Part shown: positions 1-64,000 of the stretch, in pieces | Position numbering within the stretch: the stretch's first letter is position 1 | Layout: every line of letters begins with the position of its first letter | From: a virus | Taxonomy: Duplodnaviria > Heunggongvirae > Uroviricota > Caudoviricetes | DNA: 64,000 nt | Direction: 5' to 3' (one strand) | Virus record (IMG/VR): IMGVR_UViG_2855308460_000004 | Translations under genes and position numbers: made by a program | The notes under the pieces: generated by a model | Seen by the model: the letters and a program-made list of their open reading frames with translations, nothing else | What the model was told of the DNA's origin: nothing | Database searches by the model: none

Positions 1-20
1 GTTTCCTCAGCTTTTTTGTA

Positions 21-123
21 TAAAAATAAATATTTATATTTTTTCAAAAAAAGGTTAACAAAATGAAAAAATCCATCATAATATATATGTAATAAAAAAA
101 TCACCAAAGCTGTCCATACATGT
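21..123 (+). repeat. Copy A of a ~100-bp conserved module (weaker similarity continues to ~300); second copy at 15996–16092. Contains a sigma-70-like promoter: TTAACA (55–60), 17-bp spacer, ATAATA (78–83)
   Basis: Near-identical direct repeat read in the sequence (…aaaaaaggttaacaaaatgaaaaaatccatcataatatatatgtaataaaaaa…aaagctgtccata…). Both copies lie ~400 bp upstream of a tRNA array. Confidence 0.6.
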
Positions 124-477
124 ATTGTCTCTCCCATGTCATTCTTGACTCGTGATTGTAGCCTAGCAATCATTAAAGGGCAAGATAAAGCTTCCTTCTT
201 CTATATTAAGAAATTAATTTGGTATGGCCTCGGCCATATATGATGGTAGGTATTAGCTCATGTGCTTACAGCTAACTAAAAAAACAGAAAGGATAAACGA
301 CCATGTTAAAGAAAATAACTGTTATGAATCATATTAATGTACCGGCAGTAGCTATGCATAATGATATTATGGATAGATTTTTTGGCATGGATAATTTAAG
401 GATTCGTTTAGTCCGAAGAAAGACCAGTTATATGTGAATTAGTGACTTGATTAGATAGTTATTAATTAACACATATT

Positions 478-506
478 GGAGTCGCTTCGGCGGCTCCATT
501 TTTATT
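478..506 (+). terminator. Intrinsic terminator/attenuator hairpin (ggagtcgc-ttcg-gcggctcc + T-run) just upstream of tRNA array 1
   Basis: GC stem, tetraloop and T tract. Confidence 0.5.
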
Positions 507-538
507 TTACACAAAATAGTTCAATAAGAAAGTTGTAT

Positions 539-610
539 TCCTTGGTAGCTCAATGGTAGAGCGTCCGGCTGTTAACCGGGATGTTGCAGGTTCGAGTCCT
601 GTCCTTGGAG
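539..610 (+). tRNA. tRNA-Asn (GTT); acceptor stem has two U·U mismatches (pairs 4–69 and 5–68)
   Basis: Cloverleaf read manually: D-stem gctc/gagc, anticodon loop ctGTTaa, T-arm gcagg-ttcgagt-cctgt. Confidence 0.55.
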
Positions 611-615
611 CTTAT

Positions 616-689
616 GGCTTAGTAGCTTAGAGGCTTAAAGCGCTGCCCTGTCACGGCAGAGATCGTGGGTTCGAATCCCATCTAAGTCG
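616..689 (+). tRNA. tRNA-Asp (GTC)
   Basis: Acceptor ggcttag/ctaagtc, anticodon loop ctGTCac, T-loop ttcgaat. Confidence 0.75.
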
Positions 690-710
690 TTTGTTTCAAA
701 TAATTGTTAC

Positions 711-784
711 TGGTTGATAGCTCAGTTGGTTAGAGCAACCGCCTGTTAAGCGGTGGGTCGTGGGTTCAAGTCCCACTCTTCCAG
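711..784 (+). tRNA. tRNA-Asn (GTT), second copy; same U·U mismatches at acceptor positions 4 and 5
   Basis: Anticodon arm accgc-ctGTTaa-gcggt, T-arm gtggg-ttcaagt-cccac. Confidence 0.55.
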
Positions 785-788
785 CTAT

Positions 789-860
789 ATCTCCATAGTT
801 CAATGGAAGAGCATTACGTTGACATCGTAAAGGTTGTTGGTTCGACTCCAACTGGAGATA
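789..860 (+). tRNA. tRNA-Val (GAC)
   Basis: Perfect acceptor atctcca/tggagat, anticodon loop ttGACat. Confidence 0.8.
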
Positions 861-864
861 TTTT

Positions 865-941
865 GGGATGATAGCTTACTTGCGGTCCGCAGCACTGGTC
901 TGAAAAACCAGAGGGTGATGGTTCGACTCCATCTCATCTCA
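865..941 (+). tRNA. tRNA-Phe (GAA) with an enlarged 12-nt D-loop (77 nt)
   Basis: Anticodon arm ctggt-ctGAAaa-accag, T-arm gatgg-ttcgact-ccatc. Confidence 0.55.
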
Positions 942-945
942 TTTT

Positions 946-1018
946 GGCTTATTAGATTAATTGGTTAAATCACATGCCTGTCACGCATGAGACATGGGTT
1001 CGAATCCCATATAGGTCG
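946..1018 (+). tRNA. tRNA-Asp (GTC), second copy
   Basis: Anticodon arm catgc-ctGTCac-gcatg, T-loop ttcgaat. Confidence 0.75.
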
Positions 1019-1024
1019 TTTTAT

Positions 1025-1097
<73 letters not shown>

Positions 1098-1101
1098 CTT
1101 T

Positions 1102-1173
1102 GCTGGATTAGTTCAGTGGTAGAGCACTGGTCTGATATACCAGGAGTCGTTGGTTCAAATCCAACATCCAGCA
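1102..1173 (+). tRNA. tRNA-Ile (GAT)
   Basis: Perfect acceptor gctggat/atccagc, anticodon loop ctGATat. Confidence 0.8.
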
Positions 1174-1177
1174 TTAC

Positions 1178-1249
1178 ATCCGCATAGCTCAATGGATAGA
1201 GCATCGTTCTTCTAAATCGACGACAAGAGTTCGATTCTCTTTGCGGATA
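1178..1249 (+). tRNA. tRNA-Arg (TCT)
   Basis: Perfect acceptor atccgca/tgcggat, anticodon loop ctTCTaa. Confidence 0.75.
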
Positions 1250-1254
1250 TTTTT

Positions 1255-1328
1255 CGGAGTGTGCAGCTAAATGGTAGGCAGCTTCCCTTGGAAGGAAGAA
1301 CGTGTGAGTTCGAATCTCACTGCTCCGA
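1255..1328 (+). tRNA. tRNA-Pro (TGG); D-arm pairing poor
   Basis: Anticodon arm cttcc-ctTGGaa-ggaag, T-arm gtgag-ttcgaat-ctcac. Confidence 0.6.
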
Positions 1329-1330
1329 CT

Positions 1331-1417
1331 AATCCAGTAGTATAATGGAAGTCGATTTAATATATAAGTACGCTGGCTTGTCCGTCAGTAGTGCCGGTTC
1401 GATTCCGGCCTGGATTG
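1331..1417 (+). tRNA. tRNA-like 87-nt element; no canonical anticodon arm could be folded (atypical tRNA or pseudo-tRNA)
   Basis: Perfect acceptor aatccag/ctggatt and canonical T-arm gccgg-ttcgatt-ccggc; the interior is AT-rich with no 5-bp/7-nt anticodon hairpin. Confidence 0.35.
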
Positions 1418-1421
1418 TTTT

Positions 1422-1495
1422 GGGATCATAGCTCTAAATGGGAGAGCATTTGCCTTGCAAGCAAAGGGTTGAGGGTTCAAATCCCTCTGGTTCCA
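1422..1495 (+). tRNA. tRNA-Ala (TGC)
   Basis: Anticodon arm tttgc-ctTGCaa-gcaaa, T-arm gaggg-ttcaaat-ccctc. Confidence 0.8.
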
Positions 1496-1542
1496 TTTGA
1501 TGAAGTGGGAAAAGTATTATAATTCCGATTTCTATCAATTTA

Positions 1543-1615
1543 CGGGATGTAGCCTAGTTGGTAAGGCGCGTGATTTGGGATCACGAAATCGCAGGTTCAA
1601 GTCCTGTCATTCCGA
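1543..1615 (+). tRNA. tRNA-Pro (TGG), second copy
   Basis: D-stem gcct/aggc, anticodon arm cgtga-ttTGGga-tcacg. Confidence 0.75.
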
Positions 1616-1666
1616 TTTAATTCCATATCATTACCATAGTCTCAGTGATATGGATTATATTAATAT

Positions 1667-1738
1667 GCCCGCTTAACTCAATGGGAGAGTGCTTCCCTTA
1701 CAAGGAAGATGTTACAGGTTCAAGTCCTGCAGCGGGTA
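1667..1738 (+). tRNA. tRNA-Val (TAC)
   Basis: Perfect acceptor gcccgct/agcgggt, anticodon loop ctTACaa. Confidence 0.8.
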
Positions 1739-1740
1739 TT

Positions 1741-1841
1741 ACGCTAATGCCTATGGCAGCTAATGAGCTGGGAGTAAACGAACCTCTGTGCAAGTACTGG
1801 CAGTCAGAAGGCTAGGAAAAGATAAGTGAAACCATTAGCGT
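1741..1841 (+). ncRNA. Structured non-tRNA insert in the array, closed by a 9-bp stem (acgctaatg…cattagcgt); unclassified
   Basis: Long-range inverted repeat plus internal hairpins (cagc-taatga-gctg). No T-loop consensus and no ORF. Confidence 0.3.
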
Positions 1842-1972
1842 ACATAAGCTCCGTGTAAAACACACCAAATAAACATAAGTCTATATAGCGCTGTCGACTA
1901 CGAAGTAGGTGTGTACACGTTAAGATGGTAATATGTAGCAATCCGGGTTCTTTTCGGAGCTTTCCCGGTTAT

Positions 1973-2046
1973 AGTGGATTAGCTCAGTTGGTTAGAGCGT
2001 TGGTCTGATAAGCCAAAGGCCACCGGTTCAAGTCTGGTATCCACTA
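1973..2046 (+). tRNA. tRNA-Ile (GAT), second copy
   Basis: Perfect acceptor agtggat/atccact, anticodon arm ttggt-ctGATaa-gccaa. Confidence 0.8.
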
Positions 2047-2048
2047 TT

Positions 2049-2215
2049 CTGGATTATTAATTTAAATTGCCCAAAACAAATTTAACGGCAGTGGTGGGCG
2101 AAGAGAAGTCGGTATCCCTCACTGCCATGAGGCCAACCACGTGTCTACATAGGATGCAGTCGCACTTCTGTAATATACCGAGCGTGGATTGAAACAAGTT
2201 GGTTTATTAATCCAG
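2049..2215 (+). ncRNA. ~167-nt structured element inside the tRNA array; closing stem ctggatta…taatccag, internal hairpin ggcagtg…cactgcc (2087–2126); unclassified
   Basis: Nested inverted repeats read in the sequence; no tRNA cloverleaf and no plausible ORF. Confidence 0.3.
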
Positions 2216-2345
2216 AAAATTAATATGTTCCTATGCGAAATAATAATATGGAGTCATGACCATAGGATTATATTCATCACTTTTTCATGTGCAAAAAGTA
2301 GAGAGCGATTTGCGAGAACTGGTGCAAGGCCAGACACGAACCCAT

Positions 2346-2416
2346 GCAGATGTAGTTTAACGGAAAAACGCTGTTTTGCCATAGCAGAGTTGAGGGTTCG
2401 ATTCCCTTCATTTGCT
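2346..2416 (+). tRNA. tRNA-Gly (GCC)
   Basis: D-stem gttt/aaac, anticodon arm ctgtt-ttGCCat-agcag, T-arm gaggg-ttcgatt-ccctt. Confidence 0.75.
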
Positions 2417-2421
2417 TCAAA

Positions 2422-2442
2422 CATCCGGCTCATAACCGGATC
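2422..2442 (+). pseudogene. Isolated anticodon-arm-like hairpin (tccgg-ctCATaa-ccgga); possible tRNA-Met remnant
   Basis: 5-bp stem with a 7-nt loop carrying CAT; no D- or T-arm nearby. Confidence 0.3.
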
Positions 2443-2459
2443 TAAAATGTTTTTCTTAT

Positions 2460-2533
2460 ATCAGTATAGCTCAGCAGGCAAGAGCACCAGACTCATACCC
2501 TGGAGGCCGCTGGTTCGATTCCAGCTACTGATA
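2460..2533 (+). tRNA. tRNA-Met/Ile2 (CAT)
   Basis: Perfect acceptor atcagta/tactgat, anticodon loop ctCATac. Confidence 0.7.
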
Positions 2534-2534
2534 T

Positions 2535-2606
2535 TACGGTGTAGTTCAACGGATAGAACATAGGTTTCCTAGACCTACAATATGGGTTCGATTCCCATCA
2601 TCGTAA
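2535..2606 (+). tRNA. tRNA-Arg (CCT)
   Basis: Anticodon arm taggt-ttCCTag-accta. Confidence 0.75.
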
Positions 2607-2608
2607 CT

Positions 2609-2682
2609 GTGGCCGTGGCTCAATTGGTACAGCAGCGGATTGTGGCTCCGCCATTTTGCGGGTTCAACTCCCGTCGGTCACC
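2609..2682 (+). tRNA. tRNA-His (GTG)
   Basis: Anticodon arm gcgga-ttGTGgc-tccgc, acceptor gtggccg/cggtcac. Confidence 0.7.
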
Positions 2683-2692
2683 TTTATTGAAG

Positions 2693-2718
2693 ACCAGTCT
2701 GTAATGGACTGGTTTTTG
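2693..2718 (+). terminator. Intrinsic terminator closing tRNA array 1
   Basis: accagtc-tgtaatg-gactggt + TTTTT. Confidence 0.65.
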
Positions 2719-2734
2719 CATATCTATAAGTTGG

Positions 2735-3016
2735 ATGGAGTATTATAAAGGAATTACGGAGAAGGATAAACCAATTAATGGAGGATCTTTTGTTACTAAA
2801 ACAGGAATGGCAAATGAAGACCTTAATTTCTGTCCGATTGAAATGGAGGATGGGAATGAATATTGTTTTGGCTTTGTTGAAACCAAAAGTACAAATAGAA
2901 AAGATAAAAATCAATTACATATAGAGAATATAGATGGATGCAGACATTTAGTAGATGCGGATTCTGTAGATGATGTGTTGGTTATAGTCTGTGCATTAGC
3001 ATCTTTTAGACAATAG
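2735..3016 (+). CDS. Hypothetical protein (93 aa)
   Basis: ORF only. Confidence 0.3.
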   Translation: MEYYKGITEKDKPINGGSFVTKTGMANEDLNFCPIEMEDGNEYCFGFVETKSTNRKDKNQLHIENIDGCRHLVDADSVDDVLVIVCALASFRQ

Positions 3017-3125
3017 ACGAAGAATCCTCGTGACTTAAGTCATGAGATGAATTCGTTATGTATTAATTATAGATATTTGGTTGACAACATCATCTTTTTC
3101 ATCATCATATATATGGAGGTGAAAT

Positions 3126-4370
3126 ATGCTATTATCAAAAAGAACAACGATCCACGTATCTGAACACCAAGCAAATATTTTGAACCATATGAATTATGCA
3201 GCCAGTAAGTTATGGAATGTATGCAATTATGAGAAACGAAATTATAAGACTTTGGGCATTCCATATCCAAATTGGTACAATCAGAAATCAAGGCTAAAGG
3301 ATAATATCTGGTTTAAGTCGCTTCCATCCCAAACAGCTCAGGAAATCTGCAACCAGATTGATCAGGCTTTTAAAAGCTACTATAAGCTATTAAAAACAGG
3401 TGGAATCAAGTCTCCAAAACCACCTAAATTCAAGCAGGAAGGGATTCCAATTACTTATATGCAGAATGGGATTGTACATAATAAGAAATCTGCACAGATC
3501 CGGCTAAGTATTCCAAAGAATTTAAAGGTACATATGGCAGAACGGTTTGATGTCCATGATAACTATCTATTCCTGGAAAATAAAGTTTTCCAGGACATGG
3601 AAAACATCAAACAGATCAAGCTATATCCACCTGTAAATGGAGAACTACTGATGATTGTTATCTATGAGATTCCAGAGGTTGGCTGGCTTCCAGATAATAG
3701 CCATTATCTGTCCATTGACTTAGGAATCGAGAACCTGATGACCTGCTATGATAGTTTGGGTAACAGTTTTATTGTTGGAAATAGCTACTTGGAAGTTTCG
3801 CATTACTTTAACAAAAAAATTGCACACTATCAGTCCATATCAGACAGTCAGCAAGTGTCAAAAGGAACTAAGTATCCAAAATCTTCCAAACGCGTTCTGA
3901 AGCTCTATAAAAAGAAGCACAACAGTATTAAAGATGTCCTCCACAAATCAACAAAATATATTGTTGATTATTGTTTGGAACATCATATCTATACAGTAAT
4001 TATCGGTGATATAAAACATATCAGGGACAACAATAGTTTGGGTTCTAAAACAAATCAGGTGTTTCATGCCTGGCCATTTCGTGAAATATATTTGATGTTG
4101 GAATATAAATTAAAGCAGCATGGAATTCGCTTAACAAGGATAAAAGAATCCTATTCCAGTCAATGTAGTCCATTATCAAAAGAAGTTAGTAAACGATATG
4201 CAAATAAGTCGAATCGAATAAAAAGAGGCTTATATAAAGAAGCCGGACATATATGGAATACCGATGCGGTAGGCGCTTATAATATCATGAGACTATACTT
4301 TAAACAGATAGGTCGAGGCAAACAGATTTCTCATCAAAACCTAGGAAGTCCGATAAAAGTAACTGTGTAA
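3126..4370 (+). CDS. tnpB: IS605/IS1341-family TnpB-like (OrfB) protein, 414 aa; RuvC-II Glu and zinc finger look degenerate
   Basis: TnpB hallmarks are visible: RuvC-I SIDLGIENL and RuvC-III NTDAVGAYNI. Where the RuvC-II motif (IxEDL) is expected the sequence reads VIIGDIKH. The C-terminal CxxC…CxxC is reduced to a single Cys. Confidence 0.7.
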   Translation: MLLSKRTTIHVSEHQANILNHMNYAASKLWNVCNYEKRNYKTLGIPYPNWYNQKSRLKDNIWFKSLPSQTAQEICNQIDQAFKSYYKLLKTGGIKSPKPPKFKQEGIPITYMQNGIVHNKKSAQIRLSIPKNLKVHMAERFDVHDNYLFLENKVFQDMENIKQIKLYPPVNGELLMIVIYEIPEVGWLPDNSHYLSIDLGIENLMTCYDSLGNSFIVGNSYLEVSHYFNKKIAHYQSISDSQQVSKGTKYPKSSKRVLKLYKKKHNSIKDVLHKSTKYIVDYCLEHHIYTVIIGDIKHIRDNNSLGSKTNQVFHAWPFREIYLMLEYKLKQHGIRLTRIKESYSSQCSPLSKEVSKRYANKSNRIKRGLYKEAGHIWNTDAVGAYNIMRLYFKQIGRGKQISHQNLGSPIKVTV

Positions 4371-4810
4371 CGAAAGTAGCAGTATTGCTGGCATGAACCC
4401 AGTCTAAGGTAACTGTACCTGCAGTGGCTTAGAAGCTTATGACTTTAGTCACGAGTAGTTCACACGATAATGATTCTAGAGTCTACAATATTTTGGCACG
4501 GTGTAATGATGTGGTATTACTTCCTCATTCTACACGTGTGTCGAATAGGCCATTATGGATGGCACCTAGAAATAAAGGCCAACATTTTGGTTTTGGACAA
4601 TCTGAGGTATGGTACGCAACGGATGATAAAGCGTGCAAGTACGCATATCTTAATAGGATTGTTAATCAAATCCAGAATTATAATGGAGATAATTGGTTAT
4701 ATAAATAAGATATCACAATAATATAAAAAATAATCCTTATATTTTTCAATCTTATTATAATCTCTCATATTAATTGTAATTGGAAATTCGGATAATGAAG
4801 GAGCCAAAAC

Positions 4811-5521
4811 ATGAGATATAGAGGAAGTAAAATAATGAGATTTCGTGAAGGGATTTGTATTAATTGCAAACATGAATTGCAAATAGATACAAATAAAATA
4901 ACATCAACATGTCCTTTTTGTGGTATGTCCTATGATGTAATAAAAACAATCGACGGAAAGAATCAATTATTAGAAGAAAAAAAATATGATGAGTTAAATG
5001 AACTATGTACAGTCATTTTAAAAGGGATTTTTGCTACAATCATAGCCATAATAATCGGAAGCTACATGGTTATGGCCTTATCTCCTAAACAGGATGATAA
5101 TAGTACAGAAAAGCCAACAAATATTGTTGAGTCAACCATATCTGAAAACATAGCAGGAAAAGTAGATATTGGTGATAAAGAGAAGAAGGAAATGGATGTA
5201 GTTGAACCAATAGATGGTAAGCACATAGAAAAATCCAAGAAGCTAGATACTACGGAATCACAACAGTCTGCTGATGTTTTTGAATCAGGAGAAAAAACTA
5301 CAATCTCAAATATAGCTGATAATGAAATGATGTTATTATTAGGCAGAATTCTCTCAATGTTAAAATTTATTGCATTCTTTAATTTAGGATTTGGATTGAT
5401 TCGGCTTATAATTGGAATCGTAAATGAAGATATAGAAGGTGTATCAGGAGCAAGTCTCTTTTTGATACTAAATGCATTTATGTTGCTATGCGTATCAGTT
5501 ATAACACCATTTATAACATAA
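4811..5521 (+). CDS. Hypothetical membrane protein with an N-terminal zinc-ribbon (CINC…CPFC) and a C-terminal TM region
   Basis: Good RBS, Cys pairs, hydrophobic C-terminus. Confidence 0.5.
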   Translation: MRYRGSKIMRFREGICINCKHELQIDTNKITSTCPFCGMSYDVIKTIDGKNQLLEEKKYDELNELCTVILKGIFATIIAIIIGSYMVMALSPKQDDNSTEKPTNIVESTISENIAGKVDIGDKEKKEMDVVEPIDGKHIEKSKKLDTTESQQSADVFESGEKTTISNIADNEMMLLLGRILSMLKFIAFFNLGFGLIRLIIGIVNEDIEGVSGASLFLILNAFMLLCVSVITPFIT

Positions 5522-5602
5522 AAGAGGCAAATGCCTCTTTTTATTATATATGAAATTGAGTTCAACTATCAGAATTTTCCATACTATGAATAATATCTTA
5601 TA

Positions 5603-5782
5603 TTATGTACATTGACCATATAATCCAATGCGGTGACCTATTTTATCACACCAACAAGTTTCAGCTATCATTTCGATCACATCTTCTTCAAAGCCTGGAT
5701 GATCCTCCATTTCAGCGTACCCAAACCGATTCATATAAAGTTCCAATTCGTCTTTGATATAAGGACAATTGATACATTCCAT
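5603..5782 (-). CDS. Small Cys-rich protein (59 aa; CINC…CWC…C)
   Basis: Minus-strand ORF with RBS aaagggag; more coherent than the overlapping + ORF 5633..5827. Confidence 0.4.
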   Translation of the reverse strand: MECINCPYIKDELELYMNRFGYAEMEDHPGFEEDVIEMIAETCWCDKIGHRIGLYGQCT

Positions 5783-5918
5783 AATTCATCTCCCTTTCAA
5801 AATTCTTATATTATTAATATGCATTAAAAATATCAAAAAAAACAATAATACTCTTATTTCAAACATAAAAATCCAATCATACTATATGTGATAAAAGAAA
5901 AGAAGGAGAGAAATATAT

Positions 5919-6440
5919 ATGAAATACTATAGTATAAGCGAAATAAAAAATGAGCTATGTAATCATTCAATTACAAGTGATAAGACGGTTTTTAAAAATA
6001 GTATAAAATCCATTAAGGAACAAAGAAAAAGATTTTACTCAATACTTGTACAGTTAGAAGAAGCGTTAGAAAATCGCTTTAAACAAAAAAGTTTCACATA
6101 TAATAGGTTTGATGGGATGATAGCAGAAGTTTCGGAGAACCTAATCAACAATTATGCTTATATTAAAAAAATTATGGATACTTTTGACGATAATGAATAT
6201 AAAAGATTACAAGCATTTCATTTATCTATTCCAAAGGAACTCCAGTATCAAAAATTGGAAATGTATGAGGACATAATTGATAAAATCAGAGATTGCATAA
6301 CCAAAAATGAGAAATTGATTATTCAAATTGAAGGCATCATTCCTGAAATAATCGAACTGAACGATAGAACTGAAGAAATGTCAGAGTCAAGCAAAAAAAT
6401 AGAAGAACTAGTGGAACAACTAAAATTTTATAAACAATAA
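5919..6440 (+). CDS. Hypothetical protein (173 aa, helical/coiled-coil)
   Basis: ORF with RBS aaggagag. Confidence 0.5.
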   Translation: MKYYSISEIKNELCNHSITSDKTVFKNSIKSIKEQRKRFYSILVQLEEALENRFKQKSFTYNRFDGMIAEVSENLINNYAYIKKIMDTFDDNEYKRLQAFHLSIPKELQYQKLEMYEDIIDKIRDCITKNEKLIIQIEGIIPEIIELNDRTEEMSESSKKIEELVEQLKFYKQ

Positions 6441-6524
6441 AATATTTTTACATACTAGTAACAACAACTGAAGTCAGGATATAATATTGTGATTTTAGTT
6501 AATAAAGGAAAGGGAGAACATGAA

Positions 6525-7706
6525 ATGGAAAACTTTAGCCTGGATTTACCAAAGGTAGAGGATATAAAAGAAAATTTGGAAAAAGAATTAAAACTATCAG
6601 ACGAGAGAGAAATTGTGATTTCTGATGCGGCAAGAGAAAAAGCAGACCAGATTCTTCAGGTTGATGCATATGATTTTTCTAATCGTCAGCAGTTAATTAA
6701 AGCAATTGAGACATTTGGCTCAGACTTAATGGAACAGTCAGAAGAAAAAAACGCAATTTTGGGAAAGCGAATCAGTGAATTAAATCGGATGGGTGGAGAG
6801 AGTCAGGCTGTAGCGAATGGCCTTGATAAACTATCAACAGAAGTGGCTGAATTAAATCCGTCTGGGATTGATTTCACAAAAAATGGATTTTTAGGAATCT
6901 TTTTCAATCCTGTAAAGAAATACTTTAAAAAATATGAAACAGCAGATGTTGTAATCGGGAACATAATCGATGCATTGGAAGAAGGCTCCACCATACTTAA
7001 GGATGATAACACAACACTTGAAATTGAAACAACATCAATGAGAAACATATCAAAACAGTTAATTGAAAAAAGAAAACTAGGTCAGGAATTGGATGACTAT
7101 TTAACCATGCAGATAAACAATATGCGTGCAGAGAATGGCGATAATGAAAAGATTAAATTCATCGAAGAAGAAATTCTATTTCCACTAAGACAACGGATGA
7201 TTGATTTTGGCCAGAAACTGGCCGTGAATCAACAGGGTATCATTGCAATGGAAACAACAAAAAGAAATAATTATGAGTTGATTCGATCGGTTGAAAGAGC
7301 CAAATTTGTAACGGTATCTGCATTACGAACAGCAGTAATTGTTGCAGGATCATTATATAACCAGAATCTTGTTATGTCCAAAATAAAGTTAGTTAATGAT
7401 ACAACGAATGATATGATTGCTACGACATCAAAAATGCTGAAAACCCAAGGTGTAGAAATCCAAAAACAAGCCATTGAAACAAATATAGATATGGACACAC
7501 TTAAGCTGGCAATTACCGATGCATTAGAAGCGTTTGAATCTATTAATAGCTACAAGCAGAAAGCATTACCGCAAATGAAACAAACATTAGCGGAATTTGA
7601 CACCCTTGTAACACAAGGGCAAAAAATTGTAGATGGCATTGAATCATCTGAAAACTTAAGATTAGAAATGATGGGAGATACAAAAGGGAAATTGACGGAT
7701 AAATAA
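6525..7706 (+). CDS. TelA-like (toxic anion resistance family) protein
   Basis: ~390-aa all-helical protein whose size and motif pattern are recalled from the TelA/YaaN family. Start chosen at the ATG with RBS gggag. Confidence 0.45.
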   Translation: MENFSLDLPKVEDIKENLEKELKLSDEREIVISDAAREKADQILQVDAYDFSNRQQLIKAIETFGSDLMEQSEEKNAILGKRISELNRMGGESQAVANGLDKLSTEVAELNPSGIDFTKNGFLGIFFNPVKKYFKKYETADVVIGNIIDALEEGSTILKDDNTTLEIETTSMRNISKQLIEKRKLGQELDDYLTMQINNMRAENGDNEKIKFIEEEILFPLRQRMIDFGQKLAVNQQGIIAMETTKRNNYELIRSVERAKFVTVSALRTAVIVAGSLYNQNLVMSKIKLVNDTTNDMIATTSKMLKTQGVEIQKQAIETNIDMDTLKLAITDALEAFESINSYKQKALPQMKQTLAEFDTLVTQGQKIVDGIESSENLRLEMMGDTKGKLTDK

Positions 7707-7726
7707 TACGATAATTCATAATTTAA

Positions 7727-7748
7727 AAAGGCATTCATGCCTTTTTAT
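7727..7748 (+). terminator. Intrinsic terminator
   Basis: aggcat-tc-atgcct + T-run. Confidence 0.6.
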
Positions 7749-7813
7749 TTTTATAAATAAAATCACAACATACTATAAATGAACTATTACATAAAAGGTA
7801 TAAGGAGATCGTA

Positions 7814-9121
7814 ATGAATAAAAGAATTGTAGAAATAAGTGCAGCTGTAATGTTAGCATTGACAACAGTCTTAGCACTTATTGCTTTTATAGGATATAAA
7901 AAGGTAGATCAGACACTGGGATTAATGCAAAGAACAGATAAAGAAGAAATAAAGGAAATGACAAATCCAAATATATCGAATGATGTTGTGTCAACCTTAA
8001 AAGAGAATTGGACAGTCGCATTATTTGGGCTCGATACAAGGGATACAGATGGTCTGTCGGGTGCAAATTCTGATGTAATCATTCTTGCATCTATTAATAA
8101 TAAAACTGGTGATATTAATTTAATTTCTGTATATCGGGATACATGTTTAAAAACTGGTGATAATCGATACCGAAAAGTAAATGAAGCATATGCAATTGGC
8201 GGACCTAAGAAGGCTGTAGAGGTACTAAATGAAAACCTTGATTTGGAAATTGATGACTATGTAGCGGTAAATTGGAAAGCTGTTGCAACAGCAATTAATA
8301 TTTTAGGCGGAGTCGATATTGAAATCACAAAAGATGAATTGAAATATATCAATGGATATATAACAGAAACAGTGAATAGTACAGGAATAGGGTCATATCA
8401 GATACATGAAGCAGGGATGCAGCATTTGGATGGAATTCAAGCAGTTGCATATTCAAGAATCCGATATACAGCAGGAAATGATTATAAGCGGACAGAACGC
8501 CAAAGAACAGTCCTTGCTGCTGTTTTAGAGAAAGCAAAACATTCAGATTGGTCTACGCTTAATAATGTCATAGTGACTGTTTTCCCAATGACATCTTCAT
8601 CCATCGATACAAATGATGTGATTACAGTTGCTATGAATGTCGCTAATTATAAATTAATAAAAACAGGAGGGTTCCCATTTGATGTAATTGAAAAAAGCGT
8701 GGATAAGCAGGATTATGTTTTTCCTGATACGCTCGAAACTAACGTCTCTAAATTACATGAATTTTTATATGGAACAGACGCCTATACTCCTTCAGATAAA
8801 ATATCTTCCATTAGTAATAAAATTGATAATAAGCGCTTAGGAAGTAAAAGGAACATAAGCAGCACAATCCAACAGGAAACAATGCCAACTGAAGTAAATA
8901 ATGAACCAGAAACAGAAGAGGCAATGTCACAGACAGTAGCCATAGTAAGTGATGAAACAGAAGAAAATATGGATAATATGACAGAACCAGAAACCAATAT
9001 AGAACCGGAAGTAGGCCCGGGAATACAAATTTCAACGCCAGAAGAAAAAACAAAAGAAAACTATGGACCAGGATTTGAAATAGAAATAGAGGAAACTGAA
9101 GAAGCCCAAAGCCCTTCATAA
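7814..9121 (+). CDS. LCP (LytR-CpsA-Psr) family protein with an N-terminal TM and acidic C-terminal tail
   Basis: LCP motifs: LFGLDTRDTDG…SDVIILASIN, YRDT, AVNWKAVATAINILGGVDIEI. Confidence 0.75.
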   Translation: MNKRIVEISAAVMLALTTVLALIAFIGYKKVDQTLGLMQRTDKEEIKEMTNPNISNDVVSTLKENWTVALFGLDTRDTDGLSGANSDVIILASINNKTGDINLISVYRDTCLKTGDNRYRKVNEAYAIGGPKKAVEVLNENLDLEIDDYVAVNWKAVATAINILGGVDIEITKDELKYINGYITETVNSTGIGSYQIHEAGMQHLDGIQAVAYSRIRYTAGNDYKRTERQRTVLAAVLEKAKHSDWSTLNNVIVTVFPMTSSSIDTNDVITVAMNVANYKLIKTGGFPFDVIEKSVDKQDYVFPDTLETNVSKLHEFLYGTDAYTPSDKISSISNKIDNKRLGSKRNISSTIQQETMPTEVNNEPETEEAMSQTVAIVSDETEENMDNMTEPETNIEPEVGPGIQISTPEEKTKENYGPGFEIEIEETEEAQSPS

Positions 9122-9230
9122 AATAGCTAGAAAAATCAAAGATAAACCTTAGTGGTTTATCTTTTTTGTAATTTTTGTTTTTCGAAACCAACTTACATAC
9201 TTTAATTATATTAATGTGTGGAGGTGAAGT

Positions 9231-9872
9231 ATGGCTGAACAAGTGAGAATGGTATTTCAACCTATTTTTGATAAAACAATGCAGGTGTTTGCATACGAGG
9301 GATTAATGAGATTTACAGATACAACGATTGTAAAAGTAATAAGTGAGTGCAGGTCATATTCCGACTTTTACGAAATAGAAAAACTGACATTTTTTAAAGC
9401 TTTACAGGAATATCAAAAACGTAACTATAAAGAAAAACTTTTTATTAACTCGTTCCCTCATGTCCATCTAAGCAAAGCTGATCTGTCTGAAATAATTTCT
9501 CATCACAAGGATACATTAAAAAAAGTAGTAATAGAAATACTTGAATATCCAGATTTAGACCAAGCATCAGTCAAGCAAAAAAAAGATGATGTTAGAAATT
9601 ACGAAGTATTATTTGCAATTGATGATTATGGAGTAAATACATTTGAAAATCTGAAATCAATTGCTCCGGCTTATCTAAAGATTGACAGAAGTATTATTTC
9701 TGGGATACATGAGGACAAAGAAAAACAAAATCAGTTGGATAGTATTCTAGAAATTGCAGATAAATATTCATGTCTTACAATTGCCGAAGGAATAGAAACA
9801 GATAATGAGTTATCTTATTTAAAAAATAAGGTTAATTATTTTCAGGGTTTTCTTTTAGGAAAACCAAATTAA
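9231..9872 (+). CDS. Stand-alone EAL-domain protein (c-di-GMP phosphodiesterase-like), 213 aa
   Basis: YEGLMR (EAL motif), DDYGVN (DDFGTG), LKIDRS, AEGIET, FQGFLLGKP. Confidence 0.7.
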   Translation: MAEQVRMVFQPIFDKTMQVFAYEGLMRFTDTTIVKVISECRSYSDFYEIEKLTFFKALQEYQKRNYKEKLFINSFPHVHLSKADLSEIISHHKDTLKKVVIEILEYPDLDQASVKQKKDDVRNYEVLFAIDDYGVNTFENLKSIAPAYLKIDRSIISGIHEDKEKQNQLDSILEIADKYSCLTIAEGIETDNELSYLKNKVNYFQGFLLGKPN

Positions 9873-9951
9873 AAAGGCCATCAGGCCTTTTATTTATTAA
9901 TAATTATAGACATTATATTACAGAATAAATAAAGATAAAGGAGAAAATATT

Positions 9952-10707
9952 ATGTCAGTTGTACTCAATACAAAAAAAGAATTGTTTTTAGGGAAAAGAC
10001 CTTTTAAGTCAAGAAAGATGGATAAAGATGAATTTGCTAGTCTGGCAAAAGAACTGTATGACAAAATAAAAAATCAGTATAAAGATGAATATGAAGACTA
10101 TTTTGAAGAGGATAACAATACTACAGATTCTCAATTATGGGCTATCGATATATTTGTCAACGAATATGATGGAGATGAATTACCAGAGGAACTGAAATTA
10201 TACTATGAGGACTTAAGCGAAGTTATTGGTGCTGGAATGACCATAATGAACTGGGAAGATGAGCCAGGCCAGTTTAGTATTCAGACATTGGATAATGGAT
10301 TCACTTATATGAAAGTATATTCTTCTGTTGGAGATGATGCGTTTAGACCAATGTGTAACATTATCTACTTTAATCAGGATAACAAATTGCGATTGTATGT
10401 CCCATATTGTGGAAACTTAGTATTTGTTGGAGCGGATACACAAATGTGTGTATATGGCGGATATGGAGAAGAAGAACGTGAAATCAAGAAATTATTTGAC
10501 GAAGCAAAAAGTTCTAATGGACCAGCTGAATTAAATATCATGGGAAAAGTTTTTATGTGCTATTATAAGGATGAAACCTTCTATAAGTTATATGGACAGA
10601 AATATGGTATGAATTGTTCAGATGAAGATTTTAATTCTGACGAAGATTTTATTTTTGATGAAGAACTTATGCTTGAAGACATTAAATCAAATGTCATTTT
10701 AGAATAA
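9952..10707 (+). CDS. Hypothetical acidic protein (251 aa)
   Basis: ORF with RBS; D/E-rich. Confidence 0.5.
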   Translation: MSVVLNTKKELFLGKRPFKSRKMDKDEFASLAKELYDKIKNQYKDEYEDYFEEDNNTTDSQLWAIDIFVNEYDGDELPEELKLYYEDLSEVIGAGMTIMNWEDEPGQFSIQTLDNGFTYMKVYSSVGDDAFRPMCNIIYFNQDNKLRLYVPYCGNLVFVGADTQMCVYGGYGEEEREIKKLFDEAKSSNGPAELNIMGKVFMCYYKDETFYKLYGQKYGMNCSDEDFNSDEDFIFDEELMLEDIKSNVILE

Positions 10708-10791
10708 AAGGCTGAAAAGCCTTTTTTTAACTTAGCATTTTTACTCAATCATGTCATACTAACTATAAGAAAAGAGAAAGGTGATTAAAAT

Positions 10792-12114
10792 ATGTTTGTA
10801 TTAATGAAAAATAAAGGGACAAGAAATAAAATATTATTGATTTTAGGATTCATAATATTTGTTCGTATTGGAAGTATTATTCCAATACCTGGGATTAATA
10901 GTGAATATATGAAATCAATCATATCAGGATCCGGATTTCAGTTCTTTAATATGATTACAGGTAACTCTTTTTCCAAGATGTCTCTATTTGCACTAAGTAT
11001 AAGTCCATATATCACAGCGTCAATCATCATCCAATTAATGACTGTAATAATTCCTAAATTAGAAGATTTAAGTAAGGATGGAAAAACAGGACTAGAAAAG
11101 ATTCAAAAAATAACAAATGTTACTGGAATTATAATAGGTTTCATCCAATCTTTTTTCATGGCAGTCAGTTTGGGATCAAAAGGTCTTCTTAATCCATATA
11201 CATGGTGGATGGTTTTGATTGCAACCTGCATCTGGACATTAGGAGCTACTATTTTAATCATAATGGGTGAGAAGATAACGAAACTGGACCTTGGAAATGG
11301 AATATCCTTTATATTATTATTCAATATCCTATCTACATTCCCTGGTGATCTAATGGTTGTCTATGAACGGTTTTCATATGATAGTAAACCAGTTGCAATT
11401 GCTTTAAAACTTTTTTTGGCAATAGCCGTATTCATGGTTTTCCTGGCTGGATGTATCTATTTGAATTTATCTGAAAAAAGAATACAGATAAGATTTTCTA
11501 GAAAGAGCATAAATAATGAGCAAGGAAAAGATTTGCCAATATCATTGAATATCTGTAATGTGATGCCAGTCATTTTTACTGGAAGTATTATAAGCATGGT
11601 TAACATTGCAGCAACTTTCAGCTCCAATCAAATACTATTAACAATTTCAAAATACTTATCACCCAATAATTGGTTTATAATAGGTAGTCTAAAATATACA
11701 TTAGGTTGCATTGTATATATACTGCTTGCCTATTTCTTTGCAAATTTTTATTTAGACATAGCATTTAATGCCACTGAAATTGCACAAAGATTGAAAGCTC
11801 AAGGTGCTACCATTCCAGGAATTAGGCCAGGAAAACCAACATCAGAATTTTTACATACAAATGCGTTTGAAATGATGGTACTAGGGACTGGTTTGATGTT
11901 GTGCATTGTTCTGGGAGCATCTTTGGTGTGTAATATCTTTGGAATAGGTGTTTTGAGTATTGGCGGTACATCTATCCTAATCTGCGTTAATGTAATCATA
12001 GAAACATACAAAAAAATTAAAACAGCTGCCCAAAGTGTAAGGGTTCAGAGTTACTATAAGAAAAAGAATAGCAGAAAGTCATTATTCCAGATGAAAGGAG
12101 TCTATAATGTTTAA
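10792..12114 (+). CDS. secY: SecY preprotein translocase subunit homolog (440 aa), outside any ribosomal-protein operon
   Basis: FVRIGSIIPIPGIN; FALSISPYITASIIIQLMTVI; GKTGLEKIQKITN; GNGISFIL; GIRPGKPTSEFL; GGTSILI — these match SecY signatures across all regions. Confidence 0.85.
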   Translation: MFVLMKNKGTRNKILLILGFIIFVRIGSIIPIPGINSEYMKSIISGSGFQFFNMITGNSFSKMSLFALSISPYITASIIIQLMTVIIPKLEDLSKDGKTGLEKIQKITNVTGIIIGFIQSFFMAVSLGSKGLLNPYTWWMVLIATCIWTLGATILIIMGEKITKLDLGNGISFILLFNILSTFPGDLMVVYERFSYDSKPVAIALKLFLAIAVFMVFLAGCIYLNLSEKRIQIRFSRKSINNEQGKDLPISLNICNVMPVIFTGSIISMVNIAATFSSNQILLTISKYLSPNNWFIIGSLKYTLGCIVYILLAYFFANFYLDIAFNATEIAQRLKAQGATIPGIRPGKPTSEFLHTNAFEMMVLGTGLMLCIVLGASLVCNIFGIGVLSIGGTSILICVNVIIETYKKIKTAAQSVRVQSYYKKKNSRKSLFQMKGVYNV

Positions 12115-12256
12115 TCGCATTCACCAAATGTATATACCAGATAAGATTAAAGTAATTAAAACAATGGTAATGGTAAGCTTGTCTATTTTAATATTGTCAA
12201 GCTTTGTATTTAGTATTGACACACTTATTGCAGGAATATATCAGATGATAATATAA
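12107..12256 (+). CDS. Possible small membrane protein (49 aa) overlapping the secY stop
   Basis: ATG overlaps the secY stop; hydrophobic. Confidence 0.25.
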   Translation: MFNRIHQMYIPDKIKVIKTMVMVSLSILILSSFVFSIDTLIAGIYQMII

Positions 12257-12262
12257 AATAAA

Positions 12263-12283
12263 AAGAAGGCGCAAGCCTTCTTT
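12263..12283. terminator. Bidirectional terminator between secY (+) and clpP (−)
   Basis: gaaggc-gcaa-gccttc flanked by A and T runs. Confidence 0.6.
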
Positions 12284-12878
12284 ATTTTGTTGATACGATT
12301 GTATCTACAATACCATATGCCAATGCTTCATCAGCAGTCAGATAGTTGTCTCTTTCTGTATCTTCACATACCGTGACATAGGGCTTCCCGGTATTCTCAG
12401 ATAAAATTCTGTTTAAACGTTCTTTGGTTTTTTTAATATGGTCAGCGACAATCAGGATTTCGGTTGCCTGGCCTTTTGCACCTCCACTTGGCTGATGAAT
12501 CATTACCTCCGCATTCGGCATAATCATACGTTTGCCTTTTGTACCACCAGCAAGCAGGAATGCTCCCATGCTAGCAGCCATTCCCATACAGATTGTGGAA
12601 ACATCACTTTTGATATATTTCATTGTGTCATAAATAGCCATCCCTGCAGTTACAGACCCACCCGGACTGTTAATGTATAAATAAATATCTTTACCAGGAT
12701 CAACAGAATCCAAAAATAGAAGCTGAGAAGTGATAGAGGCGGCCATTTCATCACAAACTTCTCCAGTTAACATGATGATTCTGTCATTAAGTAATCTTGA
12801 AAAAATATCATATGATCTTTCTCCAGTAGCTGTTCTTTCTATTACATATGGCATTGTAGTCATATTCGTATATCCCAT
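12282..12878 (-). CDS. clpP: ATP-dependent Clp protease proteolytic subunit ClpP
   Basis: Ser-His-Asp motifs [31 protein letters not shown]; bacterial-type length. Confidence 0.9.
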
Positions 12879-13101
12879 AATTATATCTCCTTTTATTCTA
12901 TAAATTTTACATGTTTATAATGTTAAAAAAAAGGACCATATAACTACTAAATTGTATTCTGTGCGTATTACGGTTTGTGACCATCGATAATTTCGAATTA
13001 TATCGGAAGTTAAAATGACATTATATATGCATCAACAGAAATAGATGGAGCATATTTAATGTTTTTATATTTCTGTATTAAAACAAAAGGAGAATTTCAA
13101 T

Positions 13102-13620
13102 ATGAAACTTACTATTATTGGAAAAACTGTTACAATTACGGATGGTATGAGGGAGGCTATTACCGAAAAGCTTTCTAAATGTGATAAATATTTAAAGGAA
13201 AACACGCCGGTAAGAGTAGTTGTCCGAACTGTAAGAGATGACCAAATCATTGAGGTAGCCATTCCAACTGGAAAGAATAAGGAAATCCGAGCAGAACGCA
13301 GAAGTAAGGATCTTTATGAAGCAATTGATTTGGTAGAAGAAGTTCTCAACAGACAGCTTAGGAAACAGAAAGAAAAGAAATTAGATAAGAAACGTATACC
13401 GGTTATGTTTTTAGAAACAGAGCCAGAAGCAGAAATCAAACCGCTTATTATGAAAGAAAAACAGTTTGATTTACAGATGATGACTCCTGAAGAGGCGGTT
13501 GAGGAACTGGAGGCTTTAGACCATGACTTTCATTTATTTATGAATGTGATGGATGGTAGGGTAGGTGTCGTATATAGAAGGAAAGAGGCTGGATACGGGC
13601 TGCTTGCAGCAAATATGTAA
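13102..13620 (+). CDS. hpf: Ribosome hibernation promoting factor (long HPF/RaiA family)
   Basis: MKLTIIGK…ITDGMREAI; N-terminal RaiA fold plus a C-terminal dimerisation domain; 172 aa. Confidence 0.75.
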   Translation: MKLTIIGKTVTITDGMREAITEKLSKCDKYLKENTPVRVVVRTVRDDQIIEVAIPTGKNKEIRAERRSKDLYEAIDLVEEVLNRQLRKQKEKKLDKKRIPVMFLETEPEAEIKPLIMKEKQFDLQMMTPEEAVEELEALDHDFHLFMNVMDGRVGVVYRRKEAGYGLLAANM

Positions 13621-13645
13621 GAGAGGGAAACCTCTCTTTTTGTTT
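13621..13645 (+). terminator. Intrinsic terminator
   Basis: gagagg-gaaa-cctctc + T-run. Confidence 0.6.
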
Positions 13646-13697
13646 TGAGGAATTATCATACATATTATCTCAAAGATGAAAAAATGGAGATAAAATT

Positions 13698-14111
13698 ATG
13701 ATGATAGAGAAATATTTTGAGATGACAAAGAGAGTGGCCATGAACTCTGAATTCAACAGAGTCCATGTTGGATGTATTGCCATTTATAAAGGCAGAATGA
13801 TAGGTTCAGGTTTCAATTCAGAGAAGACACATCCAATGCAGTATCACTATAACCGATATCGGCAGAATGATAATGTGATATCAGCTAATCTGTTGCCAAA
13901 GATTCATGCTGAAATCATGTGCATCAGTAGCATAAAAAACCAGGATATTGATTTTAAAAAGGTTAAGCTATTTATCTATAGAATTAGAAATGACCAGCCT
14001 TTTGGTATTGCAAGGCCATGCGCGGCATGCATGAATGCAATAAAAGATTTAGGAATCAAAAATATATACTATACAACTGATGTGGGTTATGCACATGAAT
14101 ACTTGGCCTGA
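13698..14111 (+). CDS. dCMP/cytidine deaminase-family zinc enzyme (137 aa)
   Basis: HAE…PCAAC zinc-binding signature. Confidence 0.65.
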   Translation: MMIEKYFEMTKRVAMNSEFNRVHVGCIAIYKGRMIGSGFNSEKTHPMQYHYNRYRQNDNVISANLLPKIHAEIMCISSIKNQDIDFKKVKLFIYRIRNDQPFGIARPCAACMNAIKDLGIKNIYYTTDVGYAHEYLA

Positions 14112-14147
14112 ATTATCTTAATAACAAAAAAGAGGCATCTGCCTCTT

Positions 14148-14789
14148 TTATTTTGACTCAAAATACGATTTCAATTTCTCGTTATGATGAAGTAAAGTAA
14201 TCAGTGTTTTATCATTGCCTTTTAACACGGTTTCAACCATATCATACGGAAGAAACTGTAACGCGCACATGGTTTTTTTAATATGATAATCCATATCAAA
14301 ATATGTGCGGATATAATATTCCTGCAGATTTGGAATCTCTCCTATAAACGGCTGACAATCAGGATCTGACATGATTTCTTTTCGTATATCCATTGGACAT
14401 AAAGGATGTATCATGATTTGAGTCCGAACAGCATAATCATCGGGTAATAAAGAATTATTATATACAAGCCTCAGAAAATCACAGGTACAGTCTTTCTTAT
14501 TCTCCACTATTTTATACTTTAAATAAGTCGTTGCTGTTTTTAGGACTTGCTTAATGAGTTCTGGTGGACAGTTTGGAGCGGTTGCAATCGCTAATTGTAT
14601 TTTTTCATTATTGCTATCGACATATGACCACAACTCATGAATGGAAATCTTCCCTAAGGTACAATCTTCATAGAAGGTATCAGAAACAGTTTCTATTTCT
14701 TTAATAAAGCCATATTTCCTTAATCTGTTTTTTATTTTATTAAGGAAAAAATATATATGCAACCTGTATTTTAATCTGCTTAACTTCAT
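14148..14789 (-). CDS. Hypothetical protein (213 aa)
   Basis: ORF flanked by terminators. Confidence 0.5.
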   Translation of the reverse strand: MKLSRLKYRLHIYFFLNKIKNRLRKYGFIKEIETVSDTFYEDCTLGKISIHELWSYVDSNNEKIQLAIATAPNCPPELIKQVLKTATTYLKYKIVENKKDCTCDFLRLVYNNSLLPDDYAVRTQIMIHPLCPMDIRKEIMSDPDCQPFIGEIPNLQEYYIRTYFDMDYHIKKTMCALQFLPYDMVETVLKGNDKTLITLLHHNEKLKSYFESK

Positions 14790-14901
14790 GTTTTCCTCCT
14801 GTTATCTTTGATACTAATAGTATGAAATGAAATGATGTAATATAATTATCAACTTAGATTTATTGACATTATACTACTATAAACAGATGAAAGGAGTAAA
14901 T

Positions 14902-15504
14902 ATGCATAAAGTTATAAATTTAGATGAAACCTTTTATCGGATTTCTAGGAACCAGATAAAGAACCTGCATGGAAAAAGAGAATTTTTACATAGCATCTTG
15001 GTCGATTATACAAGATGGTTTGGAAATATAACAGACGCAACGAGAACTTACCCAGAATGGCAGATTACAGGTAATGATATGGTCAGGAAATATACAAATG
15101 GATACAAGGCTATATACACATTAAAGGATGTTGAATATTTTGATGGGTATGGAAGACGGATTAATCCCAGAGATTATTTACCAGAGGCAATGAGAACCGT
15201 GAAGCTGCAGAATATATATAATCCGACATATTATATCCGAGGAAGAAGGATATCACATCACTATAGATACCGGATGGATCCCGTCCCTTACACCGGGAAG
15301 ATAAAGGGCGGATGTTCAGGAACAAAGAAATTTAGAGGGCTTAAGCGTATTTATCAACAAGCTTCAGACCCTGAATATGGAAAATATATAAGAAAGAAAG
15401 CTTTGCCAGTGGGACCACACTTAACATGGGACTGTGAAGCTTATGAAGAAACAAGGTTACATGAATCTTGGAAAAAACAAAAGAAGCGCAAACAATGGAT
15501 GTAA
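14902..15504 (+). CDS. Hypothetical protein (~200 aa; start at the ATG after RBS aaaggag)
   Basis: ORF with RBS. Confidence 0.5.
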   Translation: MHKVINLDETFYRISRNQIKNLHGKREFLHSILVDYTRWFGNITDATRTYPEWQITGNDMVRKYTNGYKAIYTLKDVEYFDGYGRRINPRDYLPEAMRTVKLQNIYNPTYYIRGRRISHHYRYRMDPVPYTGKIKGGCSGTKKFRGLKRIYQQASDPEYGKYIRKKALPVGPHLTWDCEAYEETRLHESWKKQKKRKQWM

Positions 15505-15526
15505 TTGAGATGAGGAAAGGATTAGT

Positions 15527-15949
15527 ATGGATAGAGAAAAATTAATAGAATATAACGAAATATTAAAGAGACGGGCATTAACGAATACCGAGTGGGATGA
15601 AATAAAAGAGATTATTGAAAGAAACCGGAATAACCAAAGCTTTATATTAGAGGAACTTTGCCCTCTTGTTGCAGTAAGATTCAATGGAGGTCAAAGTTCC
15701 TATGAACTTTTCCTTAAAATAATGTGTAAAGTATTAAATGATGACCCAAAACATATCTTGATTGGGAATGGAATAATTGCAAGAGTTGAAAAGAATGAAC
15801 TTGGAGATGGCGGTGGAGCATATATTGCTTTTGTAATGGGAGACGTTATAATCGGAGCAATGAGTGCCATAGAGGAGTATACAGAATTTATCAATGATAG
15901 ATTGGTATTTAATGAAATTAGAGATCAGATTCTTAGACATTTTTTATAA
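15527..15949 (+). CDS. Hypothetical protein (140 aa)
   Basis: ORF with RBS aggaaagga. Confidence 0.5.
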   Translation: MDREKLIEYNEILKRRALTNTEWDEIKEIIERNRNNQSFILEELCPLVAVRFNGGQSSYELFLKIMCKVLNDDPKHILIGNGIIARVEKNELGDGGGAYIAFVMGDVIIGAMSAIEEYTEFINDRLVFNEIRDQILRHFL

Positions 15950-15970
15950 AAGGCATTCATTGCCTTTTTA
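15949..15970 (+). terminator. Intrinsic terminator
   Basis: aggca-ttcat-tgcct + T-run. Confidence 0.55.
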
Positions 15971-15995
15971 ATTTACCAGGCTGATGGCTTTCTAA

Positions 15996-16092
15996 TAATA
16001 AAAATAAATTTTTTTTTAAAAAAGGTTAACAAAATAGAAAAATCAATCATAATATATATGTAATAAAAAATTACTAAAGCTGTCCATATGTG
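15996..16092 (+). repeat. Copy B of the conserved upstream module with the same promoter (TTAACA 16026–16031, 17-bp spacer, ATAATA 16049–16054)
   Basis: About 90% identical to 21–123. Confidence 0.6.
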
Positions 16093-16458
16093 AGTATCTA
16101 AATAATGGTCATTGAGCATAGATATATCTTATAGAAGAAGTGATTCTTCCATAAGAAAATCGATTGCTGACTACACACCAATAGCCACCATTAAAAAGAT
16201 GCGTTACTTCCTTCATAATAATAAAAAATAACATTATCCAAAGGTGAAATAATAGTACACATGCTTACAGTTAAAAAGAAGAAAGGAGATTAATGAAATG
16301 AGATATCGTTGTCAGTTATTGCAGGTTTGTTTAGAACAATGTACTACTCTTAAAAAACAGGAGTGGTTAGTTTTGAATGCAAAAATTGAATGATGATATC
16401 GAAGTATTATTAATCCATAAAACTATTTATGTATAGATTTCGTGCTATACACAATTAT

Positions 16459-16486
16459 GGGATTACTTCGGTAGTCCCATTTTTAT
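16459..16486 (+). terminator. Terminator/attenuator hairpin immediately upstream of tRNA array 2
   Basis: gggattac-ttcg-gtagtccc + TTTTT. Confidence 0.55.
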
Positions 16487-16488
16487 TT

Positions 16489-16570
16489 GCTCGCATGGCG
16501 GAACAGGAAGACGCATGGGACTTAAAATCCCAGGAAGAAATTCGTGAGGGTTCGATTCCCTCTGTGAGTA
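16489..16570 (+). tRNA. tRNA-Leu (TAA), class II
   Basis: Anticodon arm tggga-ctTAAaa-tccca, long variable arm, T-arm gaggg-ttcgatt-ccctc. Confidence 0.7.
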
Positions 16571-16575
16571 CTGAT

Positions 16576-16647
16576 AGATCGATGGTGTAAATGGCAACAT
16601 GATGGTCTCCAAAACCATTGCTCAGGGTTCGAGTCCCTGTCGGTCTG
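16576..16647 (+). tRNA. tRNA-Trp (CCA)
   Basis: Anticodon arm atggt-ctCCAaa-accat. Confidence 0.8.
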
Positions 16648-16651
16648 TTAT

Positions 16652-16736
16652 ACGGCTATTGCCAAGCGGTAAGGCGGGAGGCTTTGACCCTCTTAAATAT
16701 CAATAGATTTCGCTGGTTCGAATCCAGCTAGCCGTG
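16652..16736 (+). tRNA. Class II-shaped tRNA (Ser-like D-arm, 18-nt variable region) with ambiguous anticodon (loop ctttgac: TTG or shifted TGA)
   Basis: Perfect acceptor acggcta/tagccgt; D-arm gcc-aagcggtaa-ggc; T-arm gctgg-ttcgaat-ccagc. Confidence 0.45.
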
Positions 16737-16763
16737 TTATATAACTACCAAAGTTATAATCCT

Positions 16764-16836
16764 GGCCGCATAGTCGAGTGGTTATGACGGGAGCCTTTCA
16801 AGCTTCAGGTGTCGGGTTCAATTCCCACTGCGGTCA
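16764..16836 (+). tRNA. tRNA-Glu (TTC); T-stem has mismatches
   Basis: Anticodon arm ggagc-ctTTCaa-gcttc; acceptor ggccgca/tgcggtc. Confidence 0.5.
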
Positions 16837-16862
16837 TTATATCAAAATAAGGAGATAAAAAA

Positions 16863-16898
16863 ATGAAACGAAAAACAGAACGTACGAAAACAGAATGA
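16863..16898 (+). CDS. 11-codon mini-ORF (MKRKTERTKTE) with a strong RBS inside the tRNA array
   Basis: aaggagat, 8-nt spacer, then ATG; ends 9 nt before tRNA-Lys. Confidence 0.25.
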   Translation: MKRKTERTKTE

Positions 16899-16906
16899 AA
16901 TTATAC

Positions 16907-16980
16907 GCGCCTGTAGCTCAGTTGGCTAAAGCAACCGGCTTTTAACCGGTAGACCGTGGGTTCGAGTCCCACTAGGCGCA
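16907..16980 (+). tRNA. tRNA-Lys (TTT)
   Basis: Anticodon arm accgg-ctTTTaa-ccggt. Confidence 0.8.
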
Positions 16981-16984
16981 TTTA

Positions 16985-17066
16985 GCACGTATCGCCTAGT
17001 GGTAGGGCACTCGACTTTTAATCGAGAGGCACATGGCCATCCTGGGTTCGAATCCCAGTACGTGCA
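16985..17066 (+). tRNA. tRNA-Lys(TTT)-like with an anomalous 15-nt variable region (82 nt)
   Basis: Perfect acceptor gcacgta/tacgtgc; anticodon arm ctcga-ctTTTaa-tcgag; T-arm ctggg-ttcgaat-cccag. Confidence 0.45.
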
Positions 17067-17071
17067 TTCAT

Positions 17072-17143
17072 GCATCGTAGCCCATGCGGAGTGGGAACAG
17101 TCTGCAAAACTGTCTTTGGTCGGTTCGACTCCGACACGATGCT
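17072..17143 (+). tRNA. tRNA-Cys (GCA)
   Basis: Perfect acceptor; anticodon arm acagt-ctGCAaa-actgt. Confidence 0.8.
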
Positions 17144-17412
17144 TGTGCATATTATCGCTGTGGCAAAAAAAGTACTAAAGATATCGGAAACAGCATAAAA
17201 CGACTCTTTGGTAAATAGCACAGACGCATGGAACTAACAATTGTGAAATGCGGAGCAGACAGGATAGGAAAATTGATATGCTGGTCAAAATTACTACTGT
17301 AAAAAAACATGGTATATGAAACTATATCTGCGTAAAGTGGTGAGGTTCTTTTGGATGCCCGATGAAATAAAAATAATGCTTTCGGCCAACTCCACGTAAT
17401 ATGCCCAATTAA

Positions 17413-17832
17413 TTGGAGGTTGTAATGTATCATTTGATAAAGAAACATCAATACCTTGTAATTAGTATCTTATTTATGGTTGTCTTGAGAGGAATAGAGT
17501 TTGCGTTAGTAAATACAGGACATGAATTTGAAATGGTACTCCTTGATCCTATAGCATTCGCACTGCTGTATGTTTTGCTGGCAATAAAATGTAATATTAC
17601 GGATATAAGCAAGATAACATTTACTTTAATATGTCTCATTATGATGTATATAGTAAGCGAATCAATTTTTTTAGTTCCACATTCTTGGATTACTTATAAG
17701 GATAAGGGTTTTTTTGGAGGCCTTTACACATTAATGTATTCATTAACAATCCTGTATGATTGGATATATGTAATCGTGTGTTATTTAATAACAATTATAG
17801 TTAAATTAGTCATTAATAGACTGCGTCTGTAG
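17413..17832 (+). CDS. Small polytopic membrane protein (139 aa) between the two halves of array 2; its stop lies inside the next tRNA
   Basis: RBS ggaggt; four hydrophobic segments; TAG stop at 17830–17832, inside tRNA-Lys (17823–17895). Confidence 0.5.
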   Translation: MEVVMYHLIKKHQYLVISILFMVVLRGIEFALVNTGHEFEMVLLDPIAFALLYVLLAIKCNITDISKITFTLICLIMMYIVSESIFLVPHSWITYKDKGFFGGLYTLMYSLTILYDWIYVIVCYLITIIVKLVINRLRL

Positions 17833-17895
17833 CTCAGCTGGAAGAGCAGGTGGCTCTTAACCATCAGGTCCAGGGTTCGATGCCCTGCAGGCGCA
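17823..17895 (+). tRNA. tRNA-Lys (CTT)
   Basis: Anticodon arm ggtgg-ctCTTaa-ccatc. Confidence 0.8.
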
Positions 17896-17936
17896 TTTCT
17901 ATCCAATAGGAAAGATTCATGTGAATTATAAATTTA

Positions 17937-18010
17937 GGCGCTATAGTGGAATTGGTTATCACGCCAGACTCTCAATCTGGAGACTGCGAGTTCAAGCCTC
18001 GCTAGCGTCA
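17937..18010 (+). tRNA. tRNA-Glu (CTC)
   Basis: Anticodon arm ccaga-ctCTCaa-tctgg. Confidence 0.8.
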
Positions 18011-18013
18011 TAT

Positions 18014-18093
18014 GTCCATATGGTGGAACGGAATACACGCTCGGCTAAGAACCGGGTCCCAAGAGGATGTGGGTTCAAATCCCACTATGGACA
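18014..18093 (+). tRNA. Class II tRNA with anticodon loop ctAAGaa (Leu AAG; A34 is unusual)
   Basis: Perfect acceptor gtccata/tatggac; 12-nt variable arm; T-arm gtggg-ttcaaat-cccac. Confidence 0.5.
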
Positions 18094-18097
18094 TTAT

Positions 18098-18170
18098 AGC
18101 CCAATAGTTCAACTGGAAGAACATCAGTTTCTGAATCTGAATGTTGCAGGTTCGAATCCTGCTTGGGTTG
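18098..18170 (+). tRNA. tRNA-Gln (CTG)
   Basis: Anticodon loop ttCTGaa. Confidence 0.7.
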
Positions 18171-18193
18171 TCAAACAGAGTTTTTGATAATTT

Positions 18194-18275
18194 GCCCATA
18201 TGGCGTAATGGCAGACGCTGTGGACTTAAAATCCACTGGATTCATTCCGTGCCGGTTCGAGTCCGGCTATGGGTA
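18194..18275 (+). tRNA. tRNA-Leu (TAA), second copy
   Basis: Perfect acceptor gcccata/tatgggt; anticodon arm gtgga-ctTAAaa-tccac. Confidence 0.8.
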
Positions 18276-18283
18276 TTTATTTT

Positions 18284-18355
18284 GGCATCTTCGACAAGTT
18301 GGTAAGTCGCAGGTATTTCAAACCTGAGTCACTGGTTCGAATCCAGTAGATGTCA
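18284..18355 (+). tRNA. tRNA-Glu (TTC)-like (loop atTTCaa, A32)
   Basis: Acceptor ggcatct/agatgtc; T-arm actgg-ttcgaat-ccagt. Confidence 0.5.
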
Positions 18356-18358
18356 TCA

Positions 18359-18429
18359 GCTTTCATAGTTTAAAGGTAGAACAGCTGCCTCGTAAGCAGT
18401 CAATGACAGTTCGATTCTGTCTGGAAGCT
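18359..18429 (+). tRNA. tRNA-Thr (CGT)
   Basis: Anticodon arm gctgc-ctCGTaa-gcagt; T-arm gacag-ttcgatt-ctgtc. Confidence 0.7.
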
Positions 18430-18430
18430 T

Positions 18431-18591
18431 TCCTATAGTCGCTGTGGTACGGACACAGACGCCATCGCAGGTCATAGTGGCGGAGCAAGGACGAGTCGAA
18501 ACGATGACGGTATTAGACAGTCTAAATAGAGCAAAGGCAGATTGCTTGCGTAAAGAGGTGAGTCTTAGCGGACAATTCCTCGCTATAGGAA
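18431..18591 (+). ncRNA. ~160-nt structured element between tRNAs, closed by a 9-bp stem (tcctatagt…gctatagga); unclassified
   Basis: Long-range inverted repeat plus internal hairpins (gcaaaggcagattgcttgc, cgaaacg loop); no ORF. Confidence 0.3.
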
Positions 18592-18676
18592 TACTATATA
18601 TTTTTGACCGTTTGTGGAGCTGACTTTTTGGTATGTGAGGTTAGTGGTGACAATGAGGAGGAGGGCATTGTCATTA

Positions 18677-18757
18677 GCTCGTATGATGGAAAGGAAGACA
18701 TGGCTGACTCAAAATCAGCTGCCGATAGGCGTAAGGGTTCAAATCCCTTTATGAGCA
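18677..18757 (+). tRNA. tRNA-Leu (CAA)
   Basis: Anticodon arm gctga-ctCAAaa-tcagc; class II. Confidence 0.75.
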
Positions 18758-18763
18758 TGCAAT

Positions 18764-18843
18764 GTTCATGTGGCGGAATGGAATACGCGTGCGGCTCAGA
18801 ACCGCATGGTTATACCTTGTGGGTTCGAATCCCACCATGAACA
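18764..18843 (+). tRNA. tRNA-Leu (CAG)
   Basis: Perfect acceptor; anticodon arm tgcgg-ctCAGaa-ccgca. Confidence 0.8.
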
Positions 18844-18846
18844 TCT

Positions 18847-18918
18847 GCCTTTATAGGCTAATGGACAAACTGCCTGACTTCGAATCAGGTGTTATGAGTT
18901 CGAATCTCATTAAAGGCA
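18847..18918 (+). tRNA. tRNA-Arg (TCG)
   Basis: Anticodon arm cctga-ctTCGaa-tcagg. Confidence 0.75.
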
Positions 18919-18922
18919 CTAA

Positions 18923-18994
18923 GTTCCTGTAGGCTAATGGATAAACCATCCGGCTACGAACCGGCAATTGGGAGTTCGAATCTCTTCAGGAACA
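18923..18994 (+). tRNA. tRNA-Arg (ACG)
   Basis: Perfect acceptor gttcctg/caggaac; anticodon loop ctACGaa. Confidence 0.75.
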
Positions 18995-18998
18995 TGAA

Positions 18999-19077
18999 GC
19001 CCGCATGGTGGAATGGAAGACATGCCTGACTTAGGATCAGGTGCGAAAGCGTGAGGGTTCAAATCCCTCTGTGGGTA
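18999..19077 (+). tRNA. tRNA-Leu (TAG)
   Basis: Anticodon arm cctga-ctTAGga-tcagg; variable arm tgcgaaagcgt. Confidence 0.8.
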
Positions 19078-19085
19078 TAAATAAA

Positions 19086-19108
19086 GGAGACAATTGTCTC
19101 CTTTTTTA
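19086..19108 (+). terminator. Intrinsic terminator closing tRNA array 2
   Basis: ggagacaattgtctcc + TTTTTT. Confidence 0.7.
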
Positions 19109-19196
19109 TTGAGAATCTTCATAAACAATTTTTGATTATTCATATATAAGAAAAAATAACATAATTAATTATATTAAAGACTAAAAGGAGAAAATA

Positions 19197-20147
19197 ATGA
19201 TGAGCGAAAATAAATATATCAATAAACTATTTTTAATGGACAATTTGGAATTGTTAAGGTCACTTCCATCCAATTCAATTGACTTGATTTTTTGCGATAT
19301 CCTTTATAACACTGGAAAGACATTTGATGATTATGAAGATAAACTTGGAAATGCAAAGGAGGCTATGGAATGGTATGAACCAAGATTAAAAGAGATGTGG
19401 AGGGTGATTAAGGACACAGGCGCTGTATACCTTCATTGCAATTACCGCTTGGTACACTATTTGCGTGTAAAATTGGATGAGATATTTGGCATAGATTCAT
19501 ATCGAAATGAAATTATTTGGCATCAGGGCAGTTGGAAGAATTATAGTAATAAGAAACTAGAATCCGCACATGAAAGTATGCTTTTTTACGCAAAACCAAA
19601 TCATACAATTAATGAACAGTTGGCAAGAGGATATACCGATGTTTGGACCATAGACGCCCTGAACCAAAATGATAGAATTAATGAAAAGGTTGGATATGAA
19701 GGGCAAAAACCAATTGAATATATTGAGCGGGTCATAAAAATTAGTAGCAAACCAGGTGATTTGGTTGCTGATTTCTTTTTGGGAAGTGGAACTACATGTG
19801 TTGCAGCAAAAAAGTTGGGAAGAAATTATTTAGGCTGTGATATTAATCCAAGAGCAATTGAATTAACAATGGAACGTTTGGATGATTTAGATCACAAAGA
19901 AAACATAGTAAAACATACTATGACCAACCTAAAAGACTGTCCAATTGGTTTGTTTTACTTGATTTTAGGAGATGGAACTGATCAACTTTGCGTGAAAACC
20001 GAGTATATTACCAGCAGCGGTGGTATCGAAGCATATATCGTTGAGTCAGGTGAATATCTTTCTTGTAATGGGCTGACTAGTTCATTAGAAGGATGCGAAA
20101 AAATTAAGGTAATACCAGTTAATATAACAACCTCAGAAAGGGTATAA
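19197..20147 (+). CDS. Beta-class N6A/N4C DNA methyltransferase-like protein with DILY in place of the DPPY motif
   Basis: IDLIFCDILYNTG where motif IV is expected; FxGxG SAM motif DFFLGSGTTCVAA downstream; ~100-aa C-terminal extension. Confidence 0.6.
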   Translation: MMSENKYINKLFLMDNLELLRSLPSNSIDLIFCDILYNTGKTFDDYEDKLGNAKEAMEWYEPRLKEMWRVIKDTGAVYLHCNYRLVHYLRVKLDEIFGIDSYRNEIIWHQGSWKNYSNKKLESAHESMLFYAKPNHTINEQLARGYTDVWTIDALNQNDRINEKVGYEGQKPIEYIERVIKISSKPGDLVADFFLGSGTTCVAAKKLGRNYLGCDINPRAIELTMERLDDLDHKENIVKHTMTNLKDCPIGLFYLILGDGTDQLCVKTEYITSSGGIEAYIVESGEYLSCNGLTSSLEGCEKIKVIPVNITTSERV

Positions 20148-20159
20148 GGAGAAAATAAA

Positions 20160-20378
20160 ATGAAAGCTTTATTAATTTCAACGGATGGTTATTCAATTCA
20201 AACAAAAAAGTGTGATTCTATTCAGGAAGCACAAAAAATAATGAGTGACGAATATAAAGACGCATACCCAGAAGTAAATGATGAAAGTTCAGAAGAAATG
20301 AGTTCTATTTCAGAACGTGATGCAATTTTGTATGCAAATGGAGAAAATGTATTTGTTTGGTCTATTGTAGAAATTTAA
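20160..20378 (+). CDS. Small acidic hypothetical protein (72 aa)
   Basis: ORF with RBS. Confidence 0.4.
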   Translation: MKALLISTDGYSIQTKKCDSIQEAQKIMSDEYKDAYPEVNDESSEEMSSISERDAILYANGENVFVWSIVEI

Positions 20379-20475
20379 GAGAAGGATAAAACCTTCTCTT
20401 TTTAATTCTTCAGTAAAAATAGCATTATATATAGGAACAAGAAAACAAGGAGTTGAATATAGAAAAGGAGAGAAA

Positions 20476-21183
20476 ATGGAAAAAGATATAGTTTGTGTTT
20501 GTGAAATCGCACAAGATATTGATGATTTAATAGCTCTTGATTTTTTAAATAGAAGTAATCGGTTAAAAGGAGTAGTGCTTGATCCGCCTCCCAAAACTAG
20601 AGAAGACTGGACAAGAGTTGAAAGAATCAAATCATTAGGAATTGAAATTTATAAGTCCATTCCTTATTGTAAGGCTATTTTTGTTGGAGGTGCGTTTACA
20701 AGTGTAGCGAGATATTTATTAATGAACAAAGTAGAATACATAATTGCAAATGGAGGATTTGTAGGTGCAAACATAGTACCGGAAGATAAACAGTTAAAAA
20801 AGTTTAAAGGAAAAACTCATGTCAGAACTTTTAATTTCTGCTTAGATGTGGATAGTGCTTTAAAAGTCTTAGGTAGTAAAAATGTGGAACATATTTTATT
20901 GGTTGGAAAAAATGTATGCCATGATGAAAAAAATACTTTATCAGGAATATGGAAAGATGAAAATTGGATTCGAGAATATAAAATATCTGAGACAAAACGT
21001 CTTCATGATGTCTTGGCTTATGCGGAAGGGCTTGACTACATAGATGGCATAAAAAGTAAAAGGCTAAATTACCAGCCTGTGGAACCAGAGGCTGTAGACA
21101 TAGCTGGAAATAAAACAAAATTTGGTAGTATACCGTTGGATTCCAGTCACATTCTGGCAGCAACAACATGGAAAATAGCATAA
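20476..21183 (+). CDS. Hypothetical protein (235 aa)
   Basis: ORF with RBS aaaaggagag. Confidence 0.5.
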   Translation: MEKDIVCVCEIAQDIDDLIALDFLNRSNRLKGVVLDPPPKTREDWTRVERIKSLGIEIYKSIPYCKAIFVGGAFTSVARYLLMNKVEYIIANGGFVGANIVPEDKQLKKFKGKTHVRTFNFCLDVDSALKVLGSKNVEHILLVGKNVCHDEKNTLSGIWKDENWIREYKISETKRLHDVLAYAEGLDYIDGIKSKRLNYQPVEPEAVDIAGNKTKFGSIPLDSSHILAATTWKIA

Positions 21184-21207
21184 ACTAATTATGAAAGGAA
21201 GATATGT

Positions 21208-21867
21208 ATGGATATTTATTTAATTCGTCATGGTGAATCAATCATGAACACAGGAGAAAATACAAAAATTGGAGCAATTGATAATAAAGTCTGGCTCACT
21301 GAAAAAGGGAAAGAGCAAGCAAAAAGATCAGCAGAATTTTTAAAAGAATACTTAGAATATGATTGCAATGGTACGGCTAAAACTGGAATATGGGTTAGTC
21401 CATATAGTAGAACGCGTGAAACTTTTAATATATTCAAGTCAATTATCGACTTCCAGGATATGGGTGCTGTATGTAAAGAAGATATTCTTTTAGCAGAACA
21501 GGAATTTGGATTATTTGACTCTGTACCAGAAGAAAATTGGAGTGATGAGTTTCCAAAAGAATATACGTATTACAAGAAACTGAAAGAAAACCAAGGCAAA
21601 TTTTACGCAAGGTGCCCTATGGGTGAAAGTCCAAAAGATGTTGCAATTAGGTGCCGTATATTTTTTGATACAATCTGGAGAGATTATGATAAGCATCATA
21701 TTGACAAGCTCTTTATATTTACACATGGGACAGTGCTTCGTTCTTTTGTAATGGCTTGGCAGCACTATACACCAGAATGGTATGAAGCAGAAAAAAATCC
21801 AGGCAATTGCTGGATTAGAAGGATTAGTAACAACAAGGACATGGGTTATATATACAAAGGAGAATAA
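21208..21867 (+). CDS. Histidine phosphatase superfamily protein (PGAM-like)
   Basis: N-terminal LIRHGES catalytic motif. Confidence 0.65.
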   Translation: MDIYLIRHGESIMNTGENTKIGAIDNKVWLTEKGKEQAKRSAEFLKEYLEYDCNGTAKTGIWVSPYSRTRETFNIFKSIIDFQDMGAVCKEDILLAEQEFGLFDSVPEENWSDEFPKEYTYYKKLKENQGKFYARCPMGESPKDVAIRCRIFFDTIWRDYDKHHIDKLFIFTHGTVLRSFVMAWQHYTPEWYEAEKNPGNCWIRRISNNKDMGYIYKGE

Positions 21868-21868
21868 T

Positions 21869-22681
21869 ATGTTTTTTTTACTTCAAAAGGAAGAGAAATA
21901 TAACAATCTGGATTTAGAAACATTTATCGTCAAAGATATCCTTGAGCACAATAAATTTATGGATGAATATATTTTCTATTCAAAAGATGATTTTGTTTTA
22001 GATGGACTTTGTGAATATCCAAGATATATAAAACAAGCGATTCCTGTGGGAACAATAGATTTTGTTGAAGCCTGGCTGTATCGATTCCACAAAATCGACT
22101 GTATTAACCCAATTGAGATTCCACCTTGCTTAAGAAAGGAAGAATTCCTAAAGAGAGAATATAGAATTGTAAGGAAAGAGAATCTTCCAACTGCAGGGCA
22201 AATTTTTTTTAAGGATGCATCAAGATTGAAAGTTTTTTCGGGAGAAATTAATTGCGAGACATTTTTTACAGATGATTTGTGGAAACCGAAACAGAATGAT
22301 GTTGATACAACACTTCACTTGGATCCAGAGCATTTATTTCAGGTATCAGAGATTGTGAATATAAGAAGTGAATATAGAATATATATACAGGATAATATCA
22401 TCCAGGCCATCGCAAATTATAATGGAGCTCCTTGTTTGTTGCCAGATGTTGAGTTACTGCAAAAGATGATAAATATCTATTCCATGCAGTACGATTGCCC
22501 AAAAGCTTATACAATGGATGTCGCAGTTAATGAAAAGGGAACATTCCTTTTAGAAATACATCCATGGATAGCAGTAGGATTATATAATAGTCTGTGGAGC
22601 AGAAATTTGTTATATGCATATAGAGATGGCATACAATATGTTTTGGATTTTAATACAGAGATAGAAGAGTGGAACAATTAG
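21869..22681 (+). CDS. ATP-grasp-like hypothetical protein (270 aa)
   Basis: YRIYIQDNII and MDVAVNEKGTFLLEIHPW resemble ATP-grasp C-terminal motifs; start placed at the ATG after RBS aaaggagaa. Confidence 0.35.
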   Translation: MFFLLQKEEKYNNLDLETFIVKDILEHNKFMDEYIFYSKDDFVLDGLCEYPRYIKQAIPVGTIDFVEAWLYRFHKIDCINPIEIPPCLRKEEFLKREYRIVRKENLPTAGQIFFKDASRLKVFSGEINCETFFTDDLWKPKQNDVDTTLHLDPEHLFQVSEIVNIRSEYRIYIQDNIIQAIANYNGAPCLLPDVELLQKMINIYSMQYDCPKAYTMDVAVNEKGTFLLEIHPWIAVGLYNSLWSRNLLYAYRDGIQYVLDFNTEIEEWNN

Positions 22682-22709
22682 GCGAAATATTTAATAGAGG
22701 AGAAAAACT

Positions 22710-23915
22710 GTGTTCGAGTTAAAAGGAAAATATAATAAGTGCAAAATCTTTACGGACGATGTAGATGAGGATTGTATAAGGCAATTAATTTCGCTGCTGA
22801 ATCAAGAGAGTTTACAAGACTCAATAATAAGGATTATGCCGGATGCGCATGCTGGAGCGGGATGTGTGATAGGTACAACAATGACCATTACAGATAAAGT
22901 TATTCCCAATTTAGTTGGCGTTGATATAGGTTGTGGTATGCGTACAGTGAGACTCAAAGAAAAACGGATTGAATTACCAAAATTAGATAGCATAATTCGT
23001 AAGAACATTCCTTCAGGTGGAAGTATACATGACAAATTCAATCAACTTCAATATGCAAGACGATTTGATATTGAACGCCTTCGCTGCATAGGAAAAAATA
23101 ATTGCAAAGTAAGTGAAGACATTGCTGCTTGCAGTATTGGAACACTTGGCGGCGGAAATCATTTCATTGAAGTCGACAAAGATGAAGATGGTAACTTATA
23201 TCTGGTTGTTCATACTGGAAGCCGTAGGCTTGGTAAAGATGTTGCTGAATACTATCAAAATAGGGCCTATGAGGAACTAAATTGTGTTGCCACCTATTAC
23301 AAAGAAATTAAAAAGAAGGATAGGCGGGAAAAGTGGGAAAGACCTGATCCAAGTAAATTGCCATCTGTTCCATATGAATTAGCATACTGTGAAAATGAAT
23401 TGTTGGCTGATTATATCCATGATATGGAGGTTGTGCAGGAATATGCATTTTGGAATCGGAAAGCTATTGCGAATACGATTTTAAAGGAAATGAAACTTCA
23501 TTCAGTAGAAGAATTTGAGACAGTCCACAACTATATTGATACTGAATATATGATTCTTAGAAAAGGTGCCGTCTCAGCAAGGAAAGTTGAAAAAATTTTA
23601 ATCCCGATAAATATGCGTGATGGTTCTTTACTTTGTATGGGAAAAGGAAATGAGGATTGGAATTATTCCGCACCACATGGAGCTGGCCGCTTGATGTCAA
23701 GAAGTCAGGCAAAAGAAAATATTACATTATCAGCATTCAAGAAAACAATGAAGGAGGCAGGTGTTTATAGTACATCGGTGACACGAGATACCATTGATGA
23801 GTCACCATTTGTATACAAACCCATGGAGGAGATTGTAGAAAACATAAAGGATACAGTAGAAATCATAAATGTAATTAGACCAATCTATAATTTTAAAGCT
23901 AGTGTGAAAGAATAG
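22710..23915 (+). CDS. rtcB: RtcB-family RNA ligase (GTG start)
   Basis: MPDAHAGAGCVIG and GGGNHFIEV metal-binding motifs. Confidence 0.8.
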   Translation: MFELKGKYNKCKIFTDDVDEDCIRQLISLLNQESLQDSIIRIMPDAHAGAGCVIGTTMTITDKVIPNLVGVDIGCGMRTVRLKEKRIELPKLDSIIRKNIPSGGSIHDKFNQLQYARRFDIERLRCIGKNNCKVSEDIAACSIGTLGGGNHFIEVDKDEDGNLYLVVHTGSRRLGKDVAEYYQNRAYEELNCVATYYKEIKKKDRREKWERPDPSKLPSVPYELAYCENELLADYIHDMEVVQEYAFWNRKAIANTILKEMKLHSVEEFETVHNYIDTEYMILRKGAVSARKVEKILIPINMRDGSLLCMGKGNEDWNYSAPHGAGRLMSRSQAKENITLSAFKKTMKEAGVYSTSVTRDTIDESPFVYKPMEEIVENIKDTVEIINVIRPIYNFKASVKE

Positions 23916-23997
23916 TATAAAGAGTATCTTCGGATACTTTTTATCATTTAAGGGAAATACACATTATATAGTTATAAAATTGAAAGGATGAGAATGT

Positions 23998-24162
23998 ATG
24001 AAGAATGTTTGTGAAAGATGTTCTCTTTATAAGACATGTAATGGAATTAAACATGATCCAAATGAATGTGAATGCATTGAAAATTTTTATGATCAATTTT
24101 TAGATTCTGATGATGACTTAATATGGGAGGAGAAATCGATGAATACTGTTGAAGCTGCATAA
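23998..24162 (+). CDS. Small Cys-rich protein (54 aa)
   Basis: C-x2-C…C…C-x-C pattern; below the ORF-track length cutoff. Confidence 0.3.
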   Translation: MKNVCERCSLYKTCNGIKHDPNECECIENFYDQFLDSDDDLIWEEKSMNTVEAA

Positions 24163-24381
24163 AGAGGTAGGTACAAAACTAAAAAAGCCATTATTATACT
24201 ATATGAATTCATAAGTTATACAGTTTAATTGCAGATTCCGAATATGGATTCTACATACGAAGAAAAGAAAACAATGGATGTAAATATTATATATTAAACA
24301 GGGTTATCCCTGTTTTTCTATTTTCTATCATACATAAAGAAATACATACTATCTTTAATAAGAGAAAAAGGAGAAAAATAA

Positions 24382-24687
24382 ATGAAAACTTTGATTGATA
24401 TCATTATCGGAATTTTAATATGGCAGCTTTTATCAACAATATTATTATATTGGAATGATGATTCAAACACATTCAAGATTATCTTATGCGGAATTCCATT
24501 ATTGTTTCTTTGGGTGATAGGGTATCCGTTTAGAAAGACAGATTTCTTTAACCGTATAAGATATTTTCGGTGTAGTAAGAAAATAACTGAAAACGGAAAG
24601 ACGGAAGCAAGGGAATACTACTGCACCGTACATGATGAACGCCATGTATGTGTTTATAGTCCAGGAGATAAAAAAAGTATCGGATGA
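24382..24687 (+). CDS. Small membrane protein (101 aa)
   Basis: Two TM segments; RBS aaaaggagaaaaa. Confidence 0.45.
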   Translation: MKTLIDIIIGILIWQLLSTILLYWNDDSNTFKIILCGIPLLFLWVIGYPFRKTDFFNRIRYFRCSKKITENGKTEAREYYCTVHDERHVCVYSPGDKKSIG

Positions 24688-24961
24688 GCAAGGAGTGGTT
24701 TATTCAAAATACAAGATATGTAACACGAAAAGAAATTAGAAGAGAAGACCTTAAATACTGGAAGGACTATAGACCATTAGAGGAGGAAGACAAATGTATG
24801 AAGTAAGAAAGACTGATAAAAACAGACTGTGATTAAGCGAACTAGGGAAACGAACCTGTCAAACAGATTCGTTTTTTTATGGGATTGTTAGATGACAAAA
24901 AAATAAAACACATCATAATATAAATATCTATTATAAAAAATTGCCAAAGGAGGCCAATAGC

Positions 24962-25453
24962 ATGATTAGCCCTACATATGGAAATGTGTCAATTAAACAA
25001 ATGGCTGATATTTTAAATTCCTATTATCAAAATAACAAACATTTTGAGTCTGAATTTAGCTTAACAATCGGAACAGACAGTCAAAATTTTTCATATACGA
25101 AAGTGGTTATTGTCGTAGCAATGCGTTGCATTGGTCATGGAGGAATTTACTTTTATGAAATTAGCCATGTTGATAAGATTCAAAATGTAAAGCAGAAACT
25201 TAATTTTGAGACCAGCCTAAGTTTGGACATGGCGAATTCTATCATGGACATATTTGAAGACAATCAAGATTATGAAGATCTGTACTTAAATTCAAATTTT
25301 GCAATCCATGTAGATGCTGGCCATAGTCCAGAAGGAAAAACAAAAGAAGTAATTCCTGAAATAGTGGGATGGATTAAAGCTTGTGGATATGAATGTGTCG
25401 TTAAGCCAGATTCATATACAGCAAGTTCAATTGCAGATAGAATCAGCAAATAA
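24962..25453 (+). CDS. YkuK/DUF458-like RNase H-fold protein
   Basis: IGTDSQ motif; ~165 aa; RBS aaggagg. Confidence 0.4.
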   Translation: MISPTYGNVSIKQMADILNSYYQNNKHFESEFSLTIGTDSQNFSYTKVVIVVAMRCIGHGGIYFYEISHVDKIQNVKQKLNFETSLSLDMANSIMDIFEDNQDYEDLYLNSNFAIHVDAGHSPEGKTKEVIPEIVGWIKACGYECVVKPDSYTASSIADRISK

Positions 25454-25478
25454 AAACGGATAAATCCGTTTTTATTTT
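25453..25478 (+). terminator. Intrinsic terminator
   Basis: aaacgga-taaa-tccgttt + T-run. Confidence 0.6.
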
Positions 25479-25529
25479 ACTCTCTTATTAAGTTATGATA
25501 TAATGGATAAAAGAAAATGGGAGGATAAT

Positions 25530-26279
25530 ATGCTTCTAAAAATAACAACAAAATGCAATATGAACTGCAGCCATTGCTTTAATTCTTGCTCAGCCAATGG
25601 TATTAATATGAGTTGGCCTGATATTACATCATCAATTGATTTTATTAACAGGGTGAGAGCTAAATGCTTAATATTGACAGGCGGTGAACCTACTGAACAC
25701 CCGGATTTTATAGATGTGACAAAATACATATGTAAAAATACAAAGGCTGTTATTAAAATTATTATTGCCTCAAACGGAATTTATTTTGAGAAAAATCCAT
25801 TAGTTGTGAAAGAATTATTGGCATATGATTCTCGAATTAGTATTCAAGTAACAAATGTTCCTGAATATTATCCTATTAGTATAGATGAAAATAATGAAAT
25901 ATACAAATTAGATAGAGCTTTATTATGCAGGAAAATTGAAAGCATGTATCCTCAAGGAAACGCTTTAAAGAATAATTATAAGTGGAGTGCAAAGTGTTCC
26001 AAATGTTTTAATTTTATTTCGATTATGAATCAACTTAAGAAGAAGAGCATTGAAGAAACCATATATACATTAGAATCTAATTTTAAATTCTGTACACCTC
26101 AGATTGATGCAGATGGAACTCTGAAGCCAGGAGAGAGCAGCTTGTGTAAGGGCGTTGGAACAATACATGATGACGAGGCTATATTGGTCCATAATATTTT
26201 AAATTTCAGATGTGAACAGTGTGATTTTATCAATAAAAACTTGCCTAAATCATATCAGCAACTAATAAATATAAAATAA
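25530..26279 (+). CDS. Radical SAM domain protein
   Basis: CNMNCSHC (Cx3Cx2C) and LTGGEPTEHPDF. Confidence 0.65.
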   Translation: MLLKITTKCNMNCSHCFNSCSANGINMSWPDITSSIDFINRVRAKCLILTGGEPTEHPDFIDVTKYICKNTKAVIKIIIASNGIYFEKNPLVVKELLAYDSRISIQVTNVPEYYPISIDENNEIYKLDRALLCRKIESMYPQGNALKNNYKWSAKCSKCFNFISIMNQLKKKSIEETIYTLESNFKFCTPQIDADGTLKPGESSLCKGVGTIHDDEAILVHNILNFRCEQCDFINKNLPKSYQQLINIK

Positions 26280-26325
26280 TTCGAATGACTGTTTCCTGAA
26301 TCTACTTCTATCATATTATCTAAGG

Positions 26326-26853
26326 GTGATAATAATGAAAGAAGCATGGAAACCATTGATTTATAAGGGCGTGGATTATTCAGACCGGTTTTACATTTCA
26401 AATCATGGGAATATTTACAGCACATATCGTAAACATGTTCTAAAGGGATTTACTAATAAAAAGGGATATATTCAAATTTCAGCTAGTTACCATGGAAGAA
26501 GATTACTCATTAAGATTCATCAAGCAGTAGCTGAAAATTTTGTGGACGGGTATAAGAAGGGTTTGATCGTAAATCATAAAGATGGAAATAAAACAAATAA
26601 CAAATATACTAATTTAGAATGGGTTACATCAGGAGATAATACTAGACATGCTCATGAAAACGGATTATGTTTATTCGCTAAACCAATAATATGTTTAAAT
26701 ACGGGAGATACTTTTCCATCTTTAGCAGCTGCAGCACGATGGTGTGGACTGAACGAAAAGAGTAGTTCTTTTAGGAGGTATTTCAGAGGTGAGTATAAGT
26801 TTGCTGGAAGAAATCCAGTCACAAAGGAACCTCTCCGATGGAGACTTTTATAA
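26326..26853 (+). CDS. HNH homing endonuclease (NUMOD4 + HNH_3)
   Basis: WKPLIYKGVDYSDRFYISNHGNIYS; NHKDGNKTNNKYTNLEWVT…DN. Confidence 0.75.
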   Translation: MIIMKEAWKPLIYKGVDYSDRFYISNHGNIYSTYRKHVLKGFTNKKGYIQISASYHGRRLLIKIHQAVAENFVDGYKKGLIVNHKDGNKTNNKYTNLEWVTSGDNTRHAHENGLCLFAKPIICLNTGDTFPSLAAAARWCGLNEKSSSFRRYFRGEYKFAGRNPVTKEPLRWRLL

Positions 26854-27077
26854 TGAAAAGAGCCTGCCAGGGCTCTTTTTAATGTGTATGTGTCTGTTTA
26901 CACTGTAGACATAGATAGGCTCCACAGGCTGTACATTTTTCATAGTTGTCCTTATATAATTTTGTCTGACAATCATGGCAGACTACAGGGACACCAGAAA
27001 AACATAATTTCTTTCTGCTTGCCGTGATTTTATTTTCTTGCATTAATTATCCTCCTTGGTTCTTTAGTATAAATATA

Positions 27078-28130
27078 TTATGTATCAATGACTCCTAAAA
27101 CATATTTTTTTGCAAAATCTCTTGTTAGATAGTAGTCAAGCTGACTAGGTCTTTTGATTACATCTCCTATAGATTCCATATAGTCCCATATATCTGGTGC
27201 CACCTTACAAAAAAAATCCTGGTATTCAACTGTACCTAGTTTAGCACTAAAATACTCTGCTATATTAATGATGAACGAGTCCAAAATAGAATCTTCAAGC
27301 CAATATTGGAACTGTATTTCTGGATATTTAAGTTCATTTTTAGCAAATTTTTTCATGTATTCAGCTCCGGATACATTATCTTCCCAAATATCAAAAAATA
27401 CTGTATCGTAGTGTGAAAGATTATTATTTTTAATATATTGCTCAGCCTCACATAAAATAATCTGGGTCTTATGATTTTTAAACTGAGGCAAAATAATATC
27501 CTTGATGATATGAAAAATTCGTTCATCCGATTCAATGATTGTGATTTCAGACACATCTTCTTTTAAGGATATCATGTATGGGTAATAAGCCAAACCACCT
27601 CCAAAGACTAGAACTTTTCCTTTAGCTGATTTTATATGTTTGTACATTGTGTTAATTTCCATAGGACAAATGCTCATCCATACAAAATATTTGTTTTTTA
27701 ATACATAAGTAAAAGCGGTATCGTCAAAAATTCCAATCGGAAATTTCCTTAAAAGGTCATCTGTTTGTAAAGGCTCATTTATAATGGCCAGTTCGTTTTT
27801 GGCATAAAATGCTGTCTCTAATTTTAAGTCACCAATCGATAGTGGCTTTAAGACAATGTTTTTTAAGTAAGGATTCTGTAATAAATCAATAGCATGAATA
27901 GTATCAATATTAGGAATACATTGATCAAAAACATATGGATTAATGGGATGGTTATTCACCGAATATGTTTTAAAAAGTTCCCTGGCCTCTTCGTTTGTAA
28001 CGATATTTTCACTTTGAATCTTACTACCATCAATGTATGGTTCCAATATAGACATACTCATAAAATCTGCTATATTTTGTTTTAGACCTGCCATTTTTTT
28101 AATTATTCTATTTGTTAACTCTATATTCAT
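27078..28130 (-). CDS. Spermidine synthase-like / class I SAM-dependent methyltransferase-fold protein (350 aa)
   Basis: VLVFGGGLAYYPYMI…ITIIESDERI…DTVFFDIW resembles the SpeE glycine-rich and acidic motifs. Confidence 0.4.
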   Translation of the reverse strand: MNIELTNRIIKKMAGLKQNIADFMSMSILEPYIDGSKIQSENIVTNEEARELFKTYSVNNHPINPYVFDQCIPNIDTIHAIDLLQNPYLKNIVLKPLSIGDLKLETAFYAKNELAIINEPLQTDDLLRKFPIGIFDDTAFTYVLKNKYFVWMSICPMEINTMYKHIKSAKGKVLVFGGGLAYYPYMISLKEDVSEITIIESDERIFHIIKDIILPQFKNHKTQIILCEAEQYIKNNNLSHYDTVFFDIWEDNVSGAEYMKKFAKNELKYPEIQFQYWLEDSILDSFIINIAEYFSAKLGTVEYQDFFCKVAPDIWDYMESIGDVIKRPSQLDYYLTRDFAKKYVLGVIDT

Positions 28131-28212
28131 TCCATTACCTTCTTTCTTGTTTTACATAGTATGAAAGAATTTATTTATATGAATTAGATTGTTTTTTATA
28201 TACAGGGAAAAC

Positions 28213-28236
28213 AAAAAAGGCCAGCAGGCCTTTTAA
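28213..28236. terminator. Bidirectional terminator
   Basis: aaggcc-agca-ggcctt. Confidence 0.55.
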
Positions 28237-28733
28237 ATAAAACAAATTCTCATTTCTTTTACAAGGGATATCTGATCCTCCATAATAGTGGGTGAAAATA
28301 ATTTATCCTGATAGAAATCAACCACGATACCATCCTCATCATATTGACCATTTTGCAATTTTCTACAATAAACATGATAATTATCTTTGACTTCTGTGAC
28401 CACATAGTCACCGATTAAGTGCCTTGAATCATATTCATAATCATTTTTATATTTTGCTATGGTCGCGCTAACCAACTGTTTAACCATTTCTTTGTCAACA
28501 GACATTCCGTAGGAATTGAATATGTTATTAATACGCTCTAAAAATTCTTTCTTTAATGAATCCTTTTTATCAGATACATCAACCAGATAGAGGCGTCCAA
28601 TATCAACTTTTTGGCAAACTATTTCATCTGAAAACGGAACATTCTCATATATAAATTTAGCTTCTACATTTGTCCTTACTTGAAATCCTTCTGATAAGTA
28701 AACAACATCGCCAATCTTTAATTTTCTTTCCAT
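28233..28733 (-). CDS. Hypothetical protein (166 aa)
   Basis: ORF with RBS. Confidence 0.5.
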   Translation of the reverse strand: MERKLKIGDVVYLSEGFQVRTNVEAKFIYENVPFSDEIVCQKVDIGRLYLVDVSDKKDSLKKEFLERINNIFNSYGMSVDKEMVKQLVSATIAKYKNDYEYDSRHLIGDYVVTEVKDNYHVYCRKLQNGQYDEDGIVVDFYQDKLFSPTIMEDQISLVKEMRICFI

Positions 28734-28821
28734 AATAATTCTCCTTTTTACTTTTCTTAATAATTTCTTTAGATATATAATATGTTCTTACTTTATAAAG
28801 ATAAAAAAGACCCGAAGGTCT

Positions 28822-29598
28822 TTACAAATATTTTTTTAAAATAGACGCAACCTGATAGATAGATTCAATATTGATATATACCTTGGATTCAAATGCAAGA
28901 TACTTTAAACGTCTATCCTCGGCAATATAGTCATTGAGTACTGAACTTAATTCAGAAAGACTTTCAATAAAAAGACCTTCAACAATTAAAAATTTTGAAA
29001 CTATATGACACATATATCTATATGAATCGGCAGGAATTTTATAATAATATGTATTTCCTTTATAACTGTTGTGGCTCCTTTTATATAATTCCAAAGAATA
29101 CATAAATCTAAATAATTCATCAACCAGAGAAGTTCTTTTTGTTTCTTTCTCAAACGCATTGTAATCAAATAAACTGTGATGATTTACCGTTGTACCGGGA
29201 AAACATGAATTGCTAGGATGATAAACTCCATTAATTTCTTTCTTGAGTTTGTTCTTTAATACTGGCAAACCAGGAACATAGATTGAATCTTCCTCATCAT
29301 AGTAATCATTTAATTTTGATTCCATAGAAGCTAACTTACGTCGATCCTGCATTGTGGTCCCATGAAATGAACACAAGCCACAGGAACAGTGGATTTTCCC
29401 TTTAGAGAGCACTCCTTTGTGTTTTACATACCAATAGGAAGAAATATCACCATAAGAATTTCTCAATTCATTATCAGACTCATTCTCGTTATAGAATGCA
29501 GGTGGATTATCCTGTCTATATGAATTAATGATTTTCAGTTTTCTATTGATTGCTTTTTTTCTCATTTTTCTATAATAATCTCTCGTACGATTCGCCAT
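28822..29598 (-). CDS. Hypothetical protein with a Cys cluster (HCSCGLCSFHG)
   Basis: ORF. Confidence 0.5.
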   Translation of the reverse strand: MANRTRDYYRKMRKKAINRKLKIINSYRQDNPPAFYNENESDNELRNSYGDISSYWYVKHKGVLSKGKIHCSCGLCSFHGTTMQDRRKLASMESKLNDYYDEEDSIYVPGLPVLKNKLKKEINGVYHPSNSCFPGTTVNHHSLFDYNAFEKETKRTSLVDELFRFMYSLELYKRSHNSYKGNTYYYKIPADSYRYMCHIVSKFLIVEGLFIESLSELSSVLNDYIAEDRRLKYLAFESKVYINIESIYQVASILKKYL

Positions 29599-29741
29599 AA
29601 TAATACACTCCTTTTGTTATTCATATAGAATTAGTATGTGGCACTGATTTGCTAAATAAAACATATTCAAACAAAAGATAATAAGAATATGAATCTTACA
29701 TAATAAAAAAGACAATAAAAAGGATAGGAGGCTATTATCAA

Positions 29742-30194
29742 ATGGCAAAAATTTTTAAAACAAACTCACAGGAGCAGGCTTTAAAAGAGATCGTCGATTC
29801 ATTAAAAATTGTATCAGCATTGAATGAAATTTTAGATGATGAAGATGTATCCGAATGCAAGATAAGAGTAAATGGAACCACAAAGAGTGGTCAGATTAAT
29901 GAACAAATTCCAATTCCATTCACAATGATTGCTTCGCAATTAAAGGATTATCGGAAGCGATTGGTGAAAGAAATACAGGACAAATCCAAAAATTTCAGCA
30001 TCAAGCTTGATGAAAATGAAAATGAAATAATCTCTATGAAGAAGAAAAAAGATACGGAAACTGTTAGGCCTAAGCAGGTGGAAGATGAGATAAAAGAGGA
30101 AGATTTGAAGGAAGAAGATGTTGAATCTGAACAGGAATCCTCCTACATACCCAACAATGATTTTGCAGGAAATTCACATAAGGAATGGATGTAA
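29742..30194 (+). CDS. Hypothetical acidic protein (150 aa)
   Basis: ORF with RBS aggagg. Confidence 0.5.
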   Translation: MAKIFKTNSQEQALKEIVDSLKIVSALNEILDDEDVSECKIRVNGTTKSGQINEQIPIPFTMIASQLKDYRKRLVKEIQDKSKNFSIKLDENENEIISMKKKKDTETVRPKQVEDEIKEEDLKEEDVESEQESSYIPNNDFAGNSHKEWM

Positions 30195-30215
30195 TAGGAA
30201 TAAAATACTGACATA

Positions 30216-30238
30216 GAGGAGCGTAAGCTCCTTTTTTA
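30216..30238 (+). terminator. Intrinsic terminator
   Basis: ggagc-gtaa-gctcc + TTTTTT. Confidence 0.6.
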
Positions 30239-31237
30239 ATATGAATATTATTAAAATTGCGTAATAAGTAATAACGAAAAGAAAAAACTGAAAAATATTC
30301 AAAACCTTTATTAAGCCATAAAAGATATAGATTTCAATTCTTTTTCTCTTTACACTCTTTTAAATTGCCTGGCAATTTCATTTTCCCTTTTCTGTTTTTT
30401 GGCTACAGAAAATATATAGGAAAATAAAAAAGAATACCTTTTAAATCTTTTAAAAAACCAGAGGATAAATTCTGATGCATGCTTAAAATGTTTCAACTTA
30501 CAAAATAGTGGATACCTATTATCTCTGTAACCCTCTAACTTTTACAAGTTTATGATCCGTATTAAGTGTTTGATTTTGATATATAAAAAATCGGGTTACC
30601 ATGTAAGTACAATCAAGGTCCTATAAATGCTGTAAAACACTCCATATAGCAGCAATCAAACTATTACCAATATATATGATATTTTATTTTCGATTTTTGG
30701 CTCCATATAAAGAAATTCAGACATATTATTTGTAGAATACGAAAGGAGGTATCCATGGGAGGATAGTAAGATAATATATATGATTAAAAAAAGAATAATA
30801 TATGGTTGATTGTTATATATCTTTTTATTTCAACTTTATATCTTACATTTGTGATTGCTCGTCTACTGCATTTGTTGATTTGTGACATACCACTATTAGT
30901 GATATTCTATACAATTATCAATGATTTAAATACAAATGATAAATATCGATATATCGATATATAGATATACGAATACAGGAGATGATAGTTGGTTTTCTTT
31001 TTGGGTGTTCTTTAATTAATGATTAAAACACTTTCAACCTATTCACTTTCAATTGAAATAAAGAATAGAGTGAAGTGTTATTTAATACAGATGTTCATGG
31101 CAATACCTATATTTGTGGTATTTAAAGTCGTAAATACAAAAACAAAAACAGAATAATTTGATTGGATACTAGTTATTTGCAAATTTTTATCACCATATTA
31201 AAACTGTAAAAAATAAAGAAAATAAAGGAGATTTAAT

Positions 31238-32779
31238 ATGTTAGATTTAATTTTACCGATGTTGCCAATTGTTTTAGTTGTAATCATTCTACTTGGTATT
31301 TTAGCCAGTGGTTATGTAAAAGCGCCACCGGACAGGGCATATATTATTTCTGGCCTTAAGAAGGAACCTAAAATTTTAACTGGTCGTGCTGGTATTAAAA
31401 TTCCGTTTCTTGAGAGACTTGATAAATTGTATCTAGGTCAGATGACGGTTGATATTAAAACAGAGCAGTCCGTTCCAACCAACGACTTTATTAATGTTAA
31501 TGTTGACGCTGTTGCAAAAGTAAGGATTGAACCCTCTGAAGAAGGAATCAAGCTAGCTGCAAAGAACTTCCTTAATAAGAATCAAGATCAGATTACCCTT
31601 GATCTACAGGATTCATTACAAGGAAATATGCGTGAGATTATCGGCACTCTGACATTAAAGGCTATTAACACAGATCGTGATTCATTCTCAGATCAGGTAA
31701 TGGAAAAAGCCTCAAAGGATATGAAGAAACTTGGTATCGAAATCGTATCATGCAATATCCAGAACGTGACAGACGAAAATGGGCTGATTAAGGATCTTGG
31801 TGCTGACAATACTGCCAGAATCAAAAAGGATGCATCTATTGCAAAAGCACAGGCTGAAAGAGATATTGCAATTGCCCAGGCTGAAGCTGATAAGACAGCA
31901 AATGATGCACGAGTAATTTCTGAAACTGAGATTGCACAGAGAAACAATGAACTGTCAATTAAGAAATCCGAGCTGCAGAAAGTTTCCGACACGAAGAAAG
32001 CAGAAGCAGATGCAGCATATGAGATTCAGAGACAGGAGCAGGAAAAAACAATTCAGACCGCAACTGTCAATGCGCAGATTGCAAAAGCTGAAAAGGAAGC
32101 TGAGCTGAAAACAAAAGAAGTTGCTGTTATGCAACAGAAATTAGAAGCTGAAATTAATAAAAAAGCGGATGCAGAACGTTATCGTGTTGAACAAATTGCA
32201 GCTGCGGACCTTGCCCGTAGACAACGAGAAGCAGAAGCTAAGAAATATGAGCAAGAGAAAGAGGCAGAGGCTAAAAAGGCAATTGCAGAAGCACAAAAAT
32301 ATGCAATGTTACAGGAAGCTGAAGGTGTGAAAGCAAAAGGTGAGGCTGAAGCTACTGCAATTCAGGCAAAAGGCCTTGCAGAAGCAGAAGCTATGGAAAA
32401 GAAAGCAGAGGCAATGAAGAAGTATGGCCAGGCTGCTATGATGGAAATGATTGTACAGGCATTACCAGAAATGGCAAAAGCAATTGCGGAACCATTGTCT
32501 ACTATTGATAAGGTAACAATCATTGACAGTGGTAATGGTGAAGCGGGTGTATCTTCCATGGGTTCCTATGTCCCTGGTGTGTTAGCCAAGACGATTGAAT
32601 CTGTAAAGGAGACAACCGGATTGGATATAACGGAAATTATGAAAGCCAATACGTATGATGCTAAGGTAACCAGGAACGTAAATATTTCTGGTCTTCCTGA
32701 GAATGTTGAATCTGATGAAGTTTCAAATGCAATGGTAGCGAAAGAAGTAGTTGAAGCTACTAACAGTAAGGAAGACTAA
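31238..32779 (+). CDS. floT: Flotillin-like SPFH/band-7 protein (FloT/YuaG family)
   Basis: N-terminal TM; SPFH domain; long Ala/Glu/Lys-rich coiled coil; C-terminal MEMIVQALPEMAKAIAEPLSTIDKVTIID. Confidence 0.8.
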   Translation: MLDLILPMLPIVLVVIILLGILASGYVKAPPDRAYIISGLKKEPKILTGRAGIKIPFLERLDKLYLGQMTVDIKTEQSVPTNDFINVNVDAVAKVRIEPSEEGIKLAAKNFLNKNQDQITLDLQDSLQGNMREIIGTLTLKAINTDRDSFSDQVMEKASKDMKKLGIEIVSCNIQNVTDENGLIKDLGADNTARIKKDASIAKAQAERDIAIAQAEADKTANDARVISETEIAQRNNELSIKKSELQKVSDTKKAEADAAYEIQRQEQEKTIQTATVNAQIAKAEKEAELKTKEVAVMQQKLEAEINKKADAERYRVEQIAAADLARRQREAEAKKYEQEKEAEAKKAIAEAQKYAMLQEAEGVKAKGEAEATAIQAKGLAEAEAMEKKAEAMKKYGQAAMMEMIVQALPEMAKAIAEPLSTIDKVTIIDSGNGEAGVSSMGSYVPGVLAKTIESVKETTGLDITEIMKANTYDAKVTRNVNISGLPENVESDEVSNAMVAKEVVEATNSKED

Positions 32780-32801
32780 TTCAACCGTAATAGTAAATAA
32801 A

Positions 32802-32827
32802 AGAGAGCTCAGGCTCTCTTTTTTTGT
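32802..32827 (+). terminator. Intrinsic terminator
   Basis: gagagc-tcag-gctctc + T7. Confidence 0.65.
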
Positions 32828-32949
32828 ACAAAAAACAGTCAATAATTTAGCAGTTGTGCTGATATCAACTTTAGGTGATACCTGCAAATATGATACATTC
32901 ATACATACTTAATATAAAAGTTTATATGACTAAAATAAAGGAGATTAAA

Positions 32950-33204
32950 ATGAAGGGAAGATTAAAAGAAGCAAGAAAAGAAGCAAGAGAATACATGAAC
33001 GAACGTGGACGGTATCATTCATGCATAAGTTTTACAAGACAAAAAGGATACTACTTTACGCCACATGGTGATGGATTTACCGTTTTTTATTGTAATAAAA
33101 ATGGCAGCCTAACAGAATCTAAAACAGATTATGCAAGAAGATTTCATCAATGTAAAAAGCAAAGGGAAAAAAGGCGAAACCTAAATGGTAAGAAAAAACA
33201 CTGA
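32950..33204 (+). CDS. Small basic protein (84 aa from the RBS-supported ATG)
   Basis: K/R-rich; RBS aaaggagat. Confidence 0.4.
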   Translation: MKGRLKEARKEAREYMNERGRYHSCISFTRQKGYYFTPHGDGFTVFYCNKNGSLTESKTDYARRFHQCKKQREKRRNLNGKKKH

Positions 33205-33279
33205 AATGCTTTTGGAATCTTATTTATATTATTGTCTTATATCACACATAATATTCAAAAATAAAAAAGGAGAATATAA

Positions 33280-34386
33280 ATGAGAAAAATTATGAACCGA
33301 TTTGGGACAGGAATACTATATGATGAAACAGATTTAGGAAAAGGTATATACTGCGTATGTACTGCATGTATGAGTGTCTGGTCTGATTTCTTAAGTTTTG
33401 CTAATTTAGAATTAGAAAAAGGAGGCTTTAAAGGTTTCGTCAAACATAAAAATCAGAGTAAAGAAGTATCACCATACTACATAGAAAATGACTGTTACCT
33501 TAATGATACGGATACAATCGTAGTGTTAGGATGTCAAGTGACTGATCTTGCAATTTATAATGATTTAAAAACAGCAGAAAAATTGCATGAAAGATACCCA
33601 GATATTCCTATTTATATGGGAGGATGTTTGGCTCAAAGATTTGATATTGAGCTGCCTGAATATCTAAAGCGACTTGATGTTATTAGAGAAGAATATCAAA
33701 ACCTGCAGTTTGTAAATGGATTTATTGATTATAAAAAACCGTTTTGGAATAAGGAACTGAAAGATGACGAAAAGGATGAACTTGCTGCAGGCAACTTATT
33801 TCGGCATATGTATCCATTAAAGATTGGAGCAGGATGTCATGGAAAATGCAAATACTGTACCATAAGAGACACAAGAGGTGAAACTTATGAAACAGATGCT
33901 TATCTGCAGATAAATGAATTTTTGATGCATGACAACATTGTCTTAATCAGTGATAGTCCAACTGTAAAACAAATACATGATTGGTGTCACCTTGCGGATA
34001 GATATGATAGGACAATATCTCTTAGGAATGTAGAACCTCAGATTGCAAATGCATGCCGAAATGATTTAATGTATATTGCTAAAAAGGGCCTTCTTAAAAT
34101 CTTACATTGTCCAATCCAGAGTAATAACACAAATGTGTTGTCTGCAATGAATCGAGATATCAAAGGAACACTTGAGTATATAGACTTTGCTCAAGAACTA
34201 AGATCAATGGGAGTGATTGTTGCCACAAACATTATTATAGATTACACCGTGGACGGAGATGTAATACATAATATGGATGAAGATTGGCTTGATTCACATT
34301 TCGATTACTGGTCATGGAATCCATACTTTGATGGTAACTGGGATTATGAGAAAGCAAAAGAACGGTTTGAAAAGTATATTGGGTGA
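33280..34386 (+). CDS. Radical SAM methylthiotransferase-like protein (MiaB/RimO family, no TRAM domain)
   Basis: N-terminal MTTase-like Cys (YCVCTAC, LGCQVT, GGCLAQR) plus radical SAM CHGKCKYC. Confidence 0.5.
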   Translation: MRKIMNRFGTGILYDETDLGKGIYCVCTACMSVWSDFLSFANLELEKGGFKGFVKHKNQSKEVSPYYIENDCYLNDTDTIVVLGCQVTDLAIYNDLKTAEKLHERYPDIPIYMGGCLAQRFDIELPEYLKRLDVIREEYQNLQFVNGFIDYKKPFWNKELKDDEKDELAAGNLFRHMYPLKIGAGCHGKCKYCTIRDTRGETYETDAYLQINEFLMHDNIVLISDSPTVKQIHDWCHLADRYDRTISLRNVEPQIANACRNDLMYIAKKGLLKILHCPIQSNNTNVLSAMNRDIKGTLEYIDFAQELRSMGVIVATNIIIDYTVDGDVIHNMDEDWLDSHFDYWSWNPYFDGNWDYEKAKERFEKYIG

Positions 34387-34470
34387 GTGACTATTACATT
34401 TATAAAGAGCTGACCAATAATCAGTTCTTTTTTTATGAAATATCATACTAAAAATAAAAAGGAGTATTTT

Positions 34471-35694
34471 ATGTTCTTAGATATATTTAAAATAAAAAAA
34501 TATTCCAACAAGCAATTTGATAGTTGGCAATTAGATGAAATCCAAAAAGGTAAGGAAGCTGGAGTTGATACTTCAATTTATGCTTATCCGCAAATTAAGC
34601 CATATGAAATGGAAGCTGCTAGAAAGGCTTTGATAATGGGAGTATCTCCAGATTGTTTAAGTTATCTTATTAAAGAATATACTGATAGGAATATAGAAAC
34701 ATATAATTTAGAAGACTTAATAAAAAACTCAATTTATGTTCTTGATATTGATTTTTTAACCACAAAATATTTACCCAAAGAGGCTCCTTCTGAAACGCAT
34801 AAGCTTTTTAAATCTGAAATTCTATATGGTGCGGTATTTGGAGATATTGCTGGAAGTTTCTATGATTTTACACTAAAATCAGATGAGCGTAAGGGTCTTA
34901 ATATAAATAATTGTATAGTTAATGGAAGTAGCTTTACTGATGACACAATTCTTACTTGTGCTACAGCTATTACCATAGGTAATAACACAATAAAAAAAGA
35001 ACAAAGAAGACCCGCTATAAGCGACTTCAATAAAAACTCTTGCTATCCATTTCTAAATAACCCTTTTAAAAGTGAATATCGAGAAAAAACACTTAAATTT
35101 CCTGGAAGTGGATATGGTGCTAATTTCTATGAATGGGCTATTTACAATAGTGATTATCCATATGGCAGTTTTGGAAATGGATCAGCAATGAGAGTTTCTC
35201 CTATTGGCGTTAAGTTTGAAAAAGTAAAAGATGTGATTCTATATGCAATAGCAAGTGCCTCTGTAACACACAATCATCCAGAAGGGATAAAAGGCGCTGC
35301 AGTCACGGCTGTTATTATTTGGATGGCAAGGAATGGGTATAGCAAAGAACAAATCTTTGCATATATGAAAAACTATTATATCAATACATATGGATTTGTT
35401 CACTTTAGTTTAGATGAATTAAAATACCCAATGCATCAATTAAAATCTGATTCAACTTGTATGTTTGCTGTACCTGCAGCTGTTATATGTTTTTATAATG
35501 CAAATTCATATGAAGAAACCATTGATAATATTTTATCATTTAATGGAAATTCTGATACTATAGGCACTATTGCAGGATCAATTGCAGCAGCCTATTATGG
35601 AGTTCCCAAAATGGTAATAGAGAAAGTAAATGAATATAAACCAGAGGGAATATTTGATGAAGCACTATCTGCTTTGAAAAAAGAAGAACCTTAA
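34471..35694 (+). CDS. ADP-ribosylglycohydrolase family protein
   Basis: GAVFGDIAGSFYDF, GSSFTDDTILT, GNGSAMRVSPIG, GNSDTIGTIAGSIAAAYYG. Confidence 0.65.
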   Translation: MFLDIFKIKKYSNKQFDSWQLDEIQKGKEAGVDTSIYAYPQIKPYEMEAARKALIMGVSPDCLSYLIKEYTDRNIETYNLEDLIKNSIYVLDIDFLTTKYLPKEAPSETHKLFKSEILYGAVFGDIAGSFYDFTLKSDERKGLNINNCIVNGSSFTDDTILTCATAITIGNNTIKKEQRRPAISDFNKNSCYPFLNNPFKSEYREKTLKFPGSGYGANFYEWAIYNSDYPYGSFGNGSAMRVSPIGVKFEKVKDVILYAIASASVTHNHPEGIKGAAVTAVIIWMARNGYSKEQIFAYMKNYYINTYGFVHFSLDELKYPMHQLKSDSTCMFAVPAAVICFYNANSYEETIDNILSFNGNSDTIGTIAGSIAAAYYGVPKMVIEKVNEYKPEGIFDEALSALKKEEP

Positions 35695-35786
35695 ATAATT
35701 TTTCGTTATATGACAGAAAGCATGATTGTGAAAATAAATATACTTACATATTAATAATACAATCAAATAGAAATGGAGAGTAAAAA

Positions 35787-35936
35787 ATGACAATTAAAGA
35801 ATTAGCAGAAAAGTGTAAAGAACGCAAAATTGAATGTGAAGGATGTCCATACAAAAAGAAATGCGATGAATTTTCAAACTTCATAGAAGAAATTTCTCCA
35901 GCTGGACTTTTAGATATACTTGAGGAAACTATATAA
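35787..35936 (+). CDS. Small Cys-rich protein (49 aa)
   Basis: CKERKIECEGCPYKKKC. Confidence 0.3.
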   Translation: MTIKELAEKCKERKIECEGCPYKKKCDEFSNFIEEISPAGLLDILEETI

Positions 35937-35975
35937 TTAAAAATCTGAAATTACAAAAATAAATCGGAGGAAAAA

Positions 35976-36263
35976 ATGTGGAATGTTATATTAAGCAGAA
36001 TAGAGAATAATGTTATAAAACCATCCCAAAATAATCCAGGCATAAGTGGAAGGTACCTGTGTACTTGTGTACAATTTTATCGAGGAAAGGAATACAATCG
36101 ATATCTACAAATGATGGAATATAATGCAGAGAAACAATACTGGCATGATCCTGGAAAGGAAAATGCAGTTAGCCATGTAATTTTGGCATGGACTGAAGAT
36201 ATTTGCCCATGTGATTATAATGACTTTAGATACAATACTGGAGGGTATTTAACGGCAGAGTAA
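35976..36263 (+). CDS. Hypothetical protein (95 aa)
   Basis: ORF with RBS. Confidence 0.4.
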   Translation: MWNVILSRIENNVIKPSQNNPGISGRYLCTCVQFYRGKEYNRYLQMMEYNAEKQYWHDPGKENAVSHVILAWTEDICPCDYNDFRYNTGGYLTAE

Positions 36264-36338
36264 TTAAGCGGTATAGATTATGTTAGAAAGTGATTGGAAT
36301 GGGTGTCCATATAGACGGAATCTAATTATAAGGAGATA

Positions 36339-36629
36339 ATGATGGAAGAATCCAAATTAATGACTTATGAAGAAATGAAGCAAATTTTACTCACGGAAAT
36401 ACCATTTGATACATTAGAAAAGAATAGTGGAATCTATGAATTTCATGAAGTTGGATTTCTTAGTATTGGCATTTCCTACGAAGATGTATACGACCCTAAT
36501 GAAATTTATTACTATAATCTGTTTTGGGCTGATCAATATATTGATATTGGTGCAATAGGAACAAAGTCAGAGCCAGTTAATGATAACGTGATTTGGAAAC
36601 TAGTAAATAAATGGAACGAGTTGTTTTAA
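36339..36629 (+). CDS. Hypothetical protein (96 aa)
   Basis: ORF with RBS aaggagat. Confidence 0.4.
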   Translation: MMEESKLMTYEEMKQILLTEIPFDTLEKNSGIYEFHEVGFLSIGISYEDVYDPNEIYYYNLFWADQYIDIGAIGTKSEPVNDNVIWKLVNKWNELF

Positions 36630-36683
36630 AAATCTTCAATACATAATAATAAATGATTATAAACATAAAAGGAGAAAATTAAA

Positions 36684-37058
36684 ATGGGAATTGGACTTGA
36701 AACAATTTTTGATTTAGGAATTGAGAAAAGTATGAAAGAAGAAGTAAAAACTTTGCGTTTTTACGTATCAAGTGATGGAAGAAAAACAACTGCAATTGAA
36801 GAAGGACATGAGCTAGATGGAATCAATCTTATTTTGAAACGATATCCTTTTGTAGATCCGGAATGGCTCCTTTCAAAAAAGCGCTATCTTGTTCATGATA
36901 AGCTGGTTGCAACAGCTATCTGCCACGAAGAGGATACTCCTGATAAAAAAGAAGGAAAGAAAGTTGCAATCAAAAAATTGAATGTTTTAATTAAAGGACA
37001 GGCGATATCAGCTTTGAAACTTTTTGAACTTGATATGAAAAAACAGTTTGCAAAATAG
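36684..37058 (+). CDS. Hypothetical protein (124 aa)
   Basis: ORF with RBS aaaggagaaaa. Confidence 0.45.
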   Translation: MGIGLETIFDLGIEKSMKEEVKTLRFYVSSDGRKTTAIEEGHELDGINLILKRYPFVDPEWLLSKKRYLVHDKLVATAICHEEDTPDKKEGKKVAIKKLNVLIKGQAISALKLFELDMKKQFAK

Positions 37059-37118
37059 TGAATAGAAACGCGGCTTAATCTTTAAGGTTATAGCAGCGTT
37101 TTTTCAAAAGGAGGACTT

Positions 37119-37913
37119 ATGTTAGAACTAGAAGAATTATTAGAAAAATTAGAGCTTACAACAGATCCAGAGAGATTGGATGAGTATGCTGATTTTTCAA
37201 ATAAAGAGGTAAGACTTACAGTTGCTTTAAATTTAGCAGCATCAAAAGAAACAATGTTCCGAAGGCTGGCCTTAGAAAAAGATGAAGATATTCTGTCTAT
37301 ATGGGAACAACAGTTGAAACATTGGTATAGACATAAAAAGCACCATATCGATGCTAAATTAGGAGATGACACAGTTAGGTTTTATCCCAGGCAGTCATCT
37401 GTTCATGGATTTGATTATAGATGTCCTAAAAGCTGGGATAATTATTACAAAGAATATTTATCATTTGCTATTTTATATCAAAACGAGTTCATGAGAGAAG
37501 AAAATAGAGCTCCTGAAATGGTATTCGAATGCCGTTGTGATGAATGTAGTAGTCTATTAAACCTGAATTGTTATCTGTATTTATGGCTACAGGAAACCCG
37601 TTATAAAGACGAAGCAAGACTGACCTGTGTAACGCTGAGGGATTGTAAGACTGTAAAAGATGACACAACACTAATAACGTTAGGCGATGGAGCCGAATGG
37701 AAAATAAAAAGAGAACGCAAATCATATTTCAGAGATCCAGAAGGAGAAGAAGATGGGAAGGTAGACAGATGGTTCTATACGATTATTCCATACCTTAATT
37801 ATGGAGCTCAGAAAGCTTACATCCTGGAAATGGGAGAAAAAGATTTATTGACACTAAATAATGCTATTGCTGAATATCTGGATGAATGTATTAAAAATTC
37901 GGAATCCATTTAA
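37119..37913 (+). CDS. Hypothetical protein (264 aa)
   Basis: ORF with RBS aaaggagga. Confidence 0.5.
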   Translation: MLELEELLEKLELTTDPERLDEYADFSNKEVRLTVALNLAASKETMFRRLALEKDEDILSIWEQQLKHWYRHKKHHIDAKLGDDTVRFYPRQSSVHGFDYRCPKSWDNYYKEYLSFAILYQNEFMREENRAPEMVFECRCDECSSLLNLNCYLYLWLQETRYKDEARLTCVTLRDCKTVKDDTTLITLGDGAEWKIKRERKSYFRDPEGEEDGKVDRWFYTIIPYLNYGAQKAYILEMGEKDLLTLNNAIAEYLDECIKNSESI

Positions 37914-37927
37914 AGGAAAGGAATGAT

Positions 37928-38371
37928 ATGGAAACACAATATATATTATACCCTATTGCAATTATATGTTTACTTGTTGGATTCATTTTTTTGGGAATAT
38001 CGATTGGTTTATCAAAAGTTATGAAACACAAGAAAAGAGTCTGTAACCAAAAGGTAAATGCCAAAGTGATTAACATGACAAGGAATAGAACAAACACGTT
38101 GGTTAATTACAATCAGAATTCGTCTTGGTATCCTATATATGAATATTGGGTAGACAATCAAAGAATACAAAGGTGCTCACATGTTGGAGGAACTAGGAAG
38201 TCATTTCAGATAGGACAAGAGGTGGAACTTTTTATTAATCCTAATAACCCGAAAGAATTTTATAATCCTATGGACCAGATGCTTATATTAAAGATGACTT
38301 TTATGATTATTGGACTGATTTTATTTAGTTTTAGCATCGGACTAGTAGTTATAGGCGTATTTGTTCTGTAA
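37928..38371 (+). CDS. Membrane protein (147 aa, TM at both ends)
   Basis: ORF with RBS. Confidence 0.45.
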   Translation: METQYILYPIAIICLLVGFIFLGISIGLSKVMKHKKRVCNQKVNAKVINMTRNRTNTLVNYNQNSSWYPIYEYWVDNQRIQRCSHVGGTRKSFQIGQEVELFINPNNPKEFYNPMDQMLILKMTFMIIGLILFSFSIGLVVIGVFVL

Positions 38372-38395
38372 AATCAAGAAAGGACGAGAGAAAAA

Positions 38396-38599
38396 ATGAA
38401 TGAAATAAAAATGGCATACGGAAGAGCCTATGAAAATATTTTAAGTACATGTGCAGGATTGAGAATTGAAGCACCAAAAAATGAGACTGAAATTTCTTAT
38501 AACAATGCATTAGGAGATATTTTTGACTCTATCATCGAAAACGAGGCAGAGTATCTTATGCCAGGAACAGTGTCACAGGGAAAGTGGAGGAGAGATTAA
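38396..38599 (+). CDS. Hypothetical protein (67 aa)
   Basis: ORF. Confidence 0.3.
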   Translation: MNEIKMAYGRAYENILSTCAGLRIEAPKNETEISYNNALGDIFDSIIENEAEYLMPGTVSQGKWRRD

Positions 38600-38600
38600 T

Positions 38601-39122
38601 ATGCCGATAGAAAATAATACTTATTGGGATGGTGCTGGCAAATATCAAAGTTGGGCAGATAAGGTTAGTGAAACAATGCCCACCTATAACAAAACTGACA
38701 ATGAATATATGAATGTATTCATCTCCATATCTAAAATATATTATGAAATATACAATAATGGTGGCGGGAACCTTTATGATGGTGTTTATGACGATGATAT
38801 TGAAAGTATTAATGAATTTTTAAGTAAACAGGACCAAAAAAGACACGAAAGTTTTTCATGGAAACAGGCAATTGACGAACCCGAATATTTAGAATCCAAG
38901 ATGAATGAAATCATCGAACTGCTTATGGATAAGGACTTACATTTTGTGGATCATGGTTTCTGGGTGAATTATGATAAAAGAGAGCTATCATTAGTAGATA
39001 TAAAAGGAGAAAATTGGGTTTATATAACTTATGGTACAGAAGCAAATGCAAATGATGAAATGAGACGAATGAAATCACGTGGATTCATAGACGTTACAAC
39101 TTTACTTAAACAGATAATTTAA
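38601..39122 (+). CDS. Hypothetical protein (173 aa; start at ATG after RBS gtggagga)
   Basis: ORF. Confidence 0.45.
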   Translation: MPIENNTYWDGAGKYQSWADKVSETMPTYNKTDNEYMNVFISISKIYYEIYNNGGGNLYDGVYDDDIESINEFLSKQDQKRHESFSWKQAIDEPEYLESKMNEIIELLMDKDLHFVDHGFWVNYDKRELSLVDIKGENWVYITYGTEANANDEMRRMKSRGFIDVTTLLKQII

Positions 39123-39301
39123 AAGGCCTTATGGCCTTTTTCTTTACCATTCTTAATTGCTGGTCTTGCATCTGTTAATGAAGGAGAAAGCAATGAATTA
39201 GAAATTTCAAAAAAATCCATTATTTCATTCCAAAACACACATAATAACTATGAATAATTGATGAATGGAGACACGAATCTCCACAGAAGGAGGATTTTAT
39301 T

Positions 39302-39484
39302 ATGTGTAACGAATGCTTAGAATTAAGAATTGACGACATGGGTTTTGAAGAACTTGCTGTAGAGCAGGAAATCAACTCTGACTATCTGAATGGCATGAGA
39401 TATCAGCATGGTCCCAATGATGGTGACCCGGATTGGCGATATGAGGAAATACGTTCAGGTATCGGCCATCATTATTTTTGCTAA
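39302..39484 (+). CDS. Small Cys/His protein (60 aa)
   Basis: RBS aaggagga; CNEC…HHYFC. Confidence 0.35.
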   Translation: MCNECLELRIDDMGFEELAVEQEINSDYLNGMRYQHGPNDGDPDWRYEEIRSGIGHHYFC

Positions 39485-39561
39485 GTTACATAAGAAGAAA
39501 CATGATTACAATGGTTTCTTTTTTTTCATACTATTCTTAGAAAGGAAAAGGAGAGAGATAT

Positions 39562-39987
39562 ATGAATGATAAAAAAGAAGATAAGAAAACAATGGAAGTC
39601 CTTATTTATACAAGTTTTGGACTTAATACGGTACCATCTTGTATTAGATCTGCAATAAATGAAAATCCGGCCGGGCCATTACAAGAAAGAACTGAAAGAG
39701 TGATTGATAAAATACGTGAGATGGCATATAAAATAGAGAACTTGGACGGAATGGATGAAACTTCCATGGCTGAAATGATAAAGGAACACAATATCGTTCA
39801 TTGTGAAAAGTTAGATCGCTATTTTTATATACCGTCTGAATTTAATCCATATCATCACATTAAAACGATGTCAATCGTAACAGTGGATATTAGCAAACCA
39901 TGGATTATTTCAGAGTACGATGGAGCAGAGTCAATCCAATATTTTGATATATTAGATGATACCATTAATTTTTACAGAATGAAATAA
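39562..39987 (+). CDS. Hypothetical protein (141 aa); its C-terminal half is paralogous to the C-terminus of the 40073–41134 product
   Basis: Shared motifs KIREMAYKIENL / RIREIAYQVEDI and IVTVDISKPWII / IVMVDASKDWTII. Confidence 0.5.
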   Translation: MNDKKEDKKTMEVLIYTSFGLNTVPSCIRSAINENPAGPLQERTERVIDKIREMAYKIENLDGMDETSMAEMIKEHNIVHCEKLDRYFYIPSEFNPYHHIKTMSIVTVDISKPWIISEYDGAESIQYFDILDDTINFYRMK

Positions 39988-40072
39988 CAATATAATCAGG
40001 ATAAGAAACCAGTTTCCTATTGGTTTCTTTTTTATTACATACTATTTTTATCAAATATTGAAGGAGTAAACC

Positions 40073-41134
40073 ATGGAGAAAATTAAAGCAATCAAATCAA
40101 CCGAAAAATTATGTTGGAAATGTTTACAGGAGAAAGATAATATTCATAAAATAGAATTTGGACCGTTGGGTTATGGTTCTGCATTTGACTGTTGTTCAAC
40201 TAAAATACAGTTGTGTGATGAATGCTATAAAGCCAGCTGCCCAGAGATATGGTCAGATGAATTGGTATATGATGATGAAGAATGTAAGGAATATGACTGG
40301 AGCCACTATAAATATGAAGATGAGATGTTTGAATATTTTGAATCGCTACCGATTGAAGGGAAACAGCTTGTCATGAATGAATACTGGATGGGAGACCATT
40401 TCATGGAACCACAGGATTGGATTGATTATGAATTGGGTATTTTACCACATGAGAAAGCCAAAGAATATGGCCTATATTCCATACAGGAAATAGCAGCGTA
40501 TGAAGAACGGTTTCCTAAATGCAAATGGCCAGCAAATAGAATTTATAGCGATGGAAGCAAAGGCTGCTGGTGTCCCTTTGGTGCATCAGGAAATTATAAT
40601 CAAGAGATTGGTAGTAATATAGCTGAAGAATGTTATGGATGCCCATATTACGAAGAAAGGAATGTTGAAAATATAATTCGTGATATTCCGGATAAGGATT
40701 TTAATGATTATGAAATATTATCAAAGGCATCTATAATGAAAAGTGTTAGGAAAAACATAGAGGTTTTATTGTTTCATGATTTTAATTTGGAGAGTTTACC
40801 TCACGAATTATTAGAGGTTGCTGAACATTCCAACGATCTGCTGAAGATAAGAGGGAAGGATGTTATCAATAGAATTAGAGAAATAGCTTATCAGGTGGAA
40901 GATATTCCTTCAAATAGAAAGAAGATGGAGCTATGTAAACATCACATGATTGTTTATGACAAAAAAAATGACATATATCTATATTCTGCCAAGGAAGAAA
41001 AGAATATAAGAGAGATTAAGATTGTAATGGTTGATGCATCAAAAGATTGGACAATTATAAATGTCGAACAGAAAGAACGGATTCTATACATTAAGCCGAT
41101 TCATCCATCAATTGGTTTCTGTAAATTAATTTAA
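40073..41134 (+). CDS. Hypothetical protein with a Cys-rich N-terminus and a paralog-domain C-terminus (353 aa)
   Basis: ORF with RBS aaggagtaaacc. Confidence 0.5.
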   Translation: MEKIKAIKSTEKLCWKCLQEKDNIHKIEFGPLGYGSAFDCCSTKIQLCDECYKASCPEIWSDELVYDDEECKEYDWSHYKYEDEMFEYFESLPIEGKQLVMNEYWMGDHFMEPQDWIDYELGILPHEKAKEYGLYSIQEIAAYEERFPKCKWPANRIYSDGSKGCWCPFGASGNYNQEIGSNIAEECYGCPYYEERNVENIIRDIPDKDFNDYEILSKASIMKSVRKNIEVLLFHDFNLESLPHELLEVAEHSNDLLKIRGKDVINRIREIAYQVEDIPSNRKKMELCKHHMIVYDKKNDIYLYSAKEEKNIREIKIVMVDASKDWTIINVEQKERILYIKPIHPSIGFCKLI

Positions 41135-41224
41135 AGCCTAGTAATAGGCTTTTTATTTATTAAAAGCCTTATATAAGAAAATCTTACATACTGAATGGTA
41201 GAAAACAGTAGGAGGATATAAATA

Positions 41225-42355
41225 ATGATTCATTTTAAAAACGTCTCCAAATATTTTCATGATAAAGCAGTGATTGATAAAATAAGCATGGAAATTAAAG
41301 ACGGAGAGTTTATTGTTTTACTTGGTGAAAGTGGATGCGGAAAAACGACAACATTAAAAATGATTAATAAACTAATAAGTCCATCAGATGGTGTAATAGA
41401 GATAAATGGAGAAGATATTTCTAAATTGGACACAATAGAATTAAGACGAAAAATGGGATATGTAATTCAGCAAACCGGATTGTTTCCACATATGACAATA
41501 GAGGAAAACATATCGTTGATTGCAAAATTAAATTCAAACAATCATAAAGAAATCTCTAATCATGGAAGACGACTGATGAAAATGGTTAACTTGGACCCGG
41601 AAATATATTTGTCTACCTTTCCATCTGAACTTTCAGGTGGACAGCAGCAGCGAGCAGGTGTAGTCCGTGCATTCATGACAAATCCAGAAATTGTATTAAT
41701 GGATGAACCATTTTCCGCATTGGACCCAATCACAAGGGCCCAGATACAGAATTCACTTTTAGAGATGCAGGAAGAACTGAAACGAACGATTGTTTTTGTG
41801 ACACATGATATGGATGAAGCAATAAAACTTGCGGACCGGATTTGTATCATGGAGGATGGTAGGATTACACAGTTTGATACACCAGAAAACATTTTAAAGT
41901 ATCCAGCAAACGATTTTGTAAAGAATTTTGTCGGTCCGAACCGGATATGGACTTCGCCAAAGTTTATTAGGACTAAGGATATCATGATTTCAGAACCGGT
42001 ATGCTGTCATCCAAGAATGCCAATCTTTAAGTGTGTTGAGACGATGAGTCGTAGGCATGTAGATACGTTGATGGTAACAGATAAGAACAAGCGGTTATAT
42101 GGTGTTTTATATGCAGATTCATTAATCGGATACAATGGAGAAAATAAGAAGGCAGAGGATTTAATGGATACAAATATAACATCCGTATCGCCGGACAGCT
42201 GTATTGTTGATTTACTTACAAAATTTGATGAAAAACATATATCGACACTTCCAGTTGTAAATGTAAATGGCATGCTAGAAGGTTTAATAACAAGGAGTAC
42301 ATTAGTAAACACCCTAAGCCGGCAATTTATCACAGAGAACAAGGAGGAAAATTGA
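41225..42355 (+). CDS. opuCA: Glycine betaine/carnitine/choline ABC transporter ATP-binding protein (OpuCA/ProV-like) with tandem CBS domains
   Basis: Walker A GESGCGKTT; ABC signature LSGGQQQR; Walker B VLMDEP; C-terminal CBS pair. Confidence 0.85.
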   Translation: MIHFKNVSKYFHDKAVIDKISMEIKDGEFIVLLGESGCGKTTTLKMINKLISPSDGVIEINGEDISKLDTIELRRKMGYVIQQTGLFPHMTIEENISLIAKLNSNNHKEISNHGRRLMKMVNLDPEIYLSTFPSELSGGQQQRAGVVRAFMTNPEIVLMDEPFSALDPITRAQIQNSLLEMQEELKRTIVFVTHDMDEAIKLADRICIMEDGRITQFDTPENILKYPANDFVKNFVGPNRIWTSPKFIRTKDIMISEPVCCHPRMPIFKCVETMSRRHVDTLMVTDKNKRLYGVLYADSLIGYNGENKKAEDLMDTNITSVSPDSCIVDLLTKFDEKHISTLPVVNVNGMLEGLITRSTLVNTLSRQFITENKEEN

Positions 42356-42356
42356 C

Positions 42357-43916
42357 ATGAAAGACTTCCTTCAATATGTTTCCACAGCAAGAGAGGAAAT
42401 ATTATATCTATTCTTTGAACATATACAACTAACTGTAATTGCATTATTTGCAGCCATCCTGATTGGAGTACCACTTGGAATTCTTATTTCTTATGTAAGG
42501 AAAACGAGTAAACCAGTCCTGGCATTTGCAAACTTGGTTCAGGCAATACCAAGCATGGCACTGCTCGGTTTAACGATTCCGGTCTTAGGGATTGGAGTAA
42601 AACCTGCCATATGCCTGGTTGTAATTTATTCACTGCTGCCAATCATAAAGAACACATATGCCGGACTCATGAATATCAATGAACAGACCCTGGAAGCAGC
42701 AGAAGGAATTGGACTTACAAAATGGCAGATTTTGTTTAAGATTCGTTTGCCAATGGCGCTTCCGGTCATTATGACAGGCGTCAGGATATCTGCAGTATCG
42801 GCGGTAGGACTTATGACACTGGCTGCTTTTGTTGGAGGCGGAGGTCTTGGATTTTTAGTGTTTTCTGGAATCAGGACAGTAGATAATTCAAAGATACTGG
42901 CTGGTGCGATTCCAGCATGTATTTTAGCTCTACTTGTAGACCGTGTGTTTGCTGCAATTGAAACTATTGTGACACCTATTAGTCTAATGGAAGGAAAGGA
43001 TAAAAGTAAGAAAATCAAACAGAAAAAACTAGATAGACTAATTGTGATTGCTGCCATGGCAACAATGATAGGATTGATAATGGCTTCATGCTTAAAACCA
43101 AAAGAGGAGAATCAAATTACGATAGCTAGCCAGGACTTTACAGAGAATGAAATTTTAGCTTATATGATGGAAGAAATGATAGAGAATGAAACAGGCTACA
43201 ACGTAGAAGTCATCCCGGACTTGGGAGGAGAATCCGTCTGTTTATCTTCAATCCGGGCAGGAGAAATAGATGGTTATGTTGACTATACAGGGACCCTATA
43301 TGTAAATGTCCTAAAAAAGGAAGCAATATCAGATGTTAACCAAGTTTACGAAGAAACCAGGAGTAGTATGCTGGATCAATACAATCTTGTGGTTCTACCA
43401 TCACTGAATGTTAATAATACATACACAATTTCAACCACAAAAGAAATAGCAGAGGAATATGGATTGGATACAATAAGTGACTTAAAAAAACAAAGCGGAA
43501 AATTAAGGATGGTTTCCACGTTATCATTTTTAAATAGGGAAGATGGTCTAAAAAAGGTTAAGAGTGTCTATGGATTGACTTTTTCTGATGAAATTGGAGT
43601 TGATGGTGCTTCCAGATACACAGCCTTAATGAACGGAGAAGGTGATTTAATTGATGCTTACTCAACTGACGGATTACTGGAAAAATTTGAACTGAAGATC
43701 CTTGAAGATGATAAGGGTGCATTTCCACCTTATTATGCCGTTCCTGTTTTCCGTTCAGAAATCATAGAGAAATATCCAGTGATTTCAAGTGTCACAGAGA
43801 AAATGACAGAACTTCTGTCTACGGAAGAGATGGCAAAATTAAATTACTTGGTAGACGAAGAAGGAATGTCACCCAAAGATGTTGCTCGTGATTTCCTGGA
43901 TGAAAAATCAAAATAA
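42357..43916 (+). CDS. Fused permease plus substrate-binding protein of an OpuC/BusA-type osmoprotectant ABC transporter
   Basis: N-terminal ABC TM permease (EAA-like region) joined to a C-terminal glycine-betaine-binding SBP domain. Confidence 0.75.
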   Translation: MKDFLQYVSTAREEILYLFFEHIQLTVIALFAAILIGVPLGILISYVRKTSKPVLAFANLVQAIPSMALLGLTIPVLGIGVKPAICLVVIYSLLPIIKNTYAGLMNINEQTLEAAEGIGLTKWQILFKIRLPMALPVIMTGVRISAVSAVGLMTLAAFVGGGGLGFLVFSGIRTVDNSKILAGAIPACILALLVDRVFAAIETIVTPISLMEGKDKSKKIKQKKLDRLIVIAAMATMIGLIMASCLKPKEENQITIASQDFTENEILAYMMEEMIENETGYNVEVIPDLGGESVCLSSIRAGEIDGYVDYTGTLYVNVLKKEAISDVNQVYEETRSSMLDQYNLVVLPSLNVNNTYTISTTKEIAEEYGLDTISDLKKQSGKLRMVSTLSFLNREDGLKKVKSVYGLTFSDEIGVDGASRYTALMNGEGDLIDAYSTDGLLEKFELKILEDDKGAFPPYYAVPVFRSEIIEKYPVISSVTEKMTELLSTEEMAKLNYLVDEEGMSPKDVARDFLDEKSK

Positions 43917-43968
43917 AAGCACAGATGTGCTTTTATTTTTTTCATAATAAAAACATACTTTTTAGGTA

Positions 43969-44433
43969 ATGGATATATGGAGATTAATTGATGTGGAGGA
44001 ACAAAATATGATGAATATGACCGATTTTGCAAAAGAAGTGGATGGAAACATGAAGTTTGTTGCATTTCTGATTCAACTTGCTAATGTGCCCAACATAAGT
44101 GGGAAAATCCGGGTTTTTGATGAATCCGGAACGGACCTTGAAATTAAGGTGGTGGATGCAGCTTTCAGTCGAAAAAAAAGAAAAGGGCTGGATATAGATA
44201 AAGCTTATTTCTTATTGCAAGGTTGTAGTAGTGATGATATGTCATTTAAATTTGGCAGTCGAGCGATTACCATAAAAGGACTTCTTGATATATATTTTGA
44301 AGGAATAGATGAAAACAATGTCTTCCAGTCTCCGGTCTTAGTAAATAAAAGTACAGGAGCCTATTATAAAGTAATTGGCATGGGACAGGATGTATATCAT
44401 AATGTCGTTTTCTGGGTTAAAGCAGTAAAATAA
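43969..44433 (+). CDS. Hypothetical protein (154 aa)
   Basis: ORF. Confidence 0.45.
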   Translation: MDIWRLIDVEEQNMMNMTDFAKEVDGNMKFVAFLIQLANVPNISGKIRVFDESGTDLEIKVVDAAFSRKKRKGLDIDKAYFLLQGCSSDDMSFKFGSRAITIKGLLDIYFEGIDENNVFQSPVLVNKSTGAYYKVIGMGQDVYHNVVFWVKAVK

Positions 44434-44498
44434 GAAATTTAAGGGTCTGGAGAGAGGCCCAATCAAAATAGCTACATAGAATTAAGGAGGATAATAAA

Positions 44499-44897
44499 AT
44501 GAGAAAGACAGTAGAAGAGATGTGCCGAAAATATAATGAAGAATATGAAAGACGAACCAAACCAAGAAAAATGGTTCCAATCTTTTCAAGAAGCTGCCAT
44601 TGTTGTGGCGATGAAATAAAATTTGAGTCTATGTGGGAAATTGCAGTCCCATTGACTGTGCCATTTAGTGATAGATCGTCATATTACTATGGTTGTACTA
44701 AATGTTTTCCAGAGTCAGAAGATTTTTATAATCAATTAGTGAATGAGGGATATATCAATCAGTCAGCCTGGGTTTTTAGAGAAAAACCTGAGAATGTTAG
44801 TTTAGAAGACTGGGCTGTAATGAGTGGATATTATAAGGAAGAGGAACTTGAAAATATAGCATATAAGAATCTTTTAAGGACGTGGGTTTCTATATAA
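44499..44897 (+). CDS. Hypothetical protein with Cys pairs (132 aa)
   Basis: RBS aaggaggat. Confidence 0.45.
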   Translation: MRKTVEEMCRKYNEEYERRTKPRKMVPIFSRSCHCCGDEIKFESMWEIAVPLTVPFSDRSSYYYGCTKCFPESEDFYNQLVNEGYINQSAWVFREKPENVSLEDWAVMSGYYKEEELENIAYKNLLRTWVSI

Positions 44898-44993
44898 AGG
44901 GACGAAAGAAAAGAAGGCAGTTGCCTTCTTTTTTAAATAAACAATCCAGTCCATTACAAAATAAGACATACTATTGGTACAGGGAATGGAAAG

Positions 44994-46007
44994 ATGAAAG
45001 AGAGGACTTTTAAAATGATAAAAATTGATGGAAATAAGGTTAAAATTGGAGACAACATTTACCTGCCTGAAGCCTGGCATGAAAATATATTGGCCAAAAC
45101 AGAAAAAAAAGATATTCCATATCAGTACACCATTAAGGAAGAAAAGAAGCTAGACCAAAAAGTTTTTATATGTGAAGGGATAAAAAACAAAAAATCATAT
45201 AATATCGCATTAACCGAAAATGTCATCAAATATTTACTTGGTTCAGAAGTACCGGACTCAAACATTGGGTTTTCTTTTAAAGAATATCTTCCGGTTGAAG
45301 GGACCGATATCTTGATTACCAGTAATAAAAATCCTAGTGATGTTGTCCCGGCAAAAATAAATTTATACTGTGAATATGTTGAAATTGAGGATAAGAAATA
45401 TGTATTATTTGATTTCCGTGCGGACTACTTGAATGGAAAAGGCTTTACATCGATTAATTATTATACTGGTTACTCAAGAGGTATTTGGAAATTCCTATTC
45501 CATACAGATATTTCTTACATGACAGATTATGAAAAGATGTTCCAGGATACCTACGTCCATAAAGAATACATTAAAAAGGCGTGCAGAAAGCTTGCTGATT
45601 ATATGTTTTCAAAAGGAATGGATATACATGCCAAGAAACTGTTAGAGAGAGCCGAAACACATGACAATTCTAAGGTAATGTGTGAAGATGAGTTGTATGC
45701 TCTTTCCACCATTATTAATGACAAATCATGTTTAAAGGATGCGAATAAAGCACTATCGCAGTTAAAACAGGATGCCATAAAGCTTCATTGGAAGCACAAC
45801 AGTCATCATCCAGAGCATTTTAAAAATTATGCAGATATGGAAAGACTTGATGTTATGGAAATGGTATGCGACTGGTATGCAAGAGCTCTACAGTATGGGA
45901 CTGACTTAATGGAATTTGCAAAAATAAGACAAGAAGATAGGTTCCATTTTCCACAATACATGTTTGATGAGATTATGTTTTACTGTGAGATATTAGTGAG
46001 GGATTAA
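44994..46007 (+). CDS. Hypothetical protein (337 aa)
   Basis: ORF. Confidence 0.5.
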   Translation: MKERTFKMIKIDGNKVKIGDNIYLPEAWHENILAKTEKKDIPYQYTIKEEKKLDQKVFICEGIKNKKSYNIALTENVIKYLLGSEVPDSNIGFSFKEYLPVEGTDILITSNKNPSDVVPAKINLYCEYVEIEDKKYVLFDFRADYLNGKGFTSINYYTGYSRGIWKFLFHTDISYMTDYEKMFQDTYVHKEYIKKACRKLADYMFSKGMDIHAKKLLERAETHDNSKVMCEDELYALSTIINDKSCLKDANKALSQLKQDAIKLHWKHNSHHPEHFKNYADMERLDVMEMVCDWYARALQYGTDLMEFAKIRQEDRFHFPQYMFDEIMFYCEILVRD

Positions 46008-46009
46008 TT

Positions 46010-46231
46010 ATGATGGATTTATTATTGCTGATAGCAATTGTATCAAGTATATTTCTTTGTTTTAAAAGTAAAATGACAGTAGATACAAGATGCTTTGTGA
46101 AAAGAACAGCATATATAAGCTGGCTGTTGTATCTTCTTCCAATCATTTTACATATATCATACAAATTGTTGATAATTTGTATTTTAATCATATTCATATA
46201 CTTAATTGCAAGGTTATTAAATCATAAATAA
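46010..46231 (+). CDS. Small membrane protein (73 aa)
   Basis: ATG overlaps the upstream stop; two TM segments. Confidence 0.4.
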   Translation: MMDLLLLIAIVSSIFLCFKSKMTVDTRCFVKRTAYISWLLYLLPIILHISYKLLIICILIIFIYLIARLLNHK

Positions 46232-46253
46232 AAAAGAGGCATAAGCCTCTTTT

Positions 46254-46721
46254 TTATTCAAATGCAATGCCATCATAATAAATTGTTGCAGGAGCACCAC
46301 CCATCTCATAGAGCGGCTCGCAATAATAAGTAGTATAACCGCTTGTAAAGATATGCATATTGTATATGCGGCATTCTTTAGAATCACCCGAGATTCCAGA
46401 AACACCACGGCTGTCAACTACACGCCCTACCCATTCCGTATTGCTAATCCATTCACCACTCCCAAAGTGTGAATACCCATTAGGTAATTCTACGTCTTCA
46501 ACGACAGTCGCTTCACAAGCAACTACACTTGTTTGTCCTGTGGCAGCAATAATGCAGAAGATAATGAATAATCCAAACGAAATGGAAGCCATTGTTATGT
46601 AAAAGCTTTTGATTTCTTTTGCAACAGCCTTTACTGCTAATCCGATTTTCTTTAATAAATTACCTATGTTTACCTTCATCATAAAATCCTCCATCCATCT
46701 TAATATACTTATATTATGCAT
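46254..46721 (-). CDS. Hypothetical membrane-anchored protein (155 aa)
   Basis: ORF with one TM segment. Confidence 0.45.
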   Translation of the reverse strand: MHNISILRWMEDFMMKVNIGNLLKKIGLAVKAVAKEIKSFYITMASISFGLFIIFCIIAATGQTSVVACEATVVEDVELPNGYSHFGSGEWISNTEWVGRVVDSRGVSGISGDSKECRIYNMHIFTSGYTTYYCEPLYEMGGAPATIYYDGIAFE

Positions 46722-47086
46722 TTCGGTTTACAAACATAGTTTTTATTTTATAATAGATATATCGAATGGAGGAGGATGGTTATGATTAAAAAAATAGCAA
46801 CTGGATGTTTTTGCGACAAGGAATGTACATGCGAGTGTGGTAATAAACACGAATTATATGGAGGCATGGGTTACGATACGATTGCCTGTGATTCGTACAC
46901 TCCAGGTATAGGTGATGGTGGTACCGGATTTTATTTTCATTCGGTGAAATGTCGTAAATGTGGTTTCATATCTAATTTAAAAGTAATTGGGTAACAACTT
47001 TCAAATAAGAGAGGATTTATAACATCTTCCGTATCTGCCTGTAACGCAGCAATCGTCCTTAAATGACAACAATATATATAGATACT

Positions 47087-47587
47087 TTACTGATTCAATA
47101 ATCGGACAGAACAATAAGTATTATATCTGGATTGATTGCAGTTAGCATGACCATTCACAAATACATCAATGCGATTACCCTTGATGCGGCCGCCAACATC
47201 TTCAGCCCGGAACTGATGCCAACCTTCACCGGGTATATCAATTTCTACGATACTCCCTAAAGGAATGATTCTTCGATCTACTGCTATTGTACGTCCTTCA
47301 ACATAATCAGTACCTAAAGCTGTAGGTTGTCCGGTATAAGGACGATTACAGGTATTGCATTCACAATAAGCAGTTAATTTAAACATGCCAAGGTCTACAT
47401 ACGTGTTAGGATTGGCTTGAGTTATTTCATCATTTACACTGGGAATGGATTCTATATATTGAATTTCTTCTTCCGTCAATTGGTTAACTTCAATGATTTC
47501 TGTTCCATCTTCAATAGGAGAAGCTGCATAAGAAGGAATAGAAGAAAGACATAACATCGTTAAGAGTGGTAAAAATAATTTTTTCAT
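47087..47587 (-). CDS. Secreted 3D-domain protein (MltA-like / YuiC / YocH family; possible cell-wall hydrolase)
   Basis: Signal peptide; RTIAVDRRIIPLGS…AEDVGGRIKGNRIDVF 3D motif. Confidence 0.65.
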   Translation of the reverse strand: MKKLFLPLLTMLCLSSIPSYAASPIEDGTEIIEVNQLTEEEIQYIESIPSVNDEITQANPNTYVDLGMFKLTAYCECNTCNRPYTGQPTALGTDYVEGRTIAVDRRIIPLGSIVEIDIPGEGWHQFRAEDVGGRIKGNRIDVFVNGHANCNQSRYNTYCSVRLLNQ

Positions 47588-47694
47588 AAATAATCTCCTT
47601 TTTGTTTTTCCTGTTTTAGTATGATAGAAATAAAAAAGGATAATAAATCTCGCATTATATCTATATCAAAATACGAAAGGATATAGATATAAGC

Positions 47695-48861
47695 ATGATC
47701 CCTATTAAAATATACGATAGAGGAATTACACATAATGGAACTTTTCATGCAGATGATGTTTTGTCTACATGTCTACTAATGTTGTTAAATCCTAAGTTTA
47801 CATACAAACGCGTAAATATTGTCCCAGAAGAATATATAGGAATTGTATACGATATTGGAGGCGGAACATATGACCATCATGGAGAAATAAAGAAAAGAAG
47901 TAACGGGAAAACTTATGCAGCGTTTGGGCTATTGTGGAATGATTATGGCACTGTTTTTATGAATAAAAGCAATGCCGATTTGTTTGACGATGTATTCGTT
48001 TCTGAGATAGATAAATGTGATACATCATCAAATACAAATATGCTAACCTCATCAATTGAATATTTTAATCCAAATTGGAATTCTGAAGTTTCATCCGATG
48101 AGGCTTTTTCAAAAGCAGTTAGTACATTTTATCCTGTTTTAAAAGCATTAATTGAACATTTTAGTAATTCAACATTTGTTCCAAGATTCTGCAAAACAAT
48201 GAATGTAGATATATTAATCGCATTAGAAAATATAAACAGAAGACATTACCATAACGAAAACAGGATACATTATGATAGTGTCAATAATGCATGGAATTTA
48301 TACTACAAGGAAATACTTATGGATGAAGATAATGATATGTTTGTAAATACCTTTACTTCACAGGTAAATAAAACATATGGAAAATACAAAACTTCACCAT
48401 TTATATTGGGACTTTCAGTATTACAAAGAAGAAAAAGAATTGAAATTCTGGAGCATATTATTATAGAACGCATTAACAGTATCAACTCACTTGTCCCAGC
48501 AAGAGTGGAATGTGAACGTATTTATCAGGAATCCTTACGGAAAGACCTGTTAGTATTTGACCGATATATACCTAATGCCTCATTATCATCAAATCATGAG
48601 GATGTCAAAGGGATTATATTTCCATCAGAAAGAGGCGTTAATGTATTATTATTAGAGATGAGCGAGAGAGAGAAGATTAAAAACGGAATTGATCCTAAAA
48701 AAGGATGCAGAAGGTTATACTTCCCGGAGAAATTAAGAGGTAAGGATCGGGAGGAATTGGAAACTTTTAGTAAAGGGTTGTTCTTTGTTCACTCATCCGG
48801 ACATATTGCCGGTTGTGAAAATCTAGATGATGCCATTCATTTTTTTAATAAAATTTCATAA
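47695..48861 (+). CDS. MYG1/UPF0160-family metal-dependent hydrolase (3'-5' exonuclease family)
   Basis: THNGTFHADD, DIGGGTYDHHG, FFVHSSGHIAGC. Confidence 0.75.
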   Translation: MIPIKIYDRGITHNGTFHADDVLSTCLLMLLNPKFTYKRVNIVPEEYIGIVYDIGGGTYDHHGEIKKRSNGKTYAAFGLLWNDYGTVFMNKSNADLFDDVFVSEIDKCDTSSNTNMLTSSIEYFNPNWNSEVSSDEAFSKAVSTFYPVLKALIEHFSNSTFVPRFCKTMNVDILIALENINRRHYHNENRIHYDSVNNAWNLYYKEILMDEDNDMFVNTFTSQVNKTYGKYKTSPFILGLSVLQRRKRIEILEHIIIERINSINSLVPARVECERIYQESLRKDLLVFDRYIPNASLSSNHEDVKGIIFPSERGVNVLLLEMSEREKIKNGIDPKKGCRRLYFPEKLRGKDREELETFSKGLFFVHSSGHIAGCENLDDAIHFFNKIS

Positions 48862-49421
48862 AGTCTTACATACTATTATAAAGTGAACTGCCTGATCAAA
48901 AGTTGTTACTTCGATTAGGTGCAGTCTCACGTTTATATAGATCTGCGTTAGCAGCGTGAATTTATGGATATTCAGTTATCGTGAATTCATGGTTATCCAA
49001 GGGCCTTAGTGCCCTTGATTTTTTTGTTTAAAATAGTCTGTTCTGATTTTCAATAAAAAAGACCTATACTCATAAATGTATAGGTCTTCATTTATTTTTA
49101 AACCATAAGCTTATGAATTTTTCCACATGGAACAAGCTGTAAATCTTTCGGATTTTTCTGGTTATATTCCTTAATATGCGGAATCTGCTGGTCCATCTTC
49201 CGGATCATATTATCTGCAGTATGTAGCCTCCGTACCATGTCCTGTTTTACCATTTGCTTCATAACACGTGATTTTTGCTTCATAGCTTCTTTTTTTAAAT
49301 TCATAATAAACCTCCTGTTTTAATTTGTCATTAATAGTATGTTTGAAACAAAAGAATAGCTAACTTTTTTTTGTTAAAAAAAATTAGCATACTATTAAAA
49401 ATATGAAAAAAGGAGAATGAT

Positions 49422-49838
49422 ATGAAACATAAACTTACGAGAAAACAAATGATTGAACTAAAACAATTTTGTCCAAATTTAAAAATCGGAGGAAGTTGTT
49501 GGGCCAGATGTCCATATCGTGAAAATGGAAGGTGTGAACTTAACTCTGATGATGTTCTTGCATTAGCGATTAAATATCTGGCAGAGGAAGGAAAAGAAGA
49601 TGAGAGTGAGCTGGCTCCAATTGATGTGAATGTTAATTATTCCATTAATGGAAAAACCATAACACAAGATACAGACGTGGAGGTAAATGGATATTGCAGA
49701 AATATCTCATCAACCGTAAAAGTGAGAGGAAATATTGAGTTTATGTCATCAGAAAAATTTACAATCTGTGAAAATGGGCCAGGAAATAAGTCATATGATT
49801 TTTATTTAGAAGACGTTCCAATGGTAAGAGTGATTTGA
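49422..49838 (+). CDS. Hypothetical protein with Cys residues (138 aa)
   Basis: RBS aaaggaga. Confidence 0.45.
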   Translation: MKHKLTRKQMIELKQFCPNLKIGGSCWARCPYRENGRCELNSDDVLALAIKYLAEEGKEDESELAPIDVNVNYSINGKTITQDTDVEVNGYCRNISSTVKVRGNIEFMSSEKFTICENGPGNKSYDFYLEDVPMVRVI

Positions 49839-49988
49839 AATGTATTATTTACGAAATACTTTTGTAACAATTTGTAACATTTTAGAAGTGTTCTTTCATA
49901 CTAACTAAGTGTGAAAAACACTAAAAATGAAAAAGGAGAGATTGATATAGTATTATTAAGAAATAGTACTCATATCATAAAAACGTAC

Positions 49989-50657
49989 ATGAATAAACAT
50001 CTAAAACAATTTAATAAAAACTTTTTAAGGTGTGGTTTAACCATAGGATTGATTACATCGATGAATGTAACTCCTGTATTCGCAGATACAACAGCACAGG
50101 TATCGAATACAGAAGATTATATTGTGGTTAATGAGCTATCAGAAGAAGAAATAAACATAGTTGAAGATGCAATCGCTATAAATGACCCGGATTATCAAAA
50201 AGATGGTGTAGTATTGAATGGGATTACATATTACACCATAAACGACAACGGCTATCAGGCTTACCTATCAGAAGATTTGCAGGATTGGGTATATCAGATG
50301 TGCGCAGAATACGGGATACCTGGATATGAAAAACTAATAATTTCAAAATTATACTGTGAATCAGGTTTTAATCCAAATGTAAAACATAGGAATAAAAATG
50401 GAACGGTGGATTATGGAATCGCCCAGATTAATTCCAGTAATCACGGCTGGTTAAGAAAAACCCTTGGAATCACGGATTTTATGGATCCATATCAATCAAT
50501 CAGATGTGGAGTCTATATGATGTCAGAAAATCTCAAGAAAAACGGTTTTAATGAGAGTATGGCACTTGTTGCTTATAATACAGGCAAAAATGGAATTTCC
50601 TCGACCTCATATTCAAGGAAGGTATTAAGAATCAAGGATGCCGCTTTGGCATGTTAA
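49989..50657 (+). CDS. Secreted lytic transglycosylase (SLT domain)
   Basis: Signal peptide; ESGFNPN…DYGIAQINSSN. Confidence 0.65.
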   Translation: MNKHLKQFNKNFLRCGLTIGLITSMNVTPVFADTTAQVSNTEDYIVVNELSEEEINIVEDAIAINDPDYQKDGVVLNGITYYTINDNGYQAYLSEDLQDWVYQMCAEYGIPGYEKLIISKLYCESGFNPNVKHRNKNGTVDYGIAQINSSNHGWLRKTLGITDFMDPYQSIRCGVYMMSENLKKNGFNESMALVAYNTGKNGISSTSYSRKVLRIKDAALAC

Positions 50658-51135
50658 AATATATTTATAGGCCTAACTTTTATTACATATTACCCTTATA
50701 AACGAATATGTGGAGGGAAAATATGAGCGCTATCTTATTTATTGTGGTTGTGGTATTATGGAGCATGGAGGCATGGAACTTAAGGAACAAGAAGTTTACA
50801 ATTTATCTTCCGGTCTTTAAAATTAAGAAAACAAGAAATAAGAAAAAAGTATTCAAAACCTATCGATATGTCGAAACCAAGAACGGTTCCAGATGTATTG
50901 AGGAACAGAGATACCGGGTTATATAAAGATGTCATCTGACATCTTTTTTTGTTGGACATATAGTTAAATCCAATGAGTTATATATGGCATACTATTGGAA
51001 CTAACATTTTAATAAATTCTAAGATTAATTAAGTTGAATTATTTTTTAAAAAGAAAAATCAACTCTTTTGAGAAAATGTTTGCATAATAATATTGGAATA
51101 GTTATAAGAAAAAAAATAATGAAAGGATCTTATAT

Positions 51136-52626
51136 ATGAATGAGGATAGAGTATATAAAGTACTTATGGCTACTGGAATCAAAGACCTAGATTCCAGTGT
51201 GGCAGAACTAACTAACTGTGAGGTTGTAGGCATTTCAAAGACAAAAGAAGATTTATATGTAGACATTCATAACCATAAACCACAGGTTGTTATTGTTTCT
51301 GATTTATTGGATGGAGAAGGTGTGCTATCAGGAATGTTACCACCATTAAAGAGGGAGTTCCATTATACCCGGTTTATTTATCTGGCAGGCCAGCTTAATC
51401 CAAGGGACCAGGAAAGAATTGATGAACTGGGCAAATTGGTATTGAATGGGATTTATGATATATGTATTGCTAAAGTCCTAAATCTGGAGCTTTTAGATAA
51501 TTTGATCAAAAATCCAAAGACAGAAGAGGCGGTATCCTATTTGGCAAAAAATATTCTTAACAATACAGAGACAATGGAGCAGTTTGATGTACCGATTTCT
51601 GGCTTAGTCCAGGCAAAGAATATTGGAAAGGGAAGTATTGACAATGTTTATGTGTTTACTTCTGTTAAGCCAGGTACTGGAAAATCTTTCTTATCAGTTA
51701 ATACAGCATGTGCAATAGCAAAATATGGAGTATGTAAGGAGCACGGAGATAAACCAAGGATTGCATTGGTGGAAGCAGATTTGCAGACATTATCAATTGG
51801 AACAATATTAAACATTAAAGAAGACAAGAAAAAAAACATGAAAACGGCAATGGAAGCAATCAGCACAATCTTCGATAAAGGAAATCTTGTAGGTGATGAT
51901 TCTTCCATTATGCTTGTCAATAAACTAATTCGGGATTGCATGGTACCATATGACGGATTGGATAATCTGCATGTGCTTGCTGGATCCACATTAACACCAG
52001 AAGAAATTGATTCACTAAAGATTTCATCCGAATATTATATTTATCTACTTGAGGTGTTAAAGAAGGAATACGACATTGTGATAATTGATACAAATTCATC
52101 CATGATGCACATAACCACCTATCCGTTACTGCAGAAGGCAGAACGATGCTTTTATATTATGAACTTGGATATTAATAATGTCCGAAATAATTTAAGATAT
52201 TTAGGCGTATTGAAGAAACTAAACCTGACGGACAAAATTAATTGGATCTTGAATGAAAATATAGAGAATAATAAGAAATTTAAGGAACAGGGAATAGACG
52301 TTGAAAAGCTCCATTTTACTGCGGAAGACCTTGAAACAAAATATAGGATGAACTTTGTTGCTAAGATTCCTGCTATCTCAAAAACAATTTTTCTAAACCG
52401 TGTATATGATGGCACGCCTTTGGTACTAGATGAAGATAATGTTACATATACATTGGATGCTAAAAGGGAATTACTGAATTTGGCGGATATTATATGGAAA
52501 ATAGAAAAAGAGGTACCTTCGGCTCCCGAAAAAAAGAGTGGAGGTTTCTTTGGGCTTTTTTCAAAAAAGGATAAGAAGGAACCAAAACCACCTAAGACGA
52601 AAAAAAATAAGAAGGAGGAAAATTAA
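51136..52626 (+). CDS. ParA/MinD/CpaE-family P-loop ATPase with an N-terminal receiver-like domain and a basic C-terminal tail
   Basis: Deviant Walker A SVKPGTGKSF; VIIDTNSS; 496 aa. Confidence 0.5.
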   Translation: MNEDRVYKVLMATGIKDLDSSVAELTNCEVVGISKTKEDLYVDIHNHKPQVVIVSDLLDGEGVLSGMLPPLKREFHYTRFIYLAGQLNPRDQERIDELGKLVLNGIYDICIAKVLNLELLDNLIKNPKTEEAVSYLAKNILNNTETMEQFDVPISGLVQAKNIGKGSIDNVYVFTSVKPGTGKSFLSVNTACAIAKYGVCKEHGDKPRIALVEADLQTLSIGTILNIKEDKKKNMKTAMEAISTIFDKGNLVGDDSSIMLVNKLIRDCMVPYDGLDNLHVLAGSTLTPEEIDSLKISSEYYIYLLEVLKKEYDIVIIDTNSSMMHITTYPLLQKAERCFYIMNLDINNVRNNLRYLGVLKKLNLTDKINWILNENIENNKKFKEQGIDVEKLHFTAEDLETKYRMNFVAKIPAISKTIFLNRVYDGTPLVLDEDNVTYTLDAKRELLNLADIIWKIEKEVPSAPEKKSGGFFGLFSKKDKKEPKPPKTKKNKKEEN

Positions 52627-52628
52627 CA

Positions 52629-54971
52629 ATGATTTCAAAAAAAGACAAAATCCAAAAACTTGCACTGACACTTAAGGAGTCTGATATTCTGATGAAAGAA
52701 CTGGAGGCGGAAAGGGATGAATCCTTACAAAACATCCGGTTCGATGGAGAAGAAGAGCTCCTTGAACAGTATTATAAGAAAAGCCTGACATCAGTCTACC
52801 GTATCAGGAATAACGCTGCTGCATTGCTATTAAGGAGTAACTGCTCCTGCTTGGTGTCGGAAGATAACACAAAAATATACTTATATGTAGATGATAGAGT
52901 ATGTGAGTTTTCCATACCGACCATTAAAAATATACTTCAAGGTGATTTTGATAAGATACTAGAAAAAAACCGTACAGAGAATCCTGTCATAATATATTTA
53001 GAGATGCCGAATCAGACAAATATGGGAAAGACAATGGAGGCCAGTCCTATAGTAGATGCATCTGTAAAACCAGAAAAACCAAATAAAATGATGCAGAAAG
53101 AAAATAAACCATCTGATAACAAGTCGGTCATAACGGTTAAACCAAAGGTGGATATTAAACCAGAGAGAATGGCTAATGACAACAAACAGGACACAGCTAT
53201 ATTAAAACCTAAGGAAATAAAGAAAGTAAAAGAAGACATAAGTGATGGTATGGATGATTTCTTGTGGGAAGATGAACCCAGAAAAGATATTAGTGCAGTG
53301 ATTGCAAAACCAGCCGGTCCTGAGGTTATGAAAGAAACAGACCAGCCCGCTAAGCAAAAGGCTGAAAAAATCCCTACATGTTTGCAAGAAACCAACATGG
53401 ATGAAAAGAAGCCAGAATTAGAACAAACTAAAAATATACCTTACATGGATACCGATTTTAATAAAAAGGAACAGCCTTTACAGAAAAAAGATAATGATAC
53501 TGTCACGGATAAATCAATTGATGATGAACCTCTTTGGGATATTGACGATGATTTATTTAGTCCTGGAACTGTTGATAAAATAAACGAAAGTGAAAAACCA
53601 GTATTAACCATTAAGGAAAATATAAAAGAAAAACGCAAGATTCATATCGCTCCGGTAAAGAATAAAGAAGTACATGCTAACGAGGATTTACATGCAAAAT
53701 ATCCTTTACAGAATAAAGAAGATGATTTCATATTTGGCCATGAGGAATCGCTAGTATGGAATGATGATGAAGATATGGGATTGGAAGAACAGGATGATAA
53801 AACATCAAAGACACAAGCGAAACCATTTCAATCTCATGATAATTCAGACACATCAAGTACTTCAAAGCCACTACAATCAAAACCTAATGATGTAATTAAA
53901 AAAAATACAGATGAGATAGAAAAGGAAAATACAGAACGGTTCCGGTTTGATAAGTTAGTAAATGATACTGAAGACGTAAATGAAGAGGAGATAACTACCC
54001 AACCGATTTTTAGTTCAGAAACAATTGACATGGATCCAGAGGAAATTCTTAAAAAATTGAAGAATACCAAATCAATCCGTGAACAGGCTGAAATTGAACA
54101 ACGGATTTTAAGTGAAGCTAATACGGAAGTTTCAAGTGGAGCCATCTTTGATATGTCAACTGGCAAGAAACAGACAGGAAACATTGATGTAGAGCGTGAA
54201 GCAAACAAAATTGGTGAGGTAGCAGAAGGCGTCATTAGTACATCCAAAAAAGATACGTTAGTGGATAAAAAACTGGAACTTGATTTAACATCAGCTGGAA
54301 CATCAAACCGATATGCAATACAACCAGAATCTGATTATAAAAGAAAACATTCTGCTTTCTTGTATGATAAATGTAAACTTAGGATTAGCATGTATGACGA
54401 ATCAGATGAACTTATCAAGACAGAAGAGGCAGAATTAATTATATTCCCGTTAAAAATTCCCGAGTCTGGTAATTCATTAGTTACAGATATCTGTGCATAT
54501 CTAGAAGCAGATGGTGAATCACATATAGCAGCTGTCTCGCCTGGTGGAAAGACAACCGTGACAATTAAATCAGATGAATATGCAATATTTATAAGAGGGT
54601 CTTGGGAAAATGGAAACTTTATAACAGCCATTTCGGTCATTGGTGTAGGTACGAATGTTAAAGCAGATATTCAGAAAGATGAAATACGCCCAGAAAATCT
54701 TATGGAAGCGGGTATAGGACATAACGTTCTTTACATAGATCATATAACAACCGTCCATATCATGCCGCGAGAAGAAAAGAATAACCTATATGAAGGTGAT
54801 TATGTTGATTTCATTGCAGTAATCGTAAGAGACTATGGAATTGATCAGGACTGTGAAACGGCATACACAAATCATGATGTTGAAATGAAAATTAAAGGTG
54901 AACGATATAAATACAATTTAATTGGTAAGTGGGATAATGAGGAATTCAGATTGAAATTAATGGCAAAATAA
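52629..54971 (+). CDS. Large hypothetical protein (780 aa) with a long acidic/Lys-rich low-complexity centre carrying repeated [DE]-rich-Trp motifs and a globular C-terminal domain
   Basis: Immediately follows the ParA-like gene; motifs DDFLWEDEP, DEPLWDIDDDLF, ESLVWNDDEDMG. Confidence 0.5.
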   Translation: MISKKDKIQKLALTLKESDILMKELEAERDESLQNIRFDGEEELLEQYYKKSLTSVYRIRNNAAALLLRSNCSCLVSEDNTKIYLYVDDRVCEFSIPTIKNILQGDFDKILEKNRTENPVIIYLEMPNQTNMGKTMEASPIVDASVKPEKPNKMMQKENKPSDNKSVITVKPKVDIKPERMANDNKQDTAILKPKEIKKVKEDISDGMDDFLWEDEPRKDISAVIAKPAGPEVMKETDQPAKQKAEKIPTCLQETNMDEKKPELEQTKNIPYMDTDFNKKEQPLQKKDNDTVTDKSIDDEPLWDIDDDLFSPGTVDKINESEKPVLTIKENIKEKRKIHIAPVKNKEVHANEDLHAKYPLQNKEDDFIFGHEESLVWNDDEDMGLEEQDDKTSKTQAKPFQSHDNSDTSSTSKPLQSKPNDVIKKNTDEIEKENTERFRFDKLVNDTEDVNEEEITTQPIFSSETIDMDPEEILKKLKNTKSIREQAEIEQRILSEANTEVSSGAIFDMSTGKKQTGNIDVEREANKIGEVAEGVISTSKKDTLVDKKLELDLTSAGTSNRYAIQPESDYKRKHSAFLYDKCKLRISMYDESDELIKTEEAELIIFPLKIPESGNSLVTDICAYLEADGESHIAAVSPGGKTTVTIKSDEYAIFIRGSWENGNFITAISVIGVGTNVKADIQKDEIRPENLMEAGIGHNVLYIDHITTVHIMPREEKNNLYEGDYVDFIAVIVRDYGIDQDCETAYTNHDVEMKIKGERYKYNLIGKWDNEEFRLKLMAK

Positions 54972-54997
54972 AAAGCGGTAATTAAACCGCTTTTTCT
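54972..54997. terminator. Bidirectional terminator
   Basis: gcggt-aattaa-accgc flanked by A and T runs. Confidence 0.6.
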
Positions 54998-55326
54998 TTT
55001 GACTGGATGAATACATAGAAGGATACGCAAACAGCAAATTTTTGTGTAAGATATCTTGCCTGGAAATCGTATCCTAACATGTTTGTAATCGTCAGATACA
55101 TTGTTTTGATGGAATCAGCTAATTGTGCATGATATTCCGTAAGTCTACTGGAATACCATGACCCAGCCTTCCATACAAGCTCGGTCATTTCGTTGAACAT
55201 AGACTTAATCGCTGATAAATCACTGGAGCTCAAATTATTAAATTTTTCGTTGAACAATCTTAAGTACATATCATTGATTGTCCTATTTTTCATTACCTCT
55301 TCAATTTTTTCGATGTCGATTAACAT
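54982..55326 (-). CDS. Hypothetical protein (114 aa)
   Basis: ORF. Confidence 0.45.
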   Translation of the reverse strand: MLIDIEKIEEVMKNRTINDMYLRLFNEKFNNLSSSDLSAIKSMFNEMTELVWKAGSWYSSRLTEYHAQLADSIKTMYLTITNMLGYDFQARYLTQKFAVCVSFYVFIQSKEKAV

Positions 55327-55524
55327 TACTCAGTCTATGACTCCTTTCAAGTTATTTCTCCACATATCGTTATCAATTATAATAATGTAAATAAAAAAAG
55401 TAGAATAACTGAATAAATGAGATTTATCGAATCACAAATAAATATAAAAGAGTGTGGCAAATAAGGTTTCAAATACATAGGTTTAAAAATATTCTGTCAT
55501 ACTAAGTCTAGAGGAGGGTGTAAG

Positions 55525-56454
55525 ATGGGTTTTTTAGATAAACTATTATTAAAGAAAAAAGACAAAGAAGGTATCTCTGAAAAAGATTTATTAACGAGAT
55601 TGGATGAAAAAGGAATCATATACGCATTATCAGAGACGGATAATGGTTATCAAATGACGTACCTTGATACGTTTGACAAAGAGAAATTTGTTATAGTCAA
55701 AGATGGCGATAAATACAGGATTAATGGAAAAAGTGTATCCGAGGAGGAGATAGAAGAAATACTCGATAAACAACATAAGTTAGATAATGAAATGGAAGTT
55801 TTGCTATATGATCCAGATTATGAGAAATTAATGCTAATATACGATTTTTTAATAAAGGCCATCCCTAAAAATATAATAACCATAGATTTTGCATTATCAC
55901 CAAAAGGAGATCTTACGTTATTATTTTCAGAACCAGAGTCACGCCCTTTTACATCAATCCATATGGACAGTAAAACAAAGAAACTTGTGTATGATAAAAC
56001 AAGAGAGGTATTGAATAAAAATAATATACTGATACGGATTATAAAAGATATAAAAAAACAATTGCCTCTATTTTTCGATGCAGGAGAATTTAAAATTCCG
56101 GAACAGACTCCTTTTACAGATGTTGTAAAGACTTTTTTTGTGAATGAAGCCTTGATAGAAAGATTAAATAAGACAAAAAACATCGAAGCGAAGTTAATAG
56201 AATTTTCAGGAAACACTACAATCTTTATTATATTTAAGAATGGATCGGCCATGGAATACATTTCACCAACAAAACAGAATCCAGCAGGGAAACTTTTATT
56301 GATGGATGTCGATGAAGATACAACATTAGAAGATAATGAAGAATATTGGTTAGTCCAGAAAATATTAAAATTACCATCTTGTCTAGATGGTAAGCCAGAT
56401 GAAGAGAACATGCCTATCCGTAATTTTAAGAACAGAAAAAGCCTGAAAGTATAA
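55525..56454 (+). CDS. Hypothetical protein (309 aa)
   Basis: RBS gaggagggtg. Confidence 0.5.
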   Translation: MGFLDKLLLKKKDKEGISEKDLLTRLDEKGIIYALSETDNGYQMTYLDTFDKEKFVIVKDGDKYRINGKSVSEEEIEEILDKQHKLDNEMEVLLYDPDYEKLMLIYDFLIKAIPKNIITIDFALSPKGDLTLLFSEPESRPFTSIHMDSKTKKLVYDKTREVLNKNNILIRIIKDIKKQLPLFFDAGEFKIPEQTPFTDVVKTFFVNEALIERLNKTKNIEAKLIEFSGNTTIFIIFKNGSAMEYISPTKQNPAGKLLLMDVDEDTTLEDNEEYWLVQKILKLPSCLDGKPDEENMPIRNFKNRKSLKV

Positions 56455-56466
56455 TCAGGCTTTTAT

Positions 56467-57306
56467 TTATATGTCATATAACCAGTTATCATTAATCTGT
56501 GATATTTCATCTTTCGAAGCGACTTTACAATAAATATTTTCTACTGATATATATCGTAGTCTGAATTCATTTTTTAGTTCTTCAGCCAAACTTTCTCTTT
56601 GGTCCGGATTAACGCAAGACATGAGCGGATGTTCAAATAATTTACAGTCTGCGACAAGTCTTTTATAAAATTCCATTTTCTCCTTAGCCTTACTTTTAAC
56701 AATATCAAAATAAATATTGCGTGGTAATGAACTAAAGAGCTTTCCTTGTGTCTGTATTTCCAGATACGAAACTTTATTTAATTGATTCTCCGTATATACA
56801 TCAAAATTAGTATCCCGTTTTAGTCCATATGTATCAGAAAGCTGCGATTCATCATAACTTGCAAGATAAATATTCAAAAAAAGATTTGGCTCTAATCCAA
56901 GTTCCTTTAACTCATCTACAAATATCCCAAATTCTTCTTGTGTTCCCTTTTTTCTTTTACGTTTTGAATATTCCGAATCAGAAATAACGAAGAGCTCCTC
57001 ACCGCCGCATGATTCTGCTGCAATTTTTAGGATTTGAATGAAATCTTTTTTAATGTCCAGATTTAGAAACCCTGATATTAAGTCGAATCCATTGCCAAAA
57101 CCATGGCAGCTATGGCAGTAGAAAGCTTTTTTAAAGGTCTCGCCTAACACACAGTTATTTATATGGCGATCCTTGGAACCAGTTTCTCGTTCATGGACAG
57201 GACATTCTATGAATATGGTTTTCCCTGATTCTTTTGTGGGAATACCAAGATACTTTACAATTCCCATAGGAGAGGCTTCCTCAACAATCAAGTCAATATC
57301 ATACAT
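56467..57306 (-). CDS. CHC2 zinc-finger (DnaG primase N-terminal-like) domain protein
   Basis: CPVHERETGS…YCHSCHGFGNGFDLI. Confidence 0.45.
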   Translation of the reverse strand: MYDIDLIVEEASPMGIVKYLGIPTKESGKTIFIECPVHERETGSKDRHINNCVLGETFKKAFYCHSCHGFGNGFDLISGFLNLDIKKDFIQILKIAAESCGGEELFVISDSEYSKRKRKKGTQEEFGIFVDELKELGLEPNLFLNIYLASYDESQLSDTYGLKRDTNFDVYTENQLNKVSYLEIQTQGKLFSSLPRNIYFDIVKSKAKEKMEFYKRLVADCKLFEHPLMSCVNPDQRESLAEELKNEFRLRYISVENIYCKVASKDEISQINDNWLYDI

Positions 57307-57381
57307 ACATTTCCTCCTTCTAAGTCAAGATATTAGTATAATGCGATATAAAAGATTATAATAAAAACGGCATTGCTGCCG

Positions 57382-58185
57382 TTAAACCTCTCCATTAAAA
57401 AAGTTATTCAGTTCTTTGCTTCTCTTAAGCTTATTCATCGCATTGGATTTTATTTTATAAACATATTGTCTTGATACACCAAGTTCAAGTGCGAGATCTG
57501 TTAATTTTCGTACATGACCATTAATCCCAAAAGTATTGATGATTACATACTGTTCCAAAGGTTTTAATCGACTTTGGATTTCATGCTTTATCATCTTTTT
57601 TAACTCTTCATTAATGATGAGAGTCTCAATCGGCTCATTGAATATTAAATCACTATTCTCATCCATGGAAGCGAAGGTTCCGTTTTCCGTAAGGGAATCT
57701 AATGAATAGCATGCCTCTCTTTTGTATTTTTGTACTGTCTCTACATCTTTTACTGTTAGGTTAAACTGTTCTAACTCCTCTTCAGTGAAACAGGACTTTT
57801 TTGTAGAACTAACCAGTTTATCATATTTCCTGAGTTTATCATAAAAAGTAGAATTATAGTGAAAATCTGAATTATTCTTAGATGTTTTATCTCTCATTTC
57901 TGCACGTATCCAGCTAAAGGCATGCGTCGTAAATGAGGCCTTTGTTTCATCGTATGTAGCTAGTGCATTTATCATGCCAACAATTCCATCCTGAAACAAA
58001 TCATCTTCAGAATAATTGGATGTTTTATATTGATGAGCTAATTTGCTAATAAGTCGATAATTGTGAGCCAGTAGTTTTTCTTTTGCTTCAACATCTCCTT
58101 GTTTAGCTAGGATAGCTAAACGGTTATTCTCATCATGTCCTAAAATACATTTTTTTACCATATCTTCTTTTATGTCTTGATTCAT
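57382..58185 (-). CDS. Sigma-70 family RNA polymerase sigma factor
   Basis: Region 2-like HAFSWIRAEM and a C-terminal region 4 HTH LTDLALELGVSRQYVYKIK. Confidence 0.6.
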   Translation of the reverse strand: MNQDIKEDMVKKCILGHDENNRLAILAKQGDVEAKEKLLAHNYRLISKLAHQYKTSNYSEDDLFQDGIVGMINALATYDETKASFTTHAFSWIRAEMRDKTSKNNSDFHYNSTFYDKLRKYDKLVSSTKKSCFTEEELEQFNLTVKDVETVQKYKREACYSLDSLTENGTFASMDENSDLIFNEPIETLIINEELKKMIKHEIQSRLKPLEQYVIINTFGINGHVRKLTDLALELGVSRQYVYKIKSNAMNKLKRSKELNNFFNGEV

Positions 58186-58376
58186 AGTTTATTTATTAAA
58201 GCCATCTTCTTTGGATTTATAATTGAACTTGCATATTTTTTTAGGAATTTCATCTGACTTTAATTTTCCTCCTTTTTTCATATTTGCTTTTAATATGTCG
58301 ATTATTTAAACAAAACAATTTTGTTTTTTATTCCAAATCATCCAAAAAGCAGATACTATACTTGGAGGTGAATATT

Positions 58377-60596
58377 ATGGTGAATCATTTTCAGGGTGTA
58401 TTCAAACGTGTTTACAAGAGAAACAGTTATACGGGAGACACCATATTTGGAGTGGAAACAGATGAGATTGATGTAAGAAGAAATAAAAATGGTGAAGTAG
58501 AATGTGAGGGAATCATTCCTGAATGGCCAGAAGAATTACGGGTCATCCTTAATGGTGAATGGACAGAAGACGGTACAAGGTTTCTAATTGAAACAGTAAA
58601 ACCATGCACAGCAACGGAAGATTTAAGTAAAAAATTAATTAAGCGTGTCATTAAGGATTTAAAAGATGAGAATAATGATTTTAAAGTTGGCCCAAGGATT
58701 ATAAATAAAATACTGGAGACTTCTGGCCCAGACATACTGACTTACATAAAAAACCCAGACAGTATTGAAACTCTCAAGAAGAATATTAAGGTTGAAGAAT
58801 GGAAAATAGAAAAAATTTACGAATCACTGCTTTGTATCAATGAAAGCTATTCAATTATCGATTATGTCTCGCATTTCGGCTGCAGTATGACGGCATGTGA
58901 TAGGCTCGTAAAGAAATATGGGACAACAGCTCTGCGCAGGTTAAAGGCACATCCATATAAAATTGGATATTCAATTGGGATGGATTTCTATTCAATGGAT
59001 AAGATGGGAAAACATCGTAAATTTGATCCACTAAACAAAGAACGAGTAACTGCGGTTATTTATGAAGCACTAAATACATTATTGGAACAATATGGTTCAA
59101 CATATGTCATACAGTCTATGTTAAAAAGGCAGATAGATAAAGTAGTAAAGAAATCATCTTATCCGAATACTTTAATTCCATTTGCTTATGTTGGTACCAT
59201 ACTTGGAAAAATAAGTGGAATAAAGACAGAAATTGTAACAAACGGAGTAAGGATTTACAGAAAGGATTATTACGATTGGGAATATTCCATTGCATATGAC
59301 CTAAAACGGCTAAATAAGGATAAAAAGCAATGTATAACTAAAGGACAGATTAATGCTATGATTAAAAAGCGCGAATTGGAATATAAGATGGAATATTCAG
59401 ATGAACAAAGAAATTCATTCCAATCGATATGTACACCAGGGATAAAGATCATAACCGGTGGCCCAGGTGTTGGAAAAACAACAACAATTAATGGATTAAT
59501 CAATTCCTACATGGAACTATTTCCAGATAAGAAAATTGCTTTAGCCGCTCCAACAGGCAGGGCTGCCCAAAGAATGTGGGATATCACTATGATTGAAGCA
59601 AGAACCATCCATAAACTTCTTGACTTTAAACCATACTCTGCAGCTGGAGATGAATCTGGAGCAACAAAAGATAAGGATAACCCAATTGATGCAGATATGA
59701 TTGTGGTTGATGAAATGTCTATGGTAGATACCGAATTATTCTATTTACTGTTACAGGCAATTAGAACAGGTACAATCGTTCTATTGATTGGTGATAAAGA
59801 TCAGCTACAAAGCGTATCTCCAGGAAACATCCTTCATGATCTTCTTAAGTGCAAGATGTTCGAGGTATATCAGCTTACAAAAGTATATCGACAAAAGGGT
59901 GATAATACAATCATAGATAACGCCTATAAGATATTAAATGGCAGGATGGATTTTATTAAAAATAATAAATTTGAAATCAAACAGGCAGAATCAGATGCGG
60001 ACGCAGTGAACTGCATAATTGATAAATTCAATGAATGGTATGAAAAAGAAGATTTGAAAAAAATACAGATATTGACTCCAATCAAAGGCGGTGAATGTGG
60101 AACCGTTCAAATCAATTCTGCTGTAGCAAAAATAGTACGACATGAAATTCCAGAAGGCGTTTCTATATACCATTTTGGAAAAAACTCTTACACAGTGGGA
60201 GATAAAGTTATTTTCCATAAGAACAATTATGACAAAGACTATTATAATGGTGATATTGGATATGTTACAAATATCATAAAAAATGGAATTGAAGTCGAAG
60301 TTGGAGAGGAACTTAAGAAAGTGACAGGTGACGCATTAAAAGATGTGACACTTGCATATTCCATTACGATGCATAAGAGCCAGGGTAGTGAGTTCGAGGA
60401 TATTATCATCATGTTACCGGATACCTATAAAAATATGCTTAATAGAAATCTGTTATTTACAGCTGTCACAAGAGCGAAAAGAAAGGTTTTTATAGTCTAT
60501 ATTAATTCCGCATTAAGTGATTCCGTGCATACTATAGTTGTAGATAAACGATATACAGGTTTAGTAGATAAAATAAGGAAGGTAATGGCAGCATAA
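58377..60596 (+). CDS. RecD-like (SF1) DNA helicase
   Basis: Walker A GGPGVGKTT; AAPTGRAAQR; VVDEMSMVD; C-terminal SH3-like and motif VI regions. Confidence 0.8.
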   Translation: MVNHFQGVFKRVYKRNSYTGDTIFGVETDEIDVRRNKNGEVECEGIIPEWPEELRVILNGEWTEDGTRFLIETVKPCTATEDLSKKLIKRVIKDLKDENNDFKVGPRIINKILETSGPDILTYIKNPDSIETLKKNIKVEEWKIEKIYESLLCINESYSIIDYVSHFGCSMTACDRLVKKYGTTALRRLKAHPYKIGYSIGMDFYSMDKMGKHRKFDPLNKERVTAVIYEALNTLLEQYGSTYVIQSMLKRQIDKVVKKSSYPNTLIPFAYVGTILGKISGIKTEIVTNGVRIYRKDYYDWEYSIAYDLKRLNKDKKQCITKGQINAMIKKRELEYKMEYSDEQRNSFQSICTPGIKIITGGPGVGKTTTINGLINSYMELFPDKKIALAAPTGRAAQRMWDITMIEARTIHKLLDFKPYSAAGDESGATKDKDNPIDADMIVVDEMSMVDTELFYLLLQAIRTGTIVLLIGDKDQLQSVSPGNILHDLLKCKMFEVYQLTKVYRQKGDNTIIDNAYKILNGRMDFIKNNKFEIKQAESDADAVNCIIDKFNEWYEKEDLKKIQILTPIKGGECGTVQINSAVAKIVRHEIPEGVSIYHFGKNSYTVGDKVIFHKNNYDKDYYNGDIGYVTNIIKNGIEVEVGEELKKVTGDALKDVTLAYSITMHKSQGSEFEDIIIMLPDTYKNMLNRNLLFTAVTRAKRKVFIVYINSALSDSVHTIVVDKRYTGLVDKIRKVMAA

Positions 60597-61162
60597 TGAG
60601 ACATTTGTTTAAAGATTTTTTAGAATTTATAAAAACAGTCATACCAGCTATTATATTAGCATGGGTCATAACACATTTTTTGATTGCGAATGCAATCGTA
60701 CCAACAGGGTCAATGGAGTCAACCATCGTAACAGGAAGCCGGTTAATAGGAAATCGTTTGGCATATAAGTTTGGAACATTGCCAGAACGTGGAGATATTA
60801 TTATATTTAAATATCCTGATGACGAATCCATTTACTATGTAAAACGTATTATAGGAACACCTGGAGACACAATAGAAATCATCCCAGATGTAGATATAAC
60901 GTCAGAAACATCAAATCTTAAAACAGCAACCGGTCATGTATACGTAAATGGACATCCAATCTATGAAGATTATTTAAATGAACCGATGATGGTGAATGAA
61001 TATATGAAATTTGAAGTCCCTGAAGACGCTTATTTTTGTATGGGAGATAATCGGAACAATTCTCATGATTCGAGATATTGGGATAACCACTTTGTATATG
61101 AAGAAAAAATCATAGCAAAAGTAATGTTCCAATATTGGAAGGGTATAAAAATTTTTCATTGA
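60596..61162 (+). CDS. lepB: Signal peptidase I (S26 family)
   Basis: GSMESTI (catalytic Ser), YVKRIIGTPGD (catalytic Lys), GDNRNNSHDSRYW. Confidence 0.85.
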   Translation: MRHLFKDFLEFIKTVIPAIILAWVITHFLIANAIVPTGSMESTIVTGSRLIGNRLAYKFGTLPERGDIIIFKYPDDESIYYVKRIIGTPGDTIEIIPDVDITSETSNLKTATGHVYVNGHPIYEDYLNEPMMVNEYMKFEVPEDAYFCMGDNRNNSHDSRYWDNHFVYEEKIIAKVMFQYWKGIKIFH

Positions 61163-61249
61163 AAAACAAGCCCAGGATATTGTTATTAAATGGAAATGTA
61201 GATTGATACAAACATACTTGTTATAGACTATTTACTAGGAGGGTATATA

Positions 61250-62908
61250 ATGAAATTTTATAAAATCATTCCCATAGTGCTGGCCTCGACCATGCTGCTT
61301 TCGGGATGCAATTTACCGTTTGGAAACAAAAAAACAGAAACAAAGGAAACTACATATGAGTTGACCGCTACTCCAAAAGAGGAGCTAAAGAATGGGATGT
61401 TCTATGTCAAGACAGATGATGTGTTTTATCCGGTTGCCATAGGCCAATCGAATTTAAATGAAAAAAACAGGATTGCAAAAGAATCCGAACCATCCCGCAT
61501 TATAAGTTTCACAAAAAATGATGTAATGATTCCAACATTGTATAAGGATGATAAGCTGGTATATTCAACAACAAGCGGTATTTCTGGAATTACATTGGAA
61601 CGGTTTAAAGATTTAGGATGGTCTGTCGGTTTTTATAACTTACAGGAAGATGAATCCAACAAAGTAAAATATGTAATTGGGAAGTCATCATATGATCATT
61701 CTTCTTCCCTAAATGAAAGCCTGCCAACCTTATCAATCAGTGATGAATCAGCACTGATAATTGTAGATCGGATTGCTGGAAAACAGATTACAATAGATGA
61801 TCTTTCAGAATGTGGGACTATAAATGGCTTGAAAACAGGCAGCCTTGCGAACATAGATCTGTATATTGGTACAAAGCATTATGAACTGCCAGCGACAGTA
61901 GATACACATGTCCTGTCATCTATGGAATTATATGAACTGAACGAGTATGCATTAAACCCGGAAGGATATGCTGAGATTACAATCCCTGACTATCTTTTAA
62001 GCGGATATTATTACATAAATGGTATTGGAGTATTCAGATATGTTGCAAATGAAAAAGCTGATGGTGTAGCAGGCGTGGATTTTTCTGTACCATATTTTTA
62101 TGAGGACCAAAATGGAAAGAAAATTACAAAAGAAGAGTATGATAAATTAAAAGGGAAGATTACGGATAATGAAAAAGAAAAACCATCCAATACATTTGAA
62201 ATATCAATCGATGCAACTCAAAAATCCTATTCATTGGATATTTCATATGAATTAACCGGAAAGGAAAATAAAGACAGCCTAAGTTATAGAGAACCCTATG
62301 CAGAAATTGTTTCACCGGATGGACAGTCAACAAAATTCGATGCTTCCACGAGAGATAAAAAGGAACATCTTTCTATTTCGATAAATGGTATGAAATCCGG
62401 AACATGGACAGTCAATTTATATAATCTGGAAAATTATGCTTTAAGTTATGTCCAGTCAATCGAAAGCGGTAACGCTGATAGTTTTGTTCACAGTGGAAAA
62501 GGAGAAGGAAAGATTACGATTCATACAGATGGAATAAGCGGATCTGCCAATGCGATTATCAATTGGGAAAAATCTGAACATGCAGTAGAAGAATCTAAAA
62601 TAACATCTCCATCAGGGACAGAATATAAGTATGTTAGAAGTAGTGATGATGGAACATTCGCATCTACTTATGGAAATCTAACACTTCCATTATCCTCAGT
62701 AGAACCAGGAGAATGGACCATGACCATAAGAGGTGAGGAACTTGGGCGTGTATGGTTTAAATTCGAAAGCGTGACAGATACACAGCCAATTGAATCAACA
62801 GCTGGAGAACAAGCGTCTATGGAGAATACGGATGAAGATCCGATGGATGTCCAAGAAAACCAAACCATACCACAGGATGATACAGATGAAGTTCCAATAA
62901 ACGAATAA
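61250..62908 (+). CDS. Lipoprotein, hypothetical (552 aa)
   Basis: Signal peptide with lipobox LLSGC. Confidence 0.5.
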   Translation: MKFYKIIPIVLASTMLLSGCNLPFGNKKTETKETTYELTATPKEELKNGMFYVKTDDVFYPVAIGQSNLNEKNRIAKESEPSRIISFTKNDVMIPTLYKDDKLVYSTTSGISGITLERFKDLGWSVGFYNLQEDESNKVKYVIGKSSYDHSSSLNESLPTLSISDESALIIVDRIAGKQITIDDLSECGTINGLKTGSLANIDLYIGTKHYELPATVDTHVLSSMELYELNEYALNPEGYAEITIPDYLLSGYYYINGIGVFRYVANEKADGVAGVDFSVPYFYEDQNGKKITKEEYDKLKGKITDNEKEKPSNTFEISIDATQKSYSLDISYELTGKENKDSLSYREPYAEIVSPDGQSTKFDASTRDKKEHLSISINGMKSGTWTVNLYNLENYALSYVQSIESGNADSFVHSGKGEGKITIHTDGISGSANAIINWEKSEHAVEESKITSPSGTEYKYVRSSDDGTFASTYGNLTLPLSSVEPGEWTMTIRGEELGRVWFKFESVTDTQPIESTAGEQASMENTDEDPMDVQENQTIPQDDTDEVPINE

Positions 62909-63124
62909 GTTATTAAGAGGTGTAATTACAAAGTTACATCTCTTTTTATTTATGTGATTAAAATTCCATATTAAAGCATATAAGGGAAAAATGGAGGGTA
63001 CAAGAATGAATATAAACAGAAATATTACCTTATGGCCAAAAAGGCCACAATACACAGACAGTAAACTGAATACAGGAGAGGCCTGTTTCAAATATATGAA
63101 ATATACAGGAGTGGAGGTAAACAT

Positions 63125-64000
63125 ATGCGTAAAGTATTAGTTTTAAGAGGTGCTCCTGGCGCAGGAAAGACAACATGGATTAAAGACAAGAAACTGGTTC
63201 CATATACCTTATCATTTGACAATATCAGGATGCTATATCAAAGCCCGATACAGACAATCTATGGACGAGAGTCTACTGGTCAAAAGGCAAATGCACAGGC
63301 TTATGATACTCTATTCAGTATATTGGAAGAGCGTATGAAGAACGGAGAATTCACCGTGATTGATTGTGTGAACAGCAAGAAATCACAAATTCAGAAATAT
63401 CAGGAATTAGCCTTAAAATACCGATACGAGTTGTATGTTGTTGATTTTACCACAGTCCCAATTGGCGTTGCAAAATCCAGGAACATTCATCGTTCCGCAA
63501 GAAAAAGGGTTCCAGACAGCGTTGTTGAAAATGCTTATAATGAATTCAAAGAGGAAGCACTGTCAGATAAAATAAAAGTAATTAAACCGGATGAGTTAAA
63601 TACAATATATGAAAAACCTGTAGATTTATCAGTATACAGGAAAATTCATCATATCGGAGATATCCATGGTTGCGATGAAGTATTAAAAAGGGCACTGAAT
63701 GATAATGGGAACCTACGCGAAGATGAATTCTATATCTTTCTTGGTGACTACACAGATAAAGGACCTCGTAGCGATAGAATTCTTGAATTCTTACTATCAA
63801 TCAGGAACAAGCCAAATGTAATCCTTTGTGAAGGAAACCATGAACATTGGATATGGAATTGGAGTAATGGAATAGAAGATTACTCAGAAGATTTCATGAC
63901 GAATACATTTCCTCAGCTTAATGGCATAAATAAAAAGGATATCAGAAAGCTGTATAGACAACTGAAAGAGTGTTTCATCTATACTTATAAAGGAAAGAAT
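63125..64000 (+). CDS. Pnkp-like polynucleotide kinase-phosphatase (P-loop kinase plus calcineurin-type metallophosphatase); 3' end lies beyond the window
   Basis: LRGAPGAGKTT; GDIHG, GDYTDKG, EGNHE metallophosphoesterase motifs. Absent from the ORF track only because no stop falls within the window. Confidence 0.75.
   Translation, partial: MRKVLVLRGAPGAGKTTWIKDKKLVPYTLSFDNIRMLYQSPIQTIYGRESTGQKANAQAYDTLFSILEERMKNGEFTVIDCVNSKKSQIQKYQELALKYRYELYVVDFTTVPIGVAKSRNIHRSARKRVPDSVVENAYNEFKEEALSDKIKVIKPDELNTIYEKPVDLSVYRKIHHIGDIHGCDEVLKRALNDNGNLREDEFYIFLGDYTDKGPRSDRILEFLLSIRNKPNVILCEGNHEHWIWNWSNGIEDYSEDFMTNTFPQLNGINKKDIRKLYRQLKECFIYTYKGKN

What the first reader, a model, noticed from the sequence alone, without database searches (positions are those of the whole stretch)
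18431..18591. ~160-nt stem-closed structured element inside tRNA array 2
It is flanked by tcctatagt…gctatagga (9 bp) and contains a GNRA-like cgaaacg loop and the gcaaaggcagattgcttgc hairpin. It sits between tRNA-Thr and tRNA-Leu(CAA). Its size and architecture match the two array-1 elements, suggesting a recurring, unannotated RNA element.
Basis: seen in the sequence. Interest (0 to 1): 0.5.

Follow-up and report, generated by a model that had tools for sequence, protein, structure and literature searches.

The report
New structured RNA inside tRNA arrays
The 160-base element is a real, evolutionarily conserved folded RNA gene of an undescribed family that sits like an extra cassette among the tRNA genes of giant low-GC mobile elements of gut bacteria; what it does is still unknown.

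Summary
The element exists as described: window 18431-18590, + strand, closed by a 9-bp stem, starting one base after tRNA-Thr(CGT). Folding this one sequence is unconvincing (z = -1.9); the comparative evidence is strong.

It does not resemble the two array-1 spacers. A covariance model finds nothing there. Its true paralogue is a longer copy in the same array (17147-17404).

Homologues turned up in 14 metagenome contigs and one IMG/VR contig. Nearly all lie inside tRNA arrays, on the tRNA strand, and most start 0-5 nt after a tRNA.

There are two subtypes, S (~160 nt) and L (214-258 nt). Both share a five-way junction: P1-CG-P2-A-P3-GA-P4-GUAAA-P7. About 98% of pair cells are paired, 15 pairs show compensatory changes, and slid controls give 26-54% paired.

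The overlapping ORF is broken by stop codons in 7 of 10 homologues. No Rfam family, tRNA model or T4 RNAC/RNAD matches.

Best reading: a stable non-coding RNA co-transcribed with the tRNAs and released by the tRNA-processing nucleases. Its conserved junction core suggests a binding or catalytic role, but the function is not shown. It is a new RNA family in a known genomic niche, alongside T4 RNAC/RNAD, GOLLD and ROOL.

The parts
18431..18590 (+). S-subtype copy of the RNA family: the whole element that was flagged (160 nt)
   Evidence: Sequence. Model R1 scores it 209 bits. Covariation.
18431..18439 (+). P1 5' strand (UCCUAUAGU). Pairs with 18582-18590. The inner pair is an invariant U.G.
   Evidence: 7 of 9 pairs show compensatory changes across 14 sequences; the U.G is present in 14/14.
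18442..18458 (+). P2 hairpin, CUGUG / loop GUACGGA / CACAG. The stem sequence is invariant in all copies. In the L subtype the loop is replaced by a ~56-nt extension.
18460..18482 (+). P3 hairpin, CGCCA / 13-nt loop UCGCAGGUCAUAG / UGGCG
   Evidence: 3 of 5 pairs show compensatory changes. The loop sequence is conserved within the S subtype.
18485..18549 (+). P4 domain. GCAA (18485-18488) pairs with UUGC (18546-18549). It encloses P5 (18489-18492 / 18520-18523), P5a (18495-18499 / 18514-18518) and a minimal P6 (18531-18532 / 18537-18538).
   Evidence: P4 and P5 covary between S and L (GCAA/UUGC versus GCAG/CUGC; GGAC/GUCU versus ACAG/CUGU). P5a covaries within S. In S, P6 is weak and RNAalifold prefers an alternative local hairpin.
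18550..18554 (+). Junction strand GUAAA between P4 and P7. It is nearly invariant, with GCAAA in one copy.
18555..18581 (+). P7 (GAGG/CCUC), with a conserved internal loop UGA / AAUU and a distal hairpin P7a (GUC-UUAGCG-GAC). The P7 3' strand runs straight into the P1 3' strand with no linker.
   Evidence: P7 and P7a covary.
18582..18590 (+). P1 3' strand (GCUAUAGGA)
17147..17404 (+). L-subtype paralogue (258 nt). It starts 3 nt after tRNA-Cys. It has the same five-way core, with extensions on P2, P5, P6 and P7a.
   Evidence: Shared motifs. R1, built from S copies only, finds it at E = 1.3e-5. RNAalifold on 9 L copies predicts 63 pairs, 18 of them with compensatory changes.
18358..18430 (+). 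tRNA-Thr(CGT). Its last base is directly followed by the first base of P1.
18591..18676 (+). Conserved spacer between the element and tRNA-Leu(CAA). It includes the hairpin 18648-18673 (loop AGGAGGAGGG). It is retained in a relative that lacks the element.
16457..16480 (+). Terminator-like hairpin just upstream of array 2
19083..19104 (+). Terminator-like hairpin just after the last tRNA of array 2. The only terminator-like hits inside the array are the T-arm of the tRNA at 16651-16737 and a minus-strand site (18964-18950) within the tRNA at 18923-18994, so there is no convincing internal terminator.

Best explanation
Window 18431-18590 (+) is a gene for a structured non-coding RNA. It is the short (S) subtype of a previously uncurated family. 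A long (L) subtype lies 1 kb upstream in the same tRNA array (17147-17404).

Shown:
- The family folds into a five-way junction. P1 is a 9-11 bp closing stem ending in U.G. Then come CG, P2 (invariant CUGUG/CACAG), A, P3, GA, P4 (which encloses P5, P5a and P6), GUAAA, and P7 (internal loop UGA/AAYU plus hairpin P7a), whose 3' strand continues directly into P1.
- The junction and its linkers are almost invariant. The peripheral hairpins vary in length and sequence.
- Copies sit in tRNA arrays on the tRNA strand. Most begin 0-5 nt after a tRNA 3' end.

Inferred:
- The RNA is transcribed as part of the polycistronic tRNA precursor.
- It is set free by the same endonucleases that mature its neighbours: a 3'-end cut of the upstream tRNA and RNase P at the downstream tRNA.
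- It survives because P1 buries both ends.
- The P1/P7 continuous stack and the 2/1/2/5/0 linker pattern resemble the acceptor/T minihelix and cloverleaf of a class II tRNA. It may therefore be handled by tRNA-binding factors.

More speculative: a conserved core with variable arms suggests the junction is a binding pocket or active site. The RNA would then act in trans in the tRNA and translation toolkit of the giant element (tRNA arrays, RtcB, HPF).
For: - Homologues: exact-pattern scans plus model R1 recovered copies in 14 metagenome contigs and 1 IMG/VR contig. 14 of the 15 pattern hits lie in tRNA arrays on the tRNA strand.
- The paralogues are truly related: a model built from S copies alone finds every L copy at E between 1e-5 and 7e-19.
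- Covariation, core alignment: 98.7% of cells paired, 15 of 34 pairs with double changes, score 0.447 against 0.03-0.13 for slid controls.
- Covariation, plain MAFFT alignment of S copies: 98.0% paired, 15 of 40 pairs with double changes.
- RNAalifold rebuilds the same helices de novo for L (63 pairs, 18 compensatory) and for most of S.
- Strand: invariant U.G and G.U pairs would be A.C mismatches on the other strand.
- Not coding: the overlapping ORF has stop codons in 7 of 10 homologues.
- Module boundary: conservation across L075, L046 and L038 stops at the end of P1.
- Adjacency to tRNAs.
- Array 2 is bracketed by terminator-like hairpins. The only terminator-like hits inside it fall within tRNA genes.
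[quoted passage not shown] GOLLD and ROOL are 'often located nearby to tRNAs' (PMC5737381).
Against: - There is no expression or processing data.
- Single-sequence folding is not significant (z = -1.9 and -1.46).
- The sequence set is small: 14 distinct cores, many closely related. It was retrieved with patterns that fix some motifs, so part of the apparent conservation is by construction.
- The core alignment A5 was cut by my own structure-guided regex.
- P2 never varies, so it is not tested by covariation. P4 and P6 in the S subtype are ambiguous.
- The S copy is missing from the same slot in L004, and from L032, so it is dispensable.
- Some copies are not next to a tRNA: L075 is about 120 nt away and L046 about 490 nt.
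- tRNA models do not match, and there is no T-loop consensus.
Confidence: 0.6

Rival explanations
1. It is a tRNA mimic or decoy: a degenerate descendant of a class II tRNA gene. It would be bound by, and would titrate or redirect, a tRNA-recognising factor such as a host anticodon nuclease, a modification enzyme or a processing enzyme, to the benefit of the mobile element. This is a specific version of the best explanation.
For: - Five helices in the tRNA order, with linkers of 2/1/2/5/0 nt, and a P7 3' strand contiguous with P1, as the T stem is with the acceptor stem.
- It lives and is gained or lost like a tRNA cassette in arrays.
- The element also carries RtcB, an RNA ligase, 4 kb downstream.
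- T4 rnaC, in the same kind of position, has a true T-arm.
Against: - ARAGORN and the Rfam tRNA model do not match, even at E <= 10.
- There is no UUCRA T-loop, no 7-nt anticodon-like loop in most copies, and no CCA.
- Stem lengths are 9-11/5/5/4 rather than 7/3-4/5/5.
- The loops that would form the 'elbow' are not conserved between S and L.
Confidence: 0.2
2. It is a catalytic or cis-acting processing module, for example a self-cleaving ribozyme or a structure that directs cleavage or insulates neighbouring tRNAs. Its job would be maturation of the array transcript rather than a trans function.
For: It has a highly conserved multi-helix junction with variable peripheral arms, and its ends coincide with tRNA boundaries. 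In the window and in L035 the S copy sits at what may be the end of a transcription unit.
Against: - No match to any self-cleaving ribozyme family in Rfam at E <= 10.
- Most tRNA junctions in the same arrays do without it.
- Relatives lacking the S copy keep the same flanking tRNAs.
Confidence: 0.1
3. It is a reduced, element-encoded version of a universal RNA such as RNase P RNA, SRP RNA or tmRNA, fitting the element's own SecY/SecE, tRNAs and HPF.
For: From memory of the E. coli M1 RNA sequence, not a tool result: GGAGCAAGGaC...cUAAAUAGaG and GUAAA..ACUCCAC resemble the stretch GGUAAACUCCACCCGGAGCAAGGCCAAAUAGGGG. The element does encode SecY and SecE.
Against: - No Rfam hit to RNase P, SRP or tmRNA models at E <= 10, and ARAGORN finds no tmRNA.
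- The topology has no nested P2/P4 pseudoknot and no CR-I or CR-V.
- The motif order is permuted relative to M1.
- There are two divergent copies per array.
Confidence: 0.03
4. It is a miniature inverted-repeat transposable element, or an insertion remnant, with no RNA-level function. Its 9-bp ends would be terminal inverted repeats.
For: It has perfect 8-bp inverted ends. It shows presence/absence polymorphism at the same slot between the window and L004. IS605-type elements are nearby.
Against: - The terminal repeat sequence itself changes while pairing is kept (7 of 9 P1 pairs are compensatory), and so do internal helices.
- There are only two copies in 64 kb. Both are in tRNA arrays and both are on the tRNA strand.
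- No target-site duplication is visible.
Confidence: 0.03
5. It encodes a small protein, the 59-aa ORF at 18444-18623.
For: The ORF is present in the window.
Against: The ORF is interrupted by stop codons in 7 of 10 homologues, including near-identical ones. It has no Pfam hit. The substitutions are compensatory for base pairing.
Confidence: 0.01

Closest known systems
Bacteriophage T4 small stable RNAs RNAC (species 1, 139 nt) and RNAD (species 2, 119 nt)
   Same: They are non-tRNA RNAs of 120-140 nt encoded inside a mobile element's tRNA cluster, on the tRNA strand. They abut a tRNA by 1 and 6 nt. Their function is unknown (PMC3014915).
   Different: There is no sequence or structure similarity: R1 scores at most 7.2 bits across the T4 cluster. 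T4 rnaC carries a canonical T-arm, GGGUUCGAAUCCC, which this family lacks. This family has a five-way junction and comes in two subtypes.
GOLLD (RF02032) and ROOL large ornate RNAs
   Same: They are structured non-coding RNAs of unknown function, often next to tRNA genes in prophage-like DNA (PMC5737381). One S copy (L075 3563-3729) shares a tRNA-rich non-coding stretch with a GOLLD RNA (5016-5531, 155 bits).
   Different: GOLLD and ROOL are 400-800 nt. There is no covariance-model similarity. This RNA is 160-260 nt with a single five-way junction.
Class II tRNA (tRNA-Leu/Ser/Tyr type cloverleaf)
   Same: Five helices in the same order. Similar short linkers. The closing stem is contiguous with the last hairpin stem. 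It occupies an array position and orientation like a tRNA gene.
   Different: It is not detected by ARAGORN or RF00005. It has different stem lengths, no T-loop or D-loop consensus, no anticodon loop, and is twice to three times the size.
Bacterial Y RNA (YrlA-type tRNA-like RNAs bound by Rsr)
   Same: Both are stem-closed RNAs of about 100-160 nt with a tRNA-like module. YrlA is genetically linked to RtcB in some bacteria (from established knowledge, not tested here).
   Different: There is no Rfam Y RNA hit at E <= 10. No TROVE/Rsr gene appears among the called genes within about 10 kb. There is no T-loop.

Membership tests
tRNA (RF00005) | Detected by tRNA covariance model or ARAGORN; 7-bp acceptor stem, T-loop UUCRA, 7-nt anticodon loop | tested here: not met
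   ARAGORN calls none in 18431-18676. RF00005 gives no hit at E <= 10 in 18350-18700 apart from the flanking tRNA-Thr. No UUCRA motif is present in the sequence.
tRNA (RF00005) | Cloverleaf junction geometry: helix order and linker lengths, with the T stem contiguous with the acceptor stem | tested here: inconclusive
   Linkers are 2/1/2/5/0 nt and P7 is contiguous with P1. This resembles a class II tRNA but is not a statistical test.
T4 RNAC/RNAD (species 1 and 2 RNAs) | Non-tRNA stable RNA encoded inside a phage tRNA cluster, immediately adjacent to a tRNA | tested here: met
   e3 starts 0 nt after tRNA-Thr. T4 rnaD and rnaC start 1 and 6 nt after their neighbour. That the RNA is stable has not been tested.
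T4 RNAC/RNAD (species 1 and 2 RNAs) | Sequence and structure homology to T4 rnaC or rnaD | tested here: not met
   R1 with filters off on T4 69000-74000 gives a best score of 7.2 bits, which is noise.
GOLLD / ROOL | Match to RF02032 (GOLLD) or to the ROOL model; size 400-800 nt | tested here: not met
   No hit at gathering threshold or at E <= 10. The element is 160 nt.
GOLLD / ROOL | Located near tRNA genes in phage-like or mobile DNA | tested here: met
   with PMC5737381.
Bacterial RNase P RNA | Match to RF00010/RF00011; P4 pseudoknot with CR-I and CR-V | tested here: not met
   No Rfam hit at E <= 10. The consensus structure has no long-range pseudoknot. Catalysis is not testable with these tools.
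Small self-cleaving ribozymes (hammerhead, twister, twister-sister, pistol, hatchet, HDV-like, glmS) | Match to the family covariance model | tested here: not met
   No hit at E <= 10 for either subtype.
Small self-cleaving ribozymes (hammerhead, twister, twister-sister, pistol, hatchet, HDV-like, glmS) | Self-cleavage activity | not testable with these tools
   Requires an in vitro transcription and cleavage assay.
MITE / IS remnant | Terminal inverted repeats, target-site duplication, and many dispersed copies in either orientation | tested here: not met
   Inverted ends are present, but their sequence covaries. No duplication is visible. There are only 2 copies in the window, both in arrays and both on the + strand.
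tmRNA | tRNA-like domain plus tag reading frame, detected by ARAGORN or Rfam | tested here: not met
Y RNA / YrlA | Rfam Y RNA model match; adjacent rsr (TROVE) gene | tested here: not met
   No hit at E <= 10. No TROVE family appears among the genes called from window ~9197 to 30147.

The most novel reading that the evidence does not exclude
These would be a new class of tRNA-shaped, five-way-junction RNAs that move as cassettes within the tRNA arrays of half-megabase gut mobile elements. Their near-invariant junction would be an active site or a specific binding pocket. For example, the RNA could be a decoy or inhibitor of host tRNA-targeting defence nucleases, or a ribozyme or cofactor acting on tRNAs. 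The S and L subtypes would carry different specificity arms.
Probability: 0.2. Interest if true: 0.8.

Novelty: new member of a known kind. Interest (0 to 1): 0.62.

Why it matters
tRNA clusters of phages and giant mobile elements have long been known to hide non-tRNA RNAs whose roles remain unsolved: T4 RNAC and RNAD for about 50 years, and GOLLD and ROOL since 2010-2017.

This family adds a compact example of 160-260 nt with strong covariation. It has a clear conserved core and two natural size variants. It also occurs in a cultured, sequenced human gut isolate (Enterocloster aldenensis, GCA_003467385.1), which makes Northern blots, deletion and pull-down experiments feasible.

If the tRNA-like junction is recognised by tRNA enzymes or by anti-tRNA defence nucleases, the RNA would connect such passenger RNAs to the conflict over tRNAs between mobile elements and their hosts. 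In any case it is a candidate new Rfam family, and it improves the annotation of 'gaps' in tRNA arrays.

Tried and rejected
- Rfam at gathering threshold on the whole window, and at E <= 10 on e3, E4 and the array-1 spacers: only tRNAs and noise.
- BLAST of the element against the phage and plasmid collections: no match.
- Exact 22-mer from e3 in IMG/VR: nothing.
- The 16-mer TGCGTAAAGNGGTGAG in IMG/VR: 20 hits, all chance.
- Combined pattern in GTDB genome contigs: one chance hit in a Thermoflexia MAG. The source genome is not a species representative.
- L-specific 24-mer in IMG/VR: nothing.
- Neighbouring-protein route. Relatives of the 235-aa ORF showed that most related elements have no array at this site. 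Only L004 was informative.
- Array 1 in relatives could not be fetched. The TelA start codon did not match a called gene, and the 173-aa ORF returned only the source contig.
- The SecY hit to an Agathobacter 'plasmid' is a chromosomal ribosomal-protein operon, not a relative.
- Search for antisense targets of e3 or E4 loops in the window: only chance-level 9-10-mers.
- Kissing-loop ideas (L3 CGC with L7a GCG): rejected because L075 and L037 break the pairing without compensation.
- K-turn and T-loop readings of the UGA/AAYU internal loop: the sequence does not fit either consensus. This was judged by eye, not tested.
- Literature searches for a prior description of this RNA or of the giant Enterocloster element found nothing specific.

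Full report

The sequence is as described. tcctatagt (18431-18439) pairs with gctatagga (18582-18590) over 8 Watson-Crick pairs plus a terminal U.G. The element fills the first 160 nt of the 246-nt gap between tRNA-Thr(CGT) (18358-18430) and tRNA-Leu(CAA) (18677-18757). Its first base follows the last base of tRNA-Thr directly.

The MFE structure is a stem-closed multi-branch fold. It is only marginally better than shuffled sequence: z = -1.9, with 6 of 200 shuffles as good, and z = -1.7 on the opposite strand. On this sequence alone the finding would be weak. Rfam 15 gives nothing there, even at E <= 10.

**2.

The two array-1 spacers (1740-1971 and 2048-2345) have no sequence or structural similarity to the element.
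- A covariance model of the family (R1) gives at most 7.7 bits of hairpin noise across array 1 with filters off. The T4 tRNA region gives noise at the same level.
- E1 folds no better than shuffles (z = +0.43). E2 gives z = -1.42.
- Neither has homologues in the loci I could fetch.

A sensitive local BLAST, followed by direct reading, showed a paralogue in array 2 itself: 17147-17404, starting 3 nt after tRNA-Cys. It shares these motifs: UCGCUGUGG, CACAGACGC, GCGGAGCA, UGCGUAAAGnGGUGAG and AAYUCCnCG. Its closing stem has a different sequence but the same pairing (GCAUAUUAU/GUAAUAUGC against UCCUAUAGU/GCUAUAGGA).

**3. Homologues elsewhere.**

The window comes from NCBI assembly GCA_003467385.1, contig QSGP01000005.1 (472 kb). 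Its proteins are labelled Enterocloster aldenensis.

A related contig, L004 (neighbouring protein 78% identical), keeps the same array and the long copy. At the e3 slot it has a 45-nt stretch with a small hairpin instead. The 86-nt spacer downstream of e3 is conserved there. So e3 is an accessory cassette, not a fixed part of the array.

One metagenome scan with the pattern GGAGCA-N50-80-TGCGTAAAGNGGTGAG returned 15 contigs.
- Fourteen carry the match inside a tRNA array, on the same strand as the tRNAs.
- Five of them carry two copies.
- The fifteenth hit (L039), like the single hit from the GTDB genome scan (L031), is chance.

R1 was built from eight short copies only. It then found every long copy (E between 1e-5 and 7e-19) and one short copy that the pattern had missed (L035 12960-13126). 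A looser pattern plus R1 found one copy in IMG/VR: L075 3563-3729, on a 146.5-kb contig.

There are two subtypes.
- S is 159-160 nt: e3, L034, L035, L036, L037, L040, L041, L044/45, L046, L075, and a partial copy in L038.
- L is 214-258 nt: window 17147-17404, L004, L032/33/43, L035, L037, L040, L041, L044/45, and a partial copy in L042.

**4. Structure.**

Both subtypes share a five-way junction. In order it reads:
- P1, 9-11 bp, whose innermost pair is an invariant U.G;
- linker CG;
- P2, CUGUG/CACAG, invariant;
- linker A;
- P3, 5 bp;
- linker GA;
- P4, GCAR/YUGC, which encloses P5, P5a and P6;
- linker GUAAA;
- P7, GNGG/CCNC, followed by the internal loop UGA/AAYU and the hairpin P7a.

The P7 3' strand runs straight into the P1 3' strand.

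Three alignments support this.
- Core alignment A5 (85 columns, 14 distinct sequences, variable loops cut out): 98.7% of pair cells are standard pairs and 15 of 34 pairs have changes on both sides. The covariation score is 0.447. Sliding the partner by 1-3 columns gives 26-54% paired and scores of 0.03-0.13. None of 500 shuffles reaches the observed pairing.
- Plain MAFFT alignment of ten natural S sequences (A6): 98.0% paired, 15 of 40 pairs compensatory, score 0.341 against at most 0.083 for slid controls.
- RNAalifold run de novo on nine natural L sequences (A7): P1, P2 with its 12-bp extension, P3, P4, P5, P5a/b, P6, P7 and P7a are all recovered. That is 63 pairs, 18 with compensatory changes.

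On the S set RNAalifold reproduces P1, P2, P3, P5, P5a, P7 and P7a. It prefers a local 4-bp hairpin to P4/P6, and that hairpin has no double changes. P4 in S therefore rests on homology with L and on the A-U to G-C switch between subtypes.

P2 never varies, so covariation does not test it.

**5. What it is not.**

- Not a protein gene. The 59-aa ORF over e3 is cut by stop codons in 7 of 10 homologues, including near-identical ones, and has no Pfam hit.
- Not a MITE. The 'inverted repeat' changes sequence while keeping pairing. Internal helices do the same. Copies occur only in tRNA arrays, in the tRNA orientation, and no target duplication is visible.
- The transcribed strand is the + (tRNA) strand. 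The invariant U.G and G.U pairs would be A.C mismatches on the other strand.
- Not a tRNA, tmRNA, RNase P RNA, SRP RNA, Y RNA, GOLLD, ROOL or any Rfam ribozyme by covariance model.
- Short stretches recall E. coli RNase P RNA (GGAGCAAGGcCAAAUAGG and GUAAACUCCAC). That comparison is from my memory of the M1 sequence. The order is permuted, the topology lacks the P4 pseudoknot, and no model supports it. I treat it as coincidence.

**6. Context.**

The window is 33% GC, whereas Enterocloster genomes are about 50% GC (PMC12056005).

It encodes SecY, TelA, a LytR-family protein, ClpP, HPF, RtcB, a TnpB, and 37-38 tRNAs in two arrays; a SecE homologue is called in related contigs. Syntenic relatives occur in many gut metagenome assemblies, on contigs up to 562 kb, and in a Hungatella hathewayi contig. 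I found no phage structural hits in ten large ORFs and no match in the phage or plasmid collections. The host element is therefore a giant low-GC extrachromosomal element, or a huge phage, of uncertain type.

Array 2 is bracketed by terminator-like hairpins at 16457-16480 and 19083-19104. The only terminator-like hits inside the array fall within tRNA genes: the T-arm of the tRNA at 16651-16737, and a minus-strand site within the tRNA at 18923-18994. There is thus no convincing internal terminator.

Most copies begin 0-5 nt after a tRNA 3' end. Several end 4-5 nt before the next tRNA (L004, L034, L037). Two copies stand further from a tRNA (L075, L046). In three contigs of another lineage, conservation stops exactly at the outer end of P1, which marks the element as a discrete module.

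In L075 the same tRNA-rich non-coding stretch holds a GOLLD RNA (155 bits). In L035 an IscB-type HEARO RNA follows the S copy.

**7. How it most likely works.**

- Shown: it is a conserved, strand-specific, non-coding folded RNA gene embedded in tRNA arrays.
- Inferred, with moderate confidence: it is co-transcribed with the tRNAs. It is released when the neighbouring tRNAs are cut out, by 3'-end processing of the upstream tRNA and by RNase P at the downstream tRNA. P1 protects both ends. This matches the layout of T4 rnaD and rnaC, which abut tRNA-Arg by 1 and 6 nt and are stable RNAs of unknown role (PMC3014915).
- Inferred, with lower confidence: the P1/P7 continuous stack and the 2/1/2/5/0 linker pattern mimic the acceptor/T minihelix and the five-helix cloverleaf of class II tRNAs. 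tRNA-binding enzymes may therefore recognise it.
- Speculative: a near-invariant junction with freely varying arms is the pattern expected of a binding pocket or active site rather than a mere spacer. The function may relate to the element's tRNA and RNA-repair toolkit (tRNA arrays, RtcB, HPF).

**8. Novelty and caveats.**

I found no Rfam family and no paper describing this RNA. It is a new family within a known kind: non-tRNA structured RNAs carried in the tRNA clusters of phages and mobile elements.

Caveats:
- The sequence set is small and partly redundant.
- Retrieval patterns fix some motifs, so part of the conservation is by construction.
- A5 was segmented using the structure it then tests.
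- The shuffle control ignores phylogeny. The slid controls and the de novo RNAalifold runs mitigate this.
- No expression data exist.
- The distribution beyond the scanned collections is unknown.

Noticed in passing
window 17147-17404: A 258-nt long-subtype paralogue of the flagged element lies between tRNA-Cys and an ORF/tRNA-Lys(CTT).
   Followed up: yes
window 1740-1971 and 2048-2345: These are two non-tRNA spacers in array 1, each starting right after a tRNA. They are unrelated to the e3 family. E1 folds no better than shuffles (z = +0.43) and E2 gives z = -1.42. What they are remains open.
   Followed up: partly
window 18591-18676 (hairpin 18648-18673): This 86-nt spacer is 87-99% conserved in relatives, including L004, which lacks e3. 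It contains an 8-bp hairpin with loop AGGAGGAGGG that ends 3 nt before tRNA-Leu(CAA). It may be a processing site or internal promoter region. The scan found no consensus promoter.
   Followed up: partly
window 17413-17832: A 139-aa hydrophobic ORF with a GGAGG ribosome-binding site sits inside array 2, directly after the long RNA copy. It is present only in the window, L002 and L032 lineages. It is absent in L004, L037, L040 and L044, where tRNA-Lys follows the RNA by 4 nt. It has no Pfam hit.
   Followed up: partly
window 3126-4370; L035 5111-5337 and 13200-13458: A TnpB (OrfB_IS605 / Cas12f-like) gene lies just downstream of array 1. In relative L035, two HEARO (IscB-associated) RNAs are present, and one of them directly follows the S copy at the end of the array. 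IS200/605-type elements seem to target the edges of these arrays.
   Followed up: partly
L075 5016-5531 (IMGVR_UViG_3300031555_005060): A GOLLD RNA (RF02032, 155 bits, just above the 150-bit threshold) lies 1.3 kb from an S copy, in a 10-kb stretch with 13 tRNAs and few ORFs. Further conserved non-coding blocks flank the S copy in L075 and L046, for example AUCGUGAGGAUAGACGAAGCAUCGAGUCGGG.
   Followed up: partly
whole window: The window is 33% GC, inside an Enterocloster aldenensis assembly (genus about 50% GC). It carries its own SecY, ClpP, HPF, TelA, a LytR-family protein, RtcB, flotillin, an OpuA-type transporter, ParA-like and RecD2 genes; a SecE homologue is called in related contigs. 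Syntenic relatives reach 562 kb. It looks like a giant extrachromosomal element or huge phage that is absent from the phage, plasmid and IMG/VR collections.
   Followed up: partly
window 539-2682 and 16489-19077: The 37 ARAGORN tRNAs, plus one Rfam-only tRNA (865-941), include no tRNA-Ser or tRNA-Tyr. ARAGORN's 89-nt 'tRNA-Ile(tat)' at 1330-1418, tRNA-Pro at 1255-1329 and tRNA-Cys at 17072-17143 are not in the Rfam list. None of the tRNAs checked encodes CCA.
   Followed up: no
L035 11624-11703: ARAGORN calls a 'tRNA-Stop' with anticodon UUA (a possible UAA suppressor) in the array of a related element.
   Followed up: no
L005-L007 16759-19011: In one lineage of related elements RtcB is 750 aa instead of about 400 aa. 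This may be an intein or a fusion.
   Followed up: no
L110 (NZ_CP143948.1, PLSDB): A 252-kb Agathobacter rectalis record labelled 'plasmid' carries the main ribosomal-protein operon, secY, rpoA and infA. It looks like chromosomal sequence.
   Followed up: no

What the first reader, a model, noticed from the sequence alone, without database searches (positions are those of the whole stretch)
21208..23915. Histidine phosphatase, ATP-grasp-like protein and RtcB RNA ligase: candidate RNA end-healing and sealing module
Three consecutive, overlapping or adjacent genes sit just downstream of the tRNA arrays. RtcB joins 3'-P or 2',3'-cyclic-P ends to 5'-OH ends. The PGAM-like phosphatase and the ATP-grasp-like protein may remodel ends or form an alternative ligation route. 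With MYG1 (47695–48861) and the Pnkp-like gene (63125–end), this looks like a multi-enzyme tRNA repair system against host anticodon nucleases.
Basis: partly seen in the sequence, partly recalled or inferred. Interest (0 to 1): 0.65.

Follow-up and report, generated by a model that had tools for sequence, protein, structure and literature searches.

The report
RtcB ligase beside unrelated phosphatase–ATP-grasp pair
The three genes are real and probably transcribed together, but only RtcB is an RNA-repair enzyme; the phosphatase and the ATP-grasp protein look like a separate gene pair of the amino-acid-ligase kind, so this is an ordinary stand-alone RNA ligase next to a poorly understood pair, not a three-enzyme RNA healing-and-sealing machine.

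Summary
Observation confirmed. Window 21208-23915 holds a branch-1 histidine phosphatase, an R2K-clade ATP-grasp protein (true start 21869, not 21782) and an RtcB with a complete active site. Together with an upstream nucleoside-hydrolase-like gene (20476-21183) they lie between two terminator-like hairpins, each with a Shine-Dalgarno site.

Interpretation only partly supported. RtcB joins 3'-P/2',3'>P to 5'-OH directly and needs no end healing. The ATP-grasp protein models confidently (pLDDT 94) as a carboxylate-amine ligase: its best structural matches are LysX/ArgX, Ddl and RimK, and no polynucleotide ligase is in the top 50. The phosphatase is closest to small-molecule sugar-phosphate phosphatases.

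Phosphatase-R2K adjacency is conserved only inside one clade of syntenic ~0.5-Mb, 34% GC elements of Lachnospiraceae. There RtcB is usually 3-4.5 kb away behind unrelated genes, or absent. It is missing from about 30 other R2K lineages and from cultured phages with this RtcB type.

A true healing-plus-sealing enzyme (kinase-phosphatase-ligase, Pnkp/Trl1-like) probably starts at 63125. Hence two independent RNA ligation routes at genome level, but no three-gene module here. R2K genes show a weak tendency to sit among tRNA and translation genes, which leaves a small novel possibility open.

The parts
20377..20400 (+). terminator-like hairpin that closes the upstream unit (methylase plus 72-aa ORF)
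   Evidence: 9-bp stem followed by a T run.
20476..21183 (+). short (235 aa) nucleoside-hydrolase-like gene, first gene of the putative four-gene transcription unit
   Evidence: Weak Pfam IU_nuc_hydro hit, E=0.009. Many homologs carry PF01156. D14, D16, D17, N120, H177 and D178 are invariant. AF2 model pLDDT 94.9. Best PDB fold matches are ribonucleoside hydrolases, TM 0.58-0.65.
21208..21867 (+). branch-1 histidine phosphatase (PGAM-like), 219 aa
   Evidence: PF00300, 9e-23. The R7-H8-G9, R68, E97 and H173-G174 catalytic set is conserved. Profile search of the PDB gives fructose-2,6-bisphosphatase at 7e-9, then PspA and PhoE. A Shine-Dalgarno site (AAAGGAAG) precedes the ATG.
21869..22681 (+). 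R2K-clade ATP-grasp ligase, 270 aa (the longest ORF starts at 21782, but the true start is 21869)
   Evidence: PF18299 57 bits and PF14243 40.9 bits. Start supported by homolog N-termini and AAGGAG. K115, K121, E168, R170, D217, E229 and H231 are invariant in 67 sequences. AF2 pLDDT 94.2. Foldseek best matches are ArgX/LysX, Ddl, RimK and PsnB.
22710..23915 (+). RtcB RNA 3'-phosphate/5'-OH ligase, 401 aa, GTG start
   Evidence: PF01139, 4.5e-65. phrog_1075, 1e-136. Active-site residues align with P. horikoshii RtcB. Shine-Dalgarno site AGAGGAG.
23917..23944 (+). 12-bp UUCG hairpin plus U-rich tail directly after the RtcB stop; likely intrinsic terminator of the unit
   Evidence: dG -11.6 kcal/mol, z = -5.25 against shuffles. 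Sequence.
63125..64000 (+). 5' part of a Pnkp-like gene: polynucleotide-kinase-type P-loop plus metallophosphatase. It is a separate locus, not part of the cassette, and is probably a complete healing-and-sealing enzyme.
   Evidence: AAA_33 3.9e-15 and Metallophos 5e-14. A 742-aa homolog in L007, 50% identical over 290 aa, matches the C. thermocellum Pnkp kinase (4gp7), lambda-type phosphatases and fungal Trl1 ligase domains (9qw7, 1.7e-13).
16489..19077 (+). second tRNA array (19 tRNA genes), 2.1 kb upstream of the phosphatase gene; likely substrates for RtcB
   Evidence: ARAGORN and Rfam.

Best explanation
The window comes from a ~0.5-Mb, 34% GC extrachromosomal element or huge phage found in Enterocloster and Hungatella. 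Four co-directional genes (nucleoside-hydrolase-like, histidine phosphatase, R2K ATP-grasp ligase, RtcB) are probably transcribed as one unit. Functionally they are two things placed side by side.

(1) RtcB is a self-sufficient sealing enzyme. This rests on conserved catalytic residues and family membership. The mechanism is inferred from established RtcB chemistry: GTP/Mn2+-dependent guanylylation of His323, transfer to an RNA 3'-phosphate, then attack by the 5'-OH. It would rejoin tRNAs or rRNA cut by metal-independent ribonucleases, with no kinase or phosphatase step.

(2) The phosphatase-R2K pair is a separate unit, tightly coupled (1-8 nt apart) and conserved only within this clade. R2K is shown by Pfam and fold to be a classical ATP-grasp carboxylate-amine ligase of the LysX/ArgX/RimK type. 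It is inferred to add an amino acid to a carboxylate of a protein, most plausibly a component of the translation apparatus. The phosphatase is inferred to dephosphorylate a small phospho-metabolite or phosphoprotein rather than an RNA end.

The direct adjacency to RtcB results from local gene-order change in this particular element. RNA end healing plus ATP-dependent sealing is most likely provided elsewhere by the Pnkp/Trl1-like gene that starts at 63125.
For: - RtcB is intact: D72/C75, N150/H151, H168 and H323 align with the P. horikoshii catalytic residues, and H273/N274 are invariant.
- The same RtcB type stands alone, with no phosphatase or ATP-grasp neighbour, in phiCD211 and Bacillus phage Kioshi.
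- R2K: Pfam scores above cutoff. AF2 pLDDT 94. The top 50 PDB matches are all amide-forming ATP-grasp enzymes or synapsin, with no polynucleotide ligase. The literature predicts peptide ligation on proteins (PMC4431377; PMC7824862).
- Phosphatase: nearest solved relatives are fructose-2,6-bisphosphatase, PspA and PhoE.
- Synteny: phosphatase and R2K are adjacent in the window, L002, L021/22, L023, L024/25 and L046/47. RtcB is adjacent only in the window, L046 and L047. It lies 3-4.5 kb away behind HPF, choline-binding and endonuclease genes in L021, L023 and L024, and is absent within 8 kb in L002.
- Of 32 R2K lineages, only two related ones have the phosphatase or RtcB nearby.
- The phosphatase occurs without R2K or RtcB in L018, L019 and L030-L038.
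- No phosphatase-R2K fusion appears among the best 150 of 2216 family representatives.
- Operon signals.
- Pnkp/Trl1-like tri-domain homolog.
Against: - Co-transcription with RtcB, if real, could reflect a shared task.
- R2K homologs in other lineages sit next to a CCA-adding enzyme (L011, 6-nt gap), near PTH2 (L003), Thg1 (L005, L073), an AlaRS fragment (L014) and 2-5 kb downstream of tRNA arrays. An RNA- or tRNA-directed role is therefore not excluded.
- Phosphatase homologs are found fused to a HAD_SAK_2 ('RNA repair') domain (P0215), next to PTH2 (L036) and next to RNase HII (L031).
- No substrate of either protein has been tested. The proposed protein target is inference by analogy with RimK, LysX and Cdc123.
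Confidence: 0.6

Rival explanations
1. The three proteins form one RNA end-healing and sealing module: the histidine phosphatase trims RNA-end phosphates, the ATP-grasp protein is an alternative RNA ligase or end activator, and RtcB seals.
For: - Tight packing, shared strand and flanking terminators.
- Location 2.1 kb from a tRNA array.
- A HAD_SAK_2 fusion of a phosphatase homolog.
- tRNA-related neighbours of R2K and of the phosphatase in other lineages.
Against: - RtcB uses 3'-P or >P with 5'-OH directly, so a 3'-phosphatase would destroy its substrate (established chemistry).
- The R2K fold matches amide ligases only, and no polynucleotide-ligase family matched it in the Pfam or PDB sequence searches.
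- The phosphatase is nearest to sugar-phosphate phosphatases.
- The linkage is not conserved outside one syntenic clade.
- Phage RtcBs stand alone.
- A dedicated kinase-phosphatase-ligase gene probably exists at 63125.
Confidence: 0.08
2. The nucleoside-hydrolase-like protein, the phosphatase and R2K form a ribosyl-nucleotide, NAD or ADP-ribose processing cassette. The phosphatase would remove a phosphate from a nucleotide-like compound, the hydrolase would cleave the N-glycosidic bond, and R2K would act on an ADP-ribosylation-linked target. RtcB would be merely co-located.
For: - The hydrolase fold and active-site residues are conserved.
- Its distant homologs sit beside NADAR, NAMPT and ADP-ribosylglycohydrolase genes in other huge-phage contigs.
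- R2K.2/R2K.3 genes flank an ADP-ribosylglycohydrolase in Firmicutes (PMC4431377).
- An ADP_ribosyl_GH gene lies at 34435-35694 (phrog_6572 4 e-40 for that ORF; Pfam ADP_ribosyl_GH 8e-31 in the batch that contained it).
- The best sub-threshold NCBIfam hit of the phosphatase is alpha-ribazole phosphatase CobC (63.5 bits, cutoff 162.9).
- A PRPP-synthetase-like gene lies 3 kb from R2K in L009.
Against: - The hydrolase gene is missing next to the pair in L002, L021 and L047.
- Its distant homologs are not linked to the phosphatase or R2K.
- All links are by neighbourhood only, and some span several kb.
Confidence: 0.17
3. There is no functional relation at all. Four unrelated accessory genes are packed head to tail, as is usual in large mobile elements and phages, and phosphatase-R2K adjacency reflects only shared ancestry of closely syntenic genomes.
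For: - All genomes that keep the pair also keep the surrounding order (SecY, ClpP, methylase, HPF).
- A syntenic relative (L019) has the phosphatase directly followed by HPF, with no R2K.
- No fusion proteins were found.
Against: - The 1-8 nt spacing, with the Shine-Dalgarno site inside the upstream gene, is kept while flanking genes change, down to 57-59% R2K identity.
- The phosphatase gene is duplicated in place in L021 without breaking the junction.
Confidence: 0.15

Closest known systems
RtcB RNA ligase (E. coli RtcB, P. horikoshii RtcB; phage 'tRNA splicing ligase', phrog_1075)
   Same: Pfam RtcB over residues 40-396. All aligned metal ligands and the GMP-histidine are present. It is the short ~400-aa form, as in Bacillus, Listeria and C. 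difficile phages.
   Different: Below the NCBIfam cutoffs for the PRK09588 and PrfH-coupled RtcB2 equivalogs (138 bits against 407; 103 against 272). No RtcA, RtcR, PrfH or Archease partner was seen in the window.
R2K clade of ATP-grasp enzymes (Cdc123/R2K.1, R2K.2, R2K.3; Burroughs, Zhang and Aravind 2015)
   Same: Matches the R2K_2 and R2K_3 models above cutoff. Both lysines (K115, K121) are invariant. ATP-grasp fold. Occurs in large phages, as already reported for R2K.2.
   Different: It belongs to a subfamily that is paired with a histidine phosphatase in one clade and often lies in tRNA or translation gene islands; neither feature turned up in the term searches of the two papers consulted. 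The third metal-site position is His (E229-x-H231) rather than the ExN motif that PMC4431377 calls standard.
RimK / LysX / ArgX protein-C-terminus amino-acid ligases
   Same: Best structural matches: ArgX 3vpb E=2e-8, LysX 3vpd TM 0.57, RimK 5zk6 and 5zct. Single-domain proteins of ~270-300 aa.
   Different: Only 8-14% identity and no sequence-level PDB hit. No LysW-like carrier or S6-like target has been identified.
T4 Pnkp + Rnl1, and bacterial Pnkp/Hen1 healing-and-sealing pathways
   Same: The genome does have a kinase plus metallophosphatase gene (with a Trl1-like ligase domain in its homolog) at 63125-end. This is the true counterpart of these systems.
   Different: The 21208-23915 trio has no polynucleotide kinase, no HAD, metallophos or 2H end-healing domain, and no polynucleotide-ligase domain by Pfam, sequence or fold search. 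No Hen1 was found in the window.
Branch-1 histidine phosphatases (fructose-2,6-bisphosphatase domain, PhoE, PspA, CobC)
   Same: RHG...R...E...HG catalytic core. ~215 aa, single domain.
   Different: Below every NCBIfam equivalog cutoff. Forms its own well-populated family in Clostridia and huge phages (498 hits), with an invariant C-terminal NPxNC motif. Substrate unknown.

Membership tests
RtcB RNA ligase family | Pfam PF01139 match above the gathering score over most of the protein | tested here: met
   221 bits against cutoff 27, residues 40-396.
RtcB RNA ligase family | Metal-binding Asp/Cys/His set and the histidine that is guanylylated (P. horikoshii D95, C98, N202, H203, H234, H329, H404) | tested here: met
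   D72, C75, N150, H151, H168 and H323 align directly. H273-N274 was assigned to H329 by motif and spacing only, and is invariant in six homologs.
RtcB RNA ligase family | GTP/Mn2+-dependent joining of 3'-P or 2',3'>P ends to 5'-OH ends | not testable with these tools
   Needs biochemistry.
R2K clade ATP-grasp (R2K.2/R2K.3) | Match to R2K_2 or R2K_3 above the gathering score | tested here: met
   PF18299 57 bits (cutoff 26.2); PF14243 40.9 bits (cutoff 26.3).
R2K clade ATP-grasp (R2K.2/R2K.3) | Two conserved lysines in the RAGNYA strand region, plus acidic Mg/ATP ligands | tested here: met
   K115, K121, E168, R170, D217, E229 and H231 are invariant in 67 sequences. Family definition from PMC4431377.
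R2K clade ATP-grasp (R2K.2/R2K.3) | ATP-grasp three-dimensional fold | tested here: met
   AF2 pLDDT 94.2, pTM 0.89. 247 PDB matches at E<=1e-3, led by ArgX, Ddl, LysX and RimK.
Polynucleotide (RNA/DNA) ligase, as an 'alternative ligation route' for the ATP-grasp protein | Covalent nucleotidyltransferase domain or fold related to Rnl1, Rnl2, Trl1 or DNA ligases | tested here: not met
   No RNA or DNA ligase among the top 50 fold matches. No Pfam ligase family. No PDB sequence hit. In contrast, the L007 homolog of the Pnkp-like gene does match Trl1 ligase domains.
Histidine phosphatase superfamily, branch 1 | PF00300 above cutoff and the RHG / Arg / Glu / His catalytic residues | tested here: met
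   81.4 bits against 21.7. R7, H8, G9, R68, E97 and H173 are conserved.
RNA end-healing phosphatase (T4 Pnkp HAD, Pnkp metallophosphatase, 2H CPDase) | Membership of a family with demonstrated RNA 2'/3'-phosphate or cyclic-phosphate esterase activity | tested here: not met
   Only His_Phos_1 matches. Nearest solved relatives are small-molecule phosphatases. To my knowledge no RNA-end activity is known for this superfamily. A HAD_SAK_2 fusion of a homolog is only suggestive.
Conserved three-gene RNA repair operon (phosphatase-R2K-RtcB) | The same linkage in phylogenetically separate genomes | tested here: not met
   Direct adjacency occurs only in the window, L046 and L047 (93-97% R2K identity). 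It is broken or absent in L002, L021, L023 and L024. It is absent in 30 of 32 R2K lineages and around 12 viral phosphatase homologs.
Nucleoside hydrolase (IU_nuc_hydro) for ORF 20476-21183 | Fold plus the N-terminal Asp cluster and the His-Asp near the C-terminal part | tested here: inconclusive
   Pfam E=0.009, below cutoff, but many homologs carry PF01156. D14, D16, D17, H177 and D178 are invariant. Best fold hits are ribonucleoside hydrolases, E=2.7e-4, TM 0.65. The protein is ~70 aa shorter than characterised enzymes.

The most novel reading that the evidence does not exclude
The phosphatase-R2K pair, and this R2K subfamily more widely, may be a new accessory of tRNA or translation maintenance in huge phages and giant elements. 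For example, it could be an ATP-grasp enzyme that aminoacylates or tags a tRNA-handling protein (an EF-Tu-like factor, a ribosomal protein, or RtcB itself), or even an RNA-linked carboxylate. The phosphatase would reset a phosphorylated intermediate, and the pair would work together with RtcB, CCA-adding enzyme, Thg1 and PTH2 to keep the tRNA pool usable under host nuclease attack.
Probability: 0.12. Interest if true: 0.7.

Novelty: new member of a known kind. Interest (0 to 1): 0.3.

Why it matters
As it stands, little changes. RtcB genes in large phages and mobile elements are already known and are assumed to reseal nuclease-cut tRNA. R2K ATP-grasp genes in large phages have been noted since 2015.

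The value of this check is mostly negative. It stops a plausible-looking 'three-enzyme repair module' from being propagated. It also points to the real healing-and-sealing candidate at 63125.

Two leads are worth keeping:
- This R2K subfamily has a mild but repeated tendency to lie among tRNA and translation genes. That fits the Cdc123 precedent of an ATP-grasp protein acting on a tRNA-binding GTPase, and it could guide a first biochemical test of a family with no known substrate.
- The host element itself is unusual: ~0.5 Mb, 34% GC, SecY, signal peptidase, ClpP, HPF, a sigma factor and more than 37 tRNAs, found in cultured Enterocloster and Hungatella. It seems to be undescribed.

Tried and rejected
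- Viral-contig scan with the single R2K protein: no relatives found. It worked only with an alignment.
It worked with 8 sequences.
- phmmer of the phosphatase against the PDB: no hit. A profile search was needed.
- R2K and hydrolase-like profiles against PDB sequences: nothing significant. Fold search was needed.
- Burroughs and Aravind 2016 (RNA repair systems) could not be read because it is not held.
- Literature search for functional work on DUF4343 / R2K_2 / R2K_3: nothing beyond the 2015 paper.
- PADLOC: no defence-system match for any cassette protein. Only the downstream radical SAM gene resembles pVip weakly.
- Search for the element in INPHARED phages and PLSDB plasmids: only RtcB-level similarity in phages, and none in plasmids. 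SecY in IMG/VR: none.
- Idea that RtcB serves tRNA splicing here: the over-long tRNA-Lys and tRNA-Gln carry variable-arm insertions, not anticodon-loop introns. Rejected for those genes.
- Idea that the downstream radical SAM gene (25503-26279) belongs to the unit, for instance in queuine salvage: a terminator and several ORFs separate it, there was no QueE/QueL-level match, and the radical SAM genes near other R2K genes are not homologous to it.
- Rosetta-stone test for a phosphatase-R2K fusion: none among the best 150 representatives. The three longer proteins have unrelated C-terminal extensions.
- Enrichment of tRNA-related genes near R2K: 8 of about 24 lineages within 3 kb, against about 5 hits at 3-10 kb. 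That is roughly a two-fold density difference, judged suggestive only.
Full report
**1. What is there**

The + strand of window 19000-26500 carries a run of closely spaced genes. Pfam assigns them as follows:
- 21208-21867: His_Phos_1 (9e-23).
- 21782-22681: the R2K ATP-grasp models, R2K_2 at 57 bits and R2K_3 at 40.9 bits, both above their cutoffs.
- 22710-23915: RtcB (4.5e-65).

PHROGs places the last gene in phrog_1075, 'tRNA splicing ligase', at 1e-136. The other two fall in function-unknown phage families.

The ATP-grasp ORF is over-called at its 5' end. About 120 homologs are 254-303 aa long, cover ~90% of the query and start MFFLLQKE. An AAGGAG site lies 7 nt before the ATG at 21869. 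The gene is therefore 21869-22681 and begins 1 nt after the phosphatase stop codon.

The gene just upstream (20476-21183) is a short nucleoside-hydrolase-like protein:
- Pfam gives only a weak hit.
- Many of its 67 homologs carry PF01156.
- An Asp cluster and a His-Asp pair are invariant.
- A confident model (pLDDT 94.9) matches ribonucleoside hydrolases best.

Each of the three downstream genes has its own Shine-Dalgarno site. A terminator-like hairpin precedes the set at 20377-20400. A 12-bp UUCG hairpin with a U tail follows the RtcB stop (dG -11.6, z -5.25). In this genome the four genes therefore look like one transcription unit. The last tRNA of the second array ends at 19077, 2.1 kb upstream.

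**2. Where the window comes from**

The exact proteins are annotated in an Enterocloster aldenensis isolate assembly (contig QSGP01000005.1, 472 kb). Near-identical ones occur on a 396-kb Hungatella hathewayi contig and on metagenomic contigs of up to 562 kb.

The window is 34% G+C. It encodes 37 tRNAs, SecY, signal peptidase, ClpP, a ribosome hibernation factor, a sigma factor, LytR, TelA, an OpuA transporter, RecD2, TnpB and an HNH homing endonuclease. It also has many ORFs with no family.

It has no counterpart in the phage or plasmid collections. I could not decide between a huge phage and a giant plasmid.

**3. RtcB**

Alignment with P. horikoshii RtcB places these residues:
- D72/C75 on D95/C98.
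- N150/H151 on N202/H203.
- H168 on H234.
- H323 on the guanylylated H404.

The HN motif (H273-N274) that I equate with H329 is invariant in six relatives.

It falls below the NCBIfam cutoffs for the PRK09588 and PrfH-coupled subfamilies. It is closest to the RtcBs of Bacillus, Listeria and C. difficile phages.

By established chemistry, RtcB joins 3'-phosphate or 2',3'-cyclic phosphate ends to 5'-OH ends directly. It needs no kinase or phosphatase. In phiCD211 and Kioshi the gene has no phosphatase or ATP-grasp neighbour.

**4. The ATP-grasp protein**

The second refutation criterion also fails, because the ATP-grasp similarity is robust. The kind of ATP-grasp matters, however.

- The R2K clade (Cdc123, R2K.2, R2K.3) was defined as predicted peptide or amino-acid ligases that modify proteins. 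R2K.2 was already noted in caudate phages (PMC4431377) and in jumbo phages (PMC7824862).
- The two lysines and the acidic ligands are invariant in 67 sequences.
- The AF2 model (pLDDT 94.2) finds ArgX/LysX, D-Ala-D-Ala ligase, RimK, RiPP macrocyclases, PylC and synapsin.
- No RNA or DNA ligase appears in the first 50 matches.

The idea of an 'alternative ligation route' for RNA is therefore not supported.

**5. The phosphatase**

The RHG/Arg/Glu/His core is intact. A profile of 23 homologs finds the fructose-2,6-bisphosphatase domain first (7e-9), then phosphoserine phosphatase PspA and PhoE. The best sub-threshold NCBIfam hit is alpha-ribazole phosphatase. Nothing links the superfamily to RNA ends, and removing a 3'-phosphate would undo RtcB's substrate.

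Hints in the other direction exist but are thin:
- One homolog is fused to a HAD_SAK_2 domain.
- Others sit next to PTH2 (L036) or RNase HII (L031).

**6. Is the linkage conserved?**

I collected R2K contexts from exact-protein look-ups, IMG/VR, GTDB genomes and metagenomes. I then compared all ORFs with a panel of window and neighbour proteins. Single-linkage clustering at 65% identity gives 32 R2K lineages.

- **Phosphatase-R2K.** Adjacency (0-8 nt) occurs only in the window lineage and in L021/22. These two are related and share the surrounding order SecY, ClpP, methylase, phosphatase, R2K, HPF.
- **RtcB.** It is directly adjacent only in the window and its 93-97% identical copies (L046, L047). 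In L023, L024 and L021 it lies 3-4.5 kb downstream behind HPF, a choline-binding protein and other genes. In L002 (79% R2K identity) it is absent within 8 kb.
- **Phosphatase without R2K.** A syntenic relative (L019) has the phosphatase followed directly by HPF with no R2K. Phosphatase homologs in 416-459-kb viral contigs have neither partner.
- **Fusions.** No phosphatase-R2K fusion exists among the best 150 of 2216 family representatives.

The three-gene arrangement is thus a local feature of one element, not a conserved module. The phosphatase-R2K junction is the only part that holds while its flanks change.

**7. What the other R2K neighbourhoods say**

- In L011 a CCA-adding enzyme follows R2K after 6 nt. 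In L075 one lies 2 kb away.
- In L003 PTH2 is two genes downstream.
- In L005, L010, L071 and L072 Thg1 and an Rnl-type ligase lie 2.7-4.8 kb downstream. In L073 Thg1 is 1 kb away.
- In L014 an AlaRS fragment and a second R2K_3 gene follow.
- tRNA arrays end 2-5 kb upstream of R2K in four lineages.
- An RNaseH_like (PF04308) gene lies within 0.4-5.4 kb in three lineages.

About 8 of about 24 lineages with usable flanks have a tRNA or translation gene within 3 kb. The density is only about twice that at 3-10 kb. I read this as a weak tendency for this R2K subfamily to sit in translation-related islands. That is compatible with a translation-apparatus target, as proposed for the clade, and it does not show an RNA-end function.

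**8. The rest of the proposed 'system'**

- MYG1 (47695-48861) is confirmed by Pfam. It is 24 kb away and is not a known tRNA-repair component.
- The gene starting at 63125 has a P-loop kinase and a metallophosphatase. Its 742-aa homolog in L007 is 50% identical over the 290 aa present in the window. That homolog adds a C-terminal domain matching fungal Trl1 ligase domains, and its kinase matches C. thermocellum Pnkp. This is the real candidate for healing plus ATP-dependent sealing.
- No Archease or Hen1 was seen in more than 50 window ORFs.
- The over-long tRNA-Lys and tRNA-Gln have variable-arm insertions, not introns.

At genome level the element plausibly has two independent RNA ligation routes.

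**9. Verdict**

- **Best explanation (confidence ~0.6).** A stand-alone RtcB has been brought next to a separate phosphatase-R2K pair by local rearrangement. The pair's chemistry is amide ligation plus phosphate hydrolysis on a protein or small-molecule substrate.
- **Novelty.** New member of known kinds.
- **Interest.** 0.3, mostly for the unexplained pair and for the unusual host element.

Noticed in passing
whole window (1-64000): The window belongs to a ~0.47-0.56 Mb, 34% G+C element present in cultured Enterocloster aldenensis and Hungatella hathewayi assemblies and in many gut metagenomes. It encodes SecY, signal peptidase S26, ClpP, HPF, a sigma-70 factor, LytR, TelA, an OpuA transporter and 37 tRNAs in 64 kb. 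It has no match in INPHARED or PLSDB. It differs from the 'Hodor' megaplasmids, which are 44-47% GC. Whether it is a phage or a plasmid is unresolved.
   Followed up: partly
window 16652-16736 and 16985-17066: tRNA-Gln(UUG) and tRNA-Lys(UUU) carry 16- and 11-nt insertions in the variable region, making them class-II-like in length. These isoacceptors are normally class I. The insertions are not anticodon-loop introns.
   Followed up: partly
window 865-941; 1330-1418: Rfam finds a tRNA at 865-941 that ARAGORN missed. ARAGORN's 89-nt 'tRNA-Ile(tat)' at 1330-1418, and its calls at 1255-1329 and 17072-17143, do not reach the Rfam tRNA gathering score.
   Followed up: no
window 20476-21183; L026 7001-7717; L028 7001-7756: A family of short (~235 aa) nucleoside-hydrolase-like proteins with a conserved active-site constellation. 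In other huge-phage-like contigs its members lie near NADAR, NAMPT and ADP-ribosylglycohydrolase genes.
   Followed up: partly
window 24941-25453; L086 1446-2102; L010 4005-4496: An RNaseH_like (PF04308) gene lies within 0.4-5.4 kb of the R2K gene in three separate R2K lineages.
   Followed up: no
window 34435-35694: ADP-ribosylglycohydrolase gene (phrog_6572 at 1.9e-40 for this ORF; a Pfam ADP_ribosyl_GH hit at 8e-31 in the 28-ORF batch that contained it). R2K.2 and R2K.3 genes flank such a gene in some Firmicutes according to PMC4431377.
   Followed up: no
window 3126-4370: TnpB / IS605 OrfB-type gene (OrfB_IS605 plus the Cas12f-like TNB domain) directly after the first tRNA array.
   Followed up: no
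L024 13234-15486: The RtcB homolog in a related element is 750 aa, against 401 aa here, with 67% identity over 384 aa. It probably contains an intein.
   Followed up: no
L021 1721-3032: Tandem duplication of the histidine phosphatase gene directly upstream of R2K in a related element; the copies are 67% and 45% identical to the window protein. One homolog (P0130, L019) has lost the RH of the RHG motif.
   Followed up: no
window 25503-26279: The radical SAM gene downstream of the cassette has weak similarity to prokaryotic viperins (PADLOC pVip 2e-10; NCBIfam viperin_w_prok 34.9 bits, cutoff 180).
   Followed up: no

What the first reader, a model, noticed from the sequence alone, without database searches (positions are those of the whole stretch)
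33280..35694. MiaB-like radical SAM enzyme adjacent to an ADP-ribosylglycohydrolase
The first gene is a TRAM-less methylthiotransferase-like enzyme, a possible tRNA or protein modifier. The second has the diagnostic ADP-ribosylglycohydrolase motifs. An element-borne ADP-ribosylglycohydrolase could reverse host ADP-ribosylation defences (DarT-type DNA ADP-ribosylation or protein mono-ADP-ribosylation). The pairing is unusual.
Basis: partly seen in the sequence, partly recalled or inferred. Interest (0 to 1): 0.55.

Follow-up and report, generated by a model that had tools for sequence, protein, structure and literature searches.

The report
NAD-linked radical SAM enzyme beside ADP-ribosylhydrolase
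Both genes are real, but the MiaB-like enzyme belongs to a small uncharacterised family that sits in NAD+ salvage operons in bacteria and archaea and beside NAD+-rebuilding genes in large phages. Its pairing with an ADP-ribose hydrolase is therefore part of a wider NAD+/ADP-ribose gene neighbourhood, and it hints at a radical SAM step in NAD+ metabolism that has not been described.

Summary
Window 33280-34386 encodes a TRAM-less, two-cluster methylthiotransferase-like radical SAM protein. Window 34435 (more likely 34471) to 35694 encodes an ARH3-like ADP-ribosylhydrolase. The host element is tRNA-rich and resembles a jumbo phage, in an Enterocloster aldenensis assembly.

The radical SAM protein belongs to a small, sharply bounded family. 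In 40 of 75 dereplicated loci it lies inside operon-like NAD+ salvage clusters (NrtR, PncA/B/C, NadD/E/K, Prs, NadR-PnuC, Nudix, sometimes ARH) of reduced-genome Bacilli and DPANN archaea. In six phage loci it lies in or beside NARP1-type NAD+ reconstitution clusters (Adps-like, Namat, Macro or PARG, PncA, NadE). The pairing with ARH is therefore a trimmed form of a recurrent NAD+/ADP-ribose neighbourhood, not an oddity.

I read the enzyme as acting on an NAD-pathway metabolite. Its chemistry is unresolved. A tRNA role remains a serious rival, because phage copies often sit among tRNA and RNA-ligase genes.

This ARH copy has substitutions at two near-invariant catalytic positions, and the gene is cleanly deleted in a 92-96% identical element. 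It may be dispensable or decaying. No paper I could search links a radical SAM enzyme to NAD+ salvage.

The parts
33267..33272 (+). Ribosome-binding site (AAGGAG) of the radical SAM gene
   Evidence: Read directly from the sequence. It ends 7 nt before the ATG at 33280.
33280..34386 (+). TRAM-less methylthiotransferase-like radical SAM protein (368 aa). Auxiliary-cluster Cys are C30/C85/C116. Radical SAM Cys are C186/C190/C193. There is a conserved HCPIQS motif and a C-terminal FDYWSWNPYFDG motif.
34404..34437 (+). Terminator-like hairpin (10-bp stem, 7-nt loop) followed by a T-run, between the two genes
   Evidence: consensus scan only, function not shown; sequence.
34458..34464 (+). Ribosome-binding site (AAAGGAG) before the internal ATG at 34471, the likely true start of the ARH gene
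   Evidence: Several homologues begin at the equivalent residue.
34435..35694 (+). ARH3-like ADP-ribosylhydrolase (419 aa from ATG 34435, 407 aa from ATG 34471). It has an N-terminal helical extension of about 110 aa and a catalytic domain at residues ~126-400. T168-D169-D170, D374 and T375 are kept. D144 (ARH3 E41 position) and N372 (ARH3 D314 position) deviate.
   Evidence: It is deleted in L063.
31238..32779 (+). SPFH/flotillin gene. It is a conserved upstream neighbour in the closest relatives (L063, L064). This is context and is not shown to be functionally linked.
   Evidence: A Band_7 gene also lies two genes from the radical SAM gene in L003.
32875..33204 (+). Small conserved ORF (109 aa by ORF list, 84 aa as called in the GenBank assembly) directly upstream of the radical SAM gene. 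Function unknown.

Best explanation
The locus is a trimmed NAD+/ADP-ribose module carried by a tRNA-rich, jumbo-phage-like element of Enterocloster aldenensis.

Shown:
- Gene 1 has the methylthiotransferase (MTTase) architecture. It has an N-terminal domain with a three-Cys auxiliary [4Fe-4S] site and a radical SAM core with CxxxCxxC. It lacks the TRAM domain and carries its own aromatic-rich C-terminus.
- It belongs to a small family that is clearly separate from MiaB, MtaB and RimO.
- In cellular genomes this family is embedded co-directionally, with operon-like spacing, in NAD+ salvage clusters. In six phage loci it lies in or next to NARP1-type NAD+ reconstitution clusters.
- Gene 2 is an ARH3-like ADP-ribosylhydrolase.

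Inferred:
- The radical SAM enzyme acts on a small molecule of the NAD+/ADP-ribose network (a pyridine or adenine nucleotide, or a precursor), not on tRNA.
- It uses 5'-deoxyadenosyl-radical C-H activation, probably coupled to sulfur or methylthio transfer from the auxiliary cluster.
- The ARH releases free ADP-ribose from ADP-ribosyl conjugates or derivatives. This would parallel the Macro (Adpp), PARG and RyR 'feeder' enzymes that accompany phage NAD+ reconstitution genes.
- In the phage both genes would protect or restore the NAD+ pool, or handle NAD-derived products, during infection.

The exact substrate and product of the radical SAM enzyme are unknown.
For: Architecture and family:
- Invariant Cys triads and motifs.
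- Alignment to MiaB's auxiliary-cluster Cys.
- RimO and MtaB are the best structural matches.
- The family is discrete: 72 clusters at 50% identity with E<=1e-30 among 1.84 billion representatives, then a sharp score gap to canonical ~420-440 aa MTTases.

Context in cellular genomes:
- After dereplication at 90%, 40 of 75 loci with at least 6 kb of flank have three or more different NAD genes within 6 kb. Counts are NadE 35, NrtR 30, NadD 26, PncA 24, NadK 24, Prs 21, PncB 21, PncC 18, Nudix 15, NadR 13, PnuC 10 and ARH 7.
- Pfam and NCBIfam confirm these identities.
- Gene order differs between Bacilli, Woesearchaeota/DPANN and phage loci, but the linkage persists.
- Median intergenic gaps are 11 and 16 nt, and nearly all neighbours are on the same strand.

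Context in phages:
- L003, L004, L069, L070, L079 and L090 carry PncA, an Adps-like gene, a Namat-like gene, Macro or PARG in some, NadE and the radical SAM gene.
- The L003 NAMPT-like protein matches the solved phage Namat at E 7.6e-118, against about 1e-50 for canonical NAMPT.
- L003, L069 and L070 hold the closest homologues (65-66%) outside the window's own clade.

The pairing:
- ARH directly follows the radical SAM gene in the window, L064 and L007/L068.
- ARH lies 0.6-4 kb away in L035, L039, L056 and L080, and is also present in L062, L135 and L140.

Literature:
- NARP1 operons recruit accessory enzymes that turn NAD-derived products into ADP-ribose (10.64898/2026.01.28.702374 and 10.64898/2026.05.28.727677).

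Charge:
- The family is acidic (median pI 5.5, net charge -8.6, n=118). The nearest canonical MTTases are basic (pI 9.0, +11.6, n=25). This is a weak argument against an RNA substrate.
Against: - No other NAD+ gene is present in the 64-kb window.
- 34 of 75 dereplicated loci, mostly phage-like, have no NAD gene within 6 kb.
- In those loci the radical SAM gene often lies inside or beside tRNA arrays (L104, L125, L015, L092, L120).
- The most recurrent neighbour domains there are RNA ligases, RtcB and Thg1. The window itself has 37 tRNA genes and RNA-repair genes.
- Reverse test: none of 80 IMG/VR loci anchored on L003-like Namat carries the radical SAM gene, although 76 have NadE and 55 have Macro. 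It is at most a rare accessory of NARP1.
- Many of the Bacilli loci are related, so shared synteny is partly inherited.
- No riboswitch or other direct regulatory link was found.
- All characterised MTTases act on tRNA or ribosomal protein S12 (PMC10702137).
- This ARH copy deviates at two catalytic positions and is dispensable in a sister element. A terminator-like hairpin separates the two genes.
Confidence: 0.5

Rival explanations
1. The radical SAM enzyme is a tRNA (or other RNA) methylthiotransferase that lacks a TRAM domain. It serves the element's own large tRNA set or alters tRNA modification during infection. Its neighbour ARH is functionally unrelated.
For: - It has the MTTase architecture with both clusters.
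- All known MTTases modify tRNA A37 or protein S12 (PMC10702137).
- The window has 37 tRNA genes, RtcB and a Pnkp-like repair enzyme.
- Homologues are flanked by tRNA genes on both sides in L104 and L125, and lie next to tRNAs in L015, L092 and L120.
- RNA ligase domains are the most recurrent neighbours in phage-like loci.
Against: - There is no TRAM domain, and the family is acidic.
- 40 of 75 dereplicated loci lie in NAD operons, across Bacilli and archaea, with operon-like spacing. A tRNA enzyme has no evident reason to be there.
- Six phage loci place the gene in NARP1-like clusters.
- tRNA and RNA-repair regions of large phages are general accessory or counter-defence islands, so co-location there is weak evidence.
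Confidence: 0.22
2. The ARH is a stand-alone counter-defence enzyme that strips ADP-ribose from phage or host targets modified by host ADP-ribosyltransferase defences. The radical SAM gene is an unrelated neighbour, so the pairing is incidental.
For: - ARH genes occur in other phages (phrog_6572; Porphyromonas and Bacteroides phages and huge phages).
- A terminator-like hairpin lies between the genes.
- Orthologous long-form ARHs occur without the radical SAM gene.
- The ARH is 66% identical between the window and L064, against 95% for the radical SAM protein. This fits an arms-race gene, or an allele swap.
Against: - ADP-ribose-processing genes (ARH, Macro, PARG) recur near distant family members.
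- This copy has E-to-D and D-to-N changes at the ARH3 E41 and D314 positions.
- The gene is deleted in L063.
- From my own knowledge, DarT-type DNA ADP-ribosylation is reversed by macrodomains, not by ARHs.
Confidence: 0.15
3. The ARH is the eraser for an ADP-ribosyltransferase encoded by the element itself. It forms a writer-eraser pair that regulates or detoxifies the element's own PARP-like enzyme. It has no metabolic link to the radical SAM enzyme.
For: - A long-form orthologue in a Lacrimispora amygdalina contig sits in a co-directional Macro-PARP-ARH cassette (L147).
- Another orthologue lies 1.8 kb from a bacterial-type PARG (L144/L145).
Against: - No PARP, Macro or PARG homologue was detected in the 64-kb window. 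The rest of the 472-kb contig was not examined.
- This reading does not explain the recurrence of ARH, Macro or PARG next to the radical SAM family in NAD clusters.
Confidence: 0.1

Closest known systems
Radical SAM methylthiotransferases MiaB, MtaB and RimO (TIGR00089; PDB 7mjz, 9a6d, 4jc0)
   Same: - An N-terminal UPF0004-type domain with three Cys that align to the auxiliary [4Fe-4S] ligands.
- A CxxxCxxC radical SAM core.
- A conserved H-x-P-x-Q-S / L-x-x-M-x-R motif.
- These are the best sequence and fold matches.
   Different: - There is no TRAM domain. The C-terminus is a family-specific aromatic motif (FDYWSWNPYFDG).
- Scores are far below the curated cut-offs (65.7 against 251 bits).
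- The proteins are acidic rather than basic.
- The genomic context is NAD+ salvage or NARP1 clusters rather than translation genes.
ARH3 (ADPRHL2) ADP-ribosylserine / poly(ADP-ribose) / O-acetyl-ADP-ribose hydrolase (PDB 6g1p, 2foz, 6d36)
   Same: - PF03747 fold.
- Best sequence match (E 1.7e-14) and best Foldseek match (E 1.2e-9).
- The TDD and D-T metal-site motifs are conserved.
   Different: - Extra N-terminal helical domain of about 110 aa.
- Asp in place of ARH3 Glu41, and Asn in place of Asp314, in this copy only.
- Only about 22% identity over the fold alignment.
Phage NAD+ reconstitution pathway 1 and its extended forms: NARP1 (Adps + Namat) and NARP1-AP with the Macro phosphatase Adpp
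   Same: Homologues of the radical SAM protein (51-66% identity) lie in or beside clusters with an Adps-like PRPS, a Namat (E 7.6e-118 to PDB 9W5X), and Macro or PARG. ARH, Macro and PARG are all ADP-ribose-handling enzymes, like the described accessory 'feeders'.
   Different: - The window has no Adps or Namat within 64 kb.
- No NARP paper mentions a radical SAM gene.
- None of 80 Namat-anchored IMG/VR loci has it.
- The family is absent from GenBank phage records.
NrtR-regulated NAD+ salvage operons of bacteria (PncA/PncB/NadD/NadE, NadR-PnuC, Prs, Nudix)
   Same: Most cellular homologues lie inside such clusters, next to an NrtR-type ADP-ribose-responsive repressor gene, with operon-like spacing.
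   Different: - A radical SAM gene is not a described member of these regulons. No paper holds both 'radical SAM' and 'NrtR'.
- The window copy is detached from the operon.

Membership tests
Radical SAM methylthiotransferases (MiaB/MtaB/RimO) | N-terminal MTTase (UPF0004) domain with three Cys that bind an auxiliary [4Fe-4S] cluster | tested here: met
   C30, C85 and C116 are invariant in the family. They align to the MiaB auxiliary-cluster Cys motifs. The Pfam UPF0004 hit alone is below its cut-off (19.2 against 27 bits).
Radical SAM methylthiotransferases (MiaB/MtaB/RimO) | Radical SAM core with a CxxxCxxC motif | tested here: met
   C186-x3-C190-x2-C193 is invariant. Pfam Radical_SAM gives E 2e-5. 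RimO and MtaB are the best fold matches.
Radical SAM methylthiotransferases (MiaB/MtaB/RimO) | C-terminal TRAM domain | tested here: not met
   There is no TRAM hit in Pfam. The protein ends about 70-100 residues short of canonical MTTases, with a family-specific motif.
Radical SAM methylthiotransferases (MiaB/MtaB/RimO) | Score above the curated family thresholds (TIGR00089 and the equivalogs) | tested here: not met
   TIGR00089 scores 65.7 bits against a 251 cut-off. MtaB, MiaB and RimO equivalogs score 34-49 bits against cut-offs of about 355.
Radical SAM methylthiotransferases (MiaB/MtaB/RimO) | Methylthiolation of tRNA A37 or of S12 Asp88 | not testable with these tools
   This needs enzymology or nucleoside LC-MS. 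Context and charge argue weakly against an RNA substrate.
ADP-ribosylglycohydrolase (PF03747; ARH1/ARH3/DraG) | Profile match above the gathering score, and the ARH fold | tested here: met
   108.1 bits against a 26.2 cut-off. The AF2 model has pLDDT 87.9, and Foldseek ranks ARH3 first.
ADP-ribosylglycohydrolase (PF03747; ARH1/ARH3/DraG) | Complete binuclear-metal/catalytic residue set (ARH3 E41, T76, D77, D78, D314, D316, T317) | tested here: inconclusive
   T168, D169, D170, D374 and T375 are present. The E41 position is Asp144 and the D314 position is Asn372. Relatives keep Glu and Asp at 90% or more. The effect on activity is unknown.
ADP-ribosylglycohydrolase (PF03747; ARH1/ARH3/DraG) | Hydrolysis of an ADP-ribosyl linkage | not testable with these tools
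   This needs a biochemical assay.
Phage NARP1 / NARP1-AP operon | [quoted passage not shown] | tested here: not met
   No NAD-synthesis homologue is in the 64-kb window. The feature is met in the relatives L003, L004, L069, L070, L079 and L090.
NrtR-type NAD+ salvage operon | Co-directional cluster of NAD salvage genes with an NrtR repressor gene | tested here: not met
   Not met for the window copy. It is met for 40 of 75 dereplicated homologous loci. NrtR operator sites were not searched.
DarG-type antitoxin / anti-DarT function | Macrodomain that removes ADP-ribose from thymidine in DNA | tested here: not met
   No macrodomain is detectable in the window. ARH is a different fold. Activity on ADP-ribosylated DNA was not tested.

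The most novel reading that the evidence does not exclude
The family is the first radical SAM enzyme of NAD+ metabolism, and the first MTTase-type enzyme that acts on a small molecule. It would perform a radical C-H thiolation or methylthiolation, or a related transformation, on a pyridine or adenine nucleotide of the Preiss-Handler/ADP-ribose network. This would either make an otherwise unusable NAD-derived compound salvageable or produce a modified NAD. Reduced-genome anaerobes would use it for NAD homeostasis. Large phages would have captured it as a further accessory of NAD+ reconstitution against NAD+-depleting immunity.
Probability: 0.3. Interest if true: 0.85.

Novelty: new variant of a known kind. 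Interest (0 to 1): 0.62.

Why it matters
- NAD+ is one of the few major cofactors with no known radical SAM step in its synthesis or salvage.
- MTTases are known to act only on tRNA and one ribosomal protein.
- A conserved, TRAM-less MTTase-like gene embedded in NAD+ salvage operons of RF39-type Bacilli and DPANN archaea, and attached to NARP1-type clusters in gut jumbo phages, gives a concrete candidate for new NAD+ chemistry. It can be tested directly.
- It could also add a layer to the NAD+-centred arms race between phages and bacteria.
- The ARH part is ordinary by comparison. Phage ARHs are known, and this copy may be impaired.

Tried and rejected
1. DNA similarity of the locus to GenBank phages and PLSDB plasmids gave only flotillin-level matches.
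2. Protein-level searches for the radical SAM family found nothing in GenBank phages, PLSDB or the BFVD viral structure set.
3. An Rfam scan of seven cellular NAD loci, looking for an NAD+ or other riboswitch upstream of the radical SAM gene, found only tRNAs.
4. Literature searches combined radical SAM or methylthiotransferase with NAD salvage, NrtR, PncA/PncB/NadE, NARP or methylthio-NAD. None found a relevant paper. The NARP papers contain no 'radical' or 'MiaB'.
5. Fusion proteins P0051 (with DUF4406) and P0054 (C-terminal extension) were uninformative. P0051 looks like a chimeric or truncated gene call.
6. A search for PARP, Macro or PARG partners of the ARH in the window found none.
7. 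A reverse search from Namat found no radical SAM gene in 80 loci. I therefore rejected the idea that it is a regular NARP1 component.
8. The afdb50 fold library was unavailable.
9. I considered a de novo nicotinate or quinolinate synthase role. I did not pursue it, because the family occurs as a single gene in phages and among complete salvage gene sets, with no recognised NadC partner.
10. I considered whether the 'NadE' neighbours might be LarE-like sulfur transferases. The tested example is a strong NAD_synthase match (E 2.4e-49).
Full report
**1. What is in the window**

Two co-directional ORFs occupy exactly the stated coordinates.

The first is 33280-34386 (368 aa), with a strong AAGGAG ribosome-binding site.
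- It matches Radical_SAM and UPF0004 only weakly in Pfam (25.3 and 19.2 bits, both under the gathering scores). It has no TRAM hit.
- NCBIfam places it nearest the MiaB/RimO methylthiotransferase (MTTase) subfamily (E 3.3e-18). At 65.7 bits it is far below the 251-bit cut-off.

The second is 34435-35694 (419 aa).
- It is a clear PF03747 ADP-ribosylglycohydrolase (108 bits, E 8.4e-31; phrog_6572 E 1.9e-40).
- ATG 34435 has no ribosome-binding site and overlaps the T-run of a terminator-like hairpin (34404-34430).
- ATG 34471 has AAAGGAG 6 nt upstream and matches the start of several homologues. The gene probably starts there.

**2. The element**

- The window has about 33% G+C.
- It carries 37 tRNA genes in two arrays.
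- It also carries RtcB, an ATP-grasp, a DNA methylase, a TnpB, SecY, LytR, TelA, an OpuA transporter, a sigma factor, a RecD2-like helicase and signal peptidase.
- It has a ClpP-like 'head maturation' protease and a Pnkp-like kinase/phosphatase-RNA ligase at its 3' end.
- An identical ARH protein is on record from Enterocloster aldenensis GCA_003467385.1, contig QSGP01000005.1 (472 kb).
- Relatives with 91-98% identical radical SAM proteins are on contigs of 72, 233 and 272 kb. One of these is an IMG/VR viral contig. A more distant relative (71% identity) is on a 304-kb contig.

I read it as a jumbo-phage-like element. No capsid or terminase gene was seen inside this window.

**3. The radical SAM protein**

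- Homologues (450 at E<=1e-3) are 343-395 aa and highly conserved.
- In an alignment that spans phage, Bacilli and other members, C30, C85, C116, C186, C190 and C193 are invariant. So are an HCPIQS...M.R motif and a C-terminal FDYW.WNPY motif.
- A family profile hits MiaB (7mjz, E 5e-9) and RimO in the PDB. The three N-terminal Cys align to the MiaB GCQMN / NTCSIR / GCMAE motifs.
- The AF2 model (pLDDT 84.9) is closest to RimO (E 2.5e-11) and MtaB. B12-radical SAM enzymes, which share the N-terminal Rossmann-like domain, come next.
- An exhaustive profile search of 1.84 billion representatives finds only 72 clusters with E<=1e-30. Scores then drop sharply to canonical ~420-440 aa MTTases.

It is therefore a distinct, TRAM-less offshoot of the MTTase superfamily with both cluster sites intact. 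It fails two membership criteria: the TRAM domain and the curated score thresholds.

**4. Family context, the main result**

I collected 142 loci from viral, genome and metagenome collections. I called ORFs and clustered all neighbours within 6 kb.

The dominant neighbour families were identified with Pfam and NCBIfam. They are:
- NAD synthase NadE
- an NrtR-type ADP-ribose-responsive repressor
- NadD
- NAD kinase
- PRPP synthase
- nicotinamidase PncA
- NAPRTase PncB
- NMN deamidase PncC (CinA)
- a Nudix hydrolase
- NadR-like NMNAT/kinase
- PnuC
- ARH
- NAMPT-like proteins
- nucleoside deoxyribosyltransferase-like proteins

After dereplication at 90% identity, 40 of the 75 loci with enough flank have three or more different NAD genes within 6 kb. 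These come from uncultured Bacilli (RF39-like, Erysipelotrichaceae-like and 'Tenericutes' MAGs, including a complete 1.49-Mb chromosome) and from Woesearchaeota/DPANN archaea. Gene order differs between lineages, but the radical SAM gene always sits in the middle of the cluster. It is co-directional with its neighbours. Median gaps are 11 and 16 nt, and NadE is the most frequent upstream neighbour (13 of 39).

**5. Phage loci**

Six phage-like loci place the gene in or beside clusters of PncA, a short PRPS-like protein, a NAMPT-like protein and NadE, with a Macro or PARG gene in some of them. These are L003, L004, L069, L070, L079 and L090.
- L003, L069 and L070 hold the nearest homologues (65-66%) outside the window's own clade.
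- The L003 NAMPT-like protein matches the crystal structures 9W5X and 9W5W at E 7.6e-118, against about 1e-50 for canonical NAMPT. Those entries are phage Namat (PMC12774641).
- These are therefore NARP1-type NAD+ reconstitution operons. The PRPS-like partner is only an Adps candidate.
- Recent work shows that NARP1 operons recruit accessory enzymes that convert NAD-derived products into ADP-ribose. One is a Macro-domain ADPR-1''-phosphatase (10.64898/2026.01.28.702374). Another is the RyR-domain cADPR glycosidases (10.64898/2026.05.28.727677). L004 also has a RyR-domain gene.
- None of these papers, nor the NARP1 and NARP3 papers, mentions a radical SAM gene.
- The family is absent from GenBank phage records, PLSDB and BFVD.

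**6. Evidence that cuts the other way**

- 34 dereplicated loci, mostly dense in small ORFs and phage-like, have no NAD gene within 6 kb. The window belongs with them apart from its ARH.
- In these loci the gene is often inside or next to tRNA arrays. It is flanked by tRNAs on both sides in L104 and L125, and is adjacent to tRNAs in L015, L092 and L120.
- A Pfam tally of 150 neighbours within 3 kb gives RNA_ligase (4), its OB domain (2), RtcB, T4-type RNA ligase and Thg1 as the recurrent themes.
- Anchoring on L003-like Namat returned 80 IMG/VR loci. Of these, 76 have NadE, 55 have Macro and none has the radical SAM gene. It is a rare accessory, not a core NARP1 component.
- All characterised MTTases modify tRNA or S12 (PMC10702137).

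Against a tRNA role:
- The TRAM domain is missing.
- The cellular operon context is consistent.
- The family is acidic (median pI 5.5, net charge -8.6, n=118), while the nearest canonical MTTases from the same search are basic (pI 9.0, +11.6, n=25). This is a weak discriminator.

tRNA and RNA-repair regions of large phages are also where accessory and counter-defence genes gather. I therefore give the tRNA reading about 0.2 and the NAD-linked reading about 0.5.

**7. The ARH**

- Its nearest solved relative is ARH3, by sequence (E 1.7e-14) and by fold (Foldseek E 1.2e-9; model pLDDT 87.9). It has an extra, confidently folded N-terminal helical domain.
- Alignment with 14-17 relatives shows that T168-D169-D170, D374 and T375 are conserved.
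- The window copy has Asp144 where at least 90% of relatives have Glu (ARH3 Glu41). It has Asn372 where at least 90% have Asp (ARH3 Asp314).
- PDB entries for the ARH3 E41A, D314A/E and D77A mutants show that these positions have been studied functionally.
- In L063, which is 92-96% identical in the flanks, window 34438-35553 is replaced by about 65 bp. That is a clean loss of the gene.
- Between the window and L064 the radical SAM protein is 95% identical and the ARH only 66%.

The ARH is thus fast-evolving or swapped, dispensable, and possibly impaired in this copy.

Long-form orthologues elsewhere are not next to the radical SAM gene. One sits in a Macro-PARP-ARH cassette (L147, Lacrimispora amygdalina) and another near a bacterial-type PARG (L144/L145). 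No PARP, Macro or PARG gene is in the window. ARH genes occur in other phages.

**8. The pairing**

- ARH directly follows the radical SAM gene in the window, L064 and L007/L068.
- ARH lies 0.6-4 kb from family members that are only 52-55% identical, in the Bacilli NAD operons L035, L039, L056 and L080.
- ARH is also present in L062, L135 and L140.
- Macro or PARG occupies a comparable place in L069, L079, L090, L092 and L106.

The pairing is therefore not unusual for this family. It is the minimal form of a recurrent association between the radical SAM gene and ADP-ribose/NAD+ genes.

**9. Mechanism**

Shown: the domain architecture, the cluster ligands, the family boundary and the genomic associations.

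Inferred:
- The radical SAM enzyme uses the 5'-deoxyadenosyl radical to activate a C-H bond in an NAD-pathway small molecule. Given the intact MTTase-type auxiliary site, it probably transfers sulfur or a methylthio group.
- The ARH releases ADP-ribose from conjugates or derivatives.
- In the phage both genes help maintain or recover the NAD+ pool, or dispose of NAD-derived products.

I could not identify the substrate. The frequent adjacency to NadE, PncA and PncB suggests the deamidated (Preiss-Handler) branch or NaAD/NAD itself. This is speculation.

**10. Verdict**

- The ARH is an ordinary phage-borne family member with a possibly compromised active site.
- The radical SAM gene is the interesting part. 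It is an uncharacterised, TRAM-less MTTase-like family tied to NAD+ salvage across Bacteria, Archaea and phages. I found no description of it in the searchable literature.
- Novelty: a new variant of a known kind.
- Interest: 0.62.

Noticed in passing
window 539-2682 and 16489-19077: There are two arrays holding 37 tRNA genes in total, covering most amino acids. This is a hallmark of huge phages.
   Followed up: partly
window 10792-12114, 60596-61162, 7814-9121, 6489-7706: The element encodes a SecY homologue, a signal peptidase I, a LytR-CpsA-Psr protein and TelA. This is an unusual set of secretion and envelope genes for a phage-like element.
   Followed up: no
window 21782-23915 and 63125-64000: RNA-repair genes are present: an R2K-clade ATP-grasp next to RtcB, and a Pnkp-like kinase/phosphatase-RNA ligase that runs off the window end.
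   Followed up: partly
window 25503-26279: A second, uncharacterised radical SAM protein (258 aa) gives generic MoaA/SPASM-like hits. It weakly resembles the 'rSAM2' gene found next to the MiaB-like gene in nine Bacilli NAD operons.
   Followed up: partly
window 3126-4370: An IS605-type OrfB/TnpB (Cas12f-like TNB domain) gene lies just after the first tRNA array.
   Followed up: no
window 34438-35553 vs L063 11159-11223; window 36281-36555: In a 92-96% identical 272-kb contig the ARH gene is cleanly deleted. A 275-bp segment carrying most of ORF 36339-36629 is present only in the window, and is absent from both L063 and L064.
   Followed up: yes
L147 4238-7272 (Lacrimispora amygdalina OAOF01000022.1): A co-directional Macro-PARP-ARH cassette forms an apparent ADP-ribosylation writer/eraser module. 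It lies next to a gene for a surface protein of more than 3,000 aa. L144/L145 have a bacterial-type PARG 1.8 kb from the orthologous ARH.
   Followed up: partly
L019 8633-9970: Inside a Bacilli NAD operon, a 143-aa ORF with a Cys/Gly/Ser-rich C-terminus (SSGCGGG...SGCGSG...SGC) precedes a MoaA/viperin-like radical SAM gene. It looks like a peptide-maturase pair.
   Followed up: no
L148-L227 (IMG/VR loci anchored on Namat): In this abundant gut phage group, Namat is accompanied by NadE in 76 of 80 loci and by a Macro gene in 55 of 80. NadE thus appears to be a common NARP1 accessory.
   Followed up: partly
window 44994-46007; two phage-like radical SAM loci: A DUF5662 gene lies 10 kb downstream of the radical SAM gene in the window. 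DUF5662 also occurs within 3 kb of the radical SAM gene in two other phage-like loci.
   Followed up: no
window 31238-32779; L003 9202-10110: An SPFH/flotillin (Band_7) gene lies near the radical SAM gene both in the window clade and in the 65%-identical L003 phage locus.
   Followed up: no
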